From positions 1,060 to 65,059 of the forward strand of contig CAZXVW010000001.1 of the NCBI GenBank assembly GCA_964644025.1: 64,000 nucleotides of DNA. The letters are read 5' to 3'. Under the pieces are notes generated by a model. It saw only the letters and a list, made by a program, of their open reading frames with translations. It was not told where the DNA came from and made no database searches. The position numbers and the translations under genes were made by a program. Source of the stretch: an uncultured Solibacteraceae bacterium. Its GTDB lineage: Bacteria; Acidobacteriota; Terriglobia; Bryobacterales; Bryobacteraceae. Of this stretch, positions 1-64,000 are shown piece by piece; position 1 is the first letter of the stretch; each line of letters starts with the position of its first letter.

Positions 1-1573
1 TCAGCTTCCGGTGGTCGGCCTCGCGCGTGTACATCATGTGGCCGGCTTCGTAGTAGTCGAGCGTCACATGGTCGCGAAGCGAGGGAGCCAGCCCGAGGTG
101 GTGGATCGTGTACTCGGTGGCGAAAAAGGGCGTGGCGAGGTCATAGTAGCCATTGGCCACCATGACGCGCAGGCTGGGGTTTCGCGTCATCGCCTGCCGC
201 AGCGTCTCGGCCACGTTGACGTACTTGTTGGCGTAGTGATCGTAGCTCCAAGGGCGCACGCGGCCGGTGAGAATCTCGTACGGAAGGTCGGTTTTGAACT
301 TCAGATCGGCCCGGACGTAGTGTTTGAACAGGGTGGAGAAAATACCCTGGACGGCCGCGTAGCTGGGGTCGTAGTCCGGCCTCTCGCCGGCCGAGTCGGC
401 GTCGATTCCTTTCATGCGGCTATCGTAACGGCCGGTCGTGCGGCCCTCTGAGCGTAACAGTTCCTTGGCGAAACGCTGCATCCGCACGCGCAGGTTCGAC
501 TGCTTGATGTAGTCCGGCGACAGCCCCGTGTAGCGCGCCAGTTGCGCGGCGATGCGGTTCTGCTCGCTCTCGCTCAGCCGGTCGCCTTTCATCAGCGCCG
601 TGGCGTAATCCCCTTCGGCGAACCGCCGGGCCTGCTCCAGCAGCGCTGTGAGTGGCCGTGATTGCAAATCGCGCGGCAGCTTCTTGTGATACCACGCGGT
701 GGCCGTGTAGCTGGGCAGGAAGAAAATGTAGGGCAGGTCGTTGCCCTTGTCAAAAGCCAGCGTCTGGAAGTTCAGCACCGAGGAAACCAGGATGATGCCG
801 TTCAGGTACATGCCGTAGCGCTGCTGCAGATAGCCCGACAGACCGGCGGCGCGCGTGGTGCCGTAGCTCTCGCCGGCCAGCAGCTTCGGAGACGCCCAGC
901 GGTCATAGCGCGTCGTGTAGAGACGGATGAAATCTCCGACGCTGCGGATGTCCTGCTCGACGCCGTGGAACAGCTTCGGGTCGACGCCCTTGGCGGCCCG
1001 GCTGTAACCGGTGGTGACCGGGTCGATGAAAACCAGGTCGGTGAGGTCAAGGATCGAATACTCGTTGTTGACCAGCTTGTACGGGGGCGCCGGAGCGGAG
1101 CCTTCCGGATCCAACTGGACCCGGCGCGGGCCGAAAGCCCCCATGTGCAGCCACACCGACGAAGAACCCGGACCGCCGTTAAAGGTGAACGTGATGGGCC
1201 GGCGGCCTGCATCCTCGACATCGTCCTTCGTGTAAGCGATGAAAAAGACGCTGGCCAGCGGCGTGCCGTCCTCCTTCTTCAGCGCCAGCGTGCCGGCGGT
1301 AGCCGTGTATGGGATCTGGCGGCCGTTGATGGTAACGCTGTGCCTGGTCTGGGAGATCTTCTCCTTGACGGCCTCCGGTTTCTTGCGGCCCGCCGCTTCG
1401 GCCTTTTCCTTCTCTTGCTTCTTTTTCTGCTCCCGCCGATCATTGGTGGCGGCGCGGCGCTCCTTCTTGGCGATCTTTTCGGTTTGTTGGGCGGCCGACG
1501 CGGGCGGCGCTGTCAGTGCCAACGCCATCATCACCAGCAGCGCGCCGCGAAGAAATTTGGCAAACACGTTCAT
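1..1573 (-). CDS. Serine carboxypeptidase, peptidase S10 family (3' end runs off the left window edge)
   Basis: Absent from the ORF track because it is open at the edge. My translation of the minus strand from ATG 1573..1571 has no stop down to position 1. It gives MNVFAKFLRGALLVMMALALTAPPASA (signal peptide), then FTFNGGPGSSS, LAGESYGTTR (GESYG nucleophile elbow) and YYEAGHMMY (catalytic His region). Confidence 0.8.
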   Translation of the reverse strand, partial: MNVFAKFLRGALLVMMALALTAPPASAAQQTEKIAKKERRAATNDRREQKKKQEKEKAEAAGRKKPEAVKEKISQTRHSVTINGRQIPYTATAGTLALKKEDGTPLASVFFIAYTKDDVEDAGRRPITFTFNGGPGSSSVWLHMGAFGPRRVQLDPEGSAPAPPYKLVNNEYSILDLTDLVFIDPVTTGYSRAAKGVDPKLFHGVEQDIRSVGDFIRLYTTRYDRWASPKLLAGESYGTTRAAGLSGYLQQRYGMYLNGIILVSSVLNFQTLAFDKGNDLPYIFFLPSYTATAWYHKKLPRDLQSRPLTALLEQARRFAEGDYATALMKGDRLSESEQNRIAAQLARYTGLSPDYIKQSNLRVRMQRFAKELLRSEGRTTGRYDSRMKGIDADSAGERPDYDPSYAAVQGIFSTLFKHYVRADLKFKTDLPYEILTGRVRPWSYDHYANKYVNVAETLRQAMTRNPSLRVMVANGYYDLATPFFATEYTIHHLGLAPSLRDHVTLDYYEAGHMMYTREADHRKL

Positions 1574-1716
1574 TCGACTCCTTATATCCTGATTCCTTTG
1601 CTTGTCCCGGAAAACGGGACCCAAGAAAACAGGTTATCAGGTTCCCGGGCCGTCGCTTCCGCCAGCGCCGGCAGTGGCGCCGGTGAGACCTCGGTGGGGG
1701 TAAAATTGAACTAGCC

Positions 1717-3210
1717 ATGAGCAAGACCCATCGACGCGAGTTCCTGAAAACCGGCGCGGGCGCCCTGGCGGGACTGGGCGCGCTTCGTGCCCGCGCAGCT
1801 TCCCCCTCTTTGCCGAATGTATTAATCCTGTTTACCGACCAGCAAAGCGCCTGGACGCTCGGCGTCTACGGCGGCAAGGTCGTCGGCACGCCGAACCTGG
1901 ATTCCATCGGACGCGAGGGCGCTGTTTTCAATAACTACTTCACTAACAGCGCCGTTTGTACGCCCTCGCGCGGCTGCTTCATCACCGGCCGCTATCCGCA
2001 CTCCCATGGCGCCTACCGGAACAACATCGAGATGAACCGCGATGAGATTACCTTGGCCCACATGTTCCAGCGCGCCGGCTACGACACCGGGATGGCCGGC
2101 AAGTGGCACCTGGACGGCGAACCGAAGCCCGGCTGGATGAGCAAGGCGCGCTCGATGGGCTTCGAGAATTGCCACTGGATGTACAACCGGGGCCACTGGA
2201 AGCGAATCGTCGAGAAACCACCCGGCTGGCCCCACAATCCCGGGGTGGCCAGGGCCGGCAACACGGAATTCGACGAGCCGGAAGGCTATCCCGACATTGA
2301 CTACGACGTTCACGCCAAGGGCCGCTATTTCACCGAGTGGCTCACCGACAAGGCGATCGAGTTCATCAAGCGGCCGCGCAACAGGCCGTTCTTTTACTAC
2401 TTGAGTATTCCCGACCCGCACACCCCCTACACCGTGGGCGCGCCGTACGACACCATGTACAAGCCGGAAGAACTGCCCATCCCGTCCACCCTTTACCAGG
2501 AGCAGCTCCCGGATTGGGCCGAGGCCGCGCGCGCCAGCCTGGTGAAGCGGGAGAAGGCTTCTTCCTGGAAGGACCCCAAGCGCGAGCAGATTCTCCGGCA
2601 GCGCAAAGCCCAGTACTGCGGCGAAGTCAAGTGCATCGACGACAATGTGGGGCGAATCTTGCGCACGCTCGGCGAGATGAAGATCCTCGACAACACCTTG
2701 ATTGTTTTCTCCTCCGATCACGGCGATTACATGGGCGAGCACGGGCTATACTACAAGAACCAGCTCTACGAGACGGCGCACCGCGTACCTTTCCTGATGC
2801 GCTGGCCGGCGAAGATTCGCCCGGGCACCGTCGTCAACGAGTGTATCGGCGCCGTCGATGTCCAGCCCACGATCCTGGGGTTGCTCGGCCTGGCCAAGAG
2901 CGGCCGTGAGCAGGGCCACGACGCCTCTTCGCTGGTAGCGGGCGGCAACGGGAACTGGAAAAACGAAGTCTGGATTCACCACAGTTCACTCGAACGGGCC
3001 GGTATCTTTACGCCGGAGTGGGAGTTTGCGCTTGTCAAGGACCACGACACGATCCTGTTCGACCGGCAGAGGGACCCCGAACAGGTCCGCAACCTCGCCC
3101 GGGACCCTAAATACCGCAAAACGGTGGCCGAGTTGACCGAGCGTGTCATCGCGCATAACCGGGAAGTGGACGCCCCTGCCTTGAAGTGGCTCGACCGCCT
3201 GGTAAGCTGA
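1717..3210 (+). CDS. Formylglycine-dependent sulfatase (arylsulfatase family), Tat signal
   Basis: ATG at 1717. RREFLKTGAGALAGLGAL twin-arginine leader. LILFTDQQ and CTPSRGCFITGRYPHSHG (C-x-P-x-R sulfatase signature). SSDHGDYMGEHG. Confidence 0.88.
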   Translation: MSKTHRREFLKTGAGALAGLGALRARAASPSLPNVLILFTDQQSAWTLGVYGGKVVGTPNLDSIGREGAVFNNYFTNSAVCTPSRGCFITGRYPHSHGAYRNNIEMNRDEITLAHMFQRAGYDTGMAGKWHLDGEPKPGWMSKARSMGFENCHWMYNRGHWKRIVEKPPGWPHNPGVARAGNTEFDEPEGYPDIDYDVHAKGRYFTEWLTDKAIEFIKRPRNRPFFYYLSIPDPHTPYTVGAPYDTMYKPEELPIPSTLYQEQLPDWAEAARASLVKREKASSWKDPKREQILRQRKAQYCGEVKCIDDNVGRILRTLGEMKILDNTLIVFSSDHGDYMGEHGLYYKNQLYETAHRVPFLMRWPAKIRPGTVVNECIGAVDVQPTILGLLGLAKSGREQGHDASSLVAGGNGNWKNEVWIHHSSLERAGIFTPEWEFALVKDHDTILFDRQRDPEQVRNLARDPKYRKTVAELTERVIAHNREVDAPALKWLDRLVS

Positions 3211-3232
3211 TACCGCCAAGGCGGAACAGGCG

Positions 3233-6055
3233 GTGCAGTATAATGCCGCCATGTTCCGCAACGCCGTTTTCATTACGCTGCTTACTGCAACTTGCGCCTT
3301 GGCAGCCGCCGACCCTGTTGCCTTCCGCATCGTTTTCGGAAACCAGCGCGATCGCCCGGCTGACTATTCCGGCTCCGTCAGTCTCACTACCGGCAAGATC
3401 GTCAGCCTCCGGCCCTGGCGGTTTTTCCAGGGCGACGCTATCCAGCCGCCGAACGCCTGGAAGCTGACCATCAAGAGAACCAGGTTCGAAAACCAGCCGG
3501 ACAATCCGCGCCGGATGATGACCGGGCCCAATATCGAGAACGTGGTTCCGGCCGGCGTCGTCCTCACCGTCGAGGCGCCCGCCACCGCCACCGCACGTGT
3601 CCGGACTGCTCAGGGCGACTTCAGCTTCCCGTTGGCCGATCTCAGCTATAACCGCGCCCTCCGCTTCCTTCGCGATGACGTCATCGTTGAGCGCACCCCG
3701 GCCGTCCAGCAAGTTTCGCCGCCGTCGAAAACGGAGCCCGTCGAGCAATTCGACTATCCCTCCGAGGCCATTGCCGCCGACGGGACCATCTGGGTTGCCT
3801 GGCAGGGCTATTATGACCGCGGCGACCACGTCTACGTGCGCCACTCGACGCCCTCAGGCTGGTCGAAAACCGAGCGCCTGACGGAGAAAAAGGGTGACAT
3901 TTACCGCACCGCCACCGGCATCGACGCCCGTGGCCGTGTCTCGGTTGTCTGGTCCGAGCGCTACGGGCAGGAGTGGGACCTCTACGCCCGTCGCTATGAA
4001 AATGGCGCCTGGAGCGCGCGGCAGAAGATCACCGCCGCGCACCATCCCAACATCTTCCACCGCATGGTGGCTGACGGCGCGGGGAACTTACACTTGGTGT
4101 GGGTCGGATACGACAACGGGCAATCCCGCGTTTACTGGAGCAAGCTCAGCGCTGGCGCCTGGTCTGCACCCACAGCGATCAGCGGGCCGAGCGCCTGGAA
4201 CCCGGAGGCGGCGGCTGATTCGGCCGGCAATCTCTACGTCGCCTGGGACAGCTACCGCAACGGCAACTACGACATCTACCTCCGCAAGATCGGCGCCGGC
4301 GGAAGCTTCGGCGCGGAGCAGCAGCTCACCAAATCGCTCTTGTACCAGACGCACCCGAGCGTCGCCGTCGACCATCAAGACCGCGTCTGGCTAGCCTGGC
4401 ATGAATCCGGCTCCAACTGGGGCAAGGATTGGACTCATGAGGACCCTCGGCGCGGCACGGTGCTCTACCGGGACCGCTGGCCGCGGGTGGCCGTCTTCGA
4501 TAGCGGCGTGTGGAAGGAACCGGCCACTGACCTGATGTCGGCCGTCCCGCTGCGCTACCGGCGTTACGTGCAGTACCCGCGCATCGCCGCGGACGCCAGT
4601 GGCCGGATCTGGGTGGGCCTCCAGCTCCGCGTCGAGACGGCGACCAACCGCGCCGACTACTGGGCCGCGGGCGGCCGCTGGGAATTCTTCCTCACCACCC
4701 TGGAGGGCGACCACTGGAGCCGGCTTATGCCACTGCCCGAGTCCGGCCTTCGTCCTGAGGGAACGCTCTTGGTCGACCCTGCACACCGGGGAGTCCGCCT
4801 GCTGTGGGTCAATGCCAACCGGCCGGTCTTCGGACGGCCGTCCCGCGGTCGGCCCGTCAGCCGCCACGAGATCTGGAGCGCCGCCTTTGCGGTCCCGTCA
4901 CCGGCTCCGGCACCCAGGTTCGAACCGTTCGCCGAGCCGGCCGTGAACACCCCTCCCGTTCACCCGAACGAGGACAGCGATGTGGCCCGGGTCCGCGCGT
5001 ACCGCCTCGCCATCAACGGCCGGCAGTTGCAAATCCTTCGCGGCGATTTCCACCGGCATACCGAGATCTCCTCCGATGGCGCCGGGGACGGCTCGCTGGA
5101 AACTATGTTCCGTTACATGATCGACGCGGCCGGTATGGACACCGGCATCGTCGGCGATCACAACGCCGGCAACGACGATGAGTACTGCTGGTGGCGCACC
5201 GAGAAGGCCAACGACCTGTTCCTGATCCCAGGCCGTTACACGCCCATGTTCGGCTACGAGCGCAGCGTCCCCTATCCGAACGGGCACCGGAACATCGTTT
5301 TCGCGCACCGCGGCGTGAGGACCCTGCCCCTTTCCCGCGCCGAGCGTACCGGAAAAATCAACAGCGGCTCGGTCCTGTACCCGTACCTGCGGAAGAACAA
5401 CGGCATCGCCATGGAGCATTCCACCGCCACCAGCCAGGGAACCGACTGGCGGGACAACGACCCGCGCCTGGAACCGCTCGTGGAGCTTTACCAGGGCTAT
5501 CACGCCAGCTATGAGTACCCCGGCGCTCCGCGCGCCGAGTCCCCGAACTTGCGCGTCCGGGTGCACGGCGATTACAAGCCGGCCGGCTTCTGGTGGCGCG
5601 CGCTGGCGAAGGGCTTAAAGCTGGGGGTGCAATCGAGCTCCGATCACATCTCCACCCACAGCTCCTACACGATGATCTACACGCCGAGCCGGCGCCGGAC
5701 CGACATCCTGGAAAGCATGCGCGCCCGCCACGCCTACGGCGCCACCGATAATATCCTGATTGATTACCGGGCTGAAACCGCAGACGGAAAAACCTACCTG
5801 ATGGGCGATGCCTTCCGGGCCACCGCCGCCCCGAACCTGAAGTTCAAGATCATCGGCACCGACGTCATCACCAAGGTTGACGTGATCAAGGATCAGAAGT
5901 TCGTTTACCACGCCGAGCCGAACGCCAAAACGGTCGAGTTCAGCTTTCACGACGCCTCGCCCGGCAGCGCCGCCAGCTACTATTACCTCCGCGTCCAGCA
6001 GATCGACCGGAACCTGGCCTGGTCCAGTCCGATTTGGGTGGATTACCGGCCGTAG
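3233..6055 (+). CDS. Secreted protein with N-terminal repeat (beta-propeller-like) region and C-terminal PHP/CehA-McbA-like metallohydrolase region
   Basis: Signal peptide MFRNAVFITLLTATCALAAA (alternative ATG start at 3251; 3233 is GTG). Repeated W-rich units (VAWQGYYDRGDHVYVRHS, VVWSERYGQEWDLYARRY, LVWVGYDNGQSRVYWSKL, YVAWDSYRNGNYDIYLRKI, VWLAWHESGSNWG). C-terminal GDFHRHTEISSDG His-x-His motif. Confidence 0.6.
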   Translation: MQYNAAMFRNAVFITLLTATCALAAADPVAFRIVFGNQRDRPADYSGSVSLTTGKIVSLRPWRFFQGDAIQPPNAWKLTIKRTRFENQPDNPRRMMTGPNIENVVPAGVVLTVEAPATATARVRTAQGDFSFPLADLSYNRALRFLRDDVIVERTPAVQQVSPPSKTEPVEQFDYPSEAIAADGTIWVAWQGYYDRGDHVYVRHSTPSGWSKTERLTEKKGDIYRTATGIDARGRVSVVWSERYGQEWDLYARRYENGAWSARQKITAAHHPNIFHRMVADGAGNLHLVWVGYDNGQSRVYWSKLSAGAWSAPTAISGPSAWNPEAAADSAGNLYVAWDSYRNGNYDIYLRKIGAGGSFGAEQQLTKSLLYQTHPSVAVDHQDRVWLAWHESGSNWGKDWTHEDPRRGTVLYRDRWPRVAVFDSGVWKEPATDLMSAVPLRYRRYVQYPRIAADASGRIWVGLQLRVETATNRADYWAAGGRWEFFLTTLEGDHWSRLMPLPESGLRPEGTLLVDPAHRGVRLLWVNANRPVFGRPSRGRPVSRHEIWSAAFAVPSPAPAPRFEPFAEPAVNTPPVHPNEDSDVARVRAYRLAINGRQLQILRGDFHRHTEISSDGAGDGSLETMFRYMIDAAGMDTGIVGDHNAGNDDEYCWWRTEKANDLFLIPGRYTPMFGYERSVPYPNGHRNIVFAHRGVRTLPLSRAERTGKINSGSVLYPYLRKNNGIAMEHSTATSQGTDWRDNDPRLEPLVELYQGYHASYEYPGAPRAESPNLRVRVHGDYKPAGFWWRALAKGLKLGVQSSSDHISTHSSYTMIYTPSRRRTDILESMRARHAYGATDNILIDYRAETADGKTYLMGDAFRATAAPNLKFKIIGTDVITKVDVIKDQKFVYHAEPNAKTVEFSFHDASPGSAASYYYLRVQQIDRNLAWSSPIWVDYRP

Positions 6056-6140
6056 CAGCCGCTCTGCTCTGGCCTGCAACTCCGCCTGAGTACACGCCGC
6101 CGGCGTCACGCTCCGGAAACTGGGGATTTGCCTGCCGCGC

Positions 6141-6503
6141 TTACTTGACCCGCGTGGCGGTAAATGTCAGATCATAGGTATCCCAGGTAGCGGTGCCCTT
6201 GATCTGATCCCCTTCCAAGGTGCCGGAAAGTTTGAAGGCCGCCTTGTAGCCCGCTTCTTCGTCGAAGCGTTCCCCGGCAATTTCCAGCTTGCCGTTCCGG
6301 AAGGTCCCCTTCATGATGTCCTCACCGCTCTTCACCGTGACCTGATCGCCGTTGACGGTAAGGGTCATCGTGCGGGGATGTTCGCTGCCTTGGTAGATGA
6401 ATGCGAAGTTCCACGTGCCGTTAATGTCGGCGGCGATGGCGCTCCCCACCAGCAGGAACAGCGCCAGACCGCAAAGCGCGAATTGTGTGATGGCGTTTCT
6501 CAT
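6141..6503 (-). CDS. Small secreted hypothetical protein (beta-rich, lipocalin-like guess)
   Basis: Signal peptide MRNAITQFALCGLALFLLVGSAIA followed by alternating beta-strand-like sequence. Only sizeable ORF in this gap. No family recognised. Confidence 0.55.
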   Translation of the reverse strand: MRNAITQFALCGLALFLLVGSAIAADINGTWNFAFIYQGSEHPRTMTLTVNGDQVTVKSGEDIMKGTFRNGKLEIAGERFDEEAGYKAAFKLSGTLEGDQIKGTATWDTYDLTFTATRVK

Positions 6504-6571
6504 CGGTATTTGCTCTCCTCAGCAGTATATTGTATAAGCGATCAAGCCCGGCTGAAGGGGGGATGCGCCGG

Positions 6572-7357
6572 TCACCGTGCCTCGGCCCCGTCCCTGACCT
6601 TCGCCCGGGGCAGGTAGCGGCGCACGCCGGCGTCGAACAGCAGCGCCCCGGCCACGCCCCCGATCAGCGGGCCGGCAATTGGCACCCAGAATACCCAGGT
6701 GCCGTCAGTCAGTCCATTGTTCTTGAATCCGGCCAGCACGGTGAACAGGCGGGGCCCGAAATCACGGGCCGGGTTGATCGCGTAACCGTGCATGCCGCCG
6801 TAGCTGATCCCGATGGCCACCACCACCAGGCCAATCAGCGCCGGGTGCAGAAAATCCGGGGCGTGCTCCACGATCGCCAGGATCAGAAACACCAGCAGGG
6901 CCGTGCCGAGAATCTGATCGATGAATCCGGCCATCGGCGCTTCCGGAAAAGCGGGGAAGGTGGCGAAGACGCCCGCCGTCCTCTCCAGGTTCGGATCGGC
7001 CTTCATGAACGCCGGATGGTAATTCAGAAAAACCAGCGCGGCCGCCACGAACGCCCCGGCAAGCTGCGCCAGCGAATAGGGAACAACTTTCCGCCAGGGA
7101 AACTTCCGGAACACGGCGAACGCCACGGTGACGGCCGGGTTGATGTGCGCCCCGCTGCGCTGGGCGGTGTACACCCCCAGCATCACGCCCAGCCCCCAGC
7201 CGAGCGTAATGTTCGTAAACCCTCCGTGGACCACCTCGCCCGGCGCGCCCGTGCCGAACAGCCGGACCATCGCCACCACGCCGTCGCCGAACAGGATCAG
7301 CACCATCGTGCCCAGGAATTCCGAGAGAAGTTCGCCCCACAAGCTGTCTTTTTTCAT
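6572..7357 (-). CDS. glpF: MIP-family channel, aquaglyceroporin-like
   Basis: Two NPA boxes (HINPAVTVAF and AINPARDFGPRL). Six hydrophobic segments. The NPARDFGPR form is typical of GlpF-type channels. Confidence 0.85.
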   Translation of the reverse strand: MKKDSLWGELLSEFLGTMVLILFGDGVVAMVRLFGTGAPGEVVHGGFTNITLGWGLGVMLGVYTAQRSGAHINPAVTVAFAVFRKFPWRKVVPYSLAQLAGAFVAAALVFLNYHPAFMKADPNLERTAGVFATFPAFPEAPMAGFIDQILGTALLVFLILAIVEHAPDFLHPALIGLVVVAIGISYGGMHGYAINPARDFGPRLFTVLAGFKNNGLTDGTWVFWVPIAGPLIGGVAGALLFDAGVRRYLPRAKVRDGAEAR

Positions 7358-7371
7358 CTGCCACCAGCGGT

Positions 7372-9042
7372 TCAGCGCTCGGGGCGATATTCTATCACCA
7401 GCACGGTGATGTCGTCACTCTGCTCGGCCGCGCCGACGAAATCCCGCACCGCTCCCACGAGCCGTTCGTGCAGTTCCGCGCAACCGGCCGCCGGATGGGC
7501 TTGGATCACCTCCAGCACCCGTTTGTCCTCGAAGAATGCATCCTGCTCATTGCGGGCCTCCGAGACCCCGTCGGTGTAGATCACAATCCGGTCGCCTGGG
7601 GCCAGCAGGCTGCTGGCGACCTCGTAGGTGGCTTCCTCCAGTAGTCCTACGGGCATTCCGGTGGGCGGAAGCTGTTCCATGGTCCCGCCGGCGCGGACGA
7701 GGATCGGCGCGCAGTGGGCGGCATTCACCCAGCGAAGCGTGCCGTCGGAGCGGAGAACCGAGTAGAACAGCGTGGCATACTTCTCCCCCTCGGTGCGCTC
7801 GAGCAGGAACCGGTTCATGCCTTCGAGCATCCCGTGAATCTGCTCCGGCGTTTCGGGGGCGTGTAGCAGAGCCCCCTGCAGCAACGCGGCCAGCAGCGCG
7901 GAGCTGACCCCTTTCCCCGAGACGTCGGCGACCATGGCGCACCAGCAATCGGGCCGGATGCGGATGACGTCGAAGTAATCGCCGCCCACCTGGCGCGAAG
8001 CCAGGCTCGAACCCGCGGCCCGGAACCATCCGGTCGAAGGAAGCTGTTTGGGCAGCAAGTCCTGCTGGATGCCGCGGGCGAATCTCAGCTCTTCCTCCAG
8101 CTTCTGCTTCGCCCGTTCCTCTTCGAGCAGCCGGGCGTTTTCCAGGATGGTGGAGGCCTCCAGCGCCAGCGTCTGCAGCAGCTCCCGGTTCCCGCTGGAC
8201 AGGTCCGCTGCCTCCACCCGCGAGTCCAGGTACAGCAGCCCCAAGGTTTCGTTCAACGGCGCGTGCACGGTCTCCTGGATATTGCCCGTGCGCACCCGCA
8301 CCAGGGGCACGCAGACCACGCTGCGCAGCTCCAGCTTCGCCACCGACATGTCCGGACGAATCCCGCTCTCGGCTTGCGGGTCGAAGTTCATCGATAGCAG
8401 CTCCCGCCGCTCGTGCAGGGCCCGGTTGATCAGCCGCGTCGGAACTTTCAACTCTTCCTTGGGGATCGGACGCCCGTTGCGGTCGCGCGCGGCCTGGATC
8501 TCCAGCCCCTCTGCCTCGCGCAGCAGCAGGAAACCCCTCTCGGAACCCGTGACGGCCAGTGCCGCGTCCACCACCGCGTCCAGTACCTCCCCGGTCGACA
8601 GGGAAGTCTGCAGTGCGCGGGCCACCTCCACCACCGCCCGCAGCTTGGTCAGGTTCTCCGCCCCGGCCCCGGGCGCGGGAAACTGCCCCAGCAGGCGCGT
8701 CAGCTCGCCCTCAGTGATGTTGAAGGTGATCTGGTAGGAATCCTCGAAGCCGAAGCTGATCCGGTCGCCGTTGTGAAGCGCTTCCCGCTGGATGCGCTGC
8801 CCGTTGAGGAACGTACCGTGCTTGCTGCCCAGATCCTCGAGGAAGTATTCGCCGCCTTCTTCGACAATGCGCGCGTGACGGCGCGAGGCGCGGCTGTCGC
8901 GGATAATGACATGATTATCCGACTGCCGGCCGATCGAGAAGGGGACCGGATCAAGGGGTGTCGTGCGGCTATGCCCTGATGGATCCGTGACCGTCAGCGT
9001 GGCGTGCCGGCCCGGCGCGGCCGGCTTCCCCGGCGTACTCAT
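7372..9042 (-). CDS. FHA-GAF-PP2C (SpoIIE/RsbU-type) serine phosphatase
   Basis: FHA: FSIGRQSDNHVIIRDSRASRRHARIVEEGGEYFLEDLGSKHGTFLNGQRI. Central GAF-like region. PP2C/SpoIIE: ARGIQQDLLP, GGDYFDV, VADVSGKGVSSAL, YTDGVSEA, QSDDITVLV. I chose the start at ATG 9042..9040, which overlaps the upstream stop as ATGA. The track ORF extends to 9147. Confidence 0.85.
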   Translation of the reverse strand: MSTPGKPAAPGRHATLTVTDPSGHSRTTPLDPVPFSIGRQSDNHVIIRDSRASRRHARIVEEGGEYFLEDLGSKHGTFLNGQRIQREALHNGDRISFGFEDSYQITFNITEGELTRLLGQFPAPGAGAENLTKLRAVVEVARALQTSLSTGEVLDAVVDAALAVTGSERGFLLLREAEGLEIQAARDRNGRPIPKEELKVPTRLINRALHERRELLSMNFDPQAESGIRPDMSVAKLELRSVVCVPLVRVRTGNIQETVHAPLNETLGLLYLDSRVEAADLSSGNRELLQTLALEASTILENARLLEEERAKQKLEEELRFARGIQQDLLPKQLPSTGWFRAAGSSLASRQVGGDYFDVIRIRPDCWCAMVADVSGKGVSSALLAALLQGALLHAPETPEQIHGMLEGMNRFLLERTEGEKYATLFYSVLRSDGTLRWVNAAHCAPILVRAGGTMEQLPPTGMPVGLLEEATYEVASSLLAPGDRIVIYTDGVSEARNEQDAFFEDKRVLEVIQAHPAAGCAELHERLVGAVRDFVGAAEQSDDITVLVIEYRPER

Positions 9043-9554
9043 TTCGCTTTCTTGCCGGCCGGGCGGTTCCCCCGTCCCGCACGCCGCGGCGGCCGCTTGC
9101 TCGCTATCTCCAGTTCCCGCTTCCGGACGAGCTGGCAGTGCGGGCAATAGCCCCCAATCTCGACGCGCGTCACCAGGACCTCATAGCCGAGACTCGATTC
9201 CACCTGCCGCCGCAACTTCTGCAACGGCTCGCCGTAGAACTCCTCCACCTTGCCGCACCCCAGGCAGATCACGTGGGCGTGCGCTTGCTTCATCCGGGTC
9301 TCGTAATAGTGCTGGTCGCCGCCGTAGTGCATCAGGTCCAGCTCATCCACCAGCCCGCTGTCCTTCAAGAGCTTGAGCGTGCGGTACACCGTCACCCGGT
9401 TCAGTTTCGGATCGCGCTGCTGGGCCAGCCGGTAAAGATGCTCGGCGTCCAGATGTTGCCCGGAACTATCCAGAAGATCCAGCAGGATCTTCCGCTGCCG
9501 TGTCAAGCGAACGCCCCGCTTTTTCAGCGACTCCTTGATGCTGTCCAGCGCCAT
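9039..9554 (-). CDS. Fur-family metalloregulator with basic C-terminal tail
   Basis: ATG at 9554 preceded by GGGAGGG. RLTRQRKILLDLL, VYRTLKLLKDSGLV (wHTH), HAHVICLGCGKV and CPHC (structural Zn CxxC pairs). Tail KRPPRRAGRGNRPAGKKAK. Metal specificity (Fur/Zur/PerR) cannot be called. Confidence 0.8.
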   Translation of the reverse strand: MALDSIKESLKKRGVRLTRQRKILLDLLDSSGQHLDAEHLYRLAQQRDPKLNRVTVYRTLKLLKDSGLVDELDLMHYGGDQHYYETRMKQAHAHVICLGCGKVEEFYGEPLQKLRRQVESSLGYEVLVTRVEIGGYCPHCQLVRKRELEIASKRPPRRAGRGNRPAGKKAK

Positions 9555-9774
9555 CGAGATCCCTCCCTCGGGCCGCACGGTCCGGCTGACCGGGCCCACC
9601 CCATTCCTGACCACCGGACCCGGAGGCTCCACTTAAGACTCTACCACGGCAGCCAATATCGCCTGCCACTGCCGCCCTGCACTTTGATCAGGGCTCAGCG
9701 CTACAACGGCTTTTTGAAAATGCAGTTGCGAATCCAGGTTCTGGTATTTTACCTTGGGTCACGGAGCATGCCTG

Positions 9775-11319
9775 ATGCCTGAACAACAACCTGCCTCCCC
9801 TAATTCCACGGCGGCCGCCTGGCGGGAGTTCCCGCTGGCGCTGCTGCGGATCGCCATCGGCTGGCACTTTCTCTATGAAGGTGTGACGAAGCTGCTCGAC
9901 CCCGCCTGGACCTCAGCCGGTTATTTGCAGTCCAGCACGGGCTTGCTCGCCGGCTTGTTCCATTGGCTCGCTTCCAGCCAGGGCGTGTTGCGCGTGGTGG
10001 ACCAGCTCAATATATGGGGGCTCATCCTCATCGGGCTCGGATTGATGCTGGGCGCCGCCACCCGGCCGGCCGCCCTCGCCGGAATCTTGCTCCTGGCTCT
10101 TTACTACCTCGCTTATCCACCCCTGTTTTCGCCCGCACCGGCCGGCGCCGGCGAGGGTCACTACCTGCTCATCAACATGAACCTGGTCGAGCTACTGGCC
10201 CTTGCCGTGGTGGTTGCTTTCCCGGCTGCGAGCTGGGGATTGCAAGGCCTGCTCGCGCGGCGGGCCCGGGCGGCCGGTGAGGCCGGGGCCGCCGGGGGAC
10301 AGGATAAAGCCGTCCCCTCTTATCTCGCCCACGTCTCCCGGCGCCAGCTTGTCACCGCCTTGGCCGGACTCCCCTTCCTCGGCGCCTTCGTGATCGCCGC
10401 CCTCAAAAAACACGGTTGGAAAAGTTTCGAGGAAATCCAGCTCGCCAAGGCGCAACCGGTTGACGCCATCAGCGGCGCCACCATCAAGACCTTCCAGTTC
10501 TCCACCCTCGCCGACTTGAAGGGCACCCTGCCCCAGGGACGGATCGGCAATGTCACACTCAGCCGCATGATTCTCGGCGGGAATCTCATCGGCGGCTGGG
10601 CCCACGCCCGCGACTTGATCTATGCCTCCAAGCTCGTCCGCGCTTACCACACCCGCGACAAGATTTTTGAAACCCTGGCGCTGGCCGAGTCTTGCGGCGT
10701 GAACGCGATCCTCACCAACCCGCTGTTGTGTGAGGTCGTCAACGACTACTGGCGCAACGGCGGCAAGATCCAGTTCATCTCCGATTGCGGGGGCAAGGAC
10801 CTGCTCGAGATGATTCAGAAGTCCATCGATCACGGCGCCTGCGCCTGCTACATCCAGGGCGCTATCGGCGACCGCCTGGTGAAGGAGGGCAATTTCGACC
10901 TGATGGCGAAGGCGCTCGAGCTGATCCGCCGCAACGGCCTGCCCGCCGGCATCGGAGGGCACTACCTGAAGACCGTCGAGGAATCAGTCAACCACGGCCT
11001 CAAGCCCGACTTCTGGATGAAAACTCTCCATCGCACCGATTACTGGTCTGCCACGCCGACGCGCGAGAAGGACAACATCTGGTGCGAGCAACCGGAGGAA
11101 ACCATCGCTTACATGAGCCGGTTGAAAGAGCCGTGGATTGCTTATAAGATCCTGGCCGCCGGCGCCATTCACCCGAAGACGGGCTTCCAGTATGCCTTCG
11201 AAAACGGTGCTGATTTCATCTGCGTCGGGATGTATGATTTCCAGATTGTCGACGACGTCAACCTGGCCGCTAATGTCCTGAACGGCGGGTTGCGCCGCCA
11301 GCGGCCCTGGTGCGCCTGA
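9775..11319 (+). CDS. DoxX-family membrane domain fused to a C-terminal domain of roughly 300 aa with unknown function
   Basis: ATG 9775 with GGAG 8 nt upstream. N-terminus LALLRIAIGWHFLYEGVTKLLDP plus about 4 TM segments (DoxX-like). A further TM, then a soluble region (LSRMILGGNLIGGWAHARD ... GADFICVGMYDFQI) I cannot assign. Confidence 0.65.
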   Translation: MPEQQPASPNSTAAAWREFPLALLRIAIGWHFLYEGVTKLLDPAWTSAGYLQSSTGLLAGLFHWLASSQGVLRVVDQLNIWGLILIGLGLMLGAATRPAALAGILLLALYYLAYPPLFSPAPAGAGEGHYLLINMNLVELLALAVVVAFPAASWGLQGLLARRARAAGEAGAAGGQDKAVPSYLAHVSRRQLVTALAGLPFLGAFVIAALKKHGWKSFEEIQLAKAQPVDAISGATIKTFQFSTLADLKGTLPQGRIGNVTLSRMILGGNLIGGWAHARDLIYASKLVRAYHTRDKIFETLALAESCGVNAILTNPLLCEVVNDYWRNGGKIQFISDCGGKDLLEMIQKSIDHGACACYIQGAIGDRLVKEGNFDLMAKALELIRRNGLPAGIGGHYLKTVEESVNHGLKPDFWMKTLHRTDYWSATPTREKDNIWCEQPEETIAYMSRLKEPWIAYKILAAGAIHPKTGFQYAFENGADFICVGMYDFQIVDDVNLAANVLNGGLRRQRPWCA

Positions 11320-11348
11320 GCCTGCGGCTTCCCTGCCCTGCGGAGCAT

Positions 11349-12224
11349 CTACGCCCGGCCCACCAGGCGCTCGAACACTTTTCGTTGTTCGGTCATCGCC
11401 TGCACCTTGTCCGGCGGGTTCGTCCGCGCCTCCAGCAAGACCCAGCCCCTCCAGCCGGCTTGCTGGAACAGCTTGAAGAGCTCCGCGTAAGGATAGTCGC
11501 CGGTGTTCAACTCCCTTACGTGCGCCGTGTCGCCCAGGCGGCTCTTCACCAGGTTGAAGTTGTATTCCAGGCCCCGCCCGTTCAAATCCGAATCGTTCGA
11601 GTTCCAGCAAACGCCGACGTTCCGGTTGTCGGCCACGTCCATGATGGCCTTGATCACCGGTAGTTCGCTGGTGCCCCGGCCGTGCACCTCGAGCCGGATC
11701 CGTTGCCCGTACTTGGCGCCATAAGCGCCGACCTCGTTGAGCGCCTTGCCGATCTGCTCGATCGTCTTCTGGTGCGGAACGCCTTTGACAAAGCCGTTCG
11801 GTTTCACCTTGACGCCGGTTCCGCCGCAGTCGTGCATCAGTTGAATGTATTGCTTGGTCAGCTCGATGTTGTGCTTCAGCCTGGCCGGGTCATTGTCGTG
11901 GAATTGCGCGTTCGAGCCATAACCGACCAGCGTTACGGGGCTCTGCTCGAAGCGGCGCCGGACCTCGCGGCGCTCCGCTTTGCTTAGCGATGGCTCGACC
12001 CCATGGGCGTGCTCGGTCCGCAACTCCACGCCCAGCAGCCCGGAGCGCTCGCAGGCGTCGATCAGGGTGGGCAAGTCCATGTCCTTGCCCCACAGGTAGG
12101 TTACAAAGCCAATGCGCATGCCGCCGGCCTTTGTGCCGCCGGTGGCTGCCGGTCCCAGGTGAAAGCCGGCCGCGGCCGCCAGCGGCGCGCCGCCGAGAAA
12201 CTCACGCCGATTGATTCCACTCAT
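11349..12224 (-). CDS. Xylose-isomerase-like TIM-barrel protein (sugar phosphate isomerase/epimerase family), Tat signal
   Basis: ATG 12224 preceded by AAGGGAG. MSGINRREFLGGAPLAAAAG twin-arginine leader. Typical family length and pattern (LGVELRTEH, RLEVHG). Confidence 0.75.
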   Translation of the reverse strand: MSGINRREFLGGAPLAAAAGFHLGPAATGGTKAGGMRIGFVTYLWGKDMDLPTLIDACERSGLLGVELRTEHAHGVEPSLSKAERREVRRRFEQSPVTLVGYGSNAQFHDNDPARLKHNIELTKQYIQLMHDCGGTGVKVKPNGFVKGVPHQKTIEQIGKALNEVGAYGAKYGQRIRLEVHGRGTSELPVIKAIMDVADNRNVGVCWNSNDSDLNGRGLEYNFNLVKSRLGDTAHVRELNTGDYPYAELFKLFQQAGWRGWVLLEARTNPPDKVQAMTEQRKVFERLVGRA

Positions 12225-12488
12225 GCCATCTCCCTTCATCACTCGTGCCCACGTCTCTCTATTCAACCACCAACCGGCTTCCGGCCGCAGGCGTGAGCGC
12301 CGCCAGTCACCCGTCGTAGAAGGCTCGCCGGTTTCCGCGGTTCCTGCAGTGAACTCTTGCCCCGCTGATTTCACTTTCCTTCACTCGCCGGTCATGGCCG
12401 TCGGTTCCCGTGAGAGTCCCTCTTCCCTGCGGGTGCCTTCCTTCGTGTGCTTTGATTAAATTTAGGGCTGCTTCCGCGAAGCTGCGCA

Positions 12489-13427
12489 ATGTCCATTTGT
12501 GATGCACGCCTGGGTTCCCGTTCTACTCGCTCTCTCCGCCCTCAACCCATCGGCTGGTCTAGCAGGGTGGCGGCTCTGCTGGTATCCGCGCTCTGGGGTG
12601 GCAACCTGGTGGCCCTCAAGCTCGGTTTGTCGGCCTTTCCCCCTTTCTGGAGCGCTTTCTGGCGGATGCTGCTGGGCGTCGTTGCCGTCGCGGCCTGGGC
12701 GCGCTACTGCCACCTCTCGCTGCGCCTCCGCTCCGGAGAACGCCGGGCGCTCGTCGCCCTGGGGTTGGTATTCGCGGTGCAGATCGCGTTGCTGAACTTG
12801 GGTACCAACTGGACCTCGCCCGCCTACGCCGTGGTGCTGATCAACGCCCATCCGATCTTCGCGAACCTGATCGGCCATTTCGTGGTCACCGAAGAGCGCT
12901 TGACCCGCCTGCGGATCCTGGGACTGGCGCTAGCCTTTGGCGGTATTTCCTACGTCGTGCTTGGCCGGCCCGTGGCGGCACTGGCCGCCCGTCCGCTATT
13001 GGGAAATTTTTTGCTCGTCGTCTCCGCTTTTCTCGTCGGCCTCCGCACCGTGTATATGCGGTGGCTTATCCAGTCGATCGAGCCGGAACGGGCCCTACTC
13101 TGGCAGATGCTCATCTCATTGCCGTTCTTCCTCGGGCTGGCGGCCGGGATCGAGCCGCTAACCGTGGGGCCGCTGACTGCCGCGCCGGTGGCCGCCCTGC
13201 TTTATCAGGGGATCCCGGTTGCCGGGGGGTGCTTCATCATCTGGACACTGTTGCTCCGGCGGCACAGCGCCGGCTCGTTGTCAATGTTCGCGTTCACGGT
13301 TCCGTTTTTCGGGATTTTCTTCAGTGCGCTCATCTTCTCCGAACCGGTCACCGGGCGGGTCCTGCTGGGCGCGGTTCTGGTAACCGCCGGCATCGGCATT
13401 GTCACCCGCCGTCCCGCGAGCCGCTGA
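12489..13427 (+). CDS. EamA/DMT-superfamily transporter
   Basis: About ten hydrophobic segments in two halves. ALLVSALWGGNLVALKLGL type EamA start. Confidence 0.75.
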   Translation: MSICDARLGSRSTRSLRPQPIGWSSRVAALLVSALWGGNLVALKLGLSAFPPFWSAFWRMLLGVVAVAAWARYCHLSLRLRSGERRALVALGLVFAVQIALLNLGTNWTSPAYAVVLINAHPIFANLIGHFVVTEERLTRLRILGLALAFGGISYVVLGRPVAALAARPLLGNFLLVVSAFLVGLRTVYMRWLIQSIEPERALLWQMLISLPFFLGLAAGIEPLTVGPLTAAPVAALLYQGIPVAGGCFIIWTLLLRRHSAGSLSMFAFTVPFFGIFFSALIFSEPVTGRVLLGAVLVTAGIGIVTRRPASR

Positions 13428-13475
13428 TTGGGCCGCCAAGTCGAACCCCTCCCGCCGAACGCCGGCCGGCGCGCT

Positions 13476-14351
13476 TTACACGTCGCACAAGGCGACGGCC
13501 TCGGCCAGCGACGTCATCGGATCCCGGGTCGGAATGAACTCGTGAGCGAAGTAGCCATCGAATTTCAAATCGACGATCGCCTTCGCGATCGCTTTGTAAT
13601 TCAGCTCCTGGGTGTCGTCGATTTCGTGCCGGCCCGGGTTACCGCCGGTGTGAAAGTGGGCGATATAGTCGATGTTGTCGCGAATGGTCCGGATGATGTC
13701 GCCCTCCATGATCTGCATGTGGTAGATGTCATACAGCAATTTCACCCGCGGTGAATTGACCCGTTTGCACAGCTCGACGCCCCAGGCCGTCCGGTCACAC
13801 TGGTAATCCGGATGGTTCACCTTGCTGTTGAGCAGCTCCATGATGATCGTCACGCCCAGATCTTCGGCCTGTGCCTTTACCTTGTTCAGCAGCAGCGCGC
13901 AGTTCTCCCAGGCCTCCTCGTCGGACATGTTGCGCCGGTTACCGGAAAAGCAAATGAGGTTTGGCACCTCGTGCTTTTTCGCCAGGGGTAGCAGCCGGCG
14001 GAAGTTCACTTCGATTTGCCGGTGGTTGGCCTTCACGTTCAGCCCGTCCTTGATGCTGCAAATGCCGTTGCCGACCGCGCATTTCAATCCGTACCGGGCC
14101 ACTACCGGCCACTCGTCCGCCGAAAGCAAGTCAATTGCCGCCAGCCCCATCCGCGACGCCTGCTCGCAAAGCTCTTCGAGCGTCATCTTCCGGTAACACC
14201 ACTTGCAAACGGACTGTTTCAGCCGGCCGCTTTTCACCACCCTGCCGGCGTCGCCGGCCTGGCCCGCCGCCAGCAGACCGGCCCCGGCGGTCCCGGTCAT
14301 CAGGGCTCTCCGGCTCAGTTGCCCGCGCTGGTTTGTTTTCATTCTCGGCAC
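13476..14351 (-). CDS. Xylose-isomerase-like TIM-barrel protein (hydroxypyruvate-isomerase-like), Tat signal
   Basis: SRRALMTGTAGAGLLAAG leader. LKQSVCKWCY, IMELLN, HFHTGGNPGRHE motifs typical of this family. Confidence 0.75.
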   Translation of the reverse strand: MPRMKTNQRGQLSRRALMTGTAGAGLLAAGQAGDAGRVVKSGRLKQSVCKWCYRKMTLEELCEQASRMGLAAIDLLSADEWPVVARYGLKCAVGNGICSIKDGLNVKANHRQIEVNFRRLLPLAKKHEVPNLICFSGNRRNMSDEEAWENCALLLNKVKAQAEDLGVTIIMELLNSKVNHPDYQCDRTAWGVELCKRVNSPRVKLLYDIYHMQIMEGDIIRTIRDNIDYIAHFHTGGNPGRHEIDDTQELNYKAIAKAIVDLKFDGYFAHEFIPTRDPMTSLAEAVALCDV

Positions 14352-14504
14352 ACCTCCTGTCCATCTCTGCAGCAGGCCCGGCTAAGGCCCGCGGCCGCCT
14401 CCTCATCATCGTTCACCCGGCCCGCGCAAGCAAGCCGCCGGGCCCGCTTCAGGGCTCCGGCAGCCGGGAAGCGTTCTTGCCCGGCCGCGGTACAATACCC
14501 CATT

Positions 14505-15215
14505 ATGACCCGACTCATTGTGGCGCTGTGTTTCGGAGCTGCGCTTGCCGCCGCTCCCGCGGATGAATTCCCCACCCAGGCGGGAAAACTGAAGATCACG
14601 CCCATCCGGCACGCCAGCCTGATGATTGAGGCCGGCGGCCAGGTCATTCACGTGGACCCGGTCGGCCAGGCCAACTACGAAGGGCTCCCCAAGGCGGATA
14701 TTGTGCTGATCACCCATACCCACGGGGACCATTTCGTTCCGAAGCTCATCGCCTGGTTGCGCAAGCCCGGCGCCGTGGTCATCGCCCCGGAGGCGGCGGC
14801 GAAAGCGGTGCCCGACGCCAGGGTGTTGCGCAACGGGCAATCGGCGACCATCGGCCCGTGGCGGTTCGACGCCGTGCCGATGTACAACAGCAAGCGCGAG
14901 CGCTCGCCCGGCCGGCCGTACCACCCGAAGGGATTCGGCAACGGCTACGTGGTGACCTATGGCGGGCTGCGCATCTACATCGCCGGCGATACGGAGGGCA
15001 TCCCGGAAATGCGGGCTTTGAAAAATATCGATGTGGCCTTCATCCCCATGAATCTGCCGTACACGATGCCGCCCGAGGAGGCCGCCGATGCGGTCAAGGC
15101 TTTCCATCCCAAGGTCGTCTACCCGTATCATTACCGCGGCTCGGACCTTTCCGTGTTTGAGAAAGCCCTGGCCGGAACCGGCATCGACGCCCGCCTGCGC
15201 AACTGGTATCCGTGA
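14505..15215 (+). CDS. MBL-fold metallo-hydrolase, secreted
   Basis: In-frame ATG at 14505 gives MTRLIVALCFGAALAAA signal peptide. LITHTHGDHF (HxHxDH). The track ORF start at 14016 is an upstream extension that overlaps the neighbouring gene. Confidence 0.8.
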   Translation: MTRLIVALCFGAALAAAPADEFPTQAGKLKITPIRHASLMIEAGGQVIHVDPVGQANYEGLPKADIVLITHTHGDHFVPKLIAWLRKPGAVVIAPEAAAKAVPDARVLRNGQSATIGPWRFDAVPMYNSKRERSPGRPYHPKGFGNGYVVTYGGLRIYIAGDTEGIPEMRALKNIDVAFIPMNLPYTMPPEEAADAVKAFHPKVVYPYHYRGSDLSVFEKALAGTGIDARLRNWYP

Positions 15216-15248
15216 GGGTGGCGGAGACGTCATATCCCGACTCGAGGG

Positions 15249-15674
15249 TTATAAAAAAGCGCGGGCGAGCGGGACAATGAAATCCACTCCGGCTACCACC
15301 CGGCGGCTCAGGCGCTCGTCATTGGTGATGAAGAGATTGCACCGGGCGCGGGCGGCACAGGCTAGTTGGATCGCGTCCGGGGGACGAAGGGTGCGGTCCC
15401 GCCGCAGTTCTGCGTAAGTTCGTGCGGCCTCGCGGTCGAACGGAATGAGCAGCACAGCCGCCGAGCTGAGAGCCGCCTCGTAGCGTTCGGCGAGGCCCGC
15501 CTCCTTCTCGCGAAGTGGCTTCACCAGCACCTCGCCCAGCGTCATTGTAGACGTGCAAAGCTCATCTGCTCTTTCGATCATGCGCCGGCGTAATGCCACA
15601 ACCCGGTCATGCAATTCTCCGTGCCACTCCCAGAGGTATAAGAACAGATTCGTGTCCCAAAAAATGCGGCTCAT
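15249..15674 (-). CDS. vapC: PIN-domain ribonuclease toxin (VapC-like)
   Basis: FWDTNLF (Asp1), TLGEVL (Glu), PPDAIQLA (Asp), FITNDERL (Asp). ATG 15674..15672 overlaps the upstream stop 15673..15671 as ATGA. Confidence 0.85.
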   Translation of the reverse strand: MSRIFWDTNLFLYLWEWHGELHDRVVALRRRMIERADELCTSTMTLGEVLVKPLREKEAGLAERYEAALSSAAVLLIPFDREAARTYAELRRDRTLRPPDAIQLACAARARCNLFITNDERLSRRVVAGVDFIVPLARAFL

Positions 15675-16168
15675 TGCCACCCTCTCCGCAACTCATCGAC
15701 GTACGCGTCCGGGTGCTCATGCTCCAAACGGATCCGGCGCCCAGCTCCAGCCAGAGCCAGAACCGGATCACCCTGCGTAGTGTCGCCTGCGCCCGGTTTC
15801 GCATACTCCTGTTCCCACCACTTGAGTAAGTAATGGTATTTCCCCGGAATCTTGCCGGGCTCCGGATGGGTCTTACCGGTGCGCTCCGGATGCCGAGGAT
15901 CCCCCGGGCGGTAAAGCCGCCGCGTGTGCTTTCCAGTGGCGAACAGCATCGCGTGACGGCCCGGATTCGGTGGCCGGTTCGCCACCGCGTGCATAGTGGC
16001 ATATACCCGGACTCCCGGACGCAAGCTGCCATGAAGATTCTCCCGGTGCGCCCGCTCTACTATCTCACCAATCTCGAAGTCCTGGCGGGAAGGATTCTCG
16101 CGATGGAGCAAGGCGGTGGCGATCCACACCTCGTCGGCAACGGTGATAGGTTGGTCTACTAGGTTCAT
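15671..16168 (-). CDS. Putative cognate antitoxin, atypically long, with unassigned N-terminal domain
   Basis: Translationally coupled to vapC. C-terminal tail DPVLALAGAGRRIRLEHEHPDAYVDELRRGW resembles the toxin-binding tails I recall from PIN-partner antitoxins. The first ~130 aa (EVWIATALLHRENPSRQDFEIGEIVERA ...) match no family I recognise. Confidence 0.55.
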   Translation of the reverse strand: MNLVDQPITVADEVWIATALLHRENPSRQDFEIGEIVERAHRENLHGSLRPGVRVYATMHAVANRPPNPGRHAMLFATGKHTRRLYRPGDPRHPERTGKTHPEPGKIPGKYHYLLKWWEQEYAKPGAGDTTQGDPVLALAGAGRRIRLEHEHPDAYVDELRRGWQ

Positions 16169-16383
16169 AGGTTTATACCTCGATACCTAACATGTTACGC
16201 CCTTCGGGGGGATGTGTCAAGACGGGTCCGCAGCCGGGACAAGGAACCGGGGAGGGACCGCCGGTGCGCTGCTCATCCGCTCGGCTTGGTATTGATGCCA
16301 GGAAGTCACTCGGACTGCCACGGATCGCGCCGTGAGTTCACCTGAACCCCTGGCGCAGAGGCCGGTTCAAGCCAGCTTCGGCG

Positions 16384-17763
16384 TCATCCGGAGCGCTTTG
16401 CCGCCCCTGTGTCAGTCTTGCGTTTGCGGAGCCGCACGCCCGCTTTTCTGCCCGCCGGAAACTTCATGACCAGGATCCCGCCGCGGTCGGCCGTATCCTC
16501 GTACAGCTCTTCCTCATCCACTTCGATGTCGCAAACGGCCCCCGGCTCCAGCCCGATCACGTAATAGGTTGCGGCTTCGGCCGCGTCCACCTGGAACCGG
16601 CTCCGGCTTCGGGCGGGTACCACCACGGTGTGACCCAGCGCCAGCGGTTCGCGGAAGTCCTTCCAGCTCAGCGGCTGGATCTTCCCGTCGGTGAAGCGCT
16701 GCATCACACCGCCGTCCAGGTAGAACCAGTCCGCGCCGCTGTCCCAGGAGGAGCGAACCACCAGGGCGCCGCGCACCGGGTCGTGAAAGCTCAACGGGGC
16801 ATTGTAATAGCTCAGGCCCGGCTGGTACGGGTTGCCCCAGAGGAACTCGTAGGTGATTCCGAACGGGCCGCGCATCAGGAACGAATCCCGCATTGCCCAG
16901 CCCTGCAGGAACTGCGTTTCCAGCGCATTGGGATCGAAGGCGATCAGACTCAAATCGGCCGCCCGGGCCAGCGCGGCCGCCCGCAGATCCGGTTCACCGG
17001 CATCCGGAATCAAGGGGATATGGAACTCGTTCTCGGCACCCGGGTAGACGGCCGGATAATAGGTCAGCAGCAGGTACAGCGGAAAGGAAGTGAAGTAGCG
17101 GCGGTCATCCAGGCGGAGGTCGATGCGCACCGTGTCCCGGATGGCGTGCAGGATCTCCATCAGCGGATACGCTTGGTCGCGAGGGATCATGTTGCGCCCC
17201 TGGCGCAGCCCAGGAATGATCTTACCGCGCCACCAGTCCTTGACCACCCACTCGATTTCCCGCTCCCCGATGCCCTCGACGTACCCGGCCAGGGCGATGG
17301 CCGCAAACAGGCGCGAGCGGACCGTGGCGATCGTCTCCGGCGATCTGCGGCGGCTGAGCGCATGCTGGAGTTTTTCGATGAGCCGGTTGCGCTCGGCGGC
17401 GCTGAGCAGGTCCTGACACCAGTCGAAAACCAGGGCGAGCTGGCGCGGGTCGTCGCCGTAGTCGACCGCCCAGCGGATCGCCTGCCGCCCGTAAGCGGAA
17501 CCCCCGCCGGCCGCGTAGAACAATGCTCCGGCGAAACCCGGCTCCGGCATCCGTGCGTTGCTGCTCATGAGCGCTTCGAACTGTGTCCACCGGGTGGTTC
17601 GCCGTTCGCGTTCCCGCCGCAACAGGCGATGCCGGCGCGCTGTCAGCAGCAGTCTTGGATGCGGTGCGTCGACGCTGAAGTCTTCCTGCGCGGCGGCCGG
17701 GCGGCCGGGCATCGCCACGCTCAGAACCATGAAGAAGGGGACGATCAACCGCCGCGGAGACAT
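16384..17763 (-). CDS. Secreted hypothetical protein (N-terminus reminiscent of alginate-lyase/heparinase alpha-toroid domains)
   Basis: ATG 17763 gives MSPRRLIVPFFMVLSVAMPGRPAAA signal peptide. APHPRLLLT ... RWAVDYGDDPRQLALVFDWC pattern. Assignment is tentative. Confidence 0.5.
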   Translation of the reverse strand: MSPRRLIVPFFMVLSVAMPGRPAAAQEDFSVDAPHPRLLLTARRHRLLRRERERRTTRWTQFEALMSSNARMPEPGFAGALFYAAGGGSAYGRQAIRWAVDYGDDPRQLALVFDWCQDLLSAAERNRLIEKLQHALSRRRSPETIATVRSRLFAAIALAGYVEGIGEREIEWVVKDWWRGKIIPGLRQGRNMIPRDQAYPLMEILHAIRDTVRIDLRLDDRRYFTSFPLYLLLTYYPAVYPGAENEFHIPLIPDAGEPDLRAAALARAADLSLIAFDPNALETQFLQGWAMRDSFLMRGPFGITYEFLWGNPYQPGLSYYNAPLSFHDPVRGALVVRSSWDSGADWFYLDGGVMQRFTDGKIQPLSWKDFREPLALGHTVVVPARSRSRFQVDAAEAATYYVIGLEPGAVCDIEVDEEELYEDTADRGGILVMKFPAGRKAGVRLRKRKTDTGAAKRSG

Positions 17764-17928
17764 CTGGTTCGATTGTGTCACACTGACACACCTGCCGCAT
17801 CCGGCCGGCCCAGGCGCCGGCCCAACCAGCCTCGCTGGCCCTTTGTTATCAATGCGAGACAAGGGGGTGGATGTTGGCAGTCCGCTTGCTATATAGTGGA
17901 GTGAATTGATGGAACACTCTCAAACCTG

Positions 17929-18058
17929 CCCTCTGTTGCAACGGGTAGGCGGAGGAAGCGCGCGGGATTCAAATAAGCGTGCTTGCGGGAATCGGTGTTC
18001 AAGAAGTACTTAAGCCGCCCCTTCGTCCGGCTGCTGGTTGCATCAGAGGGGTTTTTTT
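17929..18058 (+). ncRNA. Candidate structured small RNA ending in a U7 tract
   Basis: Lies in the gap between two minus-strand genes, with no plus-strand CDS downstream. 17929..17942 (ccctctgttgcaac) pairs 13/14 with 18037..18050 (gttgcatcagaggg) and is followed by ttttttt at 18052..18058. Internal 8-bp hairpin 17956..17963 / 17977..17984 (aagcgcgc / gcgtgctt). ggcgg 17948..17952 pairs with ccgcc 18015..18019. Confidence 0.3.
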
Positions 18059-18298
18059 AGCAGGTCAGTGTTTCGTCGATTCCAGACAGAGCCTGCCCGG
18101 GATTATCGGTTTCGGTTTCCGTCTGGCATCCAAGGTGGAGGATATAGAGGACGCGGGCCCCACCGGGATGGAACGTGACAGCGGGTGTTTCGATAACCAG
18201 ACGGCCCGACGCCGGATCCCTGCCCGACCATGGGCGTGCCGCCCCGGAGCCGGCTGCTTGCGGCCCCTCGCCCGGTTCCGGGGCATTCCTTCGCTGGA

Positions 18299-18886
18299 TC
18301 AGTTTTTTCTCATCACCAGTTCGTAGTGGGCGAACGGGCCCCGGGAAAACCGCTGCCGGTGTATCACCGTGAGCGCGCATTTCTCGAAAGCCGCTTCGAT
18401 CTCGCTCAACGTGTAAAGCCCGTAGTTTCTCAGTAATGGTCCGGCCAGCTTCGCTGCCAGCGCCGGGAAAACCAGGTCGTGCCAGATCAGGTAGCCTTCC
18501 GGCCGCAGGACTCTGGCGACTTCCCGCACCGCCGCCCGCCAGTCCGGCACGTGGTGAAAAACATTCTGCGAAACCACCAGGCTGAAACTCGCGCCGGCGA
18601 AGCTGAGCCTGGCGGCATCCTCGACCTGGAAGCGCAGCCGCTCCGATTCCGCGTGCATGCTCCTGGCTACGGCGATCTGGTCTGGATCATAATCGGCGCC
18701 AACCACATTCATCCCGCAGCTTTCGGCCAGGAAGGCCGAGACCGCCCCGATACCGCAGCCCAGCTCCAGCGCATCCAGTGGCGCCGGTATATCCAGCTCA
18801 CCGAGCAGGCGCCGTATCTTCGCGATATTGCGCTCGGCTTTTCTGCGCCGGTTGACGAGTCTCTTTTCCAGCCAGCTCATCTTCAT
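18299..18886 (-). CDS. Class I SAM-dependent methyltransferase
   Basis: ALELGCGIGAVSAFLAE (motif I GxGxG). VGADYD. FSLVVSQNVFHHV. Confidence 0.8.
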   Translation of the reverse strand: MKMSWLEKRLVNRRRKAERNIAKIRRLLGELDIPAPLDALELGCGIGAVSAFLAESCGMNVVGADYDPDQIAVARSMHAESERLRFQVEDAARLSFAGASFSLVVSQNVFHHVPDWRAAVREVARVLRPEGYLIWHDLVFPALAAKLAGPLLRNYGLYTLSEIEAAFEKCALTVIHRQRFSRGPFAHYELVMRKN

Positions 18887-19082
18887 GGCAGGTTCCCTTC
18901 CAGAAGGCGAATCTGATCCGTGCGCGGCGCCGGGCCCGTCGTCACTTAAGGGCCCTGGCGAGCCTCCACATCCTCGCCAGAATCCACTGTTGCAGAAAAG
19001 TGCGATTTACGCAAGCTATTGCCGCCAAGGCAATGTCGCGCTTTGAGCTGTACACGGCGGAATTGACAGTCCTACAAGCTCG

Positions 19083-19111
19083 TTGACAGGGAACTATTCA
19101 TGGGCTAACAT
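19083..19111 (+). promoter_or_regulatory. Candidate sigma70-type promoter for the TonB-dependent receptor gene
   Basis: TTGACA 19083..19088, 17-nt spacer, TAACAT 19106..19111. A second TTGACA lies at 19063..19068. About 95 nt upstream of the start codon. Confidence 0.3.
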
Positions 19112-19209
19112 CGACTAGGACGTGATTGGCGGCTCGATCTATCTGGTCGCGGAAAACTGGCCGGGCCGGAGGCGGGCCGAAACAGGGGTAAATGGGCAGG
19201 AGGTGAGTC

Positions 19210-22200
19210 ATGCTGCCTCCTTGCCGCAAGACAGTGAATTTTGAGGAGATGATGACAATCCCAAGAATCGGCAAGATCCTTGCCATATTCGCACTGTGCT
19301 TGATTTTCAGCGCAGTTGGTTACGCACAATCTGATACCGCCCAGATATCCGGCTACGCCAAGGACTCCACCGGCGCCGTGATACCCGGCGCGAACGTCAC
19401 TCTGACCAATGAGACTACCGGACTCGAACGTCAGACTACGACCAATGAATCCGGCTACTACGTGGTCTCGAATCTGCCGCCCGGCTTTTACACCCTGGCG
19501 GTGGAGGCGCCTGGCTTCAAGCGCTTCGTAAAAACTCAGAATAAATTGGACCCGAACATTGCCACCACGGTGGACGCGGTGCTTGAGATCGGCGCCGTCA
19601 CCGAAACCGTCGAGGTCACGGCGACGGCGGTGGCCATCCAGTCGGAAACCGCCACCGTCGGCCGGCTGGTGGAATCGACCCAGATTCAATCCATGGTGCT
19701 CAACGGCCGCAACCCGCTTTACCTGGCCATTCTCAAGCCAGGTGTCACCCGGACCGGCCCCCTCGGCTTCAGTTACGGGTTGACCTCAGGGAGCCTGTAC
19801 ATCAACGGCTCCCGCCGGCAGGACAACATCATCACCTTCGACGGGGCCGTGAATATGCGCACGCGCGCCAACGGCACCAGCATCGGCACCGCGGACCTGG
19901 AAACGGTGCAGGAGATGCAGATCCTCACTGCGAATTACAACGCCGAGTACGGGCGAGCCTCCGGGGGTCAGATCCGTTTCGTCACCAAGAGCGGCAGCCG
20001 TGATTTCCACGGCAGTTTTTACGAGTACTTCCGCAACACGAAGCTGGACGCCAACACCTGGTCGCGCAACCGGGCCGGCCAGGAGCGGGACCCGAACAAG
20101 TTCAATCAGTTCGGCTATATCCTCAGCGGACCGGCTTACATCCCCGGCAAGTGGAACACCGACCGCAGTAAGCTGTTCTGGTTGTGGGGCCAGGAATGGG
20201 CCCGGCGGCGGCGGGGGCGGACCACCATCATTACCGTACCCTCGCTGGCGATGCGGAGCGGGGATTTCTCCGAATTGTTAGACCCGGGTAACTCGTTCTT
20301 CGGCAAAGTAAAAACCATCAATGACCCGGACACCGGCGCGCCGTTCCCGAACAATGTCATTCCTTCGAGCAGGCTGAGTTCCAACGGATTGGGCTTTCTG
20401 AACGCGTACCCGGAACCGATCCCTGGGTTCTTGCAGGGGACGAGTAATTTCATCCAGTCCCGGCCGCAGCCGATGAACCAGCGGAAAGATACCCTCTCGA
20501 TCGACTTCCTGCCTACGATGAACCACACCTTCCGGTTCCGGTTGCAGAACTTCAACTTTATCGAGAAGGAAGCATTCCGGGGCGGGACGGACCGCGCCAG
20601 ACGGATCATCGACCGGCCCAACCGGACCTACACGCTGAACTACATTTACACGCTCAGCCCCACCACGGTGAATGAGTTCCTGGCCAGTGTCAGCTACGAC
20701 CGCGTCTATCTGACCGTCCCAAATGAAGAAGGGCTGGCCAATCGCAGCCGGTACGGCATCGACTACCCGTACATTTTCCCGGAACGCAAGGAAATCTATG
20801 ACAAGATCCCGACCATCGACATCACCAACTTCCAGCGGGTGGATGGCGGACCATACCCAGCCAAGTCTTCCGGCCCGATTTACCAGCTTTCCAATAACAC
20901 CACCAGGATTATGGGCAACCACACGTTTAAGTTCGGCGTGCGATACGAACGGGCCGGCCAGAACGACTTCGACCAGATCAACGTGAGCGGCGTTCCCGGG
21001 GGGACGAATAACCAGAACGGCCGCTTCGTCTTCGACGACAAGCGCGCCGGCGCGCCGGGCACCGGACTGGCGGTGGCCAACGCGGCCATGGGTCTGTTTA
21101 CCACCTACGCTGAGATCGGCCCCCGCGCCTACACACCCTACCGCAGCAACATGTTCGAGTGGTTCGTCCAGGATTCCTGGAAGGTTACGCCGAAGCTGCG
21201 TCTGGAGCTCGGCGTCCGGCACACCTGGATGCAGCCTTATTACTACAGCCTGTGGCGGAACATGGCCGTCTTCGATCCCAACCGCTACGACCCGTCCAAG
21301 GCCGTGGTCCAGGATCCGAAAACCGGTAACATCTTGAGCGGCGAACGCTATAACGGCGTGGCCATTCCTGGCAAGGGCTGGCCGGAAGCGGCGCGCGGCC
21401 GTGTCTTCATTGCCGACACCGGAGAGTTTGATTATTTGTTCACCGGCGGCAGCAAGACGTGGGGCAAGACCCAGTGGGCGAACTTCCAACCCCGCATCGG
21501 CCTGGCCTACCGCATCAACGAGAAGACCGTGGTCCGCTCCGGCGTGGGGCGCTTCTTCTCCCGGCCCGGAGTGGCGGATAACATCTTCCTGGGTGGCAAC
21601 CCTCCCTTCCAGCCGATGGTTTCCATCAGCAACGGTCTGGCGGACGACCCCGGTGCCGGCGAAGCAACCGGCTTCCCGCAGTTCTTCATGACCATGGACC
21701 CCGTCTTCAAGATCCCTAGCGCCTGGAACTGGAACGTCACCGTCCAGCGCGAGGTCGGCTTCAACACCACCGTTGAGGTGGGCTACGTGGGGCGCGTGGG
21801 GCTCCACATGGAGCGGGTGCGCGACATCAACCAGCTCCGGCCCGGAACCCTGCAGGATCCAGCCAATGCAGGCATCAACCCGAACGTGCTGAGGCCTTAC
21901 AAGGGCTTCGCCGCGATCAATCTTGGAGAGAACGCCGCCCGCTCGGAATACAACGGGCTGCAAATCTCGGCGAACCGCCGCTTCAGCGACGGCCTCCTGT
22001 TCGGCATTGCCTACACGCTGTCGGAAAGCAAGGACAACGCCGACTATCGCCGCGACCAGATTTACAACAACTATGACGATTCGAACTTCTGGGGGTGGTC
22101 GGACTACGACGCCCGTCACGTGATGGTCATCAACTTTGTCTACGAGTTGCCAGTGTTCAAGGACAAGTCCGCGCTGACCGGCAAGCTGCTCGGCGGCTGG

Positions 22201-22680
22201 CAGCTCAGCGGCATGATCCAGTTCCAGACGGGCACGCCGTTGACCATCGGAAGAACCGGCGACTACGCCGGAATCGGCGTCACCAACTTCCAGCCTTGGG
22301 AGGTGCTGGGCGATCCGAAGCTGCCTTCGAGCGAACAGGCCTTCTCCCAGGGCAAAACGGATGACAACTTCTTCTTCCGGACCACCGACGCCAGCGGAAA
22401 TCCCTTGTTTGTCGCGCCGGATCCGGGAACGTTCTCCAAGACCCAGAACCGCAACAGCTTGCTGCACCGGCAAGGCTGGCAGAACTGGAACATGGGACTG
22501 TTCAAGGATTTCGCGATCACCGAGCGGCAGAGCCTTCAGGTGCGGGCGGAGTTCTTCAACTTGCCGAATCACCCGAACTGGGGGAACCCGAACACCAATC
22601 CGACCAGCGCCACCTTCGGTAAGATCACCAGCAAGAGTAACAACCGTAACATTCAGCTCAGCCTGCGTTACTCGTTCTGA
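19210..22680 (+). CDS. TonB-dependent outer-membrane receptor with N-terminal carboxypeptidase-regulatory-like domain
   Basis: AGGAGG 6 nt upstream of ATG 19210 (alternative ATGs at 19249/19252). Signal peptide ...ILAIFALCLIFSAVGYAQ. ISGYAKDSTGAVIPGANVTLTNETTGLERQTTTNESGYYVVSNLPPGFYTLAVEAPGFKRF. C-terminal beta-barrel ending LSLRYSF. Confidence 0.88.
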   Translation: MLPPCRKTVNFEEMMTIPRIGKILAIFALCLIFSAVGYAQSDTAQISGYAKDSTGAVIPGANVTLTNETTGLERQTTTNESGYYVVSNLPPGFYTLAVEAPGFKRFVKTQNKLDPNIATTVDAVLEIGAVTETVEVTATAVAIQSETATVGRLVESTQIQSMVLNGRNPLYLAILKPGVTRTGPLGFSYGLTSGSLYINGSRRQDNIITFDGAVNMRTRANGTSIGTADLETVQEMQILTANYNAEYGRASGGQIRFVTKSGSRDFHGSFYEYFRNTKLDANTWSRNRAGQERDPNKFNQFGYILSGPAYIPGKWNTDRSKLFWLWGQEWARRRRGRTTIITVPSLAMRSGDFSELLDPGNSFFGKVKTINDPDTGAPFPNNVIPSSRLSSNGLGFLNAYPEPIPGFLQGTSNFIQSRPQPMNQRKDTLSIDFLPTMNHTFRFRLQNFNFIEKEAFRGGTDRARRIIDRPNRTYTLNYIYTLSPTTVNEFLASVSYDRVYLTVPNEEGLANRSRYGIDYPYIFPERKEIYDKIPTIDITNFQRVDGGPYPAKSSGPIYQLSNNTTRIMGNHTFKFGVRYERAGQNDFDQINVSGVPGGTNNQNGRFVFDDKRAGAPGTGLAVANAAMGLFTTYAEIGPRAYTPYRSNMFEWFVQDSWKVTPKLRLELGVRHTWMQPYYYSLWRNMAVFDPNRYDPSKAVVQDPKTGNILSGERYNGVAIPGKGWPEAARGRVFIADTGEFDYLFTGGSKTWGKTQWANFQPRIGLAYRINEKTVVRSGVGRFFSRPGVADNIFLGGNPPFQPMVSISNGLADDPGAGEATGFPQFFMTMDPVFKIPSAWNWNVTVQREVGFNTTVEVGYVGRVGLHMERVRDINQLRPGTLQDPANAGINPNVLRPYKGFAAINLGENAARSEYNGLQISANRRFSDGLLFGIAYTLSESKDNADYRRDQIYNNYDDSNFWGWSDYDARHVMVINFVYELPVFKDKSALTGKLLGGWQLSGMIQFQTGTPLTIGRTGDYAGIGVTNFQPWEVLGDPKLPSSEQAFSQGKTDDNFFFRTTDASGNPLFVAPDPGTFSKTQNRNSLLHRQGWQNWNMGLFKDFAITERQSLQVRAEFFNLPNHPNWGNPNTNPTSATFGKITSKSNNRNIQLSLRYSF

Positions 22681-22704
22681 TTCGCAACGCTCGAGCGTTA
22701 ATCA

Positions 22705-22737
22705 CGGCCCCGGCCTCCGCCAGGAGAGCCGGGGCCG
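22705..22737. terminator. GC-rich hairpin between convergent genes (possible bidirectional terminator)
   Basis: cggccccggc 22705..22714 pairs with gccggggccg 22728..22737. Preceded by a perfect 14-nt palindrome aacgctcgagcgtt at 22686..22699. No clear U tract. Confidence 0.4.
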
Positions 22738-22738
22738 C

Positions 22739-23047
22739 TTACCAGCTCAACGTTCCTGACCGCGGCTCTTCATCCGGGTTGGGCAGGTAGAGCGTCCGGC
22801 ACTTCTCGCAGCGGTAAATCTCCGCGCCGGCCCCGTATCTCTGCTTGACTTCATCACCGAAGAAGTACCACCGTTTCAGGTGGCCAGTGCACAGCTTGCC
22901 TTTCGCGTTCTTCTCATTGCAGGCTCGCTGGCGCGGGAGCCGCACCTTGACCTTGGTGCCGTCGCTGAGCGTGGCTACTACGTTCGGATCTGGCGATTGC
23001 CCGGCGGTGGTGGCGCCCGCCGTGGAGGCTGCTTTTTCTTCGGGCAT
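22739..23047 (-). CDS. Small zinc-ribbon-like hypothetical protein
   Basis: Four Cys arranged as C-x10-C (ACNEKNAKGKLC) and CxxC (CEKC). Divergent from gyrA. No convincing SD. Confidence 0.5.
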   Translation of the reverse strand: MPEEKAASTAGATTAGQSPDPNVVATLSDGTKVKVRLPRQRACNEKNAKGKLCTGHLKRWYFFGDEVKQRYGAGAEIYRCEKCRTLYLPNPDEEPRSGTLSW

Positions 23048-23174
23048 GGCTCAAAGCAGAAAGTATAGCACCCCGCCGCAGGCCGGCTTTTCCGGCAGGC
23101 TGGAGACGCTGCCGGAGGAGACTCGGCCGCGCCGCCGCTGCGGGCCGGAAAAGCCTCATCCTCTCAATGAGTTC

Positions 23175-23183
23175 TGCTAAAAT
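23175..23183 (+). promoter_or_regulatory. Candidate extended -10 element upstream of gyrA
   Basis: tgcTAAAAT (TGn + TAAAAT at 23178..23183), about 70 nt upstream of the gyrA start. No good -35. Confidence 0.25.
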
Positions 23184-23255
23184 GATAGGTACGCCTCGCC
23201 CTCCATTCTGTGGCGAAGAAAAGGGAAAAATCAGAGCTTATTTCAAGGAGTTCCA

Positions 23256-25808
<2,553 letters not shown>

Positions 25809-25856
25809 AGCTCCCCGGAACCGCGCTGCCGGGGCCTGCCGGCAACGCGCCCGGGG

Positions 25857-27371
25857 CTACGCCTTGGGAACGATCTTGAAGACGTAGGCGTAATCACACG
25901 GCTTTCGGCTGGGAAAGCTAAGCTCCAGCCCTTCGCTGGTGAGACGCCACGGAATCTTCTCGCTGGAGCCGAGCATCGTCACCGACTGGATGCCGCCCGG
26001 GCCGATCGGGTTCTGCTTGCTGATCGACTTGATGGTGAACTTTCCGTTCTTGGGCCAGTCAAACACTGTCGCGTAGACCGTGTCACCCTGCCGGGTGAAG
26101 CGCACCGCGTCCGGCCCCATCCTCATCTTGCGCCGTTTCGGATTCCGGGGTTTGTAATCCGGGGCGGTGTAAGGCACCTCGCCGCCCTCGCCGGCGACGC
26201 GCCAGGGGCGGCTGCCATAGACAGCCTCGCCGTTGACGCGGAGCCATTTGCCGATTTCGGTGAGCGCGTGGACCTCTTGCTGGCGGAGCGTTCCGTCCGG
26301 CTTGGGACCGATGCTCAGCAGCAGGTTGCCGTTCTTACTCACGATATCCATCAGGTGCTCGATCAGCATGCCCACCGGCCAGAAGCCGCTGTCCTTGACG
26401 TAGCACCAGCCCTGGATGGAGACCTTGTCGTCACTTTGCCACTTCCAGGGCTGGATCGAGTCCTGGCTGGCTCGCTCGAAATCCGGTACCGCTTCATCGG
26501 GTTTCATGATGCCGCGCTTGTACGTAATGACGACGCCCTTGTTCCATTCGCGGCTCCGGTTGTAGTAATCGGCGACCACCTGGTACATCGCGTCGGTGAA
26601 ATAGGGCTTGTCATACTTCACCTGGGCGTCGATGACGCCGCCGTCGACGAAGATGTAATCCGGCTGGTAGTTGTCGATCAGCTCCATCATGACGTCCTTC
26701 CAGTGCTGGGCGTCCTCGGGGCGGGGCGGATCGTCGTCTCCGCGGCGCTTGCCGTACAAGCCTTCATACTGCGGGTCCCAGTTGTCGTAATTGGGCCGGA
26801 AGGTGTAGTAGCGCCAGTGCCGGCCGTAGTGGGTGGAAACGCCGGCCTTCAGGCCGTGCTCACGAACGGCGGCGGTGAGTTCGCCAACGATATCGCGTTT
26901 CGGCCCCATCCGCTTCGCGTTGAACGGGATCACCTTGGAGTCCCACATGGCGAAGCCGTCATGGTGCGTGGCGGGCGCCGCCACGTAACGGGCGCCGGCT
27001 TGCTGGAACAGCCTGGCGTAAGCGTCCGGGTCGAACTTGGCGGCCGTCAGCATGGGAATGAAGTCCTTGTAGCCGAACTTGTCGAGCGGGCCCCAGGTCT
27101 TGATGTGATGCTCATAGACGGGGGAGCCTTCGATGTACATGTAGTGTGGATACCACTCGGTCTGGAAAGCCGGGACCGAGAACGGCCCCCAGTGCATGTA
27201 GATACCGAACTTGGCGTCCTGGTACCACTGCGGGACCCCGTAACCGATCAGTGATTCGTGCGTCGGCTGGAACTCAGCCGCCTTGGGTTGCGGAGCTGGC
27301 TGGCTGCAACCTGGCGCCAGGGCCAGCGCGCCGCAGAGACATCCAGCGAGTAAGAAGGTCTTGGGCTTCAT
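25857..27371 (-). CDS. Alpha-L-fucosidase, GH29 family, secreted/lipoprotein
   Basis: MKPKTFLLAGCLCGALALAPGCS lipobox-like leader. WYQDAKFGIYMHWGPFSVPAFQTEWYPHYMY. HHDGFAMWDS. Confidence 0.88.
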   Translation of the reverse strand: MKPKTFLLAGCLCGALALAPGCSQPAPQPKAAEFQPTHESLIGYGVPQWYQDAKFGIYMHWGPFSVPAFQTEWYPHYMYIEGSPVYEHHIKTWGPLDKFGYKDFIPMLTAAKFDPDAYARLFQQAGARYVAAPATHHDGFAMWDSKVIPFNAKRMGPKRDIVGELTAAVREHGLKAGVSTHYGRHWRYYTFRPNYDNWDPQYEGLYGKRRGDDDPPRPEDAQHWKDVMMELIDNYQPDYIFVDGGVIDAQVKYDKPYFTDAMYQVVADYYNRSREWNKGVVITYKRGIMKPDEAVPDFERASQDSIQPWKWQSDDKVSIQGWCYVKDSGFWPVGMLIEHLMDIVSKNGNLLLSIGPKPDGTLRQQEVHALTEIGKWLRVNGEAVYGSRPWRVAGEGGEVPYTAPDYKPRNPKRRKMRMGPDAVRFTRQGDTVYATVFDWPKNGKFTIKSISKQNPIGPGGIQSVTMLGSSEKIPWRLTSEGLELSFPSRKPCDYAYVFKIVPKA

Positions 27372-27490
27372 GCGGTCTGTTTACCTCTCTCATGAACTCT
27401 ACTACGAACGAGGGGGGGCTCGCTCGGCCACGGGGGCGGTTCGGCGGAGACGTTCGCGGATCAAGGCGCGTTAGGGGCAGACCGGCCGGG

Positions 27491-29113
27491 TCATTGGCCG
27501 GTCTGGGGCTTGATCCAGGTGAGCTGGCGCCACCAGGCGGCGCCGTCGTTGGCCTGCGCGGGTCCCGGCGTGCTCCGGCCTTGCTGGATGATCCGGGTGA
27601 TTTCGGCTTCCAGCCGCTTCACGACGTCCGGGTGTTCGGCGTAGACGTTGCGGGTTTCCCGGGAGTCGTTCTTCATGTCGTAAAGCTCGAACGGGGGCTC
27701 GCCGGGTTTGGGCGTGTAAAGGCGGGGCGGGAGGCTGCCGCCGGAGCCGCGGAACATGTTCAGCTTCCACGGCCCGTCGCGGATCGCGAAGTAACCGGCG
27801 GCCGAGTGGTGAATGATCGGGCCGCGGAGCGGCCGGGGGTAATCGTCGCCCAGCAGCGCGGGCAGGATGCTGAAGCTATCCTCGCCGGCATTGGGCGGAA
27901 GTTTCTGTCCGAGCATGGCGGCGAAGGTGGCCAGCAGGTCGGTCTGGCAGATCGGTTCGCTCGAGCGGCGGCCCGGCGCTACCACCCCAGGCCAGCGGAT
28001 GAGGAAGGGCAGGCGGTGGCCGCCCTCGTAAATGTCGCGTTTGCCGCCGCGGAAAACGTAGTTGCTGCGGTGATGGTAGATCTCCGCGCGTTTCCGGTAG
28101 GTGGTTTCCGGGCCGTTGTCGCTGGTGAAGACGATCATCGTATTCTCCGCCAGGCCGTGAGTTTCGAGTGCGTGGAGGATCTCGCCCACGTGGTAGTCGA
28201 GCTCGAGGACGAAGTCGCCGTAAGCGCCGGCCCGGCTCTTGCCCCGGAAGCGCGGCAGCGGGCAGACGGGCTTGTGCGGGGCGGTGTAAGCGAGGTAGAG
28301 GAAAAACGGCCGGCCGCGCCGGGCCTCGCCGCTGGCCTTGGCGATCCAGTCGACGGCCTTCCGGGTGAGGGTGGTCAGTACTTCCTGGTCGTTGAAGTTG
28401 GGCGCCACCTCGAGGTTGAGATCCCCGCGGGTCTTTGCGTACGGCGGCGTGATGCGGTAGTCGTCCAAAGCAATCCGGTTGGGCTTTTTGGCGGTCCACA
28501 GCACCGGCGCCACGGTGACGCGGGTGTTTTCGATATACGTCAGAATTCCGTAGTTCATCGACGCCGGGATGCCGTAGTAGTAGTCGAACCCCTTCTCGGT
28601 CGGTCCGTCCCGGACCGGGGCCGACCAGTCGCGGTCCCCTTTCCGGCCGGCGAACTTCATGCCGAGGTGCCACTTGCCGATCATGGCGGTGGCGTAGCCG
28701 TGCTGCTTGAGGAAGGAAGCCAGCGTCATGCGGCCGCCGGCGATCAGGCAATCGCCTTCGGCTCCCATCACTCCTTTCTTGAGCCGGGTACGCCAGCTAT
28801 AACGTCCGGTCAGCAGACCGTAGCGGGACGGAGTGCACACGGTATCGGAGCAATGCGCGTCGGTGAAGGCGATGCCTTCACGGGCGAGCCGGTCGAGATT
28901 CGGCGTGCGGAATTTCGCGTCCGGATTCAGCGCGCTCACGTCGCCGTAGCCCTGATCGTCGCTATAGATCAGCACGATGTTGGGCTTGTAAGTGGTTTTC
29001 GCCTGGACGCCGCGGGAGGCCATTAACGCGCCGGCGCACAGGCACAGGAGAATACCGAATTTGGGGCCATGGTGTCCAAACCCGGACTTAGAACAGGATC
29101 TGGCTGAACTCAT
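27491..29113 (-). CDS. Formylglycine-dependent sulfatase (arylsulfatase family)
   Basis: PNIVLIYSDDQGYGD. CSDTVCTPSRYGLLTGRY (CxPxR). FTSDNGPE. Start set at in-frame ATG 29113, giving the leader ...GILLCLCAGALMASRGVQA. This start overlaps the dapB 3' end by 26 nt and is uncertain. Confidence 0.85.
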   Translation of the reverse strand: MSSARSCSKSGFGHHGPKFGILLCLCAGALMASRGVQAKTTYKPNIVLIYSDDQGYGDVSALNPDAKFRTPNLDRLAREGIAFTDAHCSDTVCTPSRYGLLTGRYSWRTRLKKGVMGAEGDCLIAGGRMTLASFLKQHGYATAMIGKWHLGMKFAGRKGDRDWSAPVRDGPTEKGFDYYYGIPASMNYGILTYIENTRVTVAPVLWTAKKPNRIALDDYRITPPYAKTRGDLNLEVAPNFNDQEVLTTLTRKAVDWIAKASGEARRGRPFFLYLAYTAPHKPVCPLPRFRGKSRAGAYGDFVLELDYHVGEILHALETHGLAENTMIVFTSDNGPETTYRKRAEIYHHRSNYVFRGGKRDIYEGGHRLPFLIRWPGVVAPGRRSSEPICQTDLLATFAAMLGQKLPPNAGEDSFSILPALLGDDYPRPLRGPIIHHSAAGYFAIRDGPWKLNMFRGSGGSLPPRLYTPKPGEPPFELYDMKNDSRETRNVYAEHPDVVKRLEAEITRIIQQGRSTPGPAQANDGAAWWRQLTWIKPQTGQ

Positions 29114-29774
29114 AGAAACCCTTCTTGCCCACCAGCCAGCGGGCGGCGGTGAGCGCTCCGGCGGCAAAACCGACCCGGCTGCGGGCCTGGTGGCGGAGAG
29201 TGATGGTGTCCGCCGCCGAATCGAAGCCGATTTCGTGCGTGCCGGGCACCTTGCCGGCGCGGTTCGAGGCGACATCGATGGGGCGGTCCCAGCCGGCCTG
29301 TTTCATCTGATCGATGAGTTTCAGCATCGTACCGGAGGGAGCGTCCACCTTGGCGGCGTGGTGGATCTCCCATCCCCAGGCCCCGTACTCGGTCTGCGCG
29401 GCGAGCAAGCGGGCGGCCTCGGATACCAGGCGAAGGAAGACATTGACTCCGACCGAGAAGTTCGGGGCCCAGACCAGGCCGGTCCCGTGCCGGGCCACCG
29501 CAGCCTTAACCCGGTCCATGTGCTGGGTCCATCCCGTGGCGCCGGCGACGGTGTTCACGCCGAGGGCGGCGAGGCGCACCAGGTTTTCCGCCGCCGTCTC
29601 CGGCACGGAGAACTCCACGGCCACGTCAATGCCGGCGAAGTTTTCCGGGGTCAATGCCTCGTAGTTCGCGTTGTTGTATTCATCGAGGGTGAGCTTGACC
29701 TCGAAGCCATACTCGGGCGCAAGTTGCTCGATCATGCGGCCCATCTTGCCGTAGCCAACAATTGCCAGGTTCAT
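29088..29774 (-). CDS. dapB: 4-hydroxy-tetrahydrodipicolinate reductase
   Basis: MNLAIVGYGKMGRMI (Rossmann GxGxxG). WEIHHAAKVDAPSGT (E-x-HH-x-K-x-DAPSGT signature). Confidence 0.92.
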   Translation of the reverse strand: MNLAIVGYGKMGRMIEQLAPEYGFEVKLTLDEYNNANYEALTPENFAGIDVAVEFSVPETAAENLVRLAALGVNTVAGATGWTQHMDRVKAAVARHGTGLVWAPNFSVGVNVFLRLVSEAARLLAAQTEYGAWGWEIHHAAKVDAPSGTMLKLIDQMKQAGWDRPIDVASNRAGKVPGTHEIGFDSAADTITLRHQARSRVGFAAGALTAARWLVGKKGFYEFSQILF

Positions 29775-29783
29775 TGGACTTTC

Positions 29784-31130
29784 TCAATCGAAGACTTCCG
29801 GGTCCAGTTCGGAGAAGAACTCCTGGTGGAGCGCCGTGAGCGCCTTGTCAGCGTCGCCGGCCGAGACGACGAAGCCCAGGTTCAGCAATGAAGCCCCCTG
29901 CGAAATCATCCGGATGTTGACGCCGTCCAGCACCTTGAAGACGCGGCCGGCCACACCGGGAGTATACCGGATGTTCTCGCCGACCAGGCAGATGATCGCC
30001 TGGTTCTCTTCGACATCCACCTGAGCGAACTTCTCCAAATCCTCGCGGATGGCCGGCAGAGCTGCCGCGTTGTCGATGGTGGCCGAGACGCTGACCTCGG
30101 AAGTGGACACCATGTCGACCGACGTCCGGTGCCGGTCGAAGATCTCGAAAATGCGCCGCAGGAAGCCGTGCACGCCCAGCATGCGGGTGGAACTGATGTT
30201 CAGCACCGTGACGTTGCGCTTGCAGGAAATGGACTTGACGGCGTTGGAACATGGGACCCGGTCGGCGACGATGCGGGTACCGGGTGCATCGGGACGTTTC
30301 GAGTTCAGGATCATGACGGGGATGTTTTTCTCGATAGCGGGCAGCAGGGTGGACGGGTGCAAGACGCGGGCGCCGAAGTAGGCCAGCTCGGATGCCTCGT
30401 CAAACGAGATTACCTTCACGCGGTGCACGTCCTGGATGACGGTCGGATCCGCGGTAAGCAGACCGTCCACGTCGGTCCAGATCTGGATTTCCTCGGCGCC
30501 CACGGCCGCGCCGACGATGGAAGCGGTGAAATCGGAGCCGCCGCGCCCCAGCGTGGTGGTGATGCCCTGTTCGGAAGTGGCGATGAAACCACCCATCACG
30601 ACGACGTCATTCGCATCCAGCAGCGGCGGTATCGCGGCCGCGATTTTCGCATAGGTTTGCGGGAACACGGGCACAGCTTGCGTGTGGCGGTCATCGGTGA
30701 CGATCAGCTCGCGGGAATCGGCGTGCGCCGCGCGCAAGCCGGCCTCGCCAAGCTTCTCGGCGACGATCAAGCTGGAGAGGCGCTCACCGTAGCTGGAGAC
30801 GGCGTCAATCGAGCGCGGGGTCAGCTCACCGAGCACGGCGAGGCCGCGGACCAATTCGGCGAGTTCGCGAAACAACTCTTCGACGCGGCCGCCGACCGAT
30901 CCGCCTTCGGCCAGGTGAAACCGTTCCAGCCCGGCCAGCAGTTCCAGCGCCTGGTCGCGCCGCCCGTTAACCGCGTGGTCCGCGATAGCGAGGAGCTGGT
31001 CGGTTGTTTTTCCCATGGCGGAGACCACGACTACGGGGCGCCGCTGCTGGCGCGCGGCGACGATGGAGGCGACGCGGCGAATGGCTTGTCCGGAGGCGAC
31101 CGAGGTGCCCCCGAATTTCATAACGATCAT
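29784..31130 (-). CDS. lysC: Aspartate kinase
   Basis: MIVMKFGGTSVASG, VVVVSAMGKTTD, C-terminal ACT repeats. ATG 31130..31128 overlaps the asd stop 31129..31127 (ATGA). The 747-aa track ORF is an out-of-context upstream extension through asd in another frame. Confidence 0.93.
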   Translation of the reverse strand: MIVMKFGGTSVASGQAIRRVASIVAARQQRRPVVVVSAMGKTTDQLLAIADHAVNGRRDQALELLAGLERFHLAEGGSVGGRVEELFRELAELVRGLAVLGELTPRSIDAVSSYGERLSSLIVAEKLGEAGLRAAHADSRELIVTDDRHTQAVPVFPQTYAKIAAAIPPLLDANDVVVMGGFIATSEQGITTTLGRGGSDFTASIVGAAVGAEEIQIWTDVDGLLTADPTVIQDVHRVKVISFDEASELAYFGARVLHPSTLLPAIEKNIPVMILNSKRPDAPGTRIVADRVPCSNAVKSISCKRNVTVLNISSTRMLGVHGFLRRIFEIFDRHRTSVDMVSTSEVSVSATIDNAAALPAIREDLEKFAQVDVEENQAIICLVGENIRYTPGVAGRVFKVLDGVNIRMISQGASLLNLGFVVSAGDADKALTALHQEFFSELDPEVFD

Positions 31131-32179
31131 TCCGGAATCAGTCCCTCCGATTTCATCAGTTCGGCGTTGAGGACGGCTGCGCCGGCGGCTCCTCTTACAG
31201 TATTGTGCCCCATGGCAAGGAATTTCCAGTCCAGCACCGGGCACTGGCGGAGACGCCCGACAAAGACGGCCATGCCGTTTTCCCGGTTGGCGTCGCGGCG
31301 GGGCTGCGGCCGGTCCGGCTCTTTCATGTAGATCACCGGGCGCGGCGGCGCGCTCGGCAGAGCACGTTGCTGAGGCAAGCCGCGAAAACCGGTGAAGGCC
31401 TCGAGGATCGCCTCCTCGGCGGGCTTGTCCTGGAACTCCACCGCGACGGTTTCCGTATGACCGTCCAGCACCTCGACCCGGTTGCAGGCGGCGCTCACCT
31501 TCATCGGGTGCGGCGTGAAGGCCTGGCCGTCGCAATCGCCGAGGATCTTCAGCGGTTCGCTCTCCATCTTCGGCTCCTCGTTCTTGATGAACGGATAGAC
31601 ATTGGCGGTCATATCGTAGGCGGAATGGCCGGGGTAGCCGGCACCGGAGATCGCCTGCATGGTGGTGACGATCACCCGGGTGATGCCGAACGGCTTCAGC
31701 GCCGCCAGCGCCAGCGTCAGCACGATGGTGGAACAATTCGGGTTGGTTACGATGGCGCCTTTCCAGCCGCGGGCGGCCCGCTGGGCGGGAAGAATCCTCA
31801 GATGATCCGGGTTGATCTCGGGGATGAGCAACGGCACGTCCGGTTCCATGCGATGGTTGCGGGAATTGGAAACAACAATGTGACCGGCGCCGGCGAAGGC
31901 TTGCTCGATCTCGGTGGCCACCGAAGCATCCATGGCCGAGAACATCAACGCCGGAGCGTGACCCGGTTCGGATTTGTTCACCGTCATTTCGGCGACGCCG
32001 TCCGGCATGGGGCCATCCAGGCGCCATTTGGTGGCGTCCCGGTATTTGCGCCCGGCCGAGCGATCGCTGGCGCCGAGCCAGGCGATCTCAAACCAGGGGT
32101 GGCCCTGGAGGAAATTAATGAACTGCTGGCCCACCATGCCGGTGGCGCCAAGAATCCCAACTTCGATTTTGTTTGCCAT
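31127..32179 (-). CDS. asd: Aspartate-semialdehyde dehydrogenase
   Basis: KIEVGILGATGMVGQQF. NPNCSTIVLTLAL (active-site Cys). Length and order next to lysC. Confidence 0.93.
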   Translation of the reverse strand: MANKIEVGILGATGMVGQQFINFLQGHPWFEIAWLGASDRSAGRKYRDATKWRLDGPMPDGVAEMTVNKSEPGHAPALMFSAMDASVATEIEQAFAGAGHIVVSNSRNHRMEPDVPLLIPEINPDHLRILPAQRAARGWKGAIVTNPNCSTIVLTLALAALKPFGITRVIVTTMQAISGAGYPGHSAYDMTANVYPFIKNEEPKMESEPLKILGDCDGQAFTPHPMKVSAACNRVEVLDGHTETVAVEFQDKPAEEAILEAFTGFRGLPQQRALPSAPPRPVIYMKEPDRPQPRRDANRENGMAVFVGRLRQCPVLDWKFLAMGHNTVRGAAGAAVLNAELMKSEGLIPE

Positions 32180-32263
32180 AATCGTTACCTTGGAGTCCTT
32201 TGGATTGTAAAGCCCGGGCTGCCCGGCCTTGCCAAGACCGGAATGTCCGGCGACGGCGCCGAA

Positions 32264-33274
32264 TCAGCCGCGGGCCAGTAATCGCTTCACCATGTCCTTA
32301 TAGATCCCCACCGCATCGGCCAGTTCCTTCTTGGGCACCCGTTCCTCGGCGGTATGCGCCACGTGAATGGAGCCCGGGCCGATCAGGAACGGCTGGCCCC
32401 AGGTCCCATCGAAAGCCGGGATATCGGTGGTAAAGGCAACCACCGTGGTTTCGAAACCCTCGAGCGAGCCCAGGCGCAAGGCCGGGATGCAGATTACCTC
32501 GGTGGCCCGGGCGCGCCCGGCCACGGCCGCCTCGATGGCTCTCTTGACGGGCGCGGCGTCACTGACCAGCCGAATCATGATTTCCGCGGCGGCGTGATCG
32601 GCGATGACGTTCGGGGCGCGGCCGCCGGTGATCACGCCGATGTTCAGGGTGCTGGGGCCGAGCAGGCTGTCGCGTGGCAGCTCAATGCGCCGGACGTCAG
32701 CGAGCACATCGAGCAGCTTCTCGATAGCCGATTCGCCAAGCTCCGGATAAGCGGAGTGCGCCATGCGCCCTTCGGCGGTAATTTCGTAGCGGAGCGCGCC
32801 CTTGGTGCCGAGGGCCAGCTTGTTTCCCGTAGGCTCCCCGTTGATCAGGTAACGGGAGCCGCGCCGGTGCCTGGCAGCGGCGAAGGCCCCGGCGCTGTTT
32901 CTTTCCTCGCCGACGACGAACAGCAGCGCGAAGTTCCGCGTTCCTTCCTCCAGGAGCTGCTCGGCAGCGACGATCATGGCGGCCATCAGCCCCTTGACAT
33001 CGCAAGCGCCGCGTCCCCAGATAAAATCGTCATCCTCCCGCGAGGGGATAAACGGCGGCACCGTGTCCTGATGAGTAGAGAGCGTGACCACGGGCTTGTC
33101 CCAGTACGCCAGGACGTTAAAGCGGTCCCGTTCGACGTACATCTTCTCGGCGCGGCCGCCGTAACGCCCGGCGAGAGCGGACAGGTGATCATACACGAAC
33201 TCGCCCAGCCGTCTCTCGTTTCCGGTGATGGACTCGATGTCGATGAGGCGTCGCGCGAGTTCGAACACGGTCAT
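32264..33274 (-). CDS. M20-family deacylase (ArgE/DapE family), probably the DAP-pathway deacylase
   Basis: IDIESITGNE, STHQDTVPP, GRGACDVKG, VGEERNSAG. First gene behind a lysine riboswitch and upstream of asd-lysC-dapB. Confidence 0.8.
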   Translation of the reverse strand: MTVFELARRLIDIESITGNERRLGEFVYDHLSALAGRYGGRAEKMYVERDRFNVLAYWDKPVVTLSTHQDTVPPFIPSREDDDFIWGRGACDVKGLMAAMIVAAEQLLEEGTRNFALLFVVGEERNSAGAFAAARHRRGSRYLINGEPTGNKLALGTKGALRYEITAEGRMAHSAYPELGESAIEKLLDVLADVRRIELPRDSLLGPSTLNIGVITGGRAPNVIADHAAAEIMIRLVSDAAPVKRAIEAAVAGRARATEVICIPALRLGSLEGFETTVVAFTTDIPAFDGTWGQPFLIGPGSIHVAHTAEERVPKKELADAVGIYKDMVKRLLARG

Positions 33275-33417
33275 TGCATCTTCCCCGTCCGGGCGGTGGC
33301 CGGTGTGAGGCCGGCAGCCGCTCCTGAAGGCGGGCGCCGACCGAGATCAAGACACACGCGGCGCCCGGGTTCGAATGGAACGGGGAGGAAAGTGCGCGGG
33401 CGGCGCCACTTTGCCTC

Positions 33418-33598
33418 GGTAGCGCTCCATCCGATGAGCCGGATGACAGTGGGCGGGTATTAGCCCAGCCCCCCAACCGCCGGCGAAGCGAGCTTTCGCG
33501 GGCGGCTTCGGCGGGAAATCTCACAGCCCCTTTCGACGAACCTCCGAAGCTCCTCGGAACCGCCGGTCACGCCTACTAATGGCCCCCGCGCCTCTACC
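33418..33598 (-). promoter_or_regulatory. Lysine riboswitch (L-box)
   Basis: The minus strand reads GGUAGAGGCGCGGGGGCCAUUAGUAGGC ... GAGGAG ... CGAAAGGGGC ... CCGCCGAAG ... GGGCUGGGCUAAUACCCGCCCACUGUCAUCCGG...CGGAUGGAGCGCUACC. All hallmark L-box blocks are in order, with P1 closed by GGUAG/CUACC. Length about 180 nt, in the 5' leader of the lysine biosynthesis operon. Confidence 0.85.
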
Positions 33599-33729
33599 GG
33601 GAACTTTCACGATAGCGAAAACGGGGCGGGAACGTCAACCGGAGCGCAACGCCGCGGTGGCCGCCAACGCCCGGCGCCAAAGCAGCGCGGCGGCGAACGT
33701 GGCACGATAGATGAGAGGGAAGCAGCCCG

Positions 33730-33924
33730 ATGGAGTTTACTGTCGCCCGATTTGAAAGCTTTGCGGAGGCCGAAAAAGCGGAGCGGGACTTCTATCTCCG
33801 GTTGACGCCGGAGGAGCGGCTGAAGATCCTTCTGGATCTGGTTGCAATGGGACGGGAGGCGCAGGATGCCGCTGGCGAAAGACTTGCGCGAGTTTATCGC
33901 ATTGTTGAACTCGCAGGGAGTTGA
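33730..33924 (+). CDS. Small hypothetical protein, putative partner of the downstream nucleotidyltransferase-fold protein
   Basis: 64-aa ORF MEFTVARFESFAEAEKAERDFYLRLTPEERLKILLDL... Overlaps the next gene by 59 nt. No family recognised with certainty. Confidence 0.4.
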   Translation: MEFTVARFESFAEAEKAERDFYLRLTPEERLKILLDLVAMGREAQDAAGERLARVYRIVELAGS

Positions 33925-34315
33925 ATACTTGATCGTTGGCGCGCATGCTTTGGCCTTCCATGGACGGCCACGTTACACCGGCGATCTGGACGTGCTGGTA
34001 CGCGTTTCGGTGGAGAACGCATCGCGCCTGGAAAAAGCGGTACATGCGTTCGGTTTTTCCTCGGCCGGAATTAGCGCTGCAGACTTCCTTGCACCGGGGC
34101 GAGTGATCCAGTTGGGCCGGGCTCCGCTCCGGATCGATTTGCTCACGAGCATTACCGGGGTCGAGTTCGAGGAAGCCTGGAAGCGGCGCGTGGCGGCCGA
34201 GCTGGATCACTTGCCGGTCTATTTTCTGGACCGCGAGTCCCTGATCCGCAACAAGCGGGCCACGGGACGCGCGCAGGATGTGGCTGATCTGGAGGCGCTG
34301 GGCGAAAAGCCGTAG
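33866..34315 (+). CDS. Minimal nucleotidyltransferase-fold protein (uncharacterised family)
   Basis: ATG 33866 with GGGAGG at 33852..33857. VGAHALAFHGRPRYTGDLDVLV fits the hG[GS]-x(9-13)-Dh[DE]h NTase signature. Confidence 0.65.
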   Translation: MPLAKDLREFIALLNSQGVEYLIVGAHALAFHGRPRYTGDLDVLVRVSVENASRLEKAVHAFGFSSAGISAADFLAPGRVIQLGRAPLRIDLLTSITGVEFEEAWKRRVAAELDHLPVYFLDRESLIRNKRATGRAQDVADLEALGEKP

Positions 34316-34358
34316 GTTCCGGTGCGGCGGCAGCCATCCGAATCCGGCTGGGCTCAGT

Positions 34359-36716
34359 TCAGATTCGCATTTGCTCGGCCGGGCCGGCGATGGGTTCCCA
34401 GCGGGCTGACAGTTGCGGCTTGCCTTCCATACCGGCCCAGGCCTGGCCCTTCCCTTCGGGAGTGCGGATGAGGATGCCCGCGCGCCCGGTCTCCCGCTTC
34501 CATTGAAACGTGACCGGCTCCTGCTCATCGCGGACGAGCATCACGGCGGCGATGACAGTGGCGGCGGCGCGCCGCCGGGTAGAGGCGGTGAAGTGCCACT
34601 GGTTCGGCATGTCCTCCTGATACTCGGGCGGATTGCCCTCGTTGAACGGCGTGCCGAACCTGTCGGTCTGAGAAAGTTCGAAACCGCCCTGGCAGGCCAG
34701 GCGGACAGTGAGCGAGGCGCCCTTGCGCGCGGAGACGACGGCGTTGTTGCGCTCATCGACCTTCATCTTGTCAAAGGCGTGAAGCAGCCACTGGAACCGG
34801 GCGGGGCCGGGCGCTTCGAGTTCATCGACAACGAGGAAGACGCCGGGACGCAAGAACAGAACGTGGCGGAGGAACCGCTTCAGCTTACCGGCGTAGGCGG
34901 GCGTCGCATCGCCGCAAACGTAGGTGATGGCATGCTGGTGCCGGAACGCGGTGATCTTGCCGTTGGCCCAGGGCTGGCGAACCACCTGGCCCTCGCCGTC
35001 CACCAGGATCGCGTTGTTGGCCTTGGTCTGGCGGGTCCAGAGCGCGTGGTGCGGCATTCCGTAAGCAGGCCCGTAATAGCCGGAAGGGATCGCCAGCGCC
35101 CGGCCGCCCTTGAGGATGGCGAAGCTGTTCTGGTCGGCGTGGCTGTGGCTGACGCTGCCGTAAGGGCTGGACTTGAACAGAAAGAAAGTGTCCTGCCGGG
35201 GCCTGTCCAGGGCGCTGTGCAAGCCGGCCCACCCGACGCCCCGGAAGACGGCCGCGGCGGGAAGTCCACGGGGCGGCGCGGGGCGCACGTTGTCCTCGGT
35301 GATGAGCGAGATCATCGGGTCGGAGCCGGCCAGGGAAGCGCCGGTCTGGTCCGCCCACCAGACGCAGGCAGGGTCATGAAAGCGGCGCCCGTGATGCATC
35401 ATCAGAGCCGCGGCGGTGGAGCCAACGCCGCCCCGCTCAGTGCCGTCGCCGAACGGCTTGATCTCGCCGACCGGCGAGGCGCAGTAGAGGAAGAAGCGGC
35501 GGATCTTGCGGAAGAACGGGCGGCGGTACAAGTCGAAACCCGTGGCGCTGCGGAGGCTTTCCAGCGCGGGCAGGTAGATGGTGTTGTAAGCCTGAGCATA
35601 GCTGATGCCTTCGGCCCAGCCGCCGTCAATACCAGCCCAGTGAGGATAGAACGTGGTGAGAGCGCGCAGCGAGTAGTCGAGCCATTCGGCCGCGTCTGGA
35701 GCTTCGTCTTTCAAGACCACGGCGTACTCGCTCAAATAAGCGATCAGGCGCCCGTTGTGGCTTTCGCCAGGCCGGGCGAGGTAATCGGCGCGGCGCAGGC
35801 GTTCAAGCACCTGGCGGGCGCGGCCGATGGTCATCCGGCGGAGGCGGGCGCGCTCACCGTCATCGAGCAGCGGAAACAGCCAGTCGTAGGCGCGGTGGCC
35901 GTGGCGGGCCATGCTGAGGCCCGGTTCGTCGCCGTAGCGGGAGAGCACCGACATCGGGCCGTCAATGCCCCAGGTTTCCACTTCGAGCAGGATCTTTTTG
36001 GCCGCCAGGCCGTAGTGCTCCTCGCCGGTGAGCAACCAGGCCAGCGCCAGGATGCTCATGCCGCCGTCGATGAAGCGACGGAAGTCGCGAAAGTACGCCG
36101 TGTAACCCATCCGCTGGCGGGTGCGGCCTTCGAAGGTGTGATACCGCGGCGGCTTGGGCAGTGGGAGCTTGAGAGCTTCGTCGGCGCGCGGCCGGAGATC
36201 TTCCCATGCGCGGCGGCGGGTGGTGCGGAGCGTGGCGCGGATTTCTTCGAGTTCCCTGGCGGGGAAGATGTAGCGCGGGTGCGTGCCCGGGACGCTGGCG
36301 AGCAGCTCCCGCGGTTCTTTCCACGGCAGCTCCGGCAGATGGGCGGGGACGGTGAAGCGCCAGGCGCCGCGGCGGGCGACGACGGAGCCGGAAGCGCCCA
36401 GGGCCTCGACGTCCCAGGTATAGGAGCCGGGCGGGAACGTCCGGTCGGGCAGGTGCACCGGATCAAGCAGGCGAGGACTCTCGTACACAGTCTTTCCGCT
36501 CGTGTCACGGACTACCAGGCGATAGCCGGAGGCGCCCGGGGCGCGCCACCAGGCGAAGCCCGGCGGGTTGACACCGGCAGCGGCGCCATCGGCGGGGCGA
36601 GGGAACAGGCCGCGCGGTGGCGGAGTTTGCGGGAAGGCAACAGCGGCGCATAAGGCCTTCGGCGGAACAAGCAGCGGCGCAGCGGCGCCATGGAGAAAAT
36701 CGCGGCGGCGGAGCAT
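34359..36716 (-). CDS. Heparinase II/III-like protein (polysaccharide lyase-like), exported
   Basis: MLRRRDFLHGAAAPLL leader. C-terminal FKSSPYGSVSHSHADQNSFAILKGGRAL typical of the heparinase II/III domain. N-terminal alpha-toroid-like region. Confidence 0.75.
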   Translation of the reverse strand: MLRRRDFLHGAAAPLLVPPKALCAAVAFPQTPPPRGLFPRPADGAAAGVNPPGFAWWRAPGASGYRLVVRDTSGKTVYESPRLLDPVHLPDRTFPPGSYTWDVEALGASGSVVARRGAWRFTVPAHLPELPWKEPRELLASVPGTHPRYIFPARELEEIRATLRTTRRRAWEDLRPRADEALKLPLPKPPRYHTFEGRTRQRMGYTAYFRDFRRFIDGGMSILALAWLLTGEEHYGLAAKKILLEVETWGIDGPMSVLSRYGDEPGLSMARHGHRAYDWLFPLLDDGERARLRRMTIGRARQVLERLRRADYLARPGESHNGRLIAYLSEYAVVLKDEAPDAAEWLDYSLRALTTFYPHWAGIDGGWAEGISYAQAYNTIYLPALESLRSATGFDLYRRPFFRKIRRFFLYCASPVGEIKPFGDGTERGGVGSTAAALMMHHGRRFHDPACVWWADQTGASLAGSDPMISLITEDNVRPAPPRGLPAAAVFRGVGWAGLHSALDRPRQDTFFLFKSSPYGSVSHSHADQNSFAILKGGRALAIPSGYYGPAYGMPHHALWTRQTKANNAILVDGEGQVVRQPWANGKITAFRHQHAITYVCGDATPAYAGKLKRFLRHVLFLRPGVFLVVDELEAPGPARFQWLLHAFDKMKVDERNNAVVSARKGASLTVRLACQGGFELSQTDRFGTPFNEGNPPEYQEDMPNQWHFTASTRRRAAATVIAAVMLVRDEQEPVTFQWKRETGRAGILIRTPEGKGQAWAGMEGKPQLSARWEPIAGPAEQMRI

Positions 36717-36762
36717 GGTGAATCCAAGATACCAGGATCGAGCCGTCCCTGGAAATGGAAGT

Positions 36763-38787
36763 TCAGCGATCGAGGCGCGACCACCGCTTCCTGGCCGCCA
36801 GCAGCCAGAGGAAGCCAGCGAGGAATGCCAGCGCCGAAGCGAGCCGGGCGAGCCGCATCTCCAGTCCGCCGTCGTAAGTAAGCCGGATGGTGCAAGGACC
36901 GTCGCAGTTCGGGTCGATGAGCATCAGGCCCAGTCCGTCGCGGCGAATGGGGCAGGAGGCGCCGTTCCAGCGCGCGCGCCAGCCAGGAGCATAGGTCACC
37001 TGAACGGAAATCAATTGCCCGGGCTCAAGACTGGCGGTGATTTCGGCCTCATGCGGACTGAGCCATTTGCAGGCGGCCGGGGGCGCTTGCGGGTCAGCGA
37101 GCGCGGCGAGATAGCCGGCCAGTGGTTCGGTGTCCTGGTAACCGGCAGGGGTCCGGGAGACGGCTTGTCCGGGCGCGATGACGTGCGCCAGGGAGCCGGA
37201 GACGCCGGGAACTTCGTAGATGACGTCATCACCGTCCCGCCACAGCTCACGGAACGTCCCGGCGAACTTGCCCGGGTCGCGGAAGTCACGGAACGCGTCG
37301 CGGCTGCCCGGCCCTCCCACGATGATCGCCTTCACTCCGAAGGCCCGCAACCAGGAAGCGGTGCGGGCCGGATCGTTTTCCGCAAACGTGACGCCGTAGA
37401 GAACATGAGGGAGAAGCGGGTTGGTGATCCCCTGATCAAACCCTCCACCGAGCATGGGATTGTCGGTGAAGGCGGTAAACCAGAACCGCGTGGAACCGGC
37501 GGCAAAAGCGCGCGCGCCGGGCAGGTTCCGGCCGAGCCAGCGGGCTGTTTCGTACTCGATGCCGCGCTGCATATCAGCCGGCTGAACCAGACCGCGGGCA
37601 TAAGAGTGGTAGCGGCGGGCTTGCACGATCACCAGCAAGACGAACAGCGCCAGCAGGACGGTTCGGACGCGGCGCGGCAGGCGGGCGGCCGCGAACACGG
37701 CCGCCAGCGCAAGAGCCATTTCCAGTTCCAAGTGATACCGCTCGGGCTGGGGGACCAGGTAGACGCCGAACCAGTACCGGGCGAGGACGATGGCGCCGAG
37801 AATCAGCGACAGATAGCAGGAAAACCGAAGGCATGGGGAGGCGCGGGTCCGGCCGAGCGAGAAACGGAGCGCGGCGAGCGCGGCCGCCAGCAGCAGCAGG
37901 TACAGCAATTGTGAGGGGCCGAGCGGGTAATGGCCCACCGTGTACTGAGCATTGTGACGAATGGCGGCGATGGTGGATGGCGGAATCCAGGGGGAGGCGA
38001 TGGCATAGGCAAGGACTCCGATCCCGGCTGCGAGCAGGAGTTTCCCGAGCCAGCGGCGGTCCGCTTCCGCCAGCAGGTAGGCCAGCACGGCGGCGGCCAA
38101 GGCGAGGGCGCCGAGCCAGTTGGTGACTACGACCGCCGCGGCGGTCAACGCGGCGGCGTATACGGGGACGGGCCGGCGTTTGCGCAAGGCCCAGCCGAGC
38201 GCCGCCAGGGCGATGGGCACGAGCGTCATGGCGGCCACGTGAGGCCCCTCGCCGTAGCGGACCAGCGCCTGCAAGCGGCGGGCATAAAACGGGCTGCCCA
38301 TGTCGGCAGCCACCGCCGGGATCAGCAGGGCGGACGGCGAGATCACCGAGTACAGCAGCGCGGCCGCGAAACTCGGCCAGCGCTCGCCGGAGAACTTCCA
38401 GGCGAACCAGAACAGCGTTACGGGTCCGAGCGAGTACATCGCGGCGGTCACGGCGTGGTAGGCCAGCGCCGTCGAGACGCCGGAGACGGCGGCCGCGCCC
38501 GCCACCAGGATGTGCAGCAGCGGCGGGTAGGTGTTCTGGAACGGGATGCCGCCATACCAGAGGGGAAACCACTGAAACTCCCCCGGATGATGAAGCATCC
38601 ACCGGCTGAGGCCGATGTAGGCGGCTTCAATGGAGTCCCGGTACTGAGTGTATTCGGTGACAAACAGCCGGCTGCACACCCAGGAATTGGCGCCGAGCAG
38701 GAGGAGTGCGAGTGCAAGCGGGCTCGAAAGCCGGGATAGAATGGAGGATCTGAGGTCGCGGGACAAGGCTGTGTGTTGGATCAGCAA
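36763..38787 (-). CDS. Large polytopic membrane protein, GT-C-like (uncharacterised)
   Basis: More than 10 hydrophobic segments, then a soluble C-terminal region and a final TM. WFPLWYGGIPFQNTYPPLLH loop motif. TTG start at 38787 (uncertain). Confidence 0.6.
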   Translation of the reverse strand: MLIQHTALSRDLRSSILSRLSSPLALALLLLGANSWVCSRLFVTEYTQYRDSIEAAYIGLSRWMLHHPGEFQWFPLWYGGIPFQNTYPPLLHILVAGAAAVSGVSTALAYHAVTAAMYSLGPVTLFWFAWKFSGERWPSFAAALLYSVISPSALLIPAVAADMGSPFYARRLQALVRYGEGPHVAAMTLVPIALAALGWALRKRRPVPVYAAALTAAAVVVTNWLGALALAAAVLAYLLAEADRRWLGKLLLAAGIGVLAYAIASPWIPPSTIAAIRHNAQYTVGHYPLGPSQLLYLLLLAAALAALRFSLGRTRASPCLRFSCYLSLILGAIVLARYWFGVYLVPQPERYHLELEMALALAAVFAAARLPRRVRTVLLALFVLLVIVQARRYHSYARGLVQPADMQRGIEYETARWLGRNLPGARAFAAGSTRFWFTAFTDNPMLGGGFDQGITNPLLPHVLYGVTFAENDPARTASWLRAFGVKAIIVGGPGSRDAFRDFRDPGKFAGTFRELWRDGDDVIYEVPGVSGSLAHVIAPGQAVSRTPAGYQDTEPLAGYLAALADPQAPPAACKWLSPHEAEITASLEPGQLISVQVTYAPGWRARWNGASCPIRRDGLGLMLIDPNCDGPCTIRLTYDGGLEMRLARLASALAFLAGFLWLLAARKRWSRLDR

Positions 38788-38867
38788 CCATTGTCCCGCG
38801 CCCGGCGCCCCGGCGCCAGTCCTGGCAGGCGCACCGAGACTGTTGCCGGCCGCGGCAATTCAATCAC

Positions 38868-39740
38868 GTGAAGCTATCCTGGCTAGAACGGCTTTGGTGG
38901 CTCCTGCGACGGGCCTTCATCGCAGTATACGAAGACGGCTGCCTGGGCATTGCCAAGGGCGCTGCCTATTCGGGGCTGCTGTCATTCTTCCCGGTTCTCA
39001 CCACCGTGGCGCTGGTTCTGGTGAAGGTCAAGGCGGAACAAGTAGCGGAGGTGATCTCCCGGTTTCTGTTCGAAGTGGTCCCGCCGGGGACCCAAGAGCT
39101 GGTGATGCGGCAGTTCGCCTTTCGCGGGGAAAAGCCGGGGTCGCTCCTGGTGATCGCCGGACTGGTATCACTGGGAGCGGCATCGGGTTTCATCCTCAGC
39201 CTGGTCGAAGGTTTCAACGCGGTGTATCACGTGCCCACGGAACGGCCGCTGGTGCACGGCCGGCTGGTGGCAATCGGGCTGGTGTTCTCTTCGGCGCTAC
39301 CGGCGTTGTGCGCCTCGGCGATGATCATTTTCGGCGCCCGCACCGAACTGTGGCTGGTCAGGATGCTGGGCGTGATCGGGCAGGGCGAAGAATTAGTGGG
39401 CGGCCTGCTGTTGCTCGGCAAGTTGCTGCGGTATGGGATGGCTTACGTGGCGATGTCGGCGACCCTCCTGCTGTTATACAAGTTCGGCCCGAACCGTCCG
39501 CAGCCGTGGCGCCATATCTGGCCGGGCTCACTGGTAGCGGCGCTACTGTGGTTTCTGGCTACGCTGGGCTTTTCCTGGTACGTGCGCAATATCGCCGACT
39601 ACAACCTCATTTACGGAAGCATCGGCACGGTCATCGCCTTGCTGCTGTGGATGTACATTCTCTCGCTGGTCACCCTGTACGGTTGCGCCTTCAACGCCGA
39701 GCGCGAACGGCTGGAAAAAGCGCGCGGCGGTGAACTTTGA
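38868..39740 (+). CDS. YihY/BrkB-family inner-membrane protein
   Basis: GTG start. LGIAKGAAYSGLLSFFPVL and YGSIGTVIALLLWMYILSLVTLYG are typical YihY blocks. Confidence 0.8.
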   Translation: MKLSWLERLWWLLRRAFIAVYEDGCLGIAKGAAYSGLLSFFPVLTTVALVLVKVKAEQVAEVISRFLFEVVPPGTQELVMRQFAFRGEKPGSLLVIAGLVSLGAASGFILSLVEGFNAVYHVPTERPLVHGRLVAIGLVFSSALPALCASAMIIFGARTELWLVRMLGVIGQGEELVGGLLLLGKLLRYGMAYVAMSATLLLLYKFGPNRPQPWRHIWPGSLVAALLWFLATLGFSWYVRNIADYNLIYGSIGTVIALLLWMYILSLVTLYGCAFNAERERLEKARGGEL

Positions 39741-39791
39741 GCCAGAGTTTTCGTTTCCCGTGCGGTATTCTTTAGGCAAAGGAGAGCGGCG

Positions 39792-41255
39792 ATGTCATCT
39801 TCGTTTTCGTTCGGCGAAGTCCGTCTGGATGTGAATCCCGCCAGCCCGTCCTCACCGGCAAGGCCCGATCCGGAGACCCCGTTCCGGATTGCGGTGCTGG
39901 GGGACTTCAGCGGACGGGGCAGCCGGGGAATCGTGGAGTCCGGGCAAGCCATGGCCAGGCGCCGGCGATGGCTGATTGATCGCGACAACCTCGACGAGGT
40001 CATGGAACGGCTCGAGGTCGAACTGGATCTGCCGGTGGCGGGAAAGGTGCGGTTCCGGGAACTGGAGGATTTCCACCCTGACCGGCTTTATACGGAATTG
40101 GAGATGTTCCAGAAATTGAGAGAGGCGGAACAGGAAGCGGCGCGTGCGCCGGTTCCACCGCCCGCCCCCCGGCGGCCGCCGTCACCGCCGCCACCGGATT
40201 TGAGCCTGGACGGGCTGCTGGAGGCCGCCGTCGAGGCAACCGAGAGCGCGGCCAGCGAGCCCCGGCCGGCGCCCAAAGACAAGCTACATGCGTGGGTCGA
40301 GGAGACGGTGGCGCCGCACCTGGAACCGAAAGCCGACCCGCGGCGGGAGCAGATCCGGGCGCTGATCGACAAGACGGCAACGGCGCAGATGCGGGCCCTG
40401 ATGCACTATCCCACCTTCCAGGCGCTCGAGGCGGCATGGCGCGCAATGTTCTTCCTGGTACGGCGCGTGGAGACGGGCCCGAAGCTCAAGTTGTACCTGA
40501 TGGACGTGTCGAAGCAGGAGCTGGCCGCGGACCTGGGCGCGGCCGATGAGGCGCGGGAGACCGGCGTGTACCAACTGCTGGCCGGGGACTTGGAGGAGGC
40601 GCCCTGGGCGGTGATCGCCGGCCTGTACACGTTTGGGGCGGCCGGTGCGGACATGCCGCTGCTGGCGCGGCTGGCCGTGGTGGCGAAAGCGCTGGGCGCC
40701 CCGCTGCTGGCCGGAGCCGGGCCACGCCTGGCGGGCTGCAAATCGCTGGCCGCATCGCCGGATCCGGCTGAGTGGCGCGAGCCGGCTGACGCGGGCTGGG
40801 AAGCGTTCCGCGCGACGCCGGCGGCGGCTTCGGTGGGGCTGGCGCTTCCCCGGTTCCTGTTGCGGCTTCCTTACGGCAGGGAGACCGATCCGTGCGAGGC
40901 GTTCGCCTTCGAGGAGATGGGAGAGCAGCCGGAGCATGAAAGGTACCTGTGGGGTAATCCGGCGATTGCCTGCGCCTCCCTGCTGGCCGAATCGTTTGCG
41001 GCGAGCGAATGGGACTTCCGTCCCGGCCAACACCTTCGGATCGACGGGCTGCCGCTGCACGTGTACCGGCGCGACGGCGAATCCGTGGCTCAGCCTTGCG
41101 CCGAGACGCTGCTCGGCGAACGCGCCGCCGAACGCATTCTGGAGAATGGCCTGATGGCGCTGGCGTCTTACCGGGACCGTGATTCCATCCGCCTGGTGCG
41201 GTTCCAGTCGGCGGCGCGCCCGGCTGCTCCGTTGGCGGCCTGGTGGGCGCGGTAA
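39792..41255 (+). CDS. Fused TssB-TssC (T6SS contractile-sheath-like) protein lacking the C-terminal TssC domain
   Basis: AAGGAGAG SD. TssB-like: PFRIAVLGDFSGRG, LIDRDNLDEVMERLEVELDLPV, LEDFHPDRLYTELEMFQKL. Pro-rich linker PVPPPAPRRPPSPPPP. TssC-like: MHYPTFQALEAAWRAMFFLV, KLKLYLMDVSKQELAADL, LPRFLLRLPYG, YLWGNPA, IDGLPLHVY. The ORF ends about where canonical TssC still has roughly 140 aa to go. Confidence 0.75.
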   Translation: MSSSFSFGEVRLDVNPASPSSPARPDPETPFRIAVLGDFSGRGSRGIVESGQAMARRRRWLIDRDNLDEVMERLEVELDLPVAGKVRFRELEDFHPDRLYTELEMFQKLREAEQEAARAPVPPPAPRRPPSPPPPDLSLDGLLEAAVEATESAASEPRPAPKDKLHAWVEETVAPHLEPKADPRREQIRALIDKTATAQMRALMHYPTFQALEAAWRAMFFLVRRVETGPKLKLYLMDVSKQELAADLGAADEARETGVYQLLAGDLEEAPWAVIAGLYTFGAAGADMPLLARLAVVAKALGAPLLAGAGPRLAGCKSLAASPDPAEWREPADAGWEAFRATPAAASVGLALPRFLLRLPYGRETDPCEAFAFEEMGEQPEHERYLWGNPAIACASLLAESFAASEWDFRPGQHLRIDGLPLHVYRRDGESVAQPCAETLLGERAAERILENGLMALASYRDRDSIRLVRFQSAARPAAPLAAWWAR

Positions 41256-41362
41256 GCAGAGCTGACCGGCAACCGGCGTATCATTTAACCCGGCAGATCA
41301 ACCGGAAAGAGCCGAGGGGGCCCGCGGGCGCTTTTCCACTGGGGTGGTTGTTTCCGAGGGGC

Positions 41363-41980
41363 TCAGCTCTGTTCCCACTCCCGTTCCAGCATCTGAGCGT
41401 ATTCGCCGGAGGCGTACAGGGAGAAGTCGAACCGCCTCGGGTTGAGTTCCGTGTAGCGGTTCAGGTTGAGGCGCGCGGCAAAAAGGTGATCCGCGTAGCG
41501 ATAGTAGTTCCGGAGAAAATCGCTGGTAAGCTGCGTCTGCTCCGGCGGCTCGACAAAAACCGAACTGATGCCGATTGCCCGGGAGAAGATTCCCTGGTAG
41601 TCCGCCACTCCCCACTTGCGCAGTTTGTCCTTGACGGCTTTGGGCGGGTTGTAGACCAACAAATAGGCGAAGCTCTGGAAGCGGATTCCCTCTTCGGCCA
41701 GTTCGGCGTGGTGGGAGACGAAGTCCAGGCATTGTTCAATCCAGCGGACCAGGTCCTTGCCCACGTAGAACAACATGCGAAACTCGCAATAGCGGCCGGC
41801 GACCACCTTCCGTTCAAGTTCTTCCCCGGTGAGGTCGCCACCGGGCAGCAAGCCCTGCAGAATCAAGTTCGCCCGTGAGCTTTCTACCAGTTGGCCGGGG
41901 CCGTTGGCGTCGGAAAAGGGATGGAGAATCAGCGGGGGGAGGGTCCACACCCGGTTGCGATCTACTGCGCCAGTTGACAT
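41363..41980 (-). CDS. Hypothetical protein, no recognisable family
   Basis: 205-aa ORF with coding-like composition. Last gene of the minus-strand M14-DsbA string and convergent with the TssBC-like gene. Confidence 0.5.
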   Translation of the reverse strand: MSTGAVDRNRVWTLPPLILHPFSDANGPGQLVESSRANLILQGLLPGGDLTGEELERKVVAGRYCEFRMLFYVGKDLVRWIEQCLDFVSHHAELAEEGIRFQSFAYLLVYNPPKAVKDKLRKWGVADYQGIFSRAIGISSVFVEPPEQTQLTSDFLRNYYRYADHLFAARLNLNRYTELNPRRFDFSLYASGEYAQMLEREWEQS

Positions 41981-42140
41981 GTCCTCAGTTTCTCATCGTC
42001 AGAGCCTGCGGAAATTGTTAGTTTTCCGCCCCCCTGCTGCGGAAGGCTATTACCGAGCATATCACCGCGCTCACGGCGGGCTGTGACGGCCGCATCTGCG
42101 CCACCCCGTTTGCGGTGATTGGTGCGCCGCAAGGTCCGCC

Positions 42141-43082
42141 TTACTGGCTGGCCGCATCCGGCAACGGCGTGGGAAGCTTCACCGCGCAGCAGCCCGCGTC
42201 ACCGGCGTCCATCGCACTTTTCTGGTAGTCCAGCTCGAGCTCGATGATCTGTTTCAGGTTGGCCCACGGTAACTGGGAGGAAATCCGGCGGCCGTTGATG
42301 AATAGGGTCGGCGTGGCATTCAGGCCGAGCGCGCGGGCTTCGGCCAGCGATTCGTCGACCTCTTTCTCGGTAGCCCGGGTTTCCAGGCAGCGGCCCAGCC
42401 GCAACGTGTCCAGGCCCGGAACGCCTCGGGCAAATTCGAGGACCTTGTCATTCAGGTTTTCCAACGTAATTTCCCTCTGATGCGCGAACATCCAGTCGTG
42501 ATACGTCCAGAAGGCGTCCTCGGACTGCGCGTAGACGCACCGGCCCGCGATGGCGGCCTTTTTCGACCACGGGTGGATTGACTCCAGCGGGAGATCCTTG
42601 AAGTAGAGCCGGACCTGATCAGGGAAGGTCTTGAGGAGGTTCGTCCGGAGAATCTCGGACTCCTTGCGGCAAAAAGCGCATCCGAAATCAGTGAACAGGA
42701 CAAGCTTGACTGGCGCGCCTGGGGTGCCGAGGCTGGGGGCGGATTCGGTGTGGAGTTTGGCGATGTTTTTGAAGAACGGGTTCTTGTCCACGTCGTAAAC
42801 CACTGCCCGGACGATCTTTTGCCCGTCGCTGGAAATGTAGAAGGTGTCTTCCTGATAAGCCCTGCCGGCCGTGCCGCGGACACGGACTTCATAGAAGCCC
42901 TTCAGCTCGGAAGGTTTGGGATCTGAGATGCTCACCTTGATTTGAGGTCCCCACAGCAGCAGGTGGCGGACGTAGGCTTCCAGGGTCGGCTTGTCGAGCG
43001 CGGACTTACCTGTATTCTCCGCGGCACCTGGCCCCAGCAACAGTGCGAGCAAGAACAGCAGTCCAACCGGTAACGAGCGCAT
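42141..43082 (-). CDS. DsbA/thioredoxin-fold protein, secreted
   Basis: ATG 43082 gives MRSLPVGLLFLLALLLGPGAA signal peptide. LVLFTDFGCAFCRKE (CxxC). Confidence 0.8.
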   Translation of the reverse strand: MRSLPVGLLFLLALLLGPGAAENTGKSALDKPTLEAYVRHLLLWGPQIKVSISDPKPSELKGFYEVRVRGTAGRAYQEDTFYISSDGQKIVRAVVYDVDKNPFFKNIAKLHTESAPSLGTPGAPVKLVLFTDFGCAFCRKESEILRTNLLKTFPDQVRLYFKDLPLESIHPWSKKAAIAGRCVYAQSEDAFWTYHDWMFAHQREITLENLNDKVLEFARGVPGLDTLRLGRCLETRATEKEVDESLAEARALGLNATPTLFINGRRISSQLPWANLKQIIELELDYQKSAMDAGDAGCCAVKLPTPLPDAASQ

Positions 43083-43174
43083 TAATCCTATTTTAGCGTA
43101 GGCGGAGCCGCCGCCTTCACCCGTGGCGCCGGTGGGCGGGGAGCGGGAGCGCCGCCCGGGAAAGGGAAAGCGAA

Positions 43175-46108
43175 TCACGGTGACCGCCGTTCATCGGATT
43201 TCTTTTCCTTGCCGGGTTCTTTTCGGCCCACGCCGAGATGATTGTAGTTCAGCACAGCGTTGAAGATCAGAAAATAACTGCCCTGCGTTTGGCTCCGCCA
43301 GATCGGGTTGTTGGCGAACAGGACGACGTGCCCTTTTCCGCAGGGGACGTCGACCACCGCCGGGCGGTGCGCCAACTCCCGGCCGCCGGCCAGCAGTCCG
43401 GAAACCAGAAGGTCCTTCTCACCAGCAAACCGCAACACGATGCGCGGCTGCTCTTCCGGCGAGGGAATGAAGGCGCGGTAGCGCCGCCGCTGCTCCGGCG
43501 TCAGTGGCAACTCTTCGCCGGGCCGGACCTTGGGTTTGGCTTCCGGCTCAACGTAGGGGCGACCCTGGGGGATGTCCGGGTCAGTCTTCGACCCGCGGCC
43601 GGACGGACGCGCCGGAGGCGTGAGCGGGGCGCGCTGCGCAACGCCGCCCGTCTTGCTGACGCGGAACACGGGCGACTGGTTGAAGTAGACGGCCAGCCTG
43701 GGCCCGTAGCCGTACGCAATGGGGGAACCGGTGTCATCGAAGACGGCGGCGAGGACGCTGCCGCGCGCTTTGAGCTGGCGCGTCTGCTGGATTTCAACTC
43801 CGTCGATCAGGCCATAGTCAATCGGGATCGCCGCGTTGCCAGCGATGGTGATGAACAGGCCTCCGTCGCGAACGAATTTCTGGAGGTGCAGCAGCCCTTG
43901 AAGTCCCATGCCGCCGCGTATGTCATCGCTCTGGTCGGGAGAGGTTCCGATATTCGGAGTCAACTTCGAAGCCTTCCACGGGATGGGACCGCCACGCCGG
44001 GGAATGCCGTTCACCAGGCGCTGGGCCGACCCGCGAGCCGGCCCGTAGAGGATCACATCATATTTGTCACGCAGGTTGGGCGTGTCGCGAATGACGTGGT
44101 CGGAGATGTAGGCATAAGGGATCTGCAGGCGGTCGAAGGCGATGCGCACCCAGCCCTCCCGCTGCGTGGAGGTCCAATTATGGACAAGAGCGATGCGGGG
44201 CGCGGCCAGTTCGTGCTTCGGCACGCCGGGCATCTGATCCACCGCCTGGACGGAGATTCCCAGCTCCCGCGCGGCCTCACGCAGCCGCGAGTACAGACCG
44301 GCCGGATTGCCCTCGGCAGGGATGAGGAAGGAGCCGGCATGGTACTTCTTTCCGGCGACTGCGAATGGTTTTTCGGCGGCGTACATGCGCACATCCTTGA
44401 GCCGGAAGCGGAATGTCGCCAGGGTGTTGTCGGTGTTGTGATTGATGAGGAAAGCGGCCGCCGCGTCCGGGCCGCTCACGCCGCCCGTCACCGCCGCGGG
44501 GCGTGTGATTTTCCGCATCGGGGCGTCCAGGATGGCGAGATCGGTGACGCGGACGGTCTTGACGTTGTGCAGCGGGCCCAGGGACCAGCCCGTATCGTCA
44601 TAGGGGCGGGTATCGTTCGGGTTGTAATACTGCCGGTCGAGCAGCATGTCGGCCAGCCGGCTGTAAGGCTGGTCCATGCGGATGACGTAGCTGCGGGCGG
44701 GGAACTTTTCCGGCTTGTCGATGGCCTCTGTGAGCCGGTGCACTTCCACGCCGTGGAGCTGGAGCAGGTTCACCAGGCGGGCACAGGCCACCGGCCGGGG
44801 GTCGTCGGCGGGAATCACCCAGGCCGCCGGACCTTCATTGCGGGCTTTCGCCACCGAGCGCTTGCTCTTCAGGTAAAAGTTCTCGAGGAACTCCTTCTTG
44901 TTCCGCGCCACGTAGCTCATGCCCAGCAGCAGGGCGCTCTGCTGCAGGTTGATGTTGTTGCGCAGCGACCATTTGACCTTCGGCAGCGGCGGATTCGGCC
45001 GGTACCAGGCGCGCCGGGTGGATCTCTCTGGCACGGTGCGTTCCATGGTCCGGGGAACGCGGTTACCGAAGGTTTCATAGAAGCGGCCGATGGCGTTGTG
45101 CCCCTGCGCGGCGAATACCATGTAGTTGGCGCCCCAGCCGTCATAGAATCCGTGAGTCCAGACGCCGGGTACGCCGCGCTTGGTCATCCCCTCCACCTCA
45201 TAGTAGGCCAGCTCGTGCCATTCGTTGATGACGATGGGATCGAGCCAGGCGTTATACGGCCCCATGCCGGTGGAGATGTAAAGGAAAGGAATCGACTCGT
45301 GCAGGTCGTGCAGTACCTGCGGGTGCCATTCCAGGAATGTCTTCGTCGCCATCCGGCTCAGCGCCAGCGCCAGGCCGATGCCGTCGCGGTTATTGTCGTG
45401 GGCGACGTACTTGCCCCAGTAGACGAGCGGGGGCGGGGTCTTGTCGGGGTTGGCCTTCTCGTAATTCCAGAGATCCACCTGGCGATCGCGTCCGTCCACC
45501 TCCCGGACCGGGGTAATCATGACGATGGAGTTCTTCCGGATGGTCTGCACCAGGGGCGTGTCTTCGACCGCCAGCCGGTAGGCCAGCTCCATCAGCATCT
45601 CGGGCGAACCGGTCTCAGGCGAGTGAATCGAGCCAGACACCCAGTACATGGGAAGGCCCTCGGCCTGGAGGCGCGCCGCCTGTTCCTCGGACAGGCCCCG
45701 CGGGTCGGCCAGCCGGGCCGTGATCTGCTTGAAACGGGCCAGGCGGGCCATGTTGGCTTCATCCGAGATGACCACCAGCAAGGTTTCGCGGCCTTCTTCC
45801 GAGCGCCCGGTGGTGTAAACGTTCACGCGCGGCGAGGCTTTCGCCAGCGCCCGCATATAGCGGTGAATGTCCTTGGTGTAGGTGAGCCGGTCCGGGGCGC
45901 CGATGACGTAGCCGAGCACCTTCTCCGGAGTCGGCACGGTGGCCGAGGCCGGCAGGTGGTCCACCAGCTCGGTGAGAAAGCAGGGCTCGGTGGTGTATTC
46001 CCGGATCTTCGCTGTGTAGGCGGTGTCGACTTGCTGCTGGCCGGGAGCCGGGGGAGCGGCCAGCAGGAAAGCCGCCAGGAGGTTGCAGAAAAGTGTGAGT
46101 GATTTCAT
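43175..46108 (-). CDS. Large secreted M14-family (zinc carboxypeptidase-like) protein
   Basis: ATG 46108 gives MKSLTLFCNLLAAFLLAAPPAPG signal peptide. GSIHSPETGSPEMLMELAYRL (HxxE Zn motif context). Long C-terminal extension. Confidence 0.7.
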   Translation of the reverse strand: MKSLTLFCNLLAAFLLAAPPAPGQQQVDTAYTAKIREYTTEPCFLTELVDHLPASATVPTPEKVLGYVIGAPDRLTYTKDIHRYMRALAKASPRVNVYTTGRSEEGRETLLVVISDEANMARLARFKQITARLADPRGLSEEQAARLQAEGLPMYWVSGSIHSPETGSPEMLMELAYRLAVEDTPLVQTIRKNSIVMITPVREVDGRDRQVDLWNYEKANPDKTPPPLVYWGKYVAHDNNRDGIGLALALSRMATKTFLEWHPQVLHDLHESIPFLYISTGMGPYNAWLDPIVINEWHELAYYEVEGMTKRGVPGVWTHGFYDGWGANYMVFAAQGHNAIGRFYETFGNRVPRTMERTVPERSTRRAWYRPNPPLPKVKWSLRNNINLQQSALLLGMSYVARNKKEFLENFYLKSKRSVAKARNEGPAAWVIPADDPRPVACARLVNLLQLHGVEVHRLTEAIDKPEKFPARSYVIRMDQPYSRLADMLLDRQYYNPNDTRPYDDTGWSLGPLHNVKTVRVTDLAILDAPMRKITRPAAVTGGVSGPDAAAAFLINHNTDNTLATFRFRLKDVRMYAAEKPFAVAGKKYHAGSFLIPAEGNPAGLYSRLREAARELGISVQAVDQMPGVPKHELAAPRIALVHNWTSTQREGWVRIAFDRLQIPYAYISDHVIRDTPNLRDKYDVILYGPARGSAQRLVNGIPRRGGPIPWKASKLTPNIGTSPDQSDDIRGGMGLQGLLHLQKFVRDGGLFITIAGNAAIPIDYGLIDGVEIQQTRQLKARGSVLAAVFDDTGSPIAYGYGPRLAVYFNQSPVFRVSKTGGVAQRAPLTPPARPSGRGSKTDPDIPQGRPYVEPEAKPKVRPGEELPLTPEQRRRYRAFIPSPEEQPRIVLRFAGEKDLLVSGLLAGGRELAHRPAVVDVPCGKGHVVLFANNPIWRSQTQGSYFLIFNAVLNYNHLGVGRKEPGKEKKSDERRSP

Positions 46109-46142
46109 GGCCGTAACTTCGCTATCATAAGCCATTCGCGCC

Positions 46143-47369
46143 ATGACCACGATCAGCCACCTGGAATGCGCGGCCTGCGGAAAACAGTTTGACGCGGGCC
46201 CTTCGCCCGGGGTGTGTAAATGCGGCGCGCCGCTGCTGGTCCGTTACGACCTGGAACGGGCGCGGCAGAGCTGGAACCGCGCCTGGATTCCCAACGGGCC
46301 TTCCACGATGTGGCGTTACCAGCCGGTGCTGCCGGTGCGCAAATCGGAATCCATCATATCGCTTGGTGAAGGGTTCACGCCTCTGGTCCGGGTGCGCAGG
46401 CTCCACCGCCGGTTGGGGTGCGAGAACCTGTGGATTAAGGATGAAGGCGTCAACCCGACCGGTTCGTTCAAGGCGCGGGGCCTCGGCTGCGCGGTCTCGA
46501 TGGCGGTGGACCTCGGGGTAAAGAGGCTGGCGATATCCTCGACCGGAAACGCGGCCGCGGCGGCGGCGGCGTACGCGGCGGCCGCCGGATGCGAAGCGCA
46601 CGTTTTCCTGCCGTGCGACGTCGCGGAAGCGCACTACCTGGAGTGCCGGGCCTTCGGCGCCCGGGTCACGCTGGTCGAGGGTTCGGTGACCGACTGCGAC
46701 CAGGTGGTTGCAGCACGAAAGGACGCCGAGGGATGGTACGATCTGAGCACATTCCAGGAGCCGTACCGCATCGAGGGGAAAAAGACGCTGGGTTACGAAC
46801 TGGCCGAGCAATTTCACTGGGATCCGCCCGACGCGATTCTCTGGCCCACCGGCGGAGGCGTGGGTCTGATCGGGATTTGGAAGGCCTTCGGCGAGCTGGA
46901 GGCGATGGGTTGGATCACGGCGAAACGGCCGAAGATGATCGCGGTCCAGGCGGCCGGCTGCCAGCCGATCGTCCGCGCCTTCGAGCAAGGCGAACAGCGG
47001 AGCGTGCGGTGGGAGAACGCGCATACGGTGGCCGCCGGGTTGCGGGTGCCGCGCTCACGCGGCGACTTTCTGATTCTGGAGGCTCTGCGCGCCAGTGGCG
47101 GCACGGCCATCGCGGTAGAGGATGAAGAACTGCTCGATGCCGCGGCCACCCTCGCGGGCGAGGAAGGCATCTTCGCCGCGCCGGAGGGGGCGGCGTGCGT
47201 GGCGGCACTGGGCAAGCTGATCAACAAGGGGTTTCTCCGGCCCGAGGAAAGGGTGGTGATCTGCAACACCGGCTCGGGACTGAAATACCCGGGAGCTTAC
47301 GCTACCCGCTTCCCAAAGGTGGGCGGCGGAGAGCAGGACAAGCTAGGCGGCCTGATCACGCCCCGTTGA
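46143..47369 (+). CDS. thrC: Threonine synthase-like PLP enzyme with N-terminal zinc ribbon
   Basis: CAACGKQF...CKCGAPL Cys4 ribbon. NPTGSFKARG (PLP lysine). GNAAAAAAAYAA. CNTGSGLKY. Confidence 0.75.
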   Translation: MTTISHLECAACGKQFDAGPSPGVCKCGAPLLVRYDLERARQSWNRAWIPNGPSTMWRYQPVLPVRKSESIISLGEGFTPLVRVRRLHRRLGCENLWIKDEGVNPTGSFKARGLGCAVSMAVDLGVKRLAISSTGNAAAAAAAYAAAAGCEAHVFLPCDVAEAHYLECRAFGARVTLVEGSVTDCDQVVAARKDAEGWYDLSTFQEPYRIEGKKTLGYELAEQFHWDPPDAILWPTGGGVGLIGIWKAFGELEAMGWITAKRPKMIAVQAAGCQPIVRAFEQGEQRSVRWENAHTVAAGLRVPRSRGDFLILEALRASGGTAIAVEDEELLDAAATLAGEEGIFAAPEGAACVAALGKLINKGFLRPEERVVICNTGSGLKYPGAYATRFPKVGGGEQDKLGGLITPR

Positions 47370-47454
47370 GAACACCGGCCTCGCCGGTTCGGTTGTGGCG
47401 GCCGGCCCTCGCACCCAATGTTGCCTGGCAAGCCGCGGTATTGGAAACTGATGA

Positions 47455-48684
47455 ATGCGGATGGGCGCTGAATTCAGTTCGTGGGAGGCAGAGCCGCACT
47501 CCCTGGTGGTTTATTACACCAACGCCGTAATGGAAGAGATCCGGCGGGCGGCGATGGAGGGATTGCGAAAGGTTCCGCGGCGCGGGCTCGAGGTGGGAGG
47601 CGTGCTTTTCGGTACGCACGAGGGGAACGAGATCCGAATCACGCGGTGGCGGACGATCGAGTGCGAACACGCCGAAGGCCCCGGTTTTGCGCTTTCCGCC
47701 AGTGATGAAGAGGGGCTTCGCCAGTTGCTCGATGAGGCGGAGAAGGATCCGGAATTGGGCAAACTGACGCCGCTGGGCTGGTTTCGGACGCGCACGCGGG
47801 GAGGAGTATGCCTCTCGGAGGACGACGTCAAGCTGCACGACCGGTTTTTTCCCGAGCCGTGGCAAGTGATCCTGGTGCTGCGGCCTTATCTGTACGACCC
47901 GGCGCAGGCGGGATTTTTTCTCCGGGAGGCGGACGGCTCCATCGGGATGGAGTCGAGCTCCCGGGAGTTCTTGCTCGAAAACAAGCAGCGCCGGCTACCG
48001 CTGGGATTCGATCCCTCTCAGGCGGTCCAAAGACCCGCTGAGGGAGAGGGGGCTCCGCACCCGGTTCCACGCTTGCCGCTGGCGCCGGGGCGGGAAGCTT
48101 ACACTCCCCCGGGCACGATTGCGGCTGCCGGAGAGAGGCCAGTGAAGCCGTCACGGTGGTGGAGGGCCGGCTCGGTGGTGGCGGTGGCTGCTGCCGCGGC
48201 CCTGACGTTGTACCTGGCGGTGCCGGTCCTGGAAACGGGCGGCCGGACAAGCGCCCTGGACCTGGAGGTGCGGAACGTGGGGGACCAGTTGTTGTTGGAG
48301 TGGAATCCGCGCGCTCCGGCGGTGGCGAACGCCGTGGCCGCCTCGCTGGCGATCGTGGACGGGGACACGCAACGCCGGGTCCAGCTTACCCCGGAAGAGC
48401 TTCGGAGCGGCAGCCTGACCTACCAGCGCCAGGGTGGAGATGTCCAGTTCCGCTTGCGCCTGGAGTTTCCCGAGGGGGAGCCGTTGACTGAGCTCACGCG
48501 GTTCCTCGGCGCGGCGCCGGCGGCAAACGCCGAGCTTCCGGAAAGCGGCGAGGAAGCCTCGCCGGAGCTTGCCGCGATAATCGATCAGCTTCAGAAGGAG
48601 CTTGCGGCCGAAGCCCGGCGCGCGGACGAATTACGCCGCCAAATCCAGGCGGAGCGGCAGCGGCTGGGTGTTGCCGGCCAGTGA
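47455..48684 (+). CDS. Membrane-anchored pseudo-JAMM/MPN-domain protein with coiled-coil tail
   Basis: RGLEVGGVLFG (conserved Glu). GWFRTRTRGGVCLSEDD aligns to the JAMM H-x-H-x7-S-x2-D motif with both His replaced by Arg (R111, R113; S121 and D124 kept). TM WWRAGSVVAVAAAAALTLYLAVPVL. C-terminal LQKELAAEARRADELRRQIQAERQRL. Confidence 0.6.
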   Translation: MRMGAEFSSWEAEPHSLVVYYTNAVMEEIRRAAMEGLRKVPRRGLEVGGVLFGTHEGNEIRITRWRTIECEHAEGPGFALSASDEEGLRQLLDEAEKDPELGKLTPLGWFRTRTRGGVCLSEDDVKLHDRFFPEPWQVILVLRPYLYDPAQAGFFLREADGSIGMESSSREFLLENKQRRLPLGFDPSQAVQRPAEGEGAPHPVPRLPLAPGREAYTPPGTIAAAGERPVKPSRWWRAGSVVAVAAAAALTLYLAVPVLETGGRTSALDLEVRNVGDQLLLEWNPRAPAVANAVAASLAIVDGDTQRRVQLTPEELRSGSLTYQRQGGDVQFRLRLEFPEGEPLTELTRFLGAAPAANAELPESGEEASPELAAIIDQLQKELAAEARRADELRRQIQAERQRLGVAGQ

Positions 48685-48709
48685 ACAGACGGGCCGGAAC
48701 GCCGCGGCG

Positions 48710-49249
48710 TCACGATCCGGCCTTTTCGGCCATCCCGCGATACTTCCGCAGGAGTTCGAACAGCACCACGCCGGCGGCGGTGGCGACATTGAGCGACTGT
48801 TTCCGTCCCAGCATGGGAATGCGAACGTGTGTGTCACTGGTGTCCAGCAGCTCGGGCCGGATGCCGTCAACCTCGTGACCGAAGACGAGGCACACCGGAA
48901 AAGCCGGCTGCCAGTCGAACAGATCCACCGAATGGAGGCTGGTTTCCACCGCGGCGATTTCCCAACCGCGTTCACGGAGCTTGTCCACGAGGCGCAAAGG
49001 GTCAGCCTGGTATTCCCAGGGGACGGTTTCCTCGGCGCCCAGCGCCGTTTTGGAGATGGCGTCATTGGGCGGGTGTCCGGTGATGCCGGTCAGGTACAGC
49101 CGCTGGCTCCCGGCTCCGTCGGCGGTGCGGAACACCGAACCGACGTTGTAGAGGCTGCGAACATTGTCGAGCACGACACTGACCGGGACCGGCTTCAGCT
49201 TCTCGTAGCGCCTGGCGGCAGGGGTGACGAGGTATGGCAGGTGTTTCAT
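48710..49249 (-). CDS. SpoU/TrmH-family RNA 2'-O-methyltransferase
   Basis: ATG 49249. VVLDNVRSLYNVGSVFRTADGAG. LVFGHEVDGI. IPMLGRKQSLNVATAAGVVLFEL (SPOUT knot motifs). Confidence 0.85.
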   Translation of the reverse strand: MKHLPYLVTPAARRYEKLKPVPVSVVLDNVRSLYNVGSVFRTADGAGSQRLYLTGITGHPPNDAISKTALGAEETVPWEYQADPLRLVDKLRERGWEIAAVETSLHSVDLFDWQPAFPVCLVFGHEVDGIRPELLDTSDTHVRIPMLGRKQSLNVATAAGVVLFELLRKYRGMAEKAGS

Positions 49250-49253
49250 GGCT

Positions 49254-50039
49254 TCAGTCGGATACGTATACCGTGATCCGGGTAACGTGGCGGTAACCCA
49301 TACGCCGGTACAGCGCCTGGCCGGGGCGGGTGGCCTGCAGCACGCTCGGCTGCATACCAGCCGCGTGCTGCGCTTCGCCGATGGCGTGACGGGACAGGGC
49401 CTCGGCGATGCCGCGCCGCTGGTAGGCAGGCAATGTGGCGACGCTGTATAGCCCAATGGCCCCAGCGGCGGTCACCGTGGCGGCGGTGGCCACCGGTTGC
49501 CCCTCCAGGTATGCCGTATAGGCAATGAAATCCGTCTGCCATGTCTTCGCTGAGTTATAGATGGCGAGTGAGGTCTCAAAGGGGATCCCGAAACAAGCAC
49601 TGGTGATATGGCAAAACGCCATCCTTGTTTCGGCGTCGCTCACCCGCCGGCACTCGATGGGGGGCGCCTCGCGGCTGGCCGCCGGAATTTGCTCGGCCAG
49701 CATCCCGGCGCATTCGGTGGCGGCGCGCAGCCCGCGCCGGCGAAACACGGAGGCGGCACGGCGGCGGGGGCAAGCCTCCAGCAGATCCTCGCAGACCCAG
49801 TAGGACCAGTGCAGGCCGCGAGCCTCGTAGTAAACCTTGGCGATAGCGATCCGCCGGTCCAGGTCCACCAGGTCTTGGGGCGGACTGGTCAGGAAGGCGG
49901 TGTTGAAGACCGGCGTATCCACGCCGGCGTTGGCGATGAGCACACCGGGCATTTCGCGGACTTCGCTGGCCGGGGTGGCCTGGGCGAAGCACTGCATGGC
50001 GTGACGCATGTTCCGCTCGACTAGCTCAAACGCCTGCAC
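49254..50039 (-). CDS. GNAT-family N-acetyltransferase
   Basis: TLPAYQRRGIAEALSRHAIGEA (acetyl-CoA binding Q/RxxGxA motif). Stop lies 4 nt upstream of the trmH-like start. Confidence 0.7.
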   Translation of the reverse strand: MQAFELVERNMRHAMQCFAQATPASEVREMPGVLIANAGVDTPVFNTAFLTSPPQDLVDLDRRIAIAKVYYEARGLHWSYWVCEDLLEACPRRRAASVFRRRGLRAATECAGMLAEQIPAASREAPPIECRRVSDAETRMAFCHITSACFGIPFETSLAIYNSAKTWQTDFIAYTAYLEGQPVATAATVTAAGAIGLYSVATLPAYQRRGIAEALSRHAIGEAQHAAGMQPSVLQATRPGQALYRRMGYRHVTRITVYVSD

Positions 50040-50098
50040 AGCGCCAATTATAAACCCGGCGACAGAGCACTGCGTCCCCGGTTTCTTCTCACCCGGCT

Positions 50099-51952
50099 TT
50101 ACTGGCGTAACGGAGCGCCCTGGCTTCGGGTTTTGAACAGGGTGCGGACGCCGGCGCCGTGGCTTCCGGCCTGGTAATAAGGCACGAGGACCACACTCGT
50201 TCCCTTCAGCCGGTAGGCGCAGGTCATCGGATCGGAACCAGCATCGCGGACCGGCTCCAGCAGGGACGTCGCGTCTTTGTCAGCCGGGCCAGCGGAGATG
50301 ACGGGTGGGGAAGCCTTGGGGTCCGTCACGTCCTGCGCGAGAACCAGCGGCCCGCGGGTGAAAGCCACCCAGTTTTCGGAATTGCGGCCTGCGTGGAAAT
50401 GCGCTTTCAGAGCGAAGGCGAACTTGACGCGAACCGTCTCGCCCGGTTTCCAAGTCCGCTCCAGGCGGTAGAAGCCAGTGGCCGTCTTCACGAGAGATTG
50501 GGGTTCGCCGTCAATGGTGACCGCCAGGGCGGTAGTGTCCTCGGGCAAACGGAAATCGACCGCCAGCCGCACCGGGCGCGCCAGGCCGAGTTTCAGCGTC
50601 ACCTGGTCGTCAAACGGGTAGTTGCCTTCGATCGTAAGGCGTTCCACGCCGGGCCAGCGGCCTGTAAGGCTCGCCTGCATTGGTAGGTAGCTGTTCACGA
50701 CCAGCGCATCGCCGGCCCGGCCCAGCAAATGGCGCGCGTACATTTCCAGCGCCCGCGGACCGCTGGAAGCACAGCAACTGATCCGGTCTTCGTATTTGCG
50801 CCGCGGACAATTCGCCGGGGTGAAGTAGGCCCAGTCATTGCCATTCGGCGCCTGCGCCCCGAACAGGTGGTTGAGCACCGCGCGCTCGGCCGCATTTCCG
50901 TAACGGGCTTCGCCGGTGATGCGCAGCAGTTCCAGGCAAAGCTGAATCCAGGTGACGGTGGAGCAGTTCTCGACCACGTGGGCCGGGTCGAAGAATTCCG
51001 GCGGCGCGAAGCACTCCCGGTTCTTGTTCGGGGCGGATTTGTAACTCCACGGGCCGCCGGTCACGTAGGTGTGGTAGGCGCGGATGTTTTCCCAGCCCTT
51101 CTGGCAGGCATTTCCGTACAGAGGTTCCCGCGTCGCACGGTACAACTCCCCGTAACCCAGCAGCACCGCCATGAGCTGATAGGCTTTCCCGTCACCTGGT
51201 CCTTCGACGTCGCCGCCGGAACTCAGCACACTGGCCACGCGGAGGCGGGGATTCCTCTCCATGCATTGGTGAATGTAGATGGCGAAGTCGAGAAACCGCG
51301 GCTCGTGGGTCCGCTCATAAAGCATCATGATGGACTCCAGCAGCGTGGCTGAAGAGATGCCCTCGCGCGTTCCAATTGCGGTCAGGTCTTGCCGGCCGGG
51401 CCCCAGGGCGGACATCAGCAGATCGCCGATGGCTTCACAAGCCCGGACGACGGCCGGGTTCGGATGGAAACGCTCGTAAGTGAGCAGCCCGTAGAGCACG
51501 TATCGGTGGGTCCAGATGTCCCAGGAGGTCTGATTCACTCCGCCAGGCTCATAGAAGCGCTTCCCGGGGGCGTAGGTTCCCAGGTAGCCGTTGGTTTCCT
51601 GAGCGGCCAGCAGCCGGTGGACCACGCCGGTGAGGGCCGCGAGCAGCTTCGGATCGTGGGTGGCCTCATAAGCCAGTGTCGCGGCGTGGAGCCACTTGCC
51701 CACGTGTTCGCCTTGCCAGGCGTGCTGGCCGGGCCGGGACTCGAATCCTTTGAGCAGAAACGGATCGTTGACCACCCGCCAGAGACGATGCTCGCGCCAG
51801 AGCTGGAGCCGCTGCCCGAGGATGCCTCCTACCTTCACGTCTGGGATCTGTTGCCAGGCGTCCGGCTTTGCGACCGACGGCCGGGGAGCGCGGCACCCGG
51901 CCGCCAGCAGGCCCAGGCCAACCAGAACCGCCAAAGGTTTCAGCGCCTTCAT
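50099..51952 (-). CDS. GH127-like (DUF1680, beta-L-arabinofuranosidase family) protein, lipoprotein leader
   Basis: MKALKPLAVLVGLGLLAAGC lipobox. WQGEHVGKWLHAATLAYEATHDPKL and the downstream (alpha/alpha)6-like pattern, as in DUF1680 proteins. Confidence 0.6.
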   Translation of the reverse strand: MKALKPLAVLVGLGLLAAGCRAPRPSVAKPDAWQQIPDVKVGGILGQRLQLWREHRLWRVVNDPFLLKGFESRPGQHAWQGEHVGKWLHAATLAYEATHDPKLLAALTGVVHRLLAAQETNGYLGTYAPGKRFYEPGGVNQTSWDIWTHRYVLYGLLTYERFHPNPAVVRACEAIGDLLMSALGPGRQDLTAIGTREGISSATLLESIMMLYERTHEPRFLDFAIYIHQCMERNPRLRVASVLSSGGDVEGPGDGKAYQLMAVLLGYGELYRATREPLYGNACQKGWENIRAYHTYVTGGPWSYKSAPNKNRECFAPPEFFDPAHVVENCSTVTWIQLCLELLRITGEARYGNAAERAVLNHLFGAQAPNGNDWAYFTPANCPRRKYEDRISCCASSGPRALEMYARHLLGRAGDALVVNSYLPMQASLTGRWPGVERLTIEGNYPFDDQVTLKLGLARPVRLAVDFRLPEDTTALAVTIDGEPQSLVKTATGFYRLERTWKPGETVRVKFAFALKAHFHAGRNSENWVAFTRGPLVLAQDVTDPKASPPVISAGPADKDATSLLEPVRDAGSDPMTCAYRLKGTSVVLVPYYQAGSHGAGVRTLFKTRSQGAPLRQ

Positions 51953-52076
51953 GCTCTCTCCTTCCCGCTTCCTTCAACAGCAGCCGCCGTGGCAGAAGGC
52001 CCGGACGGTGAAGCAGCTATCGTCATGCCTGAAGTAAGTCAAAACCGGCTCAGCAGCCGATGCCCGCTGCTGTCTG

Positions 52077-52424
52077 TCAACCGAGCCCCTGGCAAGCCGC
52101 CTCCACATCGTCGGCAAATTCGAACACGGTGTCGAGCCGCGTCACGCGGAAACCCTCGCGGACCACGCCGCTGGCAGCGGCCACACGCAGCTTTCCACCG
52201 GCTTGCATCACCTTGTTGAGGCACGAAATGAACCGCCCGATCCCGGTGCTGTCGAGATGCCGGACGCCGGCGAGATCGAAGACGAAGTTCTTCCGGCCCT
52301 TCTGGATGAATTCGCCGACGAGCGTCTCAATCTTTTCGCTCTCCGGGCCGAGCATCACCCGGCCCGAAATCGTGATCACAATGACACCGTGATCCGTCTC
52401 CCGGTGACTCATTCGCATCTGCAT
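52077..52424 (-). CDS. STAS-domain anti-sigma-factor antagonist
   Basis: VIVITISGRVMLGPESEKIETLV, FVFDLAGVRHLDSTGIGRFIS (phosphorylatable Ser in DST). Start is among ATGs 52424/52418/52412, after the thuA-like stop at 52436. Confidence 0.8.
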   Translation of the reverse strand: MQMRMSHRETDHGVIVITISGRVMLGPESEKIETLVGEFIQKGRKNFVFDLAGVRHLDSTGIGRFISCLNKVMQAGGKLRVAAASGVVREGFRVTRLDTVFEFADDVEAACQGLG

Positions 52425-52435
52425 CCGTTGTCCGG

Positions 52436-53305
52436 TCACTTCCTGAGGCTCACCTGCATTGTACTGGGGAAATCGGCCGGCACCTTCTGCTTTACCTTTC
52501 CTGTCGCCGCCCATTCGGTTCCTCTCTGGAGCGTCGTGATGAAGCCGACACACCGCATCGCCGCTGTGTCATGGCCCAGCGTGGTGTGAAAGATTCTTCC
52601 TTTACCATAGCGGACCGTGAACAGGATCGGTTCATCCTTACCGGTGCCCCCGGTGGCGGGATCCGAATAGGCCGTGGCGAGAATCTCCATGTTCCGGGCC
52701 GGTCCCCGCAAGCTGTCGTAGAGCTCGTCGGTGGCGTGCATCCAGGCCCGCGGCAACCCGGCCATGACCGGATGTTTCCGGTTCCGCGTCACGATCAGGA
52801 ACGGATGCCGTTTCCCGTGATGGCCGGCCTTACCGGGCCCGTAGTCGAACTGGAGCCGGTTGTCGGCGAAGAAAACCCGGGGCCCGGCCGTTTCGGTGCG
52901 GCCCCTCCAGCCGCCGAGCGCGATCATTTCGTTGTACGCCTTCCACTCCGGGAAAGCGTTGTCGGCCGCGTGATAGACGACGAAGCCGCCGCCCGAACGG
53001 ACGTAGTTTTCAAAAGCCGCGCGCGTCGATTGCGGCCACGGGTCCCCGTTGTAGTTGGAGAGCACGACGTCGAAGGCGGAGAAGCGGGGATGGAAGCCGC
53101 TCATGTCTTCGCCCTTGGGCGGGGAAGTGGCTACCGCGACGCTGAACCGGCCGGTTTCCTCGAGAAGTTGCTTGAGCACGGGGGTGGTCTCCCGCCAGCG
53201 ATGATTATTCTGGCCGTCCACGATGAGGACGCGAATCGGCTGGGCCGGCAGTGCTGCAAGGCTGGTGAAACAGAATCCGAGCCCGAGAATCCAGGGAATA
53301 CGCAT
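52436..53305 (-). CDS. ThuA-domain protein, secreted
   Basis: ATG 53305 gives MRIPWILGLGFCFTSLAALPAQP. IRVLIVDGQNNHRW, GGGFVVYHAADNAF, RIFHTTLGHD. Confidence 0.8.
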   Translation of the reverse strand: MRIPWILGLGFCFTSLAALPAQPIRVLIVDGQNNHRWRETTPVLKQLLEETGRFSVAVATSPPKGEDMSGFHPRFSAFDVVLSNYNGDPWPQSTRAAFENYVRSGGGFVVYHAADNAFPEWKAYNEMIALGGWRGRTETAGPRVFFADNRLQFDYGPGKAGHHGKRHPFLIVTRNRKHPVMAGLPRAWMHATDELYDSLRGPARNMEILATAYSDPATGGTGKDEPILFTVRYGKGRIFHTTLGHDTAAMRCVGFITTLQRGTEWAATGKVKQKVPADFPSTMQVSLRK

Positions 53306-53471
53306 TGTCATTGCTCCGCGCGCAAAAAGCGCGATCAACGCTCATAATAGCCCTTTGACCAGCGCTCATCAACAGCGCGCATCATCTCCTCGTTCCGGGT
53401 GATGGCCGGAAACCGGTAACATGTTAGGTTGGTGTCGCGGTGACCGACGCCCGCGACATCCCGGAGGGACC

Positions 53472-54311
53472 ATGTATGTTTCGTTGAACAGGGCCCTGGT
53501 GGCCGGCGGCAAACTGAGCTGGGAGGAGTTCGCCCGGCTGGCCGCGAAAACGGGGTATCCCGGGGTTGACGTCGCCCTCGCCAGCGCCATGCGGGAGGGC
53601 GCGGCCGCGACGCGGTCACTGCTGGCCGGCCTGAGATTGAGGCCGGCCGTGATCGGGCTGCCCGTCGACACCCGGAAGGACGAGGCGACGTTCCAGGGAG
53701 GGCTGAAACGCCTGCCCGTGGCCGCCCGTTTTGCGGCCGCGATCGGCTGCCCGCGGATGACCACCTGGGTGATGGCGTCGAGTGAACGGCCGAAAGCCGA
53801 GCAGCGGCAGATACTCAAAGACCGCTTCACCGCCTGCGCCGAGATCCTCGGGAAACACAAGGTGCGACTTGGCCTGGAGTTCCTTGGCCCGCTTCACCTG
53901 CGCAAACGCTTTCCCTACGAATTCATTTACCGCATGGACGAGATGCTCGCCTTCGCCCGGGAATGCGGGCCGAATGTGGGGTTGCTGCTCGATAGCTGGC
54001 ACTGGTACCATGCCGGGGCCACGGTGGAAGACATCCTGAAGGCCGGCCAGAACGGCATCGTGCATGTCCACGTATCCGACGCGCCCGCCGGTGTGCCTCC
54101 CGAGAAGGTCCGCGATAACGAGCGCTTGATGCCCGGCGAAGGCGCGATCCGCTGGAATGCTTTCTTCGGCGCGCTGAAGCGGATCGGTTATGAGGACGGC
54201 GTCAGCCCCGAGGTTCTCGGCCGGGGTTTGAAAACGTTGCGGCCGGAGGACGGCGCCCGGCTCGGCTATAGTTACACGACCGACGTGATGCGCAAGGCGG
54301 GCGTACTGTAA
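53472..54311 (+). CDS. Xylose-isomerase-like TIM-barrel protein (sugar phosphate isomerase/epimerase family)
   Basis: ATG 53472 after GGAGGG. GLEFLGP, LLDSWHWYHAG, VHVHVSDAP. Confidence 0.75.
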   Translation: MYVSLNRALVAGGKLSWEEFARLAAKTGYPGVDVALASAMREGAAATRSLLAGLRLRPAVIGLPVDTRKDEATFQGGLKRLPVAARFAAAIGCPRMTTWVMASSERPKAEQRQILKDRFTACAEILGKHKVRLGLEFLGPLHLRKRFPYEFIYRMDEMLAFARECGPNVGLLLDSWHWYHAGATVEDILKAGQNGIVHVHVSDAPAGVPPEKVRDNERLMPGEGAIRWNAFFGALKRIGYEDGVSPEVLGRGLKTLRPEDGARLGYSYTTDVMRKAGVL

Positions 54312-54342
54312 TGAGGCGCCCCGCTGGGCCGCGCCGTTTGAA

Positions 54343-55248
54343 GTGATGCTGGAGAATCTCCCAACCGAACAGGTAAACCCCGCCTCGGAGGACATCGATG
54401 CCTGGCCGGTGACCGAGATCTTGCGGCTGATCAATGCCGAGGACCAGAAGGTGCCCGCTGTCGTGGCCGCCGAGATTCCCCGTATCGCGGAGGCCGTGGA
54501 GGTCATCACCGAGCGGATCCGCTCCGGCGGCCGCCTGTTCTACATCGGCGCGGGGACGAGCGGCCGGCTTGGGGTACTGGATGCGGCCGAGTGCCCGCCG
54601 ACCTTCCAGGTTCCCCCGGAGCTGGTGCAGGGGATCATCGCCGGGGGCGAGGCGGCGCTGGCGCGCGCCACCGAGAGCTCGGAGGACGATCCGGCGAGCG
54701 GCGCCGCAGACCTTCAGCAGCGGGGATTCAGCGGACGGGACGTACTGGTGGGCATCACCACCAGCGGACGCACCCCTTACGTGCTGGGAGCCGTCGAAGC
54801 GGCCCGAAAGCTCGGAGCCTTCACCGTCGGGATCAGCGCCAACCCGGGTTCGGAACTGTCTCGCCGGGTGGACATCGCGATTACGCCGGTCACCGGGCCG
54901 GAGATCATCGCCGGCTCGACGCGGATGAAAGCCGGGACGGCCACCAAACTCGTATTGAATATGATCAGCACGGCGGTGATGATTGGGCTCGGGCATGTGT
55001 ACGGCAACCTGATGGTGAACGTCCGGCCGGTGAACTCGAAGTTAGCGGACCGCGCACGGCGGATCGTGGCCGCTGCCGGCCGGGTGGAGGCGGAGAAGGC
55101 GCGGCGGCTGTTGGAGGAGGCCGGCGGCGACGTGAAGGCGGCCATCGTGATGGCACGCGCGGGCGTGACCCGCGTCGAGGCGTTGCGGTGGCTGGAGCAG
55201 GCCGGCGGGCGGCTTTCCGAAGCGCTCAAGGGCATCCGTCATGGATAA
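54343..55248 (+). CDS. murQ: N-acetylmuramic acid 6-phosphate etherase
   Basis: [66 protein letters not shown] (SIS domain). Confidence 0.9.
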
Positions 55249-56506
55249 GTTTCTCATTCAAGGGGGGGTTCCTCTCCAGGGCCAAGTCACCGTCAGCGGG
55301 GCGAAGAATTCAGCCCTCCCGTGTCTGGCCGCCTGCTTGCTGAGCTCCGAGCCGGTACGGCTCTTCCGCCTGCCCCGGGTCCGGGATGTGCGGACGATGG
55401 AGAAGCTCCTCCTGCATGAGGGCGCGGAGGTGGACACAGCTACCGACGGAACCGTGACCGTGACGGCGCGCCAGGTTGTCACCCCGGAGGCACCTTATGA
55501 GATCGTCAAAACGATGCGCGCCTCGAGCCTGGTGCTGGGACCGCTGGTGGCGCGGGTGGGGCGGGCGAGGGTCTCCCTTCCCGGCGGGTGCGCCATCGGC
55601 GCGCGCCCCATCAACCTGCACGTCAGCGGGTTGGAGCAGCTCGGCGCACGGATCCGGCAACGCCACGGGTACATGGAGGCGGAGGCCCCGCGGGGGCTGC
55701 GGGGCGCGTTCGTCCATTTCGACCGGATCACGGTGACCGGTACCGAGGACCTGCTCATGGCGGCGACGCTGGCCGAGGGGGAAACCGTACTGGAAAACGC
55801 GGCCCGCGAACCCGAGGTCGTGGACCTGGCCGGGCTGCTGACGAAGATGGGAGCGAAGATCCAGGGTGCCGGTACATCCACGATCCGCGTCGAGGGCGTC
55901 AGCCGCCTGCACGGCGCCGAACACACGATTATCCCGGACCGCATCGAGGCCGGCACATTCTTGCTGGCCGGAGCGATCACCCGCGGAGAGCTGGTGGTGG
56001 CCGGCTGCGTGCCCGAGCACATCGCGGCGCTGGCCGCCAAACTCCGCCAGGCCGGCGTCGAGATCAGCCAGCCTGCCCCGGATGCATTGCGGGTGCAGCC
56101 GGCCCCGAGGCTCCGCTCGGTGGACATGGCGACCGAAGAATACCCCGGCTTCGCTACCGACTTGCAGGCGCAGTACATGGCCCTGATGACGCAGGCCGAG
56201 GGCATCAGCCTCATCACCGAGACGATTTTCGAAAACCGCTTCATGCACGCGCTGGAGCTGGGACGCATGGGGGCGAACATTCGCGTGGAGGGGCGGCAGG
56301 CGATTGTGGCCGGCCCGCGGGCGCTCAGCGGTGCGGCGGTGATCGCCTCCGACCTGCGGGCCAGCGCCTCGCTGGTGCTGGCGGCGCTGGTAGCCGGTGG
56401 CGAGACGCTGATTGATCGCGTCTATCACATTGACCGGGGTTACGAAAAGATCGAGGAGAAGTTGCAGCAGCTCGGGGCCAGAATCCGCCGGGTGACGGGT
56501 GGGTGA
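55241..56506 (+). CDS. murA: UDP-N-acetylglucosamine 1-carboxyvinyltransferase
   Basis: [41 protein letters not shown] (active-site Cys), [11 protein letters not shown]. Start overlaps the murQ stop by 8 nt. Confidence 0.95.
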
Positions 56507-56532
56507 GACCCCGGCCGGGAACTCGAGCGGGC

Positions 56533-56844
56533 TCACCGGAGCAGAGAAGCCGTCGAGGCGTACAGCACGTACAACAATACCAGGAAGTCAATAAACCGGA
56601 TGATCTTCAGGAAAACGCCGCCCATGAACTCAAACCGCAGCAGGAGAGCGCACACAACCCCCCCATACACCCAGGCCGAGTCGAGCACGCCCGGGTAATT
56701 CCAACTATAGGTGACCACGCCGAAGTAGTACAGCAAAGGCCAATTACTTTCGATCATGCCGCGGTAGCGCGCCACCAGCATCCACACGGTCAGGGCGGCC
56801 ACGATGGCGGTGGTGACGTCGGCAAAGTTGGGCCCTGCGCTCAT
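56533..56844 (-). CDS. Small hypothetical membrane protein
   Basis: Three or four hydrophobic segments. No family recognised. Confidence 0.5.
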   Translation of the reverse strand: MSAGPNFADVTTAIVAALTVWMLVARYRGMIESNWPLLYYFGVVTYSWNYPGVLDSAWVYGGVVCALLLRFEFMGGVFLKIIRFIDFLVLLYVLYASTASLLR

Positions 56845-56931
56845 GCTTCAACAAGACGATACCATGGCGGGCCCACCGCCGGGGACCGGCCGGCCCGGCG
56901 ACAATCCGGAGGGCCGCTGGAGAAAGCGGAA

Positions 56932-56968
56932 CCCCGCACCGGATCATCGGCCAGCCATTGGTGCGGGG
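56932..56968 (-). terminator. Hairpin downstream of the 1008-aa gene
   Basis: ccccgcacc 56932..56940 pairs with ggtgcgggg 56960..56968 (9 bp, 19-nt loop). On the minus strand it is followed by the pyrimidine-rich uuccgcuuucucc. Confidence 0.35.
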
Positions 56969-56983
56969 TCCCCGCTCGGATTT

Positions 56984-59900
56984 CTAGTCGTCTACTTTCA
57001 CCATGACCGTGGTGGAGGCCGCTCCCTGGTCAATGACCAGCGGGAGGGCGTCGCCGTGAGGCACCCACCACGGCACGAAGGCGTTGATCTGGTACACGCC
57101 GACCTGGCCGGGCGCCAGTCCGGCGTAGCTGACCGGCAGTCCCACTCCCGCCAGGTGCAGATCCGGTGGGACCAGGGTGGTTGCCGGCGGATCAGCAGGA
57201 GAAGGCACGCCGGCGTCGATGGCCGGGTTCGTCCGGCCCATCCCGGTAAGGTAAATCACGATATGGTCCTCGGGCCGGATGGGGTTGGATGGAGTTACCA
57301 TCCGCCCGTCCCCGTAACGGACGATCGTGGGCACCGGCGCGCTGGCGCCGCTGGCGGCCCGCTGGAACACGCTGGGCGCGGTGGGCAGAATCGTCAGGTT
57401 GTAGTTGTCGCTGACGCCGCCCGGGGTGTGAAGAACCAGCGTCACGTTGCCCTCCACCTCGAAGGGCAACTGGGCGTTGATCTGCTGCGGGGAGACGAAC
57501 AGCACCGGAGTCGGCACGCCGTTCACCGTGAGGCAACTTTCCCCGAGAGCCGTCGGCAGCGGGATCTGGCTGCTGGCCTGGTTGACCGGGCTGAGGTCCC
57601 AGCCAAAAATGCTGACCAGGCCTCCCGGGGCGACCGGTTCGGTGTAGTCGGCCGCGTTCACCACGGCGCCGATCTTCGGCGGCGCCACCGAGGCATCGTA
57701 ATCCCACGGCAGCACGGTGAACCCGGAAGTGGTGAGGCTGATGATGAGCTGCCGGGAATAGAGCGGAGCCAGTGTCCGGGTGAACGGATAGGCTGTCGTG
57801 CCAAGCAGCGGGGCCTCGGCCATGCGCGTGGCACGAACTCCGCCCCCGGTCTGGATGTCCACCCGTTGAATCACGCCGGGATCTTCCGCCGACGGGGCGG
57901 TGGTCCGGAAGCCGAACTGGTCCACGAAGGCGAAGCCGGAGGTTTCTCCGGTGCCGGTTTCCATCATGCTGGTGGTGACCAGCGAAGCGTTCAGCAACCG
58001 GTCTCCGACCACGTACTGACCGAAGCTGGAGGCAGCGTAAGCGCCCTTCAGTTCCTCGGCATCCTTCCGGGAGACGGTAAACGTGTCCGCGTTGGCGTCG
58101 TACAGCATGACGTTTCCGTCGGCTTCGGCCACCAGGATCGAGGAGCCATTCGGCGAGGCGACCAGCACGGTGGCTTCATTGATGTCATTCTCGTAGACGC
58201 CGAGGCTGGGCAACTCGGTTGCGGTCCGGGTGGTCATATCCACCCGGTCGATCTTGTGGATCGGCCCGGCGACCCGGTTCGCCGTCAGAATGGCGTTGCC
58301 CGAGGCGGCCACCGAGCGCGGATAGTGCCCCGCAGGGGTGCGGATCGGGATCGAAGGCTGCAGCGTTTCCAGGTCGTAGACGGCGAGAAACTGCGAGTCG
58401 TTATGTCCCACCAGCAGCCACCGGCGGTCGAAAGTGATGGCCATCTGCGTCGGCGTATTGCCGGTCGGCAGGACCGCAATCTGGTTGTAGGTTTGGCCGT
58501 CGAACACCAGCACCTCGTTGGTGTCCTGGCGCAGGATATAGAACCGGTCCCGCACCGGGTCGGGCAGAATGTCGACCAGCTTGCCGGGCACATTAACGAT
58601 CGTGCCGCGCTGATCCGGTTCGGGCGTGCTGGCCAGAACGCGAATGGGTGGCGGCACGTTCACCGCGGTGCTGGAATGGATCACGATGGGCACCACCGCC
58701 GTCCCGTCGCGGTTCTGGAAGGCTGACGGATCCACCCGCACGGTGACCGTCGCCGGCGTCATTCCGGTGGGTGGGGTGACCTGGACACCGCTGCCCTGCA
58801 CCTCGAGCGAGAAATCGGTATTGCCGCCGCTGGGATCGTAGATGGTGACTTGCTTGCTCATCACCGTCCGCTCGCAGAAGTTGGCCTGGAACAGCAGGTC
58901 CTTCACATTGGCCGTGACTTGCGGCACACTGGCCAACTGGCCGATCGGCAAGACGGTAACGCCGCTGTCCGAGATTGAATACATCGTCGAGTAATCGGAA
59001 CTGAGCAGGCTCTTGCCCGCCAGGTTCTCGGGCAACTGGATCTGATTGAGCACGGCCAGATTGTCGGCGTTCAGGATCTTGAGGATCGGCGGCTGCGGCG
59101 CGCCTTCCTGTTGCCCCTCGGTCTGGCTCTGTTGCGCGATCTGGGCATAGATCAGGCCCCGGGAATCATCGATGGCATGGCTGCCGACCTGCAGCAACCC
59201 CTCCGCATCGGGAAACTGGGCCAGGTTCCAGACACCGGTCGCCTTGTCCCAAATGGCCGCCCCGTGCAGGACCCAACCGGCCAGGTACCGCGACCCGTCC
59301 TGATTCACGCTCACCACCCGTGGCCCCTGCGGGGGCTCGGAGGTGTAGTTGAGAATCCGGAGCCAGCCCGAGGTGATATCGTAGCCGAATTCGAACGTGT
59401 CGGTGAGGCCGTAGATCTTGGTCCCATCCCCGGACACGTTCAGGGAAGTAGTAATGATATTCGGCGGAAAGTTGGCCGGCGGGACCGGCAAACTGGTGGC
59501 GGCGAGTTCCTCGATGGTGCTCAGCACGCGGGATGTGCCGGAAACCGGATCGAACAAGGAGAAGTCCGTGGTGGTGACCACGAGCGCCTGGCTGCTTCGG
59601 CCGAAGGCGACGCCGAGAGCGGGCGCGCCCAGGGCGAAGGTCTGCTTGCCCCTGGTTTCCAGGTCGATCACGGTGAGCGCGTTGCTCGCCGTGGCCGGAG
59701 GCTCAAAGTTTCCAAAGTGCGTCACCACCAGATAACGTCCATCGGGTGAGAGCGCGATGGAACTGGGCAGCGGAGCTACGTTCATCGAGGTCTGAATTGA
59801 ATAATCCCCGAGCGACATGACGTCGATGCGGTTCGCCGTGAAGTTGGCGATATAGAGAACTCCTCGCGCTTCGTCCAGCGCTATGTCGGATGCGTGTCCT

Positions 59901-60010
59901 CCGATAGCCACGACACGGCCGAGGGTAGCCCCCCACGCCGAAGCCGGGAGAATCGCTGCCGCCAGCCAGACGCCAAGCGCGGTGATCAACCTCCAAGACT
60001 TCCGTTCCAT
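56984..60010 (-). CDS. Secreted YVTN-type beta-propeller protein with TIGR03437-like (Soli_cterm) C-terminal domain
   Basis: Signal peptide MERKSWRLITALGVWLAAAILPASA. Repeats such as ALDEARGVLYIANFTANRIDVM and ALSPDGRYLVVTH. C-terminus IGAVVNAADYTEPVAPGGLVSIFG ... SPQQINAQLPFEV ... YAGLAPGQVGVYQINAFVP. Confidence 0.8.
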   Translation of the reverse strand: MERKSWRLITALGVWLAAAILPASAWGATLGRVVAIGGHASDIALDEARGVLYIANFTANRIDVMSLGDYSIQTSMNVAPLPSSIALSPDGRYLVVTHFGNFEPPATASNALTVIDLETRGKQTFALGAPALGVAFGRSSQALVVTTTDFSLFDPVSGTSRVLSTIEELAATSLPVPPANFPPNIITTSLNVSGDGTKIYGLTDTFEFGYDITSGWLRILNYTSEPPQGPRVVSVNQDGSRYLAGWVLHGAAIWDKATGVWNLAQFPDAEGLLQVGSHAIDDSRGLIYAQIAQQSQTEGQQEGAPQPPILKILNADNLAVLNQIQLPENLAGKSLLSSDYSTMYSISDSGVTVLPIGQLASVPQVTANVKDLLFQANFCERTVMSKQVTIYDPSGGNTDFSLEVQGSGVQVTPPTGMTPATVTVRVDPSAFQNRDGTAVVPIVIHSSTAVNVPPPIRVLASTPEPDQRGTIVNVPGKLVDILPDPVRDRFYILRQDTNEVLVFDGQTYNQIAVLPTGNTPTQMAITFDRRWLLVGHNDSQFLAVYDLETLQPSIPIRTPAGHYPRSVAASGNAILTANRVAGPIHKIDRVDMTTRTATELPSLGVYENDINEATVLVASPNGSSILVAEADGNVMLYDANADTFTVSRKDAEELKGAYAASSFGQYVVGDRLLNASLVTTSMMETGTGETSGFAFVDQFGFRTTAPSAEDPGVIQRVDIQTGGGVRATRMAEAPLLGTTAYPFTRTLAPLYSRQLIISLTTSGFTVLPWDYDASVAPPKIGAVVNAADYTEPVAPGGLVSIFGWDLSPVNQASSQIPLPTALGESCLTVNGVPTPVLFVSPQQINAQLPFEVEGNVTLVLHTPGGVSDNYNLTILPTAPSVFQRAASGASAPVPTIVRYGDGRMVTPSNPIRPEDHIVIYLTGMGRTNPAIDAGVPSPADPPATTLVPPDLHLAGVGLPVSYAGLAPGQVGVYQINAFVPWWVPHGDALPLVIDQGAASTTVMVKVDD

Positions 60011-60106
60011 AAATCAACTCCAAAACCTTAGGTTGCTAACTGCATTCCCGTCCCGGCGAGGCGCGGGCGCACCGTCCGCGCCTCCCCCGGTGCGGGTCCA
60101 TACGCC

Positions 60107-60199
60107 TCACTCGGCGCTTTTGCGACGACGCAGCACAAGCAGTCCGAGAAAAAGGACGGCCAGTACTGCGCAAATGATTCGAATCATGGAAGCATCCAT
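60107..60199 (-). CDS. Candidate 30-aa single-TM mini-protein
   Basis: Too short for the ORF track. AGGAGAA 6 nt upstream of ATG 60199. MDASMIRIICAVLAVLFLGLLVLRRRKSAE (hydrophobic helix plus basic tail). Sits between tadC and the beta-propeller gene. Confidence 0.3.
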   Translation of the reverse strand: MDASMIRIICAVLAVLFLGLLVLRRRKSAE

Positions 60200-60243
60200 C
60201 GCTATTCTCCTTTCGCACAAAGAATCGGCTTGTAGTTCGTCCC

Positions 60244-61164
60244 TCACATGTTGTTCATCATCGGGAGCAGGTCCCGGATGATGCGAACGACCACCGGCCC
60301 CACCGTCACCACGAACAGGGACGGCAAAATACAGAAAAAGATCGGAAACACCAGCTTGACACCCAGCTTGGCCGCCTTTTCCTCGGCGGCCTGGCGCGCC
60401 TGCACCCGCATGTAGTCGGAGTGGCCGCGAAGACTCGGGGCCACGCCGGTGCCGAACCGGTCGGCCTGGATCAGCACGGCCACCAGCTTTTTCAAGTCAT
60501 CGACCGCCGTCCTCTCGGCGAGGTTCCGCAGCGCGTCCATCCTCCGTTTACCCGCCTTGAGTTCCAGGTTCACCAGGCTGAACTCCTCGCTGATATCCGG
60601 GTGAGCATGCTCGAGCTCCTTGGCCACCTGGATGATCGCTTGGTCCAGGCCCAACCCGGATTCCACGCACACCACCATCAGGTCGAGGGCGTTGGGCAGG
60701 CCGCGCCGAATCTCCTTTTGCCGCTTCTTGGCTCGCATCCGGATGTACTCGTTGGGCCCGAAGAAGCCCACTGCGGCGGCCGTCAGCACGGCGGCCACCT
60801 TGTTGCTCGGGTCAGCGGGCGAGCCGGCCACCGCCAGCCCCATCAGGACCGGCAACGCCACGCCGAGCAGCAGCTTGGTTCCGTAGAGGATCTTCAGCGC
60901 GTTGGGATTGCGGATCCCGGCGCGGATCAGCCGGCGCTGGATCACGCCGACGTCGCGCGGCGAAGCCGGCAGCATTGCTCCCAGCTTCTTGATCATCTCC
61001 TGGAACATCAGGCTGGGGTGCGTCGGCGCCTTCTCGGTCGGCGTCGCCGTAGCGCCGGTGACCCGGTCGATGGCCTCCTTGGGCTGCACCCACAGCTTCA
61101 TACCCAACAGCGACAGGGTGAGCGTTACCGCTACGAATACCAGCACGACTAGCGCAAGCGTCAT
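60244..61164 (-). CDS. tadC: Tad/Flp pilus inner-membrane platform protein TadC (T2SS F-domain)
   Basis: GspF-like domain (LPNALDLMVVCVESGLGLDQAI). N- and C-terminal TM segments. Gene order after tadB. Confidence 0.85.
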   Translation of the reverse strand: MTLALVVLVFVAVTLTLSLLGMKLWVQPKEAIDRVTGATATPTEKAPTHPSLMFQEMIKKLGAMLPASPRDVGVIQRRLIRAGIRNPNALKILYGTKLLLGVALPVLMGLAVAGSPADPSNKVAAVLTAAAVGFFGPNEYIRMRAKKRQKEIRRGLPNALDLMVVCVESGLGLDQAIIQVAKELEHAHPDISEEFSLVNLELKAGKRRMDALRNLAERTAVDDLKKLVAVLIQADRFGTGVAPSLRGHSDYMRVQARQAAEEKAAKLGVKLVFPIFFCILPSLFVVTVGPVVVRIIRDLLPMMNNM

Positions 61165-61168
61165 CCTC

Positions 61169-62146
61169 TTACACCTCGATCGTTACGATTTTCTTGATGA
61201 TGGCGTAGCCCACCAACTGCAGGACCACCGCCGCGGTCACCATCATCTGCCCGGTGGGGTCGGTGAAGAAAAAGTGCGCGTAGTCTGGGTTCACGAAAAA
61301 CATGATCAGCGCCACGCCGATCGGAATACAGGTGAGCGCCGCGCCGGTCATGCGGCCATGCGCGCTAATGGCGCGGATCTTGCCGCGCAGTTTGAAACGC
61401 TCCCGGATCAGCGAGGCCAGCTTGTCCAGAATTTCGGCCAGATTGCCGCCGGTGCGCCGCTGCAGCAGGACCGCCGAGACGAAGAAATGCACGTCCATCG
61501 ACGGCACCCGCTCGGCCAGCTTGGTCAGCGCCGTCTCCAGCGGCAGGCCGAGATTGTGCTCATCGAATGTCCGGCGGAACTCACCGGCCAGCGGCTCCTG
61601 AAACTCCCGGTGAATCATCTCCAAGGAGACCGAGAAGGCGTGTCCCGCCCTCATCGAGCGCGCCATGAACTCCAGGCTTTCCGGGAACTGCTCCTCGAAC
61701 TTCCGCAGCCGCAACCGGCGAACCCGATAAATGTGCAGCAACGGAAAGCTCCCGAAGACAACTGCCGGCAGCAGGGCGAGGCTGGAATACTCCGGGGGCA
61801 ACATGAACCAGGCCAGCAGGAAGCCCAGCAGGAAGGCCGCCATGCAGGCATGCGCCAGCCGCGCCGGCTTCCATTTCAAGCCCGCCTGTTCGAGCAGTCG
61901 CTGGGCCCGCTCCTGGTAGCGGAAACGGCGCAGGATGCGCAACACCAACTGCCCGGTCTTGCGATCCTCGGCCTCCAGCAGCGCCGGATTCTTCTGGCTC
62001 CGCTTCTTGGCCTTGCCCTTCGGCGTCCCCAGCAGGCGGTTTTTCATCCGGTCGACTTCCGCGCTGCGGGCGGCGCTGGACATCATCCACCAGCCGAACA
62101 CGGAGAGCAACCAAATCGCCACAAAGACCGCCACGTAGAAACCCAT
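61169..62146 (-). CDS. tadB: Tad/Flp pilus inner-membrane platform protein TadB (T2SS F-domain)
   Basis: ATG 62146 with GAGGCGG after the cpaF stop (track start 62179 would overlap cpaF). FPESLEFMARSMRAGHAFSVSLEMI GspF-like block. Confidence 0.85.
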   Translation of the reverse strand: MGFYVAVFVAIWLLSVFGWWMMSSAARSAEVDRMKNRLLGTPKGKAKKRSQKNPALLEAEDRKTGQLVLRILRRFRYQERAQRLLEQAGLKWKPARLAHACMAAFLLGFLLAWFMLPPEYSSLALLPAVVFGSFPLLHIYRVRRLRLRKFEEQFPESLEFMARSMRAGHAFSVSLEMIHREFQEPLAGEFRRTFDEHNLGLPLETALTKLAERVPSMDVHFFVSAVLLQRRTGGNLAEILDKLASLIRERFKLRGKIRAISAHGRMTGAALTCIPIGVALIMFFVNPDYAHFFFTDPTGQMMVTAAVVLQLVGYAIIKKIVTIEV

Positions 62147-62156
62147 AACCGCCTCG

Positions 62157-63518
62157 TTAGACCTCCACCACTTCGTCAAACAGGTCCGGCCGCAGCCGAA
62201 TGCCCGCCGCCAGCAGCTTCTCGTAGAACTTCGGCCGGATGCCGGTGGCGGCGAAGCGGCCCACCACCCGTCCTTCCGGCGTCAGACCGCGCTTTTCGAA
62301 GACAAAAATGTCCTGCAGGGTGATAATGTGTCCTTCCATCCCGGTGACCTCGGTGAGACTGGTGACCCGGCGCGTGCCGTCGCTCAGCCGGGAAACCTGG
62401 ACAAACAGGTCCACGGCGCTGGCGATCTGCTGGCGGATCGACACCAGTTGCATGTTGGCATTGGCCAGCGAGACCATCACCTCCAGCCGTGAGACCGCGT
62501 CCCGGGGGCTGTTGGCGTGAATCGTGGTCAGCGAGCCATCGTGGCCGGTGTTCATTGCCTGCAGCATGTCGATCGCCTCCTCGCCCCGGACCTCGCCGAG
62601 CACAATCCGGTCCGGTCTCATCCGCAAGCTGTTGATGAGCAGCTCGCGCTGGCGGACGGCCCCGTGACCCTCCAGGTTCGGCGGGCGGGTCTCCAGTCGC
62701 GCCACGTGCGGCTGCTTCAACTGCAGCTCGGCGGCGTCCTCGATGGTTACGATCCGCTCCTTGGGCGAGATGAAGAACGACAGCGCGTTCAGCAGCGTCG
62801 TCTTGCCGGCCCCGGTGCCGCCGGCGATGATGATGTTCAGGCGCGCTTTGACCGCCGCCTCGAGCAGGTCCATCATTCCCTGCGTCAGCGATTTCTTCTC
62901 GACCAAATCGGTCGGCATCAGTTTGTCGGTGCCGAAACGGCGGATCGACAGCAGCGGCCCGTCCACCGCCAGCGGCGGGATGATCGCGTTCACGCGCGAG
63001 CCGTCGCTCAACCGGGCATCGACCATCGGCATCGATTCGTCGATCCGGCGGCCCACTTGCGAAACGATCTTGTCGATGATCCGCAGCAGGTGGGCGTCGT
63101 CCCGGAAGGAAACGTTGGTCAGCTCGAGCAGGCCCTTGCGTTCCACATACACCTGCCGATGAGTGTTGACCAGGATGTCGGAAATGGTCGGGTCCTGCAG
63201 CAGCGGCTCCAGCGGGCCGAGGCCGAAGACCTCGTCGAGCACCTCCTCACAGATCTGCTGCTTCTCGATGGAGCTCAGCAGGGTCTGTTCCTCGTTGATC
63301 AGCGACAGCAGCGCCTGGCGCACCTCGCCACGCACGCGCTGATTGTCGATGGTGGCCAGCGCCTCCAGGTTGATCTTGTCCAGCAGCTTCCGGTGCAGGG
63401 TGAATTTCAGCTCCTGGTACTCCGGTCGCAGCGCCGACTTCGGCCGGCCGGCATTCTTCAAGAGCCGTTGCTCCCAACTGAGCTGTCGTGGTTTGTTCTG
63501 TTCTGTTGCTGGCAGCAT
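62157..63518 (-). CDS. cpaF: Tad pilus secretion ATPase CpaF/TadA
   Basis: [18 protein letters not shown] (Walker A). [37 protein letters not shown]. Confidence 0.93.
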
Positions 63519-63532
63519 TCGTTCTTAATTCC

Positions 63533-64000
63533 TCATGCCGGTTGCGCTTGCCGGGCCGCCTCGGCCTGGCGGCGATCCACCCGGGCCGCGGCAATCAGAC
63601 GCCCGGCGTATTTGTCGATGGCCCGTCCCAGTTCGCACTCGCTGCCCAACGACTGGCCGACCGAGATCACCCGGTGCAGGGAAAAATAATCGTTCGGCAG
63701 GATCTGGTAGACCGGGCAGTTGAAAATCTTCTCCATGTCCGAACTTCCAATTCCGTCCCGTTTGCTGGAACGGTTGATCAGCACCCGGAACCGGTCCCTG
63801 GAAAACCCCAACTGCTCCAGCAAGCTCACCGCCCGACGCGTCAGGTGCAAGCTTGCCAGCTCCGAGGTGGAAACCAGGAACGTTTCGTCGGACTCGGAAA
63901 CCGCCAGCAGGCTGGTCCGGTGGGGGACCGCCGGGGCATCGACAATCACCCACGCGTAGAGCATCCGCGCAAATTCCAGCACATCATGCAGACGGTTCGG
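63533..64000 (-). CDS. cpaE: CpaE/TadZ-like ParA/MinD-family pilus assembly protein (5' end beyond right window edge)
   Basis: The reading frame stays open to position 64000. VIVDAP ... LVSTSELASLHLTRRAVSLLEQLG ... RVLINR matches the C-terminal half of MinD/ParA-type TadZ. Lies immediately upstream of cpaF. Confidence 0.7.
   Translation of the reverse strand, partial: PNRLHDVLEFARMLYAWVIVDAPAVPHRTSLLAVSESDETFLVSTSELASLHLTRRAVSLLEQLGFSRDRFRVLINRSSKRDGIGSSDMEKIFNCPVYQILPNDYFSLHRVISVGQSLGSECELGRAIDKYAGRLIAAARVDRRQAEAARQAQPA

What the first reader, a model, noticed from the sequence alone, without database searches (positions are those of the whole stretch)
39792..41255. Orphan single-polypeptide TssB-TssC sheath fusion lacking the C-terminal sheath domain, with no T6SS genes nearby
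Seen in sequence: one 487-aa ORF carries recognisable TssB/VipA blocks (RIAVLGDFSG, IDRDNLDEVM, EDFHPDRLY). These are joined by a proline-rich linker (PVPPPAPRRPPSPPPP) to TssC/VipB blocks (HYPTFQALEAAWR, LMDVSKQEL, LLRLPYG, YLWGNPA, GLPLHVY). The ORF stops right after the ...LVRFQS block. Canonical TssC continues there for roughly 140 more residues, forming the C-terminal gp25-like/handshake part. Only about 107 nt remain before the convergent gene, so this is not a recent frameshift remnant.
Established knowledge: in canonical T6SS, TssB and TssC are separate proteins. Their N- and C-terminal strands interlace to build the contractile sheath, and the genes sit with tssE/F/G/K/M, hcp, vgrG and clpV. 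None of these is visible within about 20 kb on either side.
Inference: this may be a repurposed sheath-derived protein (a non-contractile filament or scaffold) or part of an undescribed minimal system. The neighbours are a YihY/BrkB membrane protein 51 nt upstream on the same strand and an unassignable 205-aa protein convergent downstream.
Basis: partly seen in the sequence, partly recalled or inferred. Interest (0 to 1): 0.72.

Follow-up and report, generated by a model that had tools for sequence, protein, structure and literature searches.

The report
Truncated single-chain T6SS sheath paralogue
The gene is real and encodes a fused, shortened copy of the two type VI secretion sheath proteins. 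It belongs to a large, apparently undescribed family that usually sits inside complete type VI secretion clusters beside the normal sheath genes, so this lone copy is more likely a detached accessory part than a new stand-alone system.

Summary
ORF 39792-41255 (+), 487 aa, is one polypeptide: a TssB/VipA-like part (aa 25-114), a Pro-rich linker, then the TssC/VipB N-terminal domain (aa 190-473). It has no VipB_2 C-terminal domain. No T6SS gene or remnant occurs anywhere in the 64 kb.

The truncated fusion is a monophyletic family found in at least several hundred species-level genomes across six or more phyla. Nearly all members stop just after a conserved C-terminal motif.

In 55 of 84 related loci the gene lies within 10 kb of T6SS core genes, and wherever the sheath genes lie within the stretch read they are separate, full-length tssB and tssC. 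It is therefore an accessory paralogue, not a replacement sheath or minimal system. Detached copies like this one arose several times. This lineage keeps a yihY-fusion gene pair in three genomes.

The protein keeps sheath domains 2 and 3. It also keeps a TssB-like N-terminal arm and an LL[DE]xx[VILM] motif aligned with the ClpV-binding motif of VipB. It lacks the handshake domain needed to polymerise.

Best reading: a non-polymerising sheath mimic that modulates sheath assembly or ClpV-driven disassembly, here acting with a T6SS encoded elsewhere. That last point is untested. I found no description of the family in the literature searched.

The parts
39792..41255 (+). Whole ORF, called FUS here: a 487-aa single-chain TssB-TssC(deltaC) sheath paralogue, coordinates including the stop codon.
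   Evidence: ORF list. Pfam VipA + VipB without VipB_2. AF2 model pLDDT 81.3, pTM 0.79. Foldseek matches TssC chains 5n8n_B, 5urx_1B and 3j9g at E about 1e-22, with about 305 aligned columns and rmsd 3.3-3.4 A for 5urx_1B and 3j9g (5n8n_B: 333 columns, 4.7 A).
39804..39833 (+). N-terminal arm (aa 5-14, FSFGEVRLDV). It aligns in register with the TssB N-terminal donor strand beta1 (RVQITYDVE).
   Evidence: MAFFT alignment with cognate TssB proteins. The PDB profile alignment starts at TssB residue 12. Low pLDDT in the monomer model. The homology is inferred, not proven.
39864..40145 (+). TssB/VipA-like core (aa 25-118): strands beta2 and beta3 of sheath domain 2 and the TssB helix of domain 3. 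The C-terminal part of TssB is missing.
   Evidence: Pfam PF05591 profile 22-118/155. Profile against PDB TssB: 5urw_1A residues 12-125 of 164 and 4uqz_B residues 24-138 of 172. Domain definitions from PMC5807055.
40149..40196 (+). Pro-rich low-complexity linker (aa 120-135, PVPPPAPRRPPSPPPP) at the fusion junction. Its length varies across the family.
   Evidence: Alignment A1, columns about 140-200. pLDDT below 50.
40215..40232 (+). LLEAAV motif (aa 142-147) within predicted helix 139-149. It aligns with the TssC N-terminal LLDEI(I/M) ClpV-binding motif.
   Evidence: Alignment with cognate TssC. The motif LL[DE]xx[VILM] is present in 146 of 198 family members. VipB 19-LLDEIM-24 binds the ClpV N-domain groove (PMC4239648).
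40359..41210 (+). TssC/VipB N-terminal-domain homologue (aa 190-473): the rest of sheath domains 2 and 3.
   Evidence: Pfam PF05943 profile 5-299/301, E 7e-54. Profile against PDB TssC 5urw_1B residues 5-369 of 494.
41199..41252 (+). Family-specific C-terminal tail (aa 470-487, RFQSAARPAAPLAAWWAR). It replaces the whole TssC C-terminal (handshake, domain 1) region.
   Evidence: R470, P477 and L481 are invariant and W485 nearly so. Motif frequency and end position. MAFFT places LAGRW against the TssC motif FLNRWI, a possible relic.
38868..39740 (+). Upstream yihY/brkB-family inner-membrane protein gene, 51 nt before FUS on the same strand. The pair is syntenic only within this subclade.
   Evidence: PF03631 E 8.5e-56. 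The yihY-FUS pair is conserved in L001/L002 (P0003, 62% identity) and L087 (P0004, 58%). It is absent from the other loci examined.
36763..38787 (-). Divergent 674-aa multi-pass membrane protein with no family assignment. It is part of the same small synteny block.
   Evidence: 57% identical homologue in the same position in L001/L002. No Pfam or NCBIfam hit.
41363..41980 (-). Convergent 205-aa ORF of unknown family. It is not linked to the fusion family.
   Evidence: No Pfam or NCBIfam hit. No homologue in any of the 84 other loci. Present only on a near-identical ENA contig.

Best explanation
The gene encodes a member of a conserved, so far unnamed family of T6SS accessory proteins, called FUS here. 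FUS is a duplicated tssB-tssC pair fused into one chain. It has lost the TssB C-terminus and the whole TssC C-terminal 'handshake' domain (sheath domain 1).

Shown: the protein keeps the middle and outer sheath layers (domains 2 and 3) as one self-contained fold. It lacks the beta-sheet that accepts neighbours' strands and the TssC C-terminal donor strand.

Inferred: it cannot build or extend a contractile sheath. It can still present three things: a TssB-like N-terminal arm, an outer sheath surface, and an LLDxx(I/V) helix equivalent to the one ClpV recognises on contracted sheaths. I propose it docks on the sheath or on ClpV as a non-propagating sheath mimic. In that role it would tune sheath assembly, termination or ClpV-dependent recycling, possibly under control of the protein methyltransferases and Ser/Thr kinase/phosphatase genes encoded beside it in many genomes.

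In this window the gene is a detached copy, probably co-transcribed with yihY. It most likely serves a T6SS encoded elsewhere in the genome; this is inferred and was not testable.
For: Architecture and truncation.

Fold: a confident AF2 model matches TssC chains of five solved sheaths.

Which elements are kept or lost: the P. aeruginosa sheath description in PMC5807055 defines the handshake as TssC beta11 and beta12, plus the neighbour's TssC C-terminal beta13, plus TssB beta1. Domain 2 is TssB beta2-3 with TssC beta1-4 and beta8. Domain 3 is three helices.

Family: more than 3,400 hits. The top 120 are all PF05591+PF05943 fusions of 431-557 aa (only one, a 431-aa hit with 85% query coverage, lacks the PF05591 assignment). 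At least 561 confirmed matches in species-representative genomes from Acidobacteriota, Desulfobacterota, Nitrospirota, Planctomycetota, Gemmatimonadota, Binatia and Gammaproteobacteria.

Context: 55 of 84 loci are T6SS-linked, in stereotyped positions: FUS-tssB-tssC-hcp-impE-tssA-tssEFG-clpV, clpV-FUS-vgrG, and tssK-L-M-x-x-FUS. Where the sheath genes fall inside the stretch read, they are separate tssB and tssC.

Phylogeny: FUS is monophyletic and separated from TssC by a long branch. FUS and cognate TssC distances correlate (Mantel r 0.75, 0 of 2000 permutations). FUS evolves about twice as fast as TssC.

Motifs: the ClpV-type motif is retained in 74% of members, including this one. The window copy keeps all invariant residues.

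Close relatives: a member of the window's own clade is T6SS-embedded. In Bryobacterales the T6SS genes are themselves split over loci (L080, L081).
Against: No T6SS gene lies within the 64 kb, and the rest of the genome could not be examined.

Thirteen loci with at least 6 kb of flank on both sides are equally orphan. Some form orphan-rich clades, so a T6SS-independent role in those lineages is not excluded.

The yihY-FUS pairing is conserved at 58-64% protein identity, which hints at a local functional link.

The ClpV-motif and N-arm homologies rest on alignment only. A quarter of members lack the strict motif. TssB C-termini carry a similar L(D/E)xLLxxV string, so the origin of the helix is ambiguous.

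No binding, localisation or phenotype data exist. The Mantel correlation could reflect shared species phylogeny alone.
Confidence: 0.6

Rival explanations
1. T6SS-independent, repurposed sheath-derived protein. In orphan lineages the truncated fusion would work on its own, or with the neighbouring YihY/BrkB membrane protein, for example as a membrane-associated scaffold.
For: No T6SS genes in 64 kb. The yihY-FUS synteny, with a short same-strand gap, is conserved in three genomes at 58-64% identity. There are 13 clear orphan loci, including an orphan-rich Bryobacterales/Solibacteraceae clade. The orphan copy keeps an intact ORF and all family invariants.
Against: The family as a whole is strongly T6SS-linked. 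Orphan copies are polyphyletic and nested among T6SS-linked ones. P0008, from the same clade, lies between tssB and tssK. Orphans keep the sheath- and ClpV-related motifs at rates similar to linked copies: 7 of 13 against 38 of 55. YihY is not a neighbour in any other clade. The handshake domain needed for any sheath-like polymer is absent.
Confidence: 0.2
2. FUS is itself a structural sheath subunit of a specialised ring, for example a first or last ring or an outer decoration. This would be like the extra sheath paralogues of extracellular contractile injection systems, rather than a soluble regulator.
For: FUS is encoded directly next to tssB-tssC or clpV-vgrG. It retains a TssB-like N-terminal donor arm that could insert into a neighbouring canonical subunit. 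It has a conserved C-terminal tail of unknown partner.
Against: It lacks the acceptor sheet and the C-terminal donor strand, so it could be held by at most one arm. The N-arm is poorly conserved and has low confidence in the model. FUS evolves about twice as fast as TssC, which is unusual for a lattice subunit.
Confidence: 0.15
3. FUS replaces TssB and TssC as the sheath of a minimal or novel contractile system.
For: It combines both sheath proteins in one chain, as phage sheath proteins do (established knowledge).
Against: Wherever the sheath genes fall inside the stretch read, separate full-length tssB and tssC accompany FUS (28-30 of the 55 T6SS-linked loci). The domain that forms the inner layer and the inter-subunit mesh is missing. 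No tube, baseplate or spike genes lie near the orphan copies.
Confidence: 0.03
4. The gene is a decaying remnant or pseudogene of a lost T6SS cluster.
For: It is isolated from T6SS genes and truncated relative to TssC.
Against: The ORF is intact with a good ribosome-binding site. Codon composition is typical. All 35 invariant family positions are kept. The same end point occurs in about 90% of roughly 200 homologues. No downstream remnant exists.
Confidence: 0.02

Closest known systems
Canonical T6SS sheath heterodimer TssB/VipA + TssC/VipB (for example V. cholerae 3J9G/5MXN, M. xanthus 5URW/5URX, P. aeruginosa 5N8N)
   Same: FUS is homologous over TssB residues about 12-125 and TssC residues about 5-369, at about 31-32% identity. 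It has the same fold for domains 2 and 3, the same core motifs (LExxWR, LPRxLxRLPYG, YLWGN), and an LLDxxI-type N-terminal helix.
   Different: FUS is one polypeptide joined by a Pro-rich linker. It has no TssB C-terminus and no VipB_2 (domain 1), so no handshake acceptor, no TssC C-terminal donor strand and no tube-facing layer. It has its own conserved C-terminal tail. It scores below the NCBIfam equivalog cutoffs. It co-exists with, rather than replaces, the canonical pair.
TagJ/HsiE1, the accessory protein of the P. aeruginosa H1-T6SS
   Same: The similarity is functional analogy only, and is inferred. Both are non-core, cluster-encoded proteins proposed to link sheath components and ClpV (PMC4239648).
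   Different: There is no homology. TagJ binds the TssB N-terminal helix and ClpV1 in systems whose TssC lacks the LLDEII motif. FUS occurs in clusters whose TssC keeps that motif (22 of 24), and FUS carries a copy of the motif itself.
Additional sheath paralogues of extracellular contractile injection systems (Afp2/3/4, Pvc2/3/4); this comparison is from my own knowledge and was not tested here
   Same: One contractile machine encodes several sheath-family proteins with specialised positions.
   Different: Those paralogues keep the conserved handshake core and differ in their outer domains. FUS is the reverse: the outer layers are kept and the core is lost.
Single-chain phage and pyocin tail sheath proteins (T4 gp18, R2 pyocin sheath)
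   Same: In both, the N-terminal (TssB-equivalent) and later (TssC-equivalent) segments lie in one chain (PMC5807055).
   Different: Phage sheaths contain domain 1 with both arms and lack T6SS domain 3. Foldseek matches to them are only marginal (E 0.03-0.3). The variable low-complexity junction suggests that FUS is a secondary fusion (inference).

Membership tests
TssB/VipA small sheath subunit (PF05591; TIGR03358) | Significant match to the family model | tested here: met
   PF05591 scores 40.5 bits against a cutoff of 24, E 3e-10. PDB TssB chains match at E 1e-10 to 1e-14 with the family profile.
TssB/VipA small sheath subunit (PF05591; TIGR03358) | Equivalog-level score and full-length coverage as a separate polypeptide of about 160-175 aa | tested here: not met
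   TIGR03358 scores 38 bits against a cutoff of 97.25 and covers only positions 23-120 of 160. The segment is part of a 487-aa chain.
TssC/VipB large sheath subunit (PF05943 + PF18945; TIGR03355) | N-terminal sheath domain (VipB, PF05943) | tested here: met
   183 bits, profile 5-299/301. Foldseek E about 1e-22 to TssC chains.
TssC/VipB large sheath subunit (PF05943 + PF18945; TIGR03355) | C-terminal domain (VipB_2, domain 1) carrying the handshake sheet and the C-terminal donor strand | tested here: not met
   No PF18945 hit. TIGR03355 covers only positions 26-355 of 473, at 184 bits against a cutoff of 271.5. The alignment to PDB TssC ends at residue 369 of 494. No remnant elsewhere in the window.
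TssC/VipB large sheath subunit (PF05943 + PF18945; TIGR03355) | Encoded with tssB and other T6SS core genes | tested here: not met
   None in the 64-kb window.
Unnamed TssB-TssC(deltaC) fusion family ('FUS', defined here) | Single chain VipA + linker + VipB with no VipB_2, length about 460-560 aa | tested here: met
Unnamed TssB-TssC(deltaC) fusion family ('FUS', defined here) | C-terminal motif (F/L)(Q/E)(S/A)x3-5Px3Lx(G/A/P)x(W/G), ending the protein within a few residues | tested here: met
   The window has RFQSAARPAAPLAAWWAR-stop. The motif is in 179 of 198 members.
Unnamed TssB-TssC(deltaC) fusion family ('FUS', defined here) | Falls inside the monophyletic FUS clade, separate from canonical TssC | tested here: met
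   NJ tree: the 24 TssC sequences are monophyletic, FUS forms the other side, and the window groups with L001/L002, P0004, P0006 and P0002.
Unnamed TssB-TssC(deltaC) fusion family ('FUS', defined here) | Located in or next to a T6SS cluster that also has tssB and tssC (typical, not universal) | tested here: not met
   The window copy is orphan, like 13 clear orphans among the 84 loci.
ClpV-recognised sheath component (V. cholerae type) | N-terminal helix with an LLDEI(I/M)-type motif that docks into the ClpV N-domain groove | tested here: inconclusive
   The motif LLEAAV lies at the aligned position, and the motif is defined in PMC4239648. Binding itself is not testable with these tools.

The most novel reading that the evidence does not exclude
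FUS is an ancient, undescribed accessory component of a major branch of T6SSs in Acidobacteriota, Desulfobacterota, Nitrospirota, Planctomycetota and other phyla. It is a single-chain 'outer-layer-only' sheath mimic that cannot polymerise. It would cap or decorate the sheath, or engage ClpV through its own LLDxxI helix, adding a new control step in sheath assembly and recycling. It would itself be regulated by dedicated protein methyltransferases (PKMT-like and HemK/PrmC-like) that travel with it even outside T6SS clusters. Detached copies such as this one would act in trans, or would have been co-opted for a T6SS-independent role.
Probability: 0.35. Interest if true: 0.7.

Novelty: new variant of a known kind. 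Interest (0 to 1): 0.58.

Why it matters
T6SS sheath dynamics are explained today with TssB, TssC, TssA-type caps, TssE and ClpV, with TagJ in some systems. Almost all of that work comes from Proteobacteria.

This family is a conserved extra sheath-derived protein, present in hundreds of species of soil, sediment and groundwater phyla, that keeps the ClpV-recognition region but not the polymerisation domain. It would be a new handle on how sheath length, stability or recycling is controlled. It also offers a natural 'domain 2+3 only' construct for structural work.

Its tight linkage to two protein methyltransferase families points to an unexplored post-translational layer of T6SS control.

For annotation, these genes are currently labelled ImpC/TssC. 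That label can inflate T6SS counts, or suggest a T6SS where only this orphan is present.

Tried and rejected
Literature. Seven full-text searches (plus for structure papers) and targeted reading of PMC4793230 and PMC2660368 found no description of a TssB-TssC fusion or a truncated TssC paralogue. This is absence in the held library only.

Whole-genome T6SS content of the window's organism. The exact protein was found only on a 2.8-kb ENA contig, and the cluster members carry no accession numbers, so this could not be determined.

Plasmid collection. A tblastn search found only canonical tssC at 56-65% query coverage and no fusion. The family seems absent from the mostly proteobacterial plasmids.

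Promoter and terminator scan. The scan of 38.5-42.2 kb found no promoter-like sites and no more terminator-like sites than in shuffled sequence, so it was uninformative.

The 205-aa downstream gene. Rejected as a partner: it has no homologue near any other family member.

MacB/FtsX-type permease and ABC ATPase genes near several orphan copies. Considered as partners but set aside, because such permeases are extremely abundant in Acidobacteria (my own knowledge), so this is probably coincidence.

Orphan versus T6SS-linked copies. The comparison of motif retention showed no clear difference.

Homo-oligomer or complex prediction.

PMC4359589 (the V. cholerae sheath paper) is not held. Domain definitions were taken from PMC5807055 instead.
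Full report
OBSERVATION

The ORF at 39792-41255 (+) is real: ATG start, 487 aa. GC3 is 0.81, like the neighbouring genes. An AAGGAG ribosome-binding site lies 7 nt upstream of the start.

Pfam finds T6SS_VipA at aa 25-114 (profile 22-118 of 155, E 3e-10). It finds the VipB N-terminal sheath domain at aa 190-473 (profile 5-299 of 301, E 7e-54). There is no VipB_2 C-terminal domain. The NCBIfam equivalog models for TssB and TssC both match, but only partially and well below their cutoffs; TIGR03355 covers positions 26-355 of 473.

The family profile was compared with solved sheath proteins. It aligns to TssB residues 12-125 of 164 and to TssC residues 5-369 of 494 in the M. xanthus sheath.

No trace of the missing TssC C-terminal region exists in any frame of the window, even at E<=10.

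Upstream, 51 nt away on the same strand, is a YihY/BrkB membrane protein gene. Downstream, 107 nt away and convergent, is a 205-aa ORF with no family.

No T6SS gene is present anywhere in the 64 kb. This rests on Pfam scans of 33 ORFs in all: the gene and its two flanking ORFs and 30 further ORFs, including all predicted ORFs between 29 and 61 kb bar one 111-aa ORF. It also rests on tblastn with nine T6SS core references plus ImpE, and on protein clustering of the window's ORFs with the related loci, the only check made for TssA, TssL and TssM. One detail differs: canonical TssC continues for about 120-125 more residues, not about 140.

THE FAMILY

The protein is not a one-off.

A search of the large protein collection returned more than 3,400 hits. 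The best 120 are all single-chain PF05591+PF05943 proteins of 431-557 aa (one, a 431-aa hit covering 85% of the query, lacks the PF05591 assignment); the others cover 95-100% of the query, all at 44-64% identity.

An alignment of 39 members (A1) shows 35 invariant positions. It also shows a conserved C-terminal motif, RLVRFQS-x-x-DP-xxx-LAGRW, after which the proteins stop. In about 200 members, 90% carry this tail, and 159 of 179 end 0-3 residues after it. The truncation is therefore ancestral to the family and is not a recent lesion.

The 80 loci retrieved come from Acidobacteriota (the majority), Desulfobacterota, Nitrospirota, Planctomycetota, Gemmatimonadota, Binatia and Gammaproteobacteria.

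In a neighbour-joining tree the fusions, called FUS here, form one clade. A long branch separates it from the canonical TssC proteins of the same loci.

GENOMIC CONTEXT

Of 84 FUS loci, 55 contain T6SS core genes within the 10-kb flanks. Thirteen are clear orphans, with at least 6 kb of T6SS-free sequence on both sides. Sixteen have flanks too short to judge.

The linked loci follow stereotyped layouts:
- Acidobacteriota: tssM-PP2C-STK-x-x-FUS-tssB-tssC-hcp-impE-tssA-tssE-tssF-tssG-clpV.
- Desulfobacterota and Nitrospirota: tssA-tssB-tssC-hcp-tssE-tssF-tssG-clpV-FUS-vgrG, with gaps of a few tens of nucleotides.
- A third layout: tssK-tssL-tssM-x-x-FUS-methyltransferase-methyltransferase.

Where the sheath genes lie within the stretch read (28-30 of the 55 linked loci), a separate tssB and a full-length tssC with VipB_2 are present. 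FUS is therefore an extra, accessory paralogue. It is not a substitute sheath and not the core of a minimal system.

Pairwise distances of FUS and of the cognate TssC correlate (Mantel r 0.75, 0 of 2000 permutations). FUS evolves about twice as fast. This is consistent with long co-residence, although shared species phylogeny could produce the same signal.

THE WINDOW COPY

The window protein groups with P0002, P0003, P0004 and P0006 at 55-64% identity.

P0003 and P0004 keep the same arrangement as the window: a yihY gene followed by FUS. P0003 also keeps the divergent 674-aa membrane protein. P0002 has a different context. P0008, slightly further out in the same clade, lies between tssB and tssK.

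Orphan copies are polyphyletic, falling in at least three places on the tree. In Bryobacterales the T6SS genes are themselves dispersed; L080 and L081 have tssK-tssK-tssL-tssM-FUS with nothing further.

The most economical reading is that FUS has repeatedly been moved away from the cluster, and that in this lineage it landed next to yihY.

The 205-aa convergent gene has no homologue near any other family member.

I could not establish whether the window organism has a T6SS elsewhere. Only this contig is accessible.

STRUCTURE AND LIKELY MECHANISM

The AF2 model built with alignment A1 is confident (pLDDT 81.3, pTM 0.79). The exceptions are residues 1-30 and the Pro-rich junction at about 125-165.

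The model matches the TssC chains of the P. aeruginosa, M. xanthus, V. cholerae, A. vinelandii and Francisella sheaths. For the first three, E is about 1e-22; 5urx_1B and 3j9g align over about 305 columns at rmsd 3.3-3.4 A, and 5n8n_B over 333 columns at 4.7 A.

The published P. aeruginosa sheath description (PMC5807055) divides the sheath as follows:
- Inner layer, domain 1: a handshake sheet made of two TssC C-terminal-domain strands, plus the C-terminal strand of a neighbouring TssC, plus the N-terminal strand of a neighbouring TssB.
- Middle layer, domain 2: TssB beta2-3 interleaved with TssC beta1-4 and beta8.
- Outer layer, domain 3: a three-helix bundle that includes the TssC N-terminal helix recognised by ClpV.

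By alignment, FUS contains domains 2 and 3 in a single chain. It lacks the acceptor sheet and the TssC donor strand. That much is shown. It follows by inference that FUS cannot propagate a sheath lattice or contact the Hcp tube.

Three retained features suggest what FUS can still do:
- N-terminal arm. The N-terminus (FSFGEVRLDV; family consensus SFGEIxLDV) aligns in register with the TssB donor strand RVQITYDVE.
- ClpV-type motif. After the linker there is a helix with LLEAAV (family forms LLDEMI, LLDQMV and similar). It aligns with the N-terminal LLDxxI of the cognate TssC proteins. In V. cholerae VipB this motif (19-LLDEIM-24) docks into the ClpV N-domain groove (PMC4239648). The strict motif is present in 146 of 198 FUS proteins and in 22 of 24 cognate TssC proteins.
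- C-terminal tail. The tail is family-specific and strongly conserved.

I therefore propose a non-polymerising sheath mimic. It would dock on ClpV, or on sheath ends or surfaces, and tune assembly, termination or recycling. I put the accessory-T6SS reading at about 0.6. Any single sub-mechanism (ClpV adaptor or decoy, or end cap) I put at roughly 0.3 or less.

A further clue comes from neighbouring methyltransferase genes. A PKMT-like protein methyltransferase is always the next gene downstream where it is present (9 of 9 loci). A DUF7059-MTS-DUF7782 enzyme resembling HemK/PrmC protein glutamine methyltransferases lies within two genes of FUS in 15 of 18 loci. Four of the methyltransferase-bearing loci contain no T6SS core genes. 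This suggests FUS is the target or partner of protein methylation. That is inference only.

COMPARISON WITH KNOWN SYSTEMS, AND NOVELTY

FUS is homologous to TssB and TssC. It fails the defining features of both as families: it is not a separate small subunit, it lacks the C-terminal handshake domain, it scores below the equivalog cutoffs, and here it has no T6SS context.

In function it may resemble TagJ/HsiE1, a ClpV- and sheath-linked accessory protein, but the two are not homologous.

It inverts the pattern of the eCIS sheath paralogues, which keep the core and vary the outer domains (my own knowledge).

Source databases label members 'ImpC' or 'type VI secretion system contractile sheath (large subunit or domain-containing) protein'. 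Neither Pfam nor NCBIfam has a dedicated model for the family. Seven literature searches and two targeted readings found no description. The family is also absent from the mostly proteobacterial plasmid collection, which may explain why it has been overlooked.

I rate it a new variant of a known kind.

VERDICT

The 'orphan repurposed or minimal system' part is not supported at family level and remains open only for this lineage.

Interest is moderate to high for T6SS biology (0.58). The thing worth following up is the family and its methyltransferase linkage, not the orphan status of this particular copy.

Noticed in passing
L003, L006, L007, L010, L013, L019, L023, L031, L041, L042, L044, L047, L051, L057, L061, L071, L082 (genes within two positions of the fusion gene): Two protein methyltransferase families travel with the fusion gene. 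A PKMT-like enzyme (PF10119 + PF21782) is always the next gene downstream (9 of 9 loci). A DUF7059-MTS-DUF7782 enzyme resembling HemK/PrmC glutamine methyltransferases lies within two genes in 15 of 18 loci. Four of the methyltransferase-bearing loci have no T6SS core genes nearby.
   Followed up: partly
L014, L022, L025, L035, L037, L038, L053 (two genes upstream of FUS); L042, L044, L046, L051, L060, L061 (between tssM and FUS): Conserved uncharacterised neighbours have no Pfam or NCBIfam assignment. One pair is an approximately 897-aa protein plus an approximately 444-aa protein. The other is an approximately 116-aa protein plus an approximately 159-aa protein. They could be further undescribed T6SS accessory or membrane-complex components in Acidobacteriota.
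   Followed up: partly
L020, L027, L060, L071, L072, L076, L080, L081: These T6SS clusters encode two divergent TssK paralogues (about 55% and about 40% identity to the reference) close to the fusion gene.
   Followed up: no
window 60244-63982 (-): A Tad/Flp-type pilus gene set: two T2SSF-type membrane proteins (TadB/TadC-like; 60244-61164 has a Pfam hit, 61169-62179 is judged by sequence only), a CpaF/T2SSE ATPase (62157-63518), and a partial upstream gene running towards the window end.
   Followed up: partly
window 1717-3210, 25857-27371, 27491-29275, 34359-36716, 50099-51952: The window is rich in polysaccharide-degradation genes. Pfam identifies one sulfatase (27491-29275), an alpha-L-fucosidase, a heparinase II/III-like protein and a GH127 beta-L-arabinofuranosidase; a second sulfatase-like ORF (1717-3210) is judged from its translation only. 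There is also a CarboxypepD_reg/OMP_b-brl_4 TonB-type outer-membrane protein (19210-22680). This fits an Acidobacteriota-like lifestyle.
   Followed up: partly
window 7372-9147 (-): An FHA-GAF-SpoIIE/PP2C phosphatase. It is the only FHA-domain protein in the window, about 31 kb from the fusion gene. It is not of the TagH type and shows no evident link to T6SS.
   Followed up: no
window 47455-48684 (+), 3233-6055 (+), 16384-17862 (-), 36763-38787 (-), 41363-41980 (-): Five sizeable ORFs with good codon bias have no Pfam hit. For three of them (47455-48684, 36763-38787, 41363-41980) NCBIfam was also negative. The 674-aa membrane protein is syntenic with yihY-FUS in a related genome. The 205-aa ORF has no detectable relatives in any fetched locus.
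   Followed up: partly
L016, L030, L033, L036, L052, L064, L077, L084: MacB_PCD/FtsX permease genes, often with an ABC ATPase, recur near orphan copies of the fusion gene in Bryobacterales and Solibacteraceae genomes. This is probably coincidence, given how abundant these permeases are in Acidobacteria, but it was not tested.
   Followed up: no
window 40284-41060 (-) and other antisense ORFs across 34-46 kb: Long antisense ORFs overlap the real genes, for example 258 aa opposite the fusion gene and 746 to 954 aa opposite neighbouring genes. They are the usual artefact of 65% G+C DNA, not genes.
   Followed up: yes
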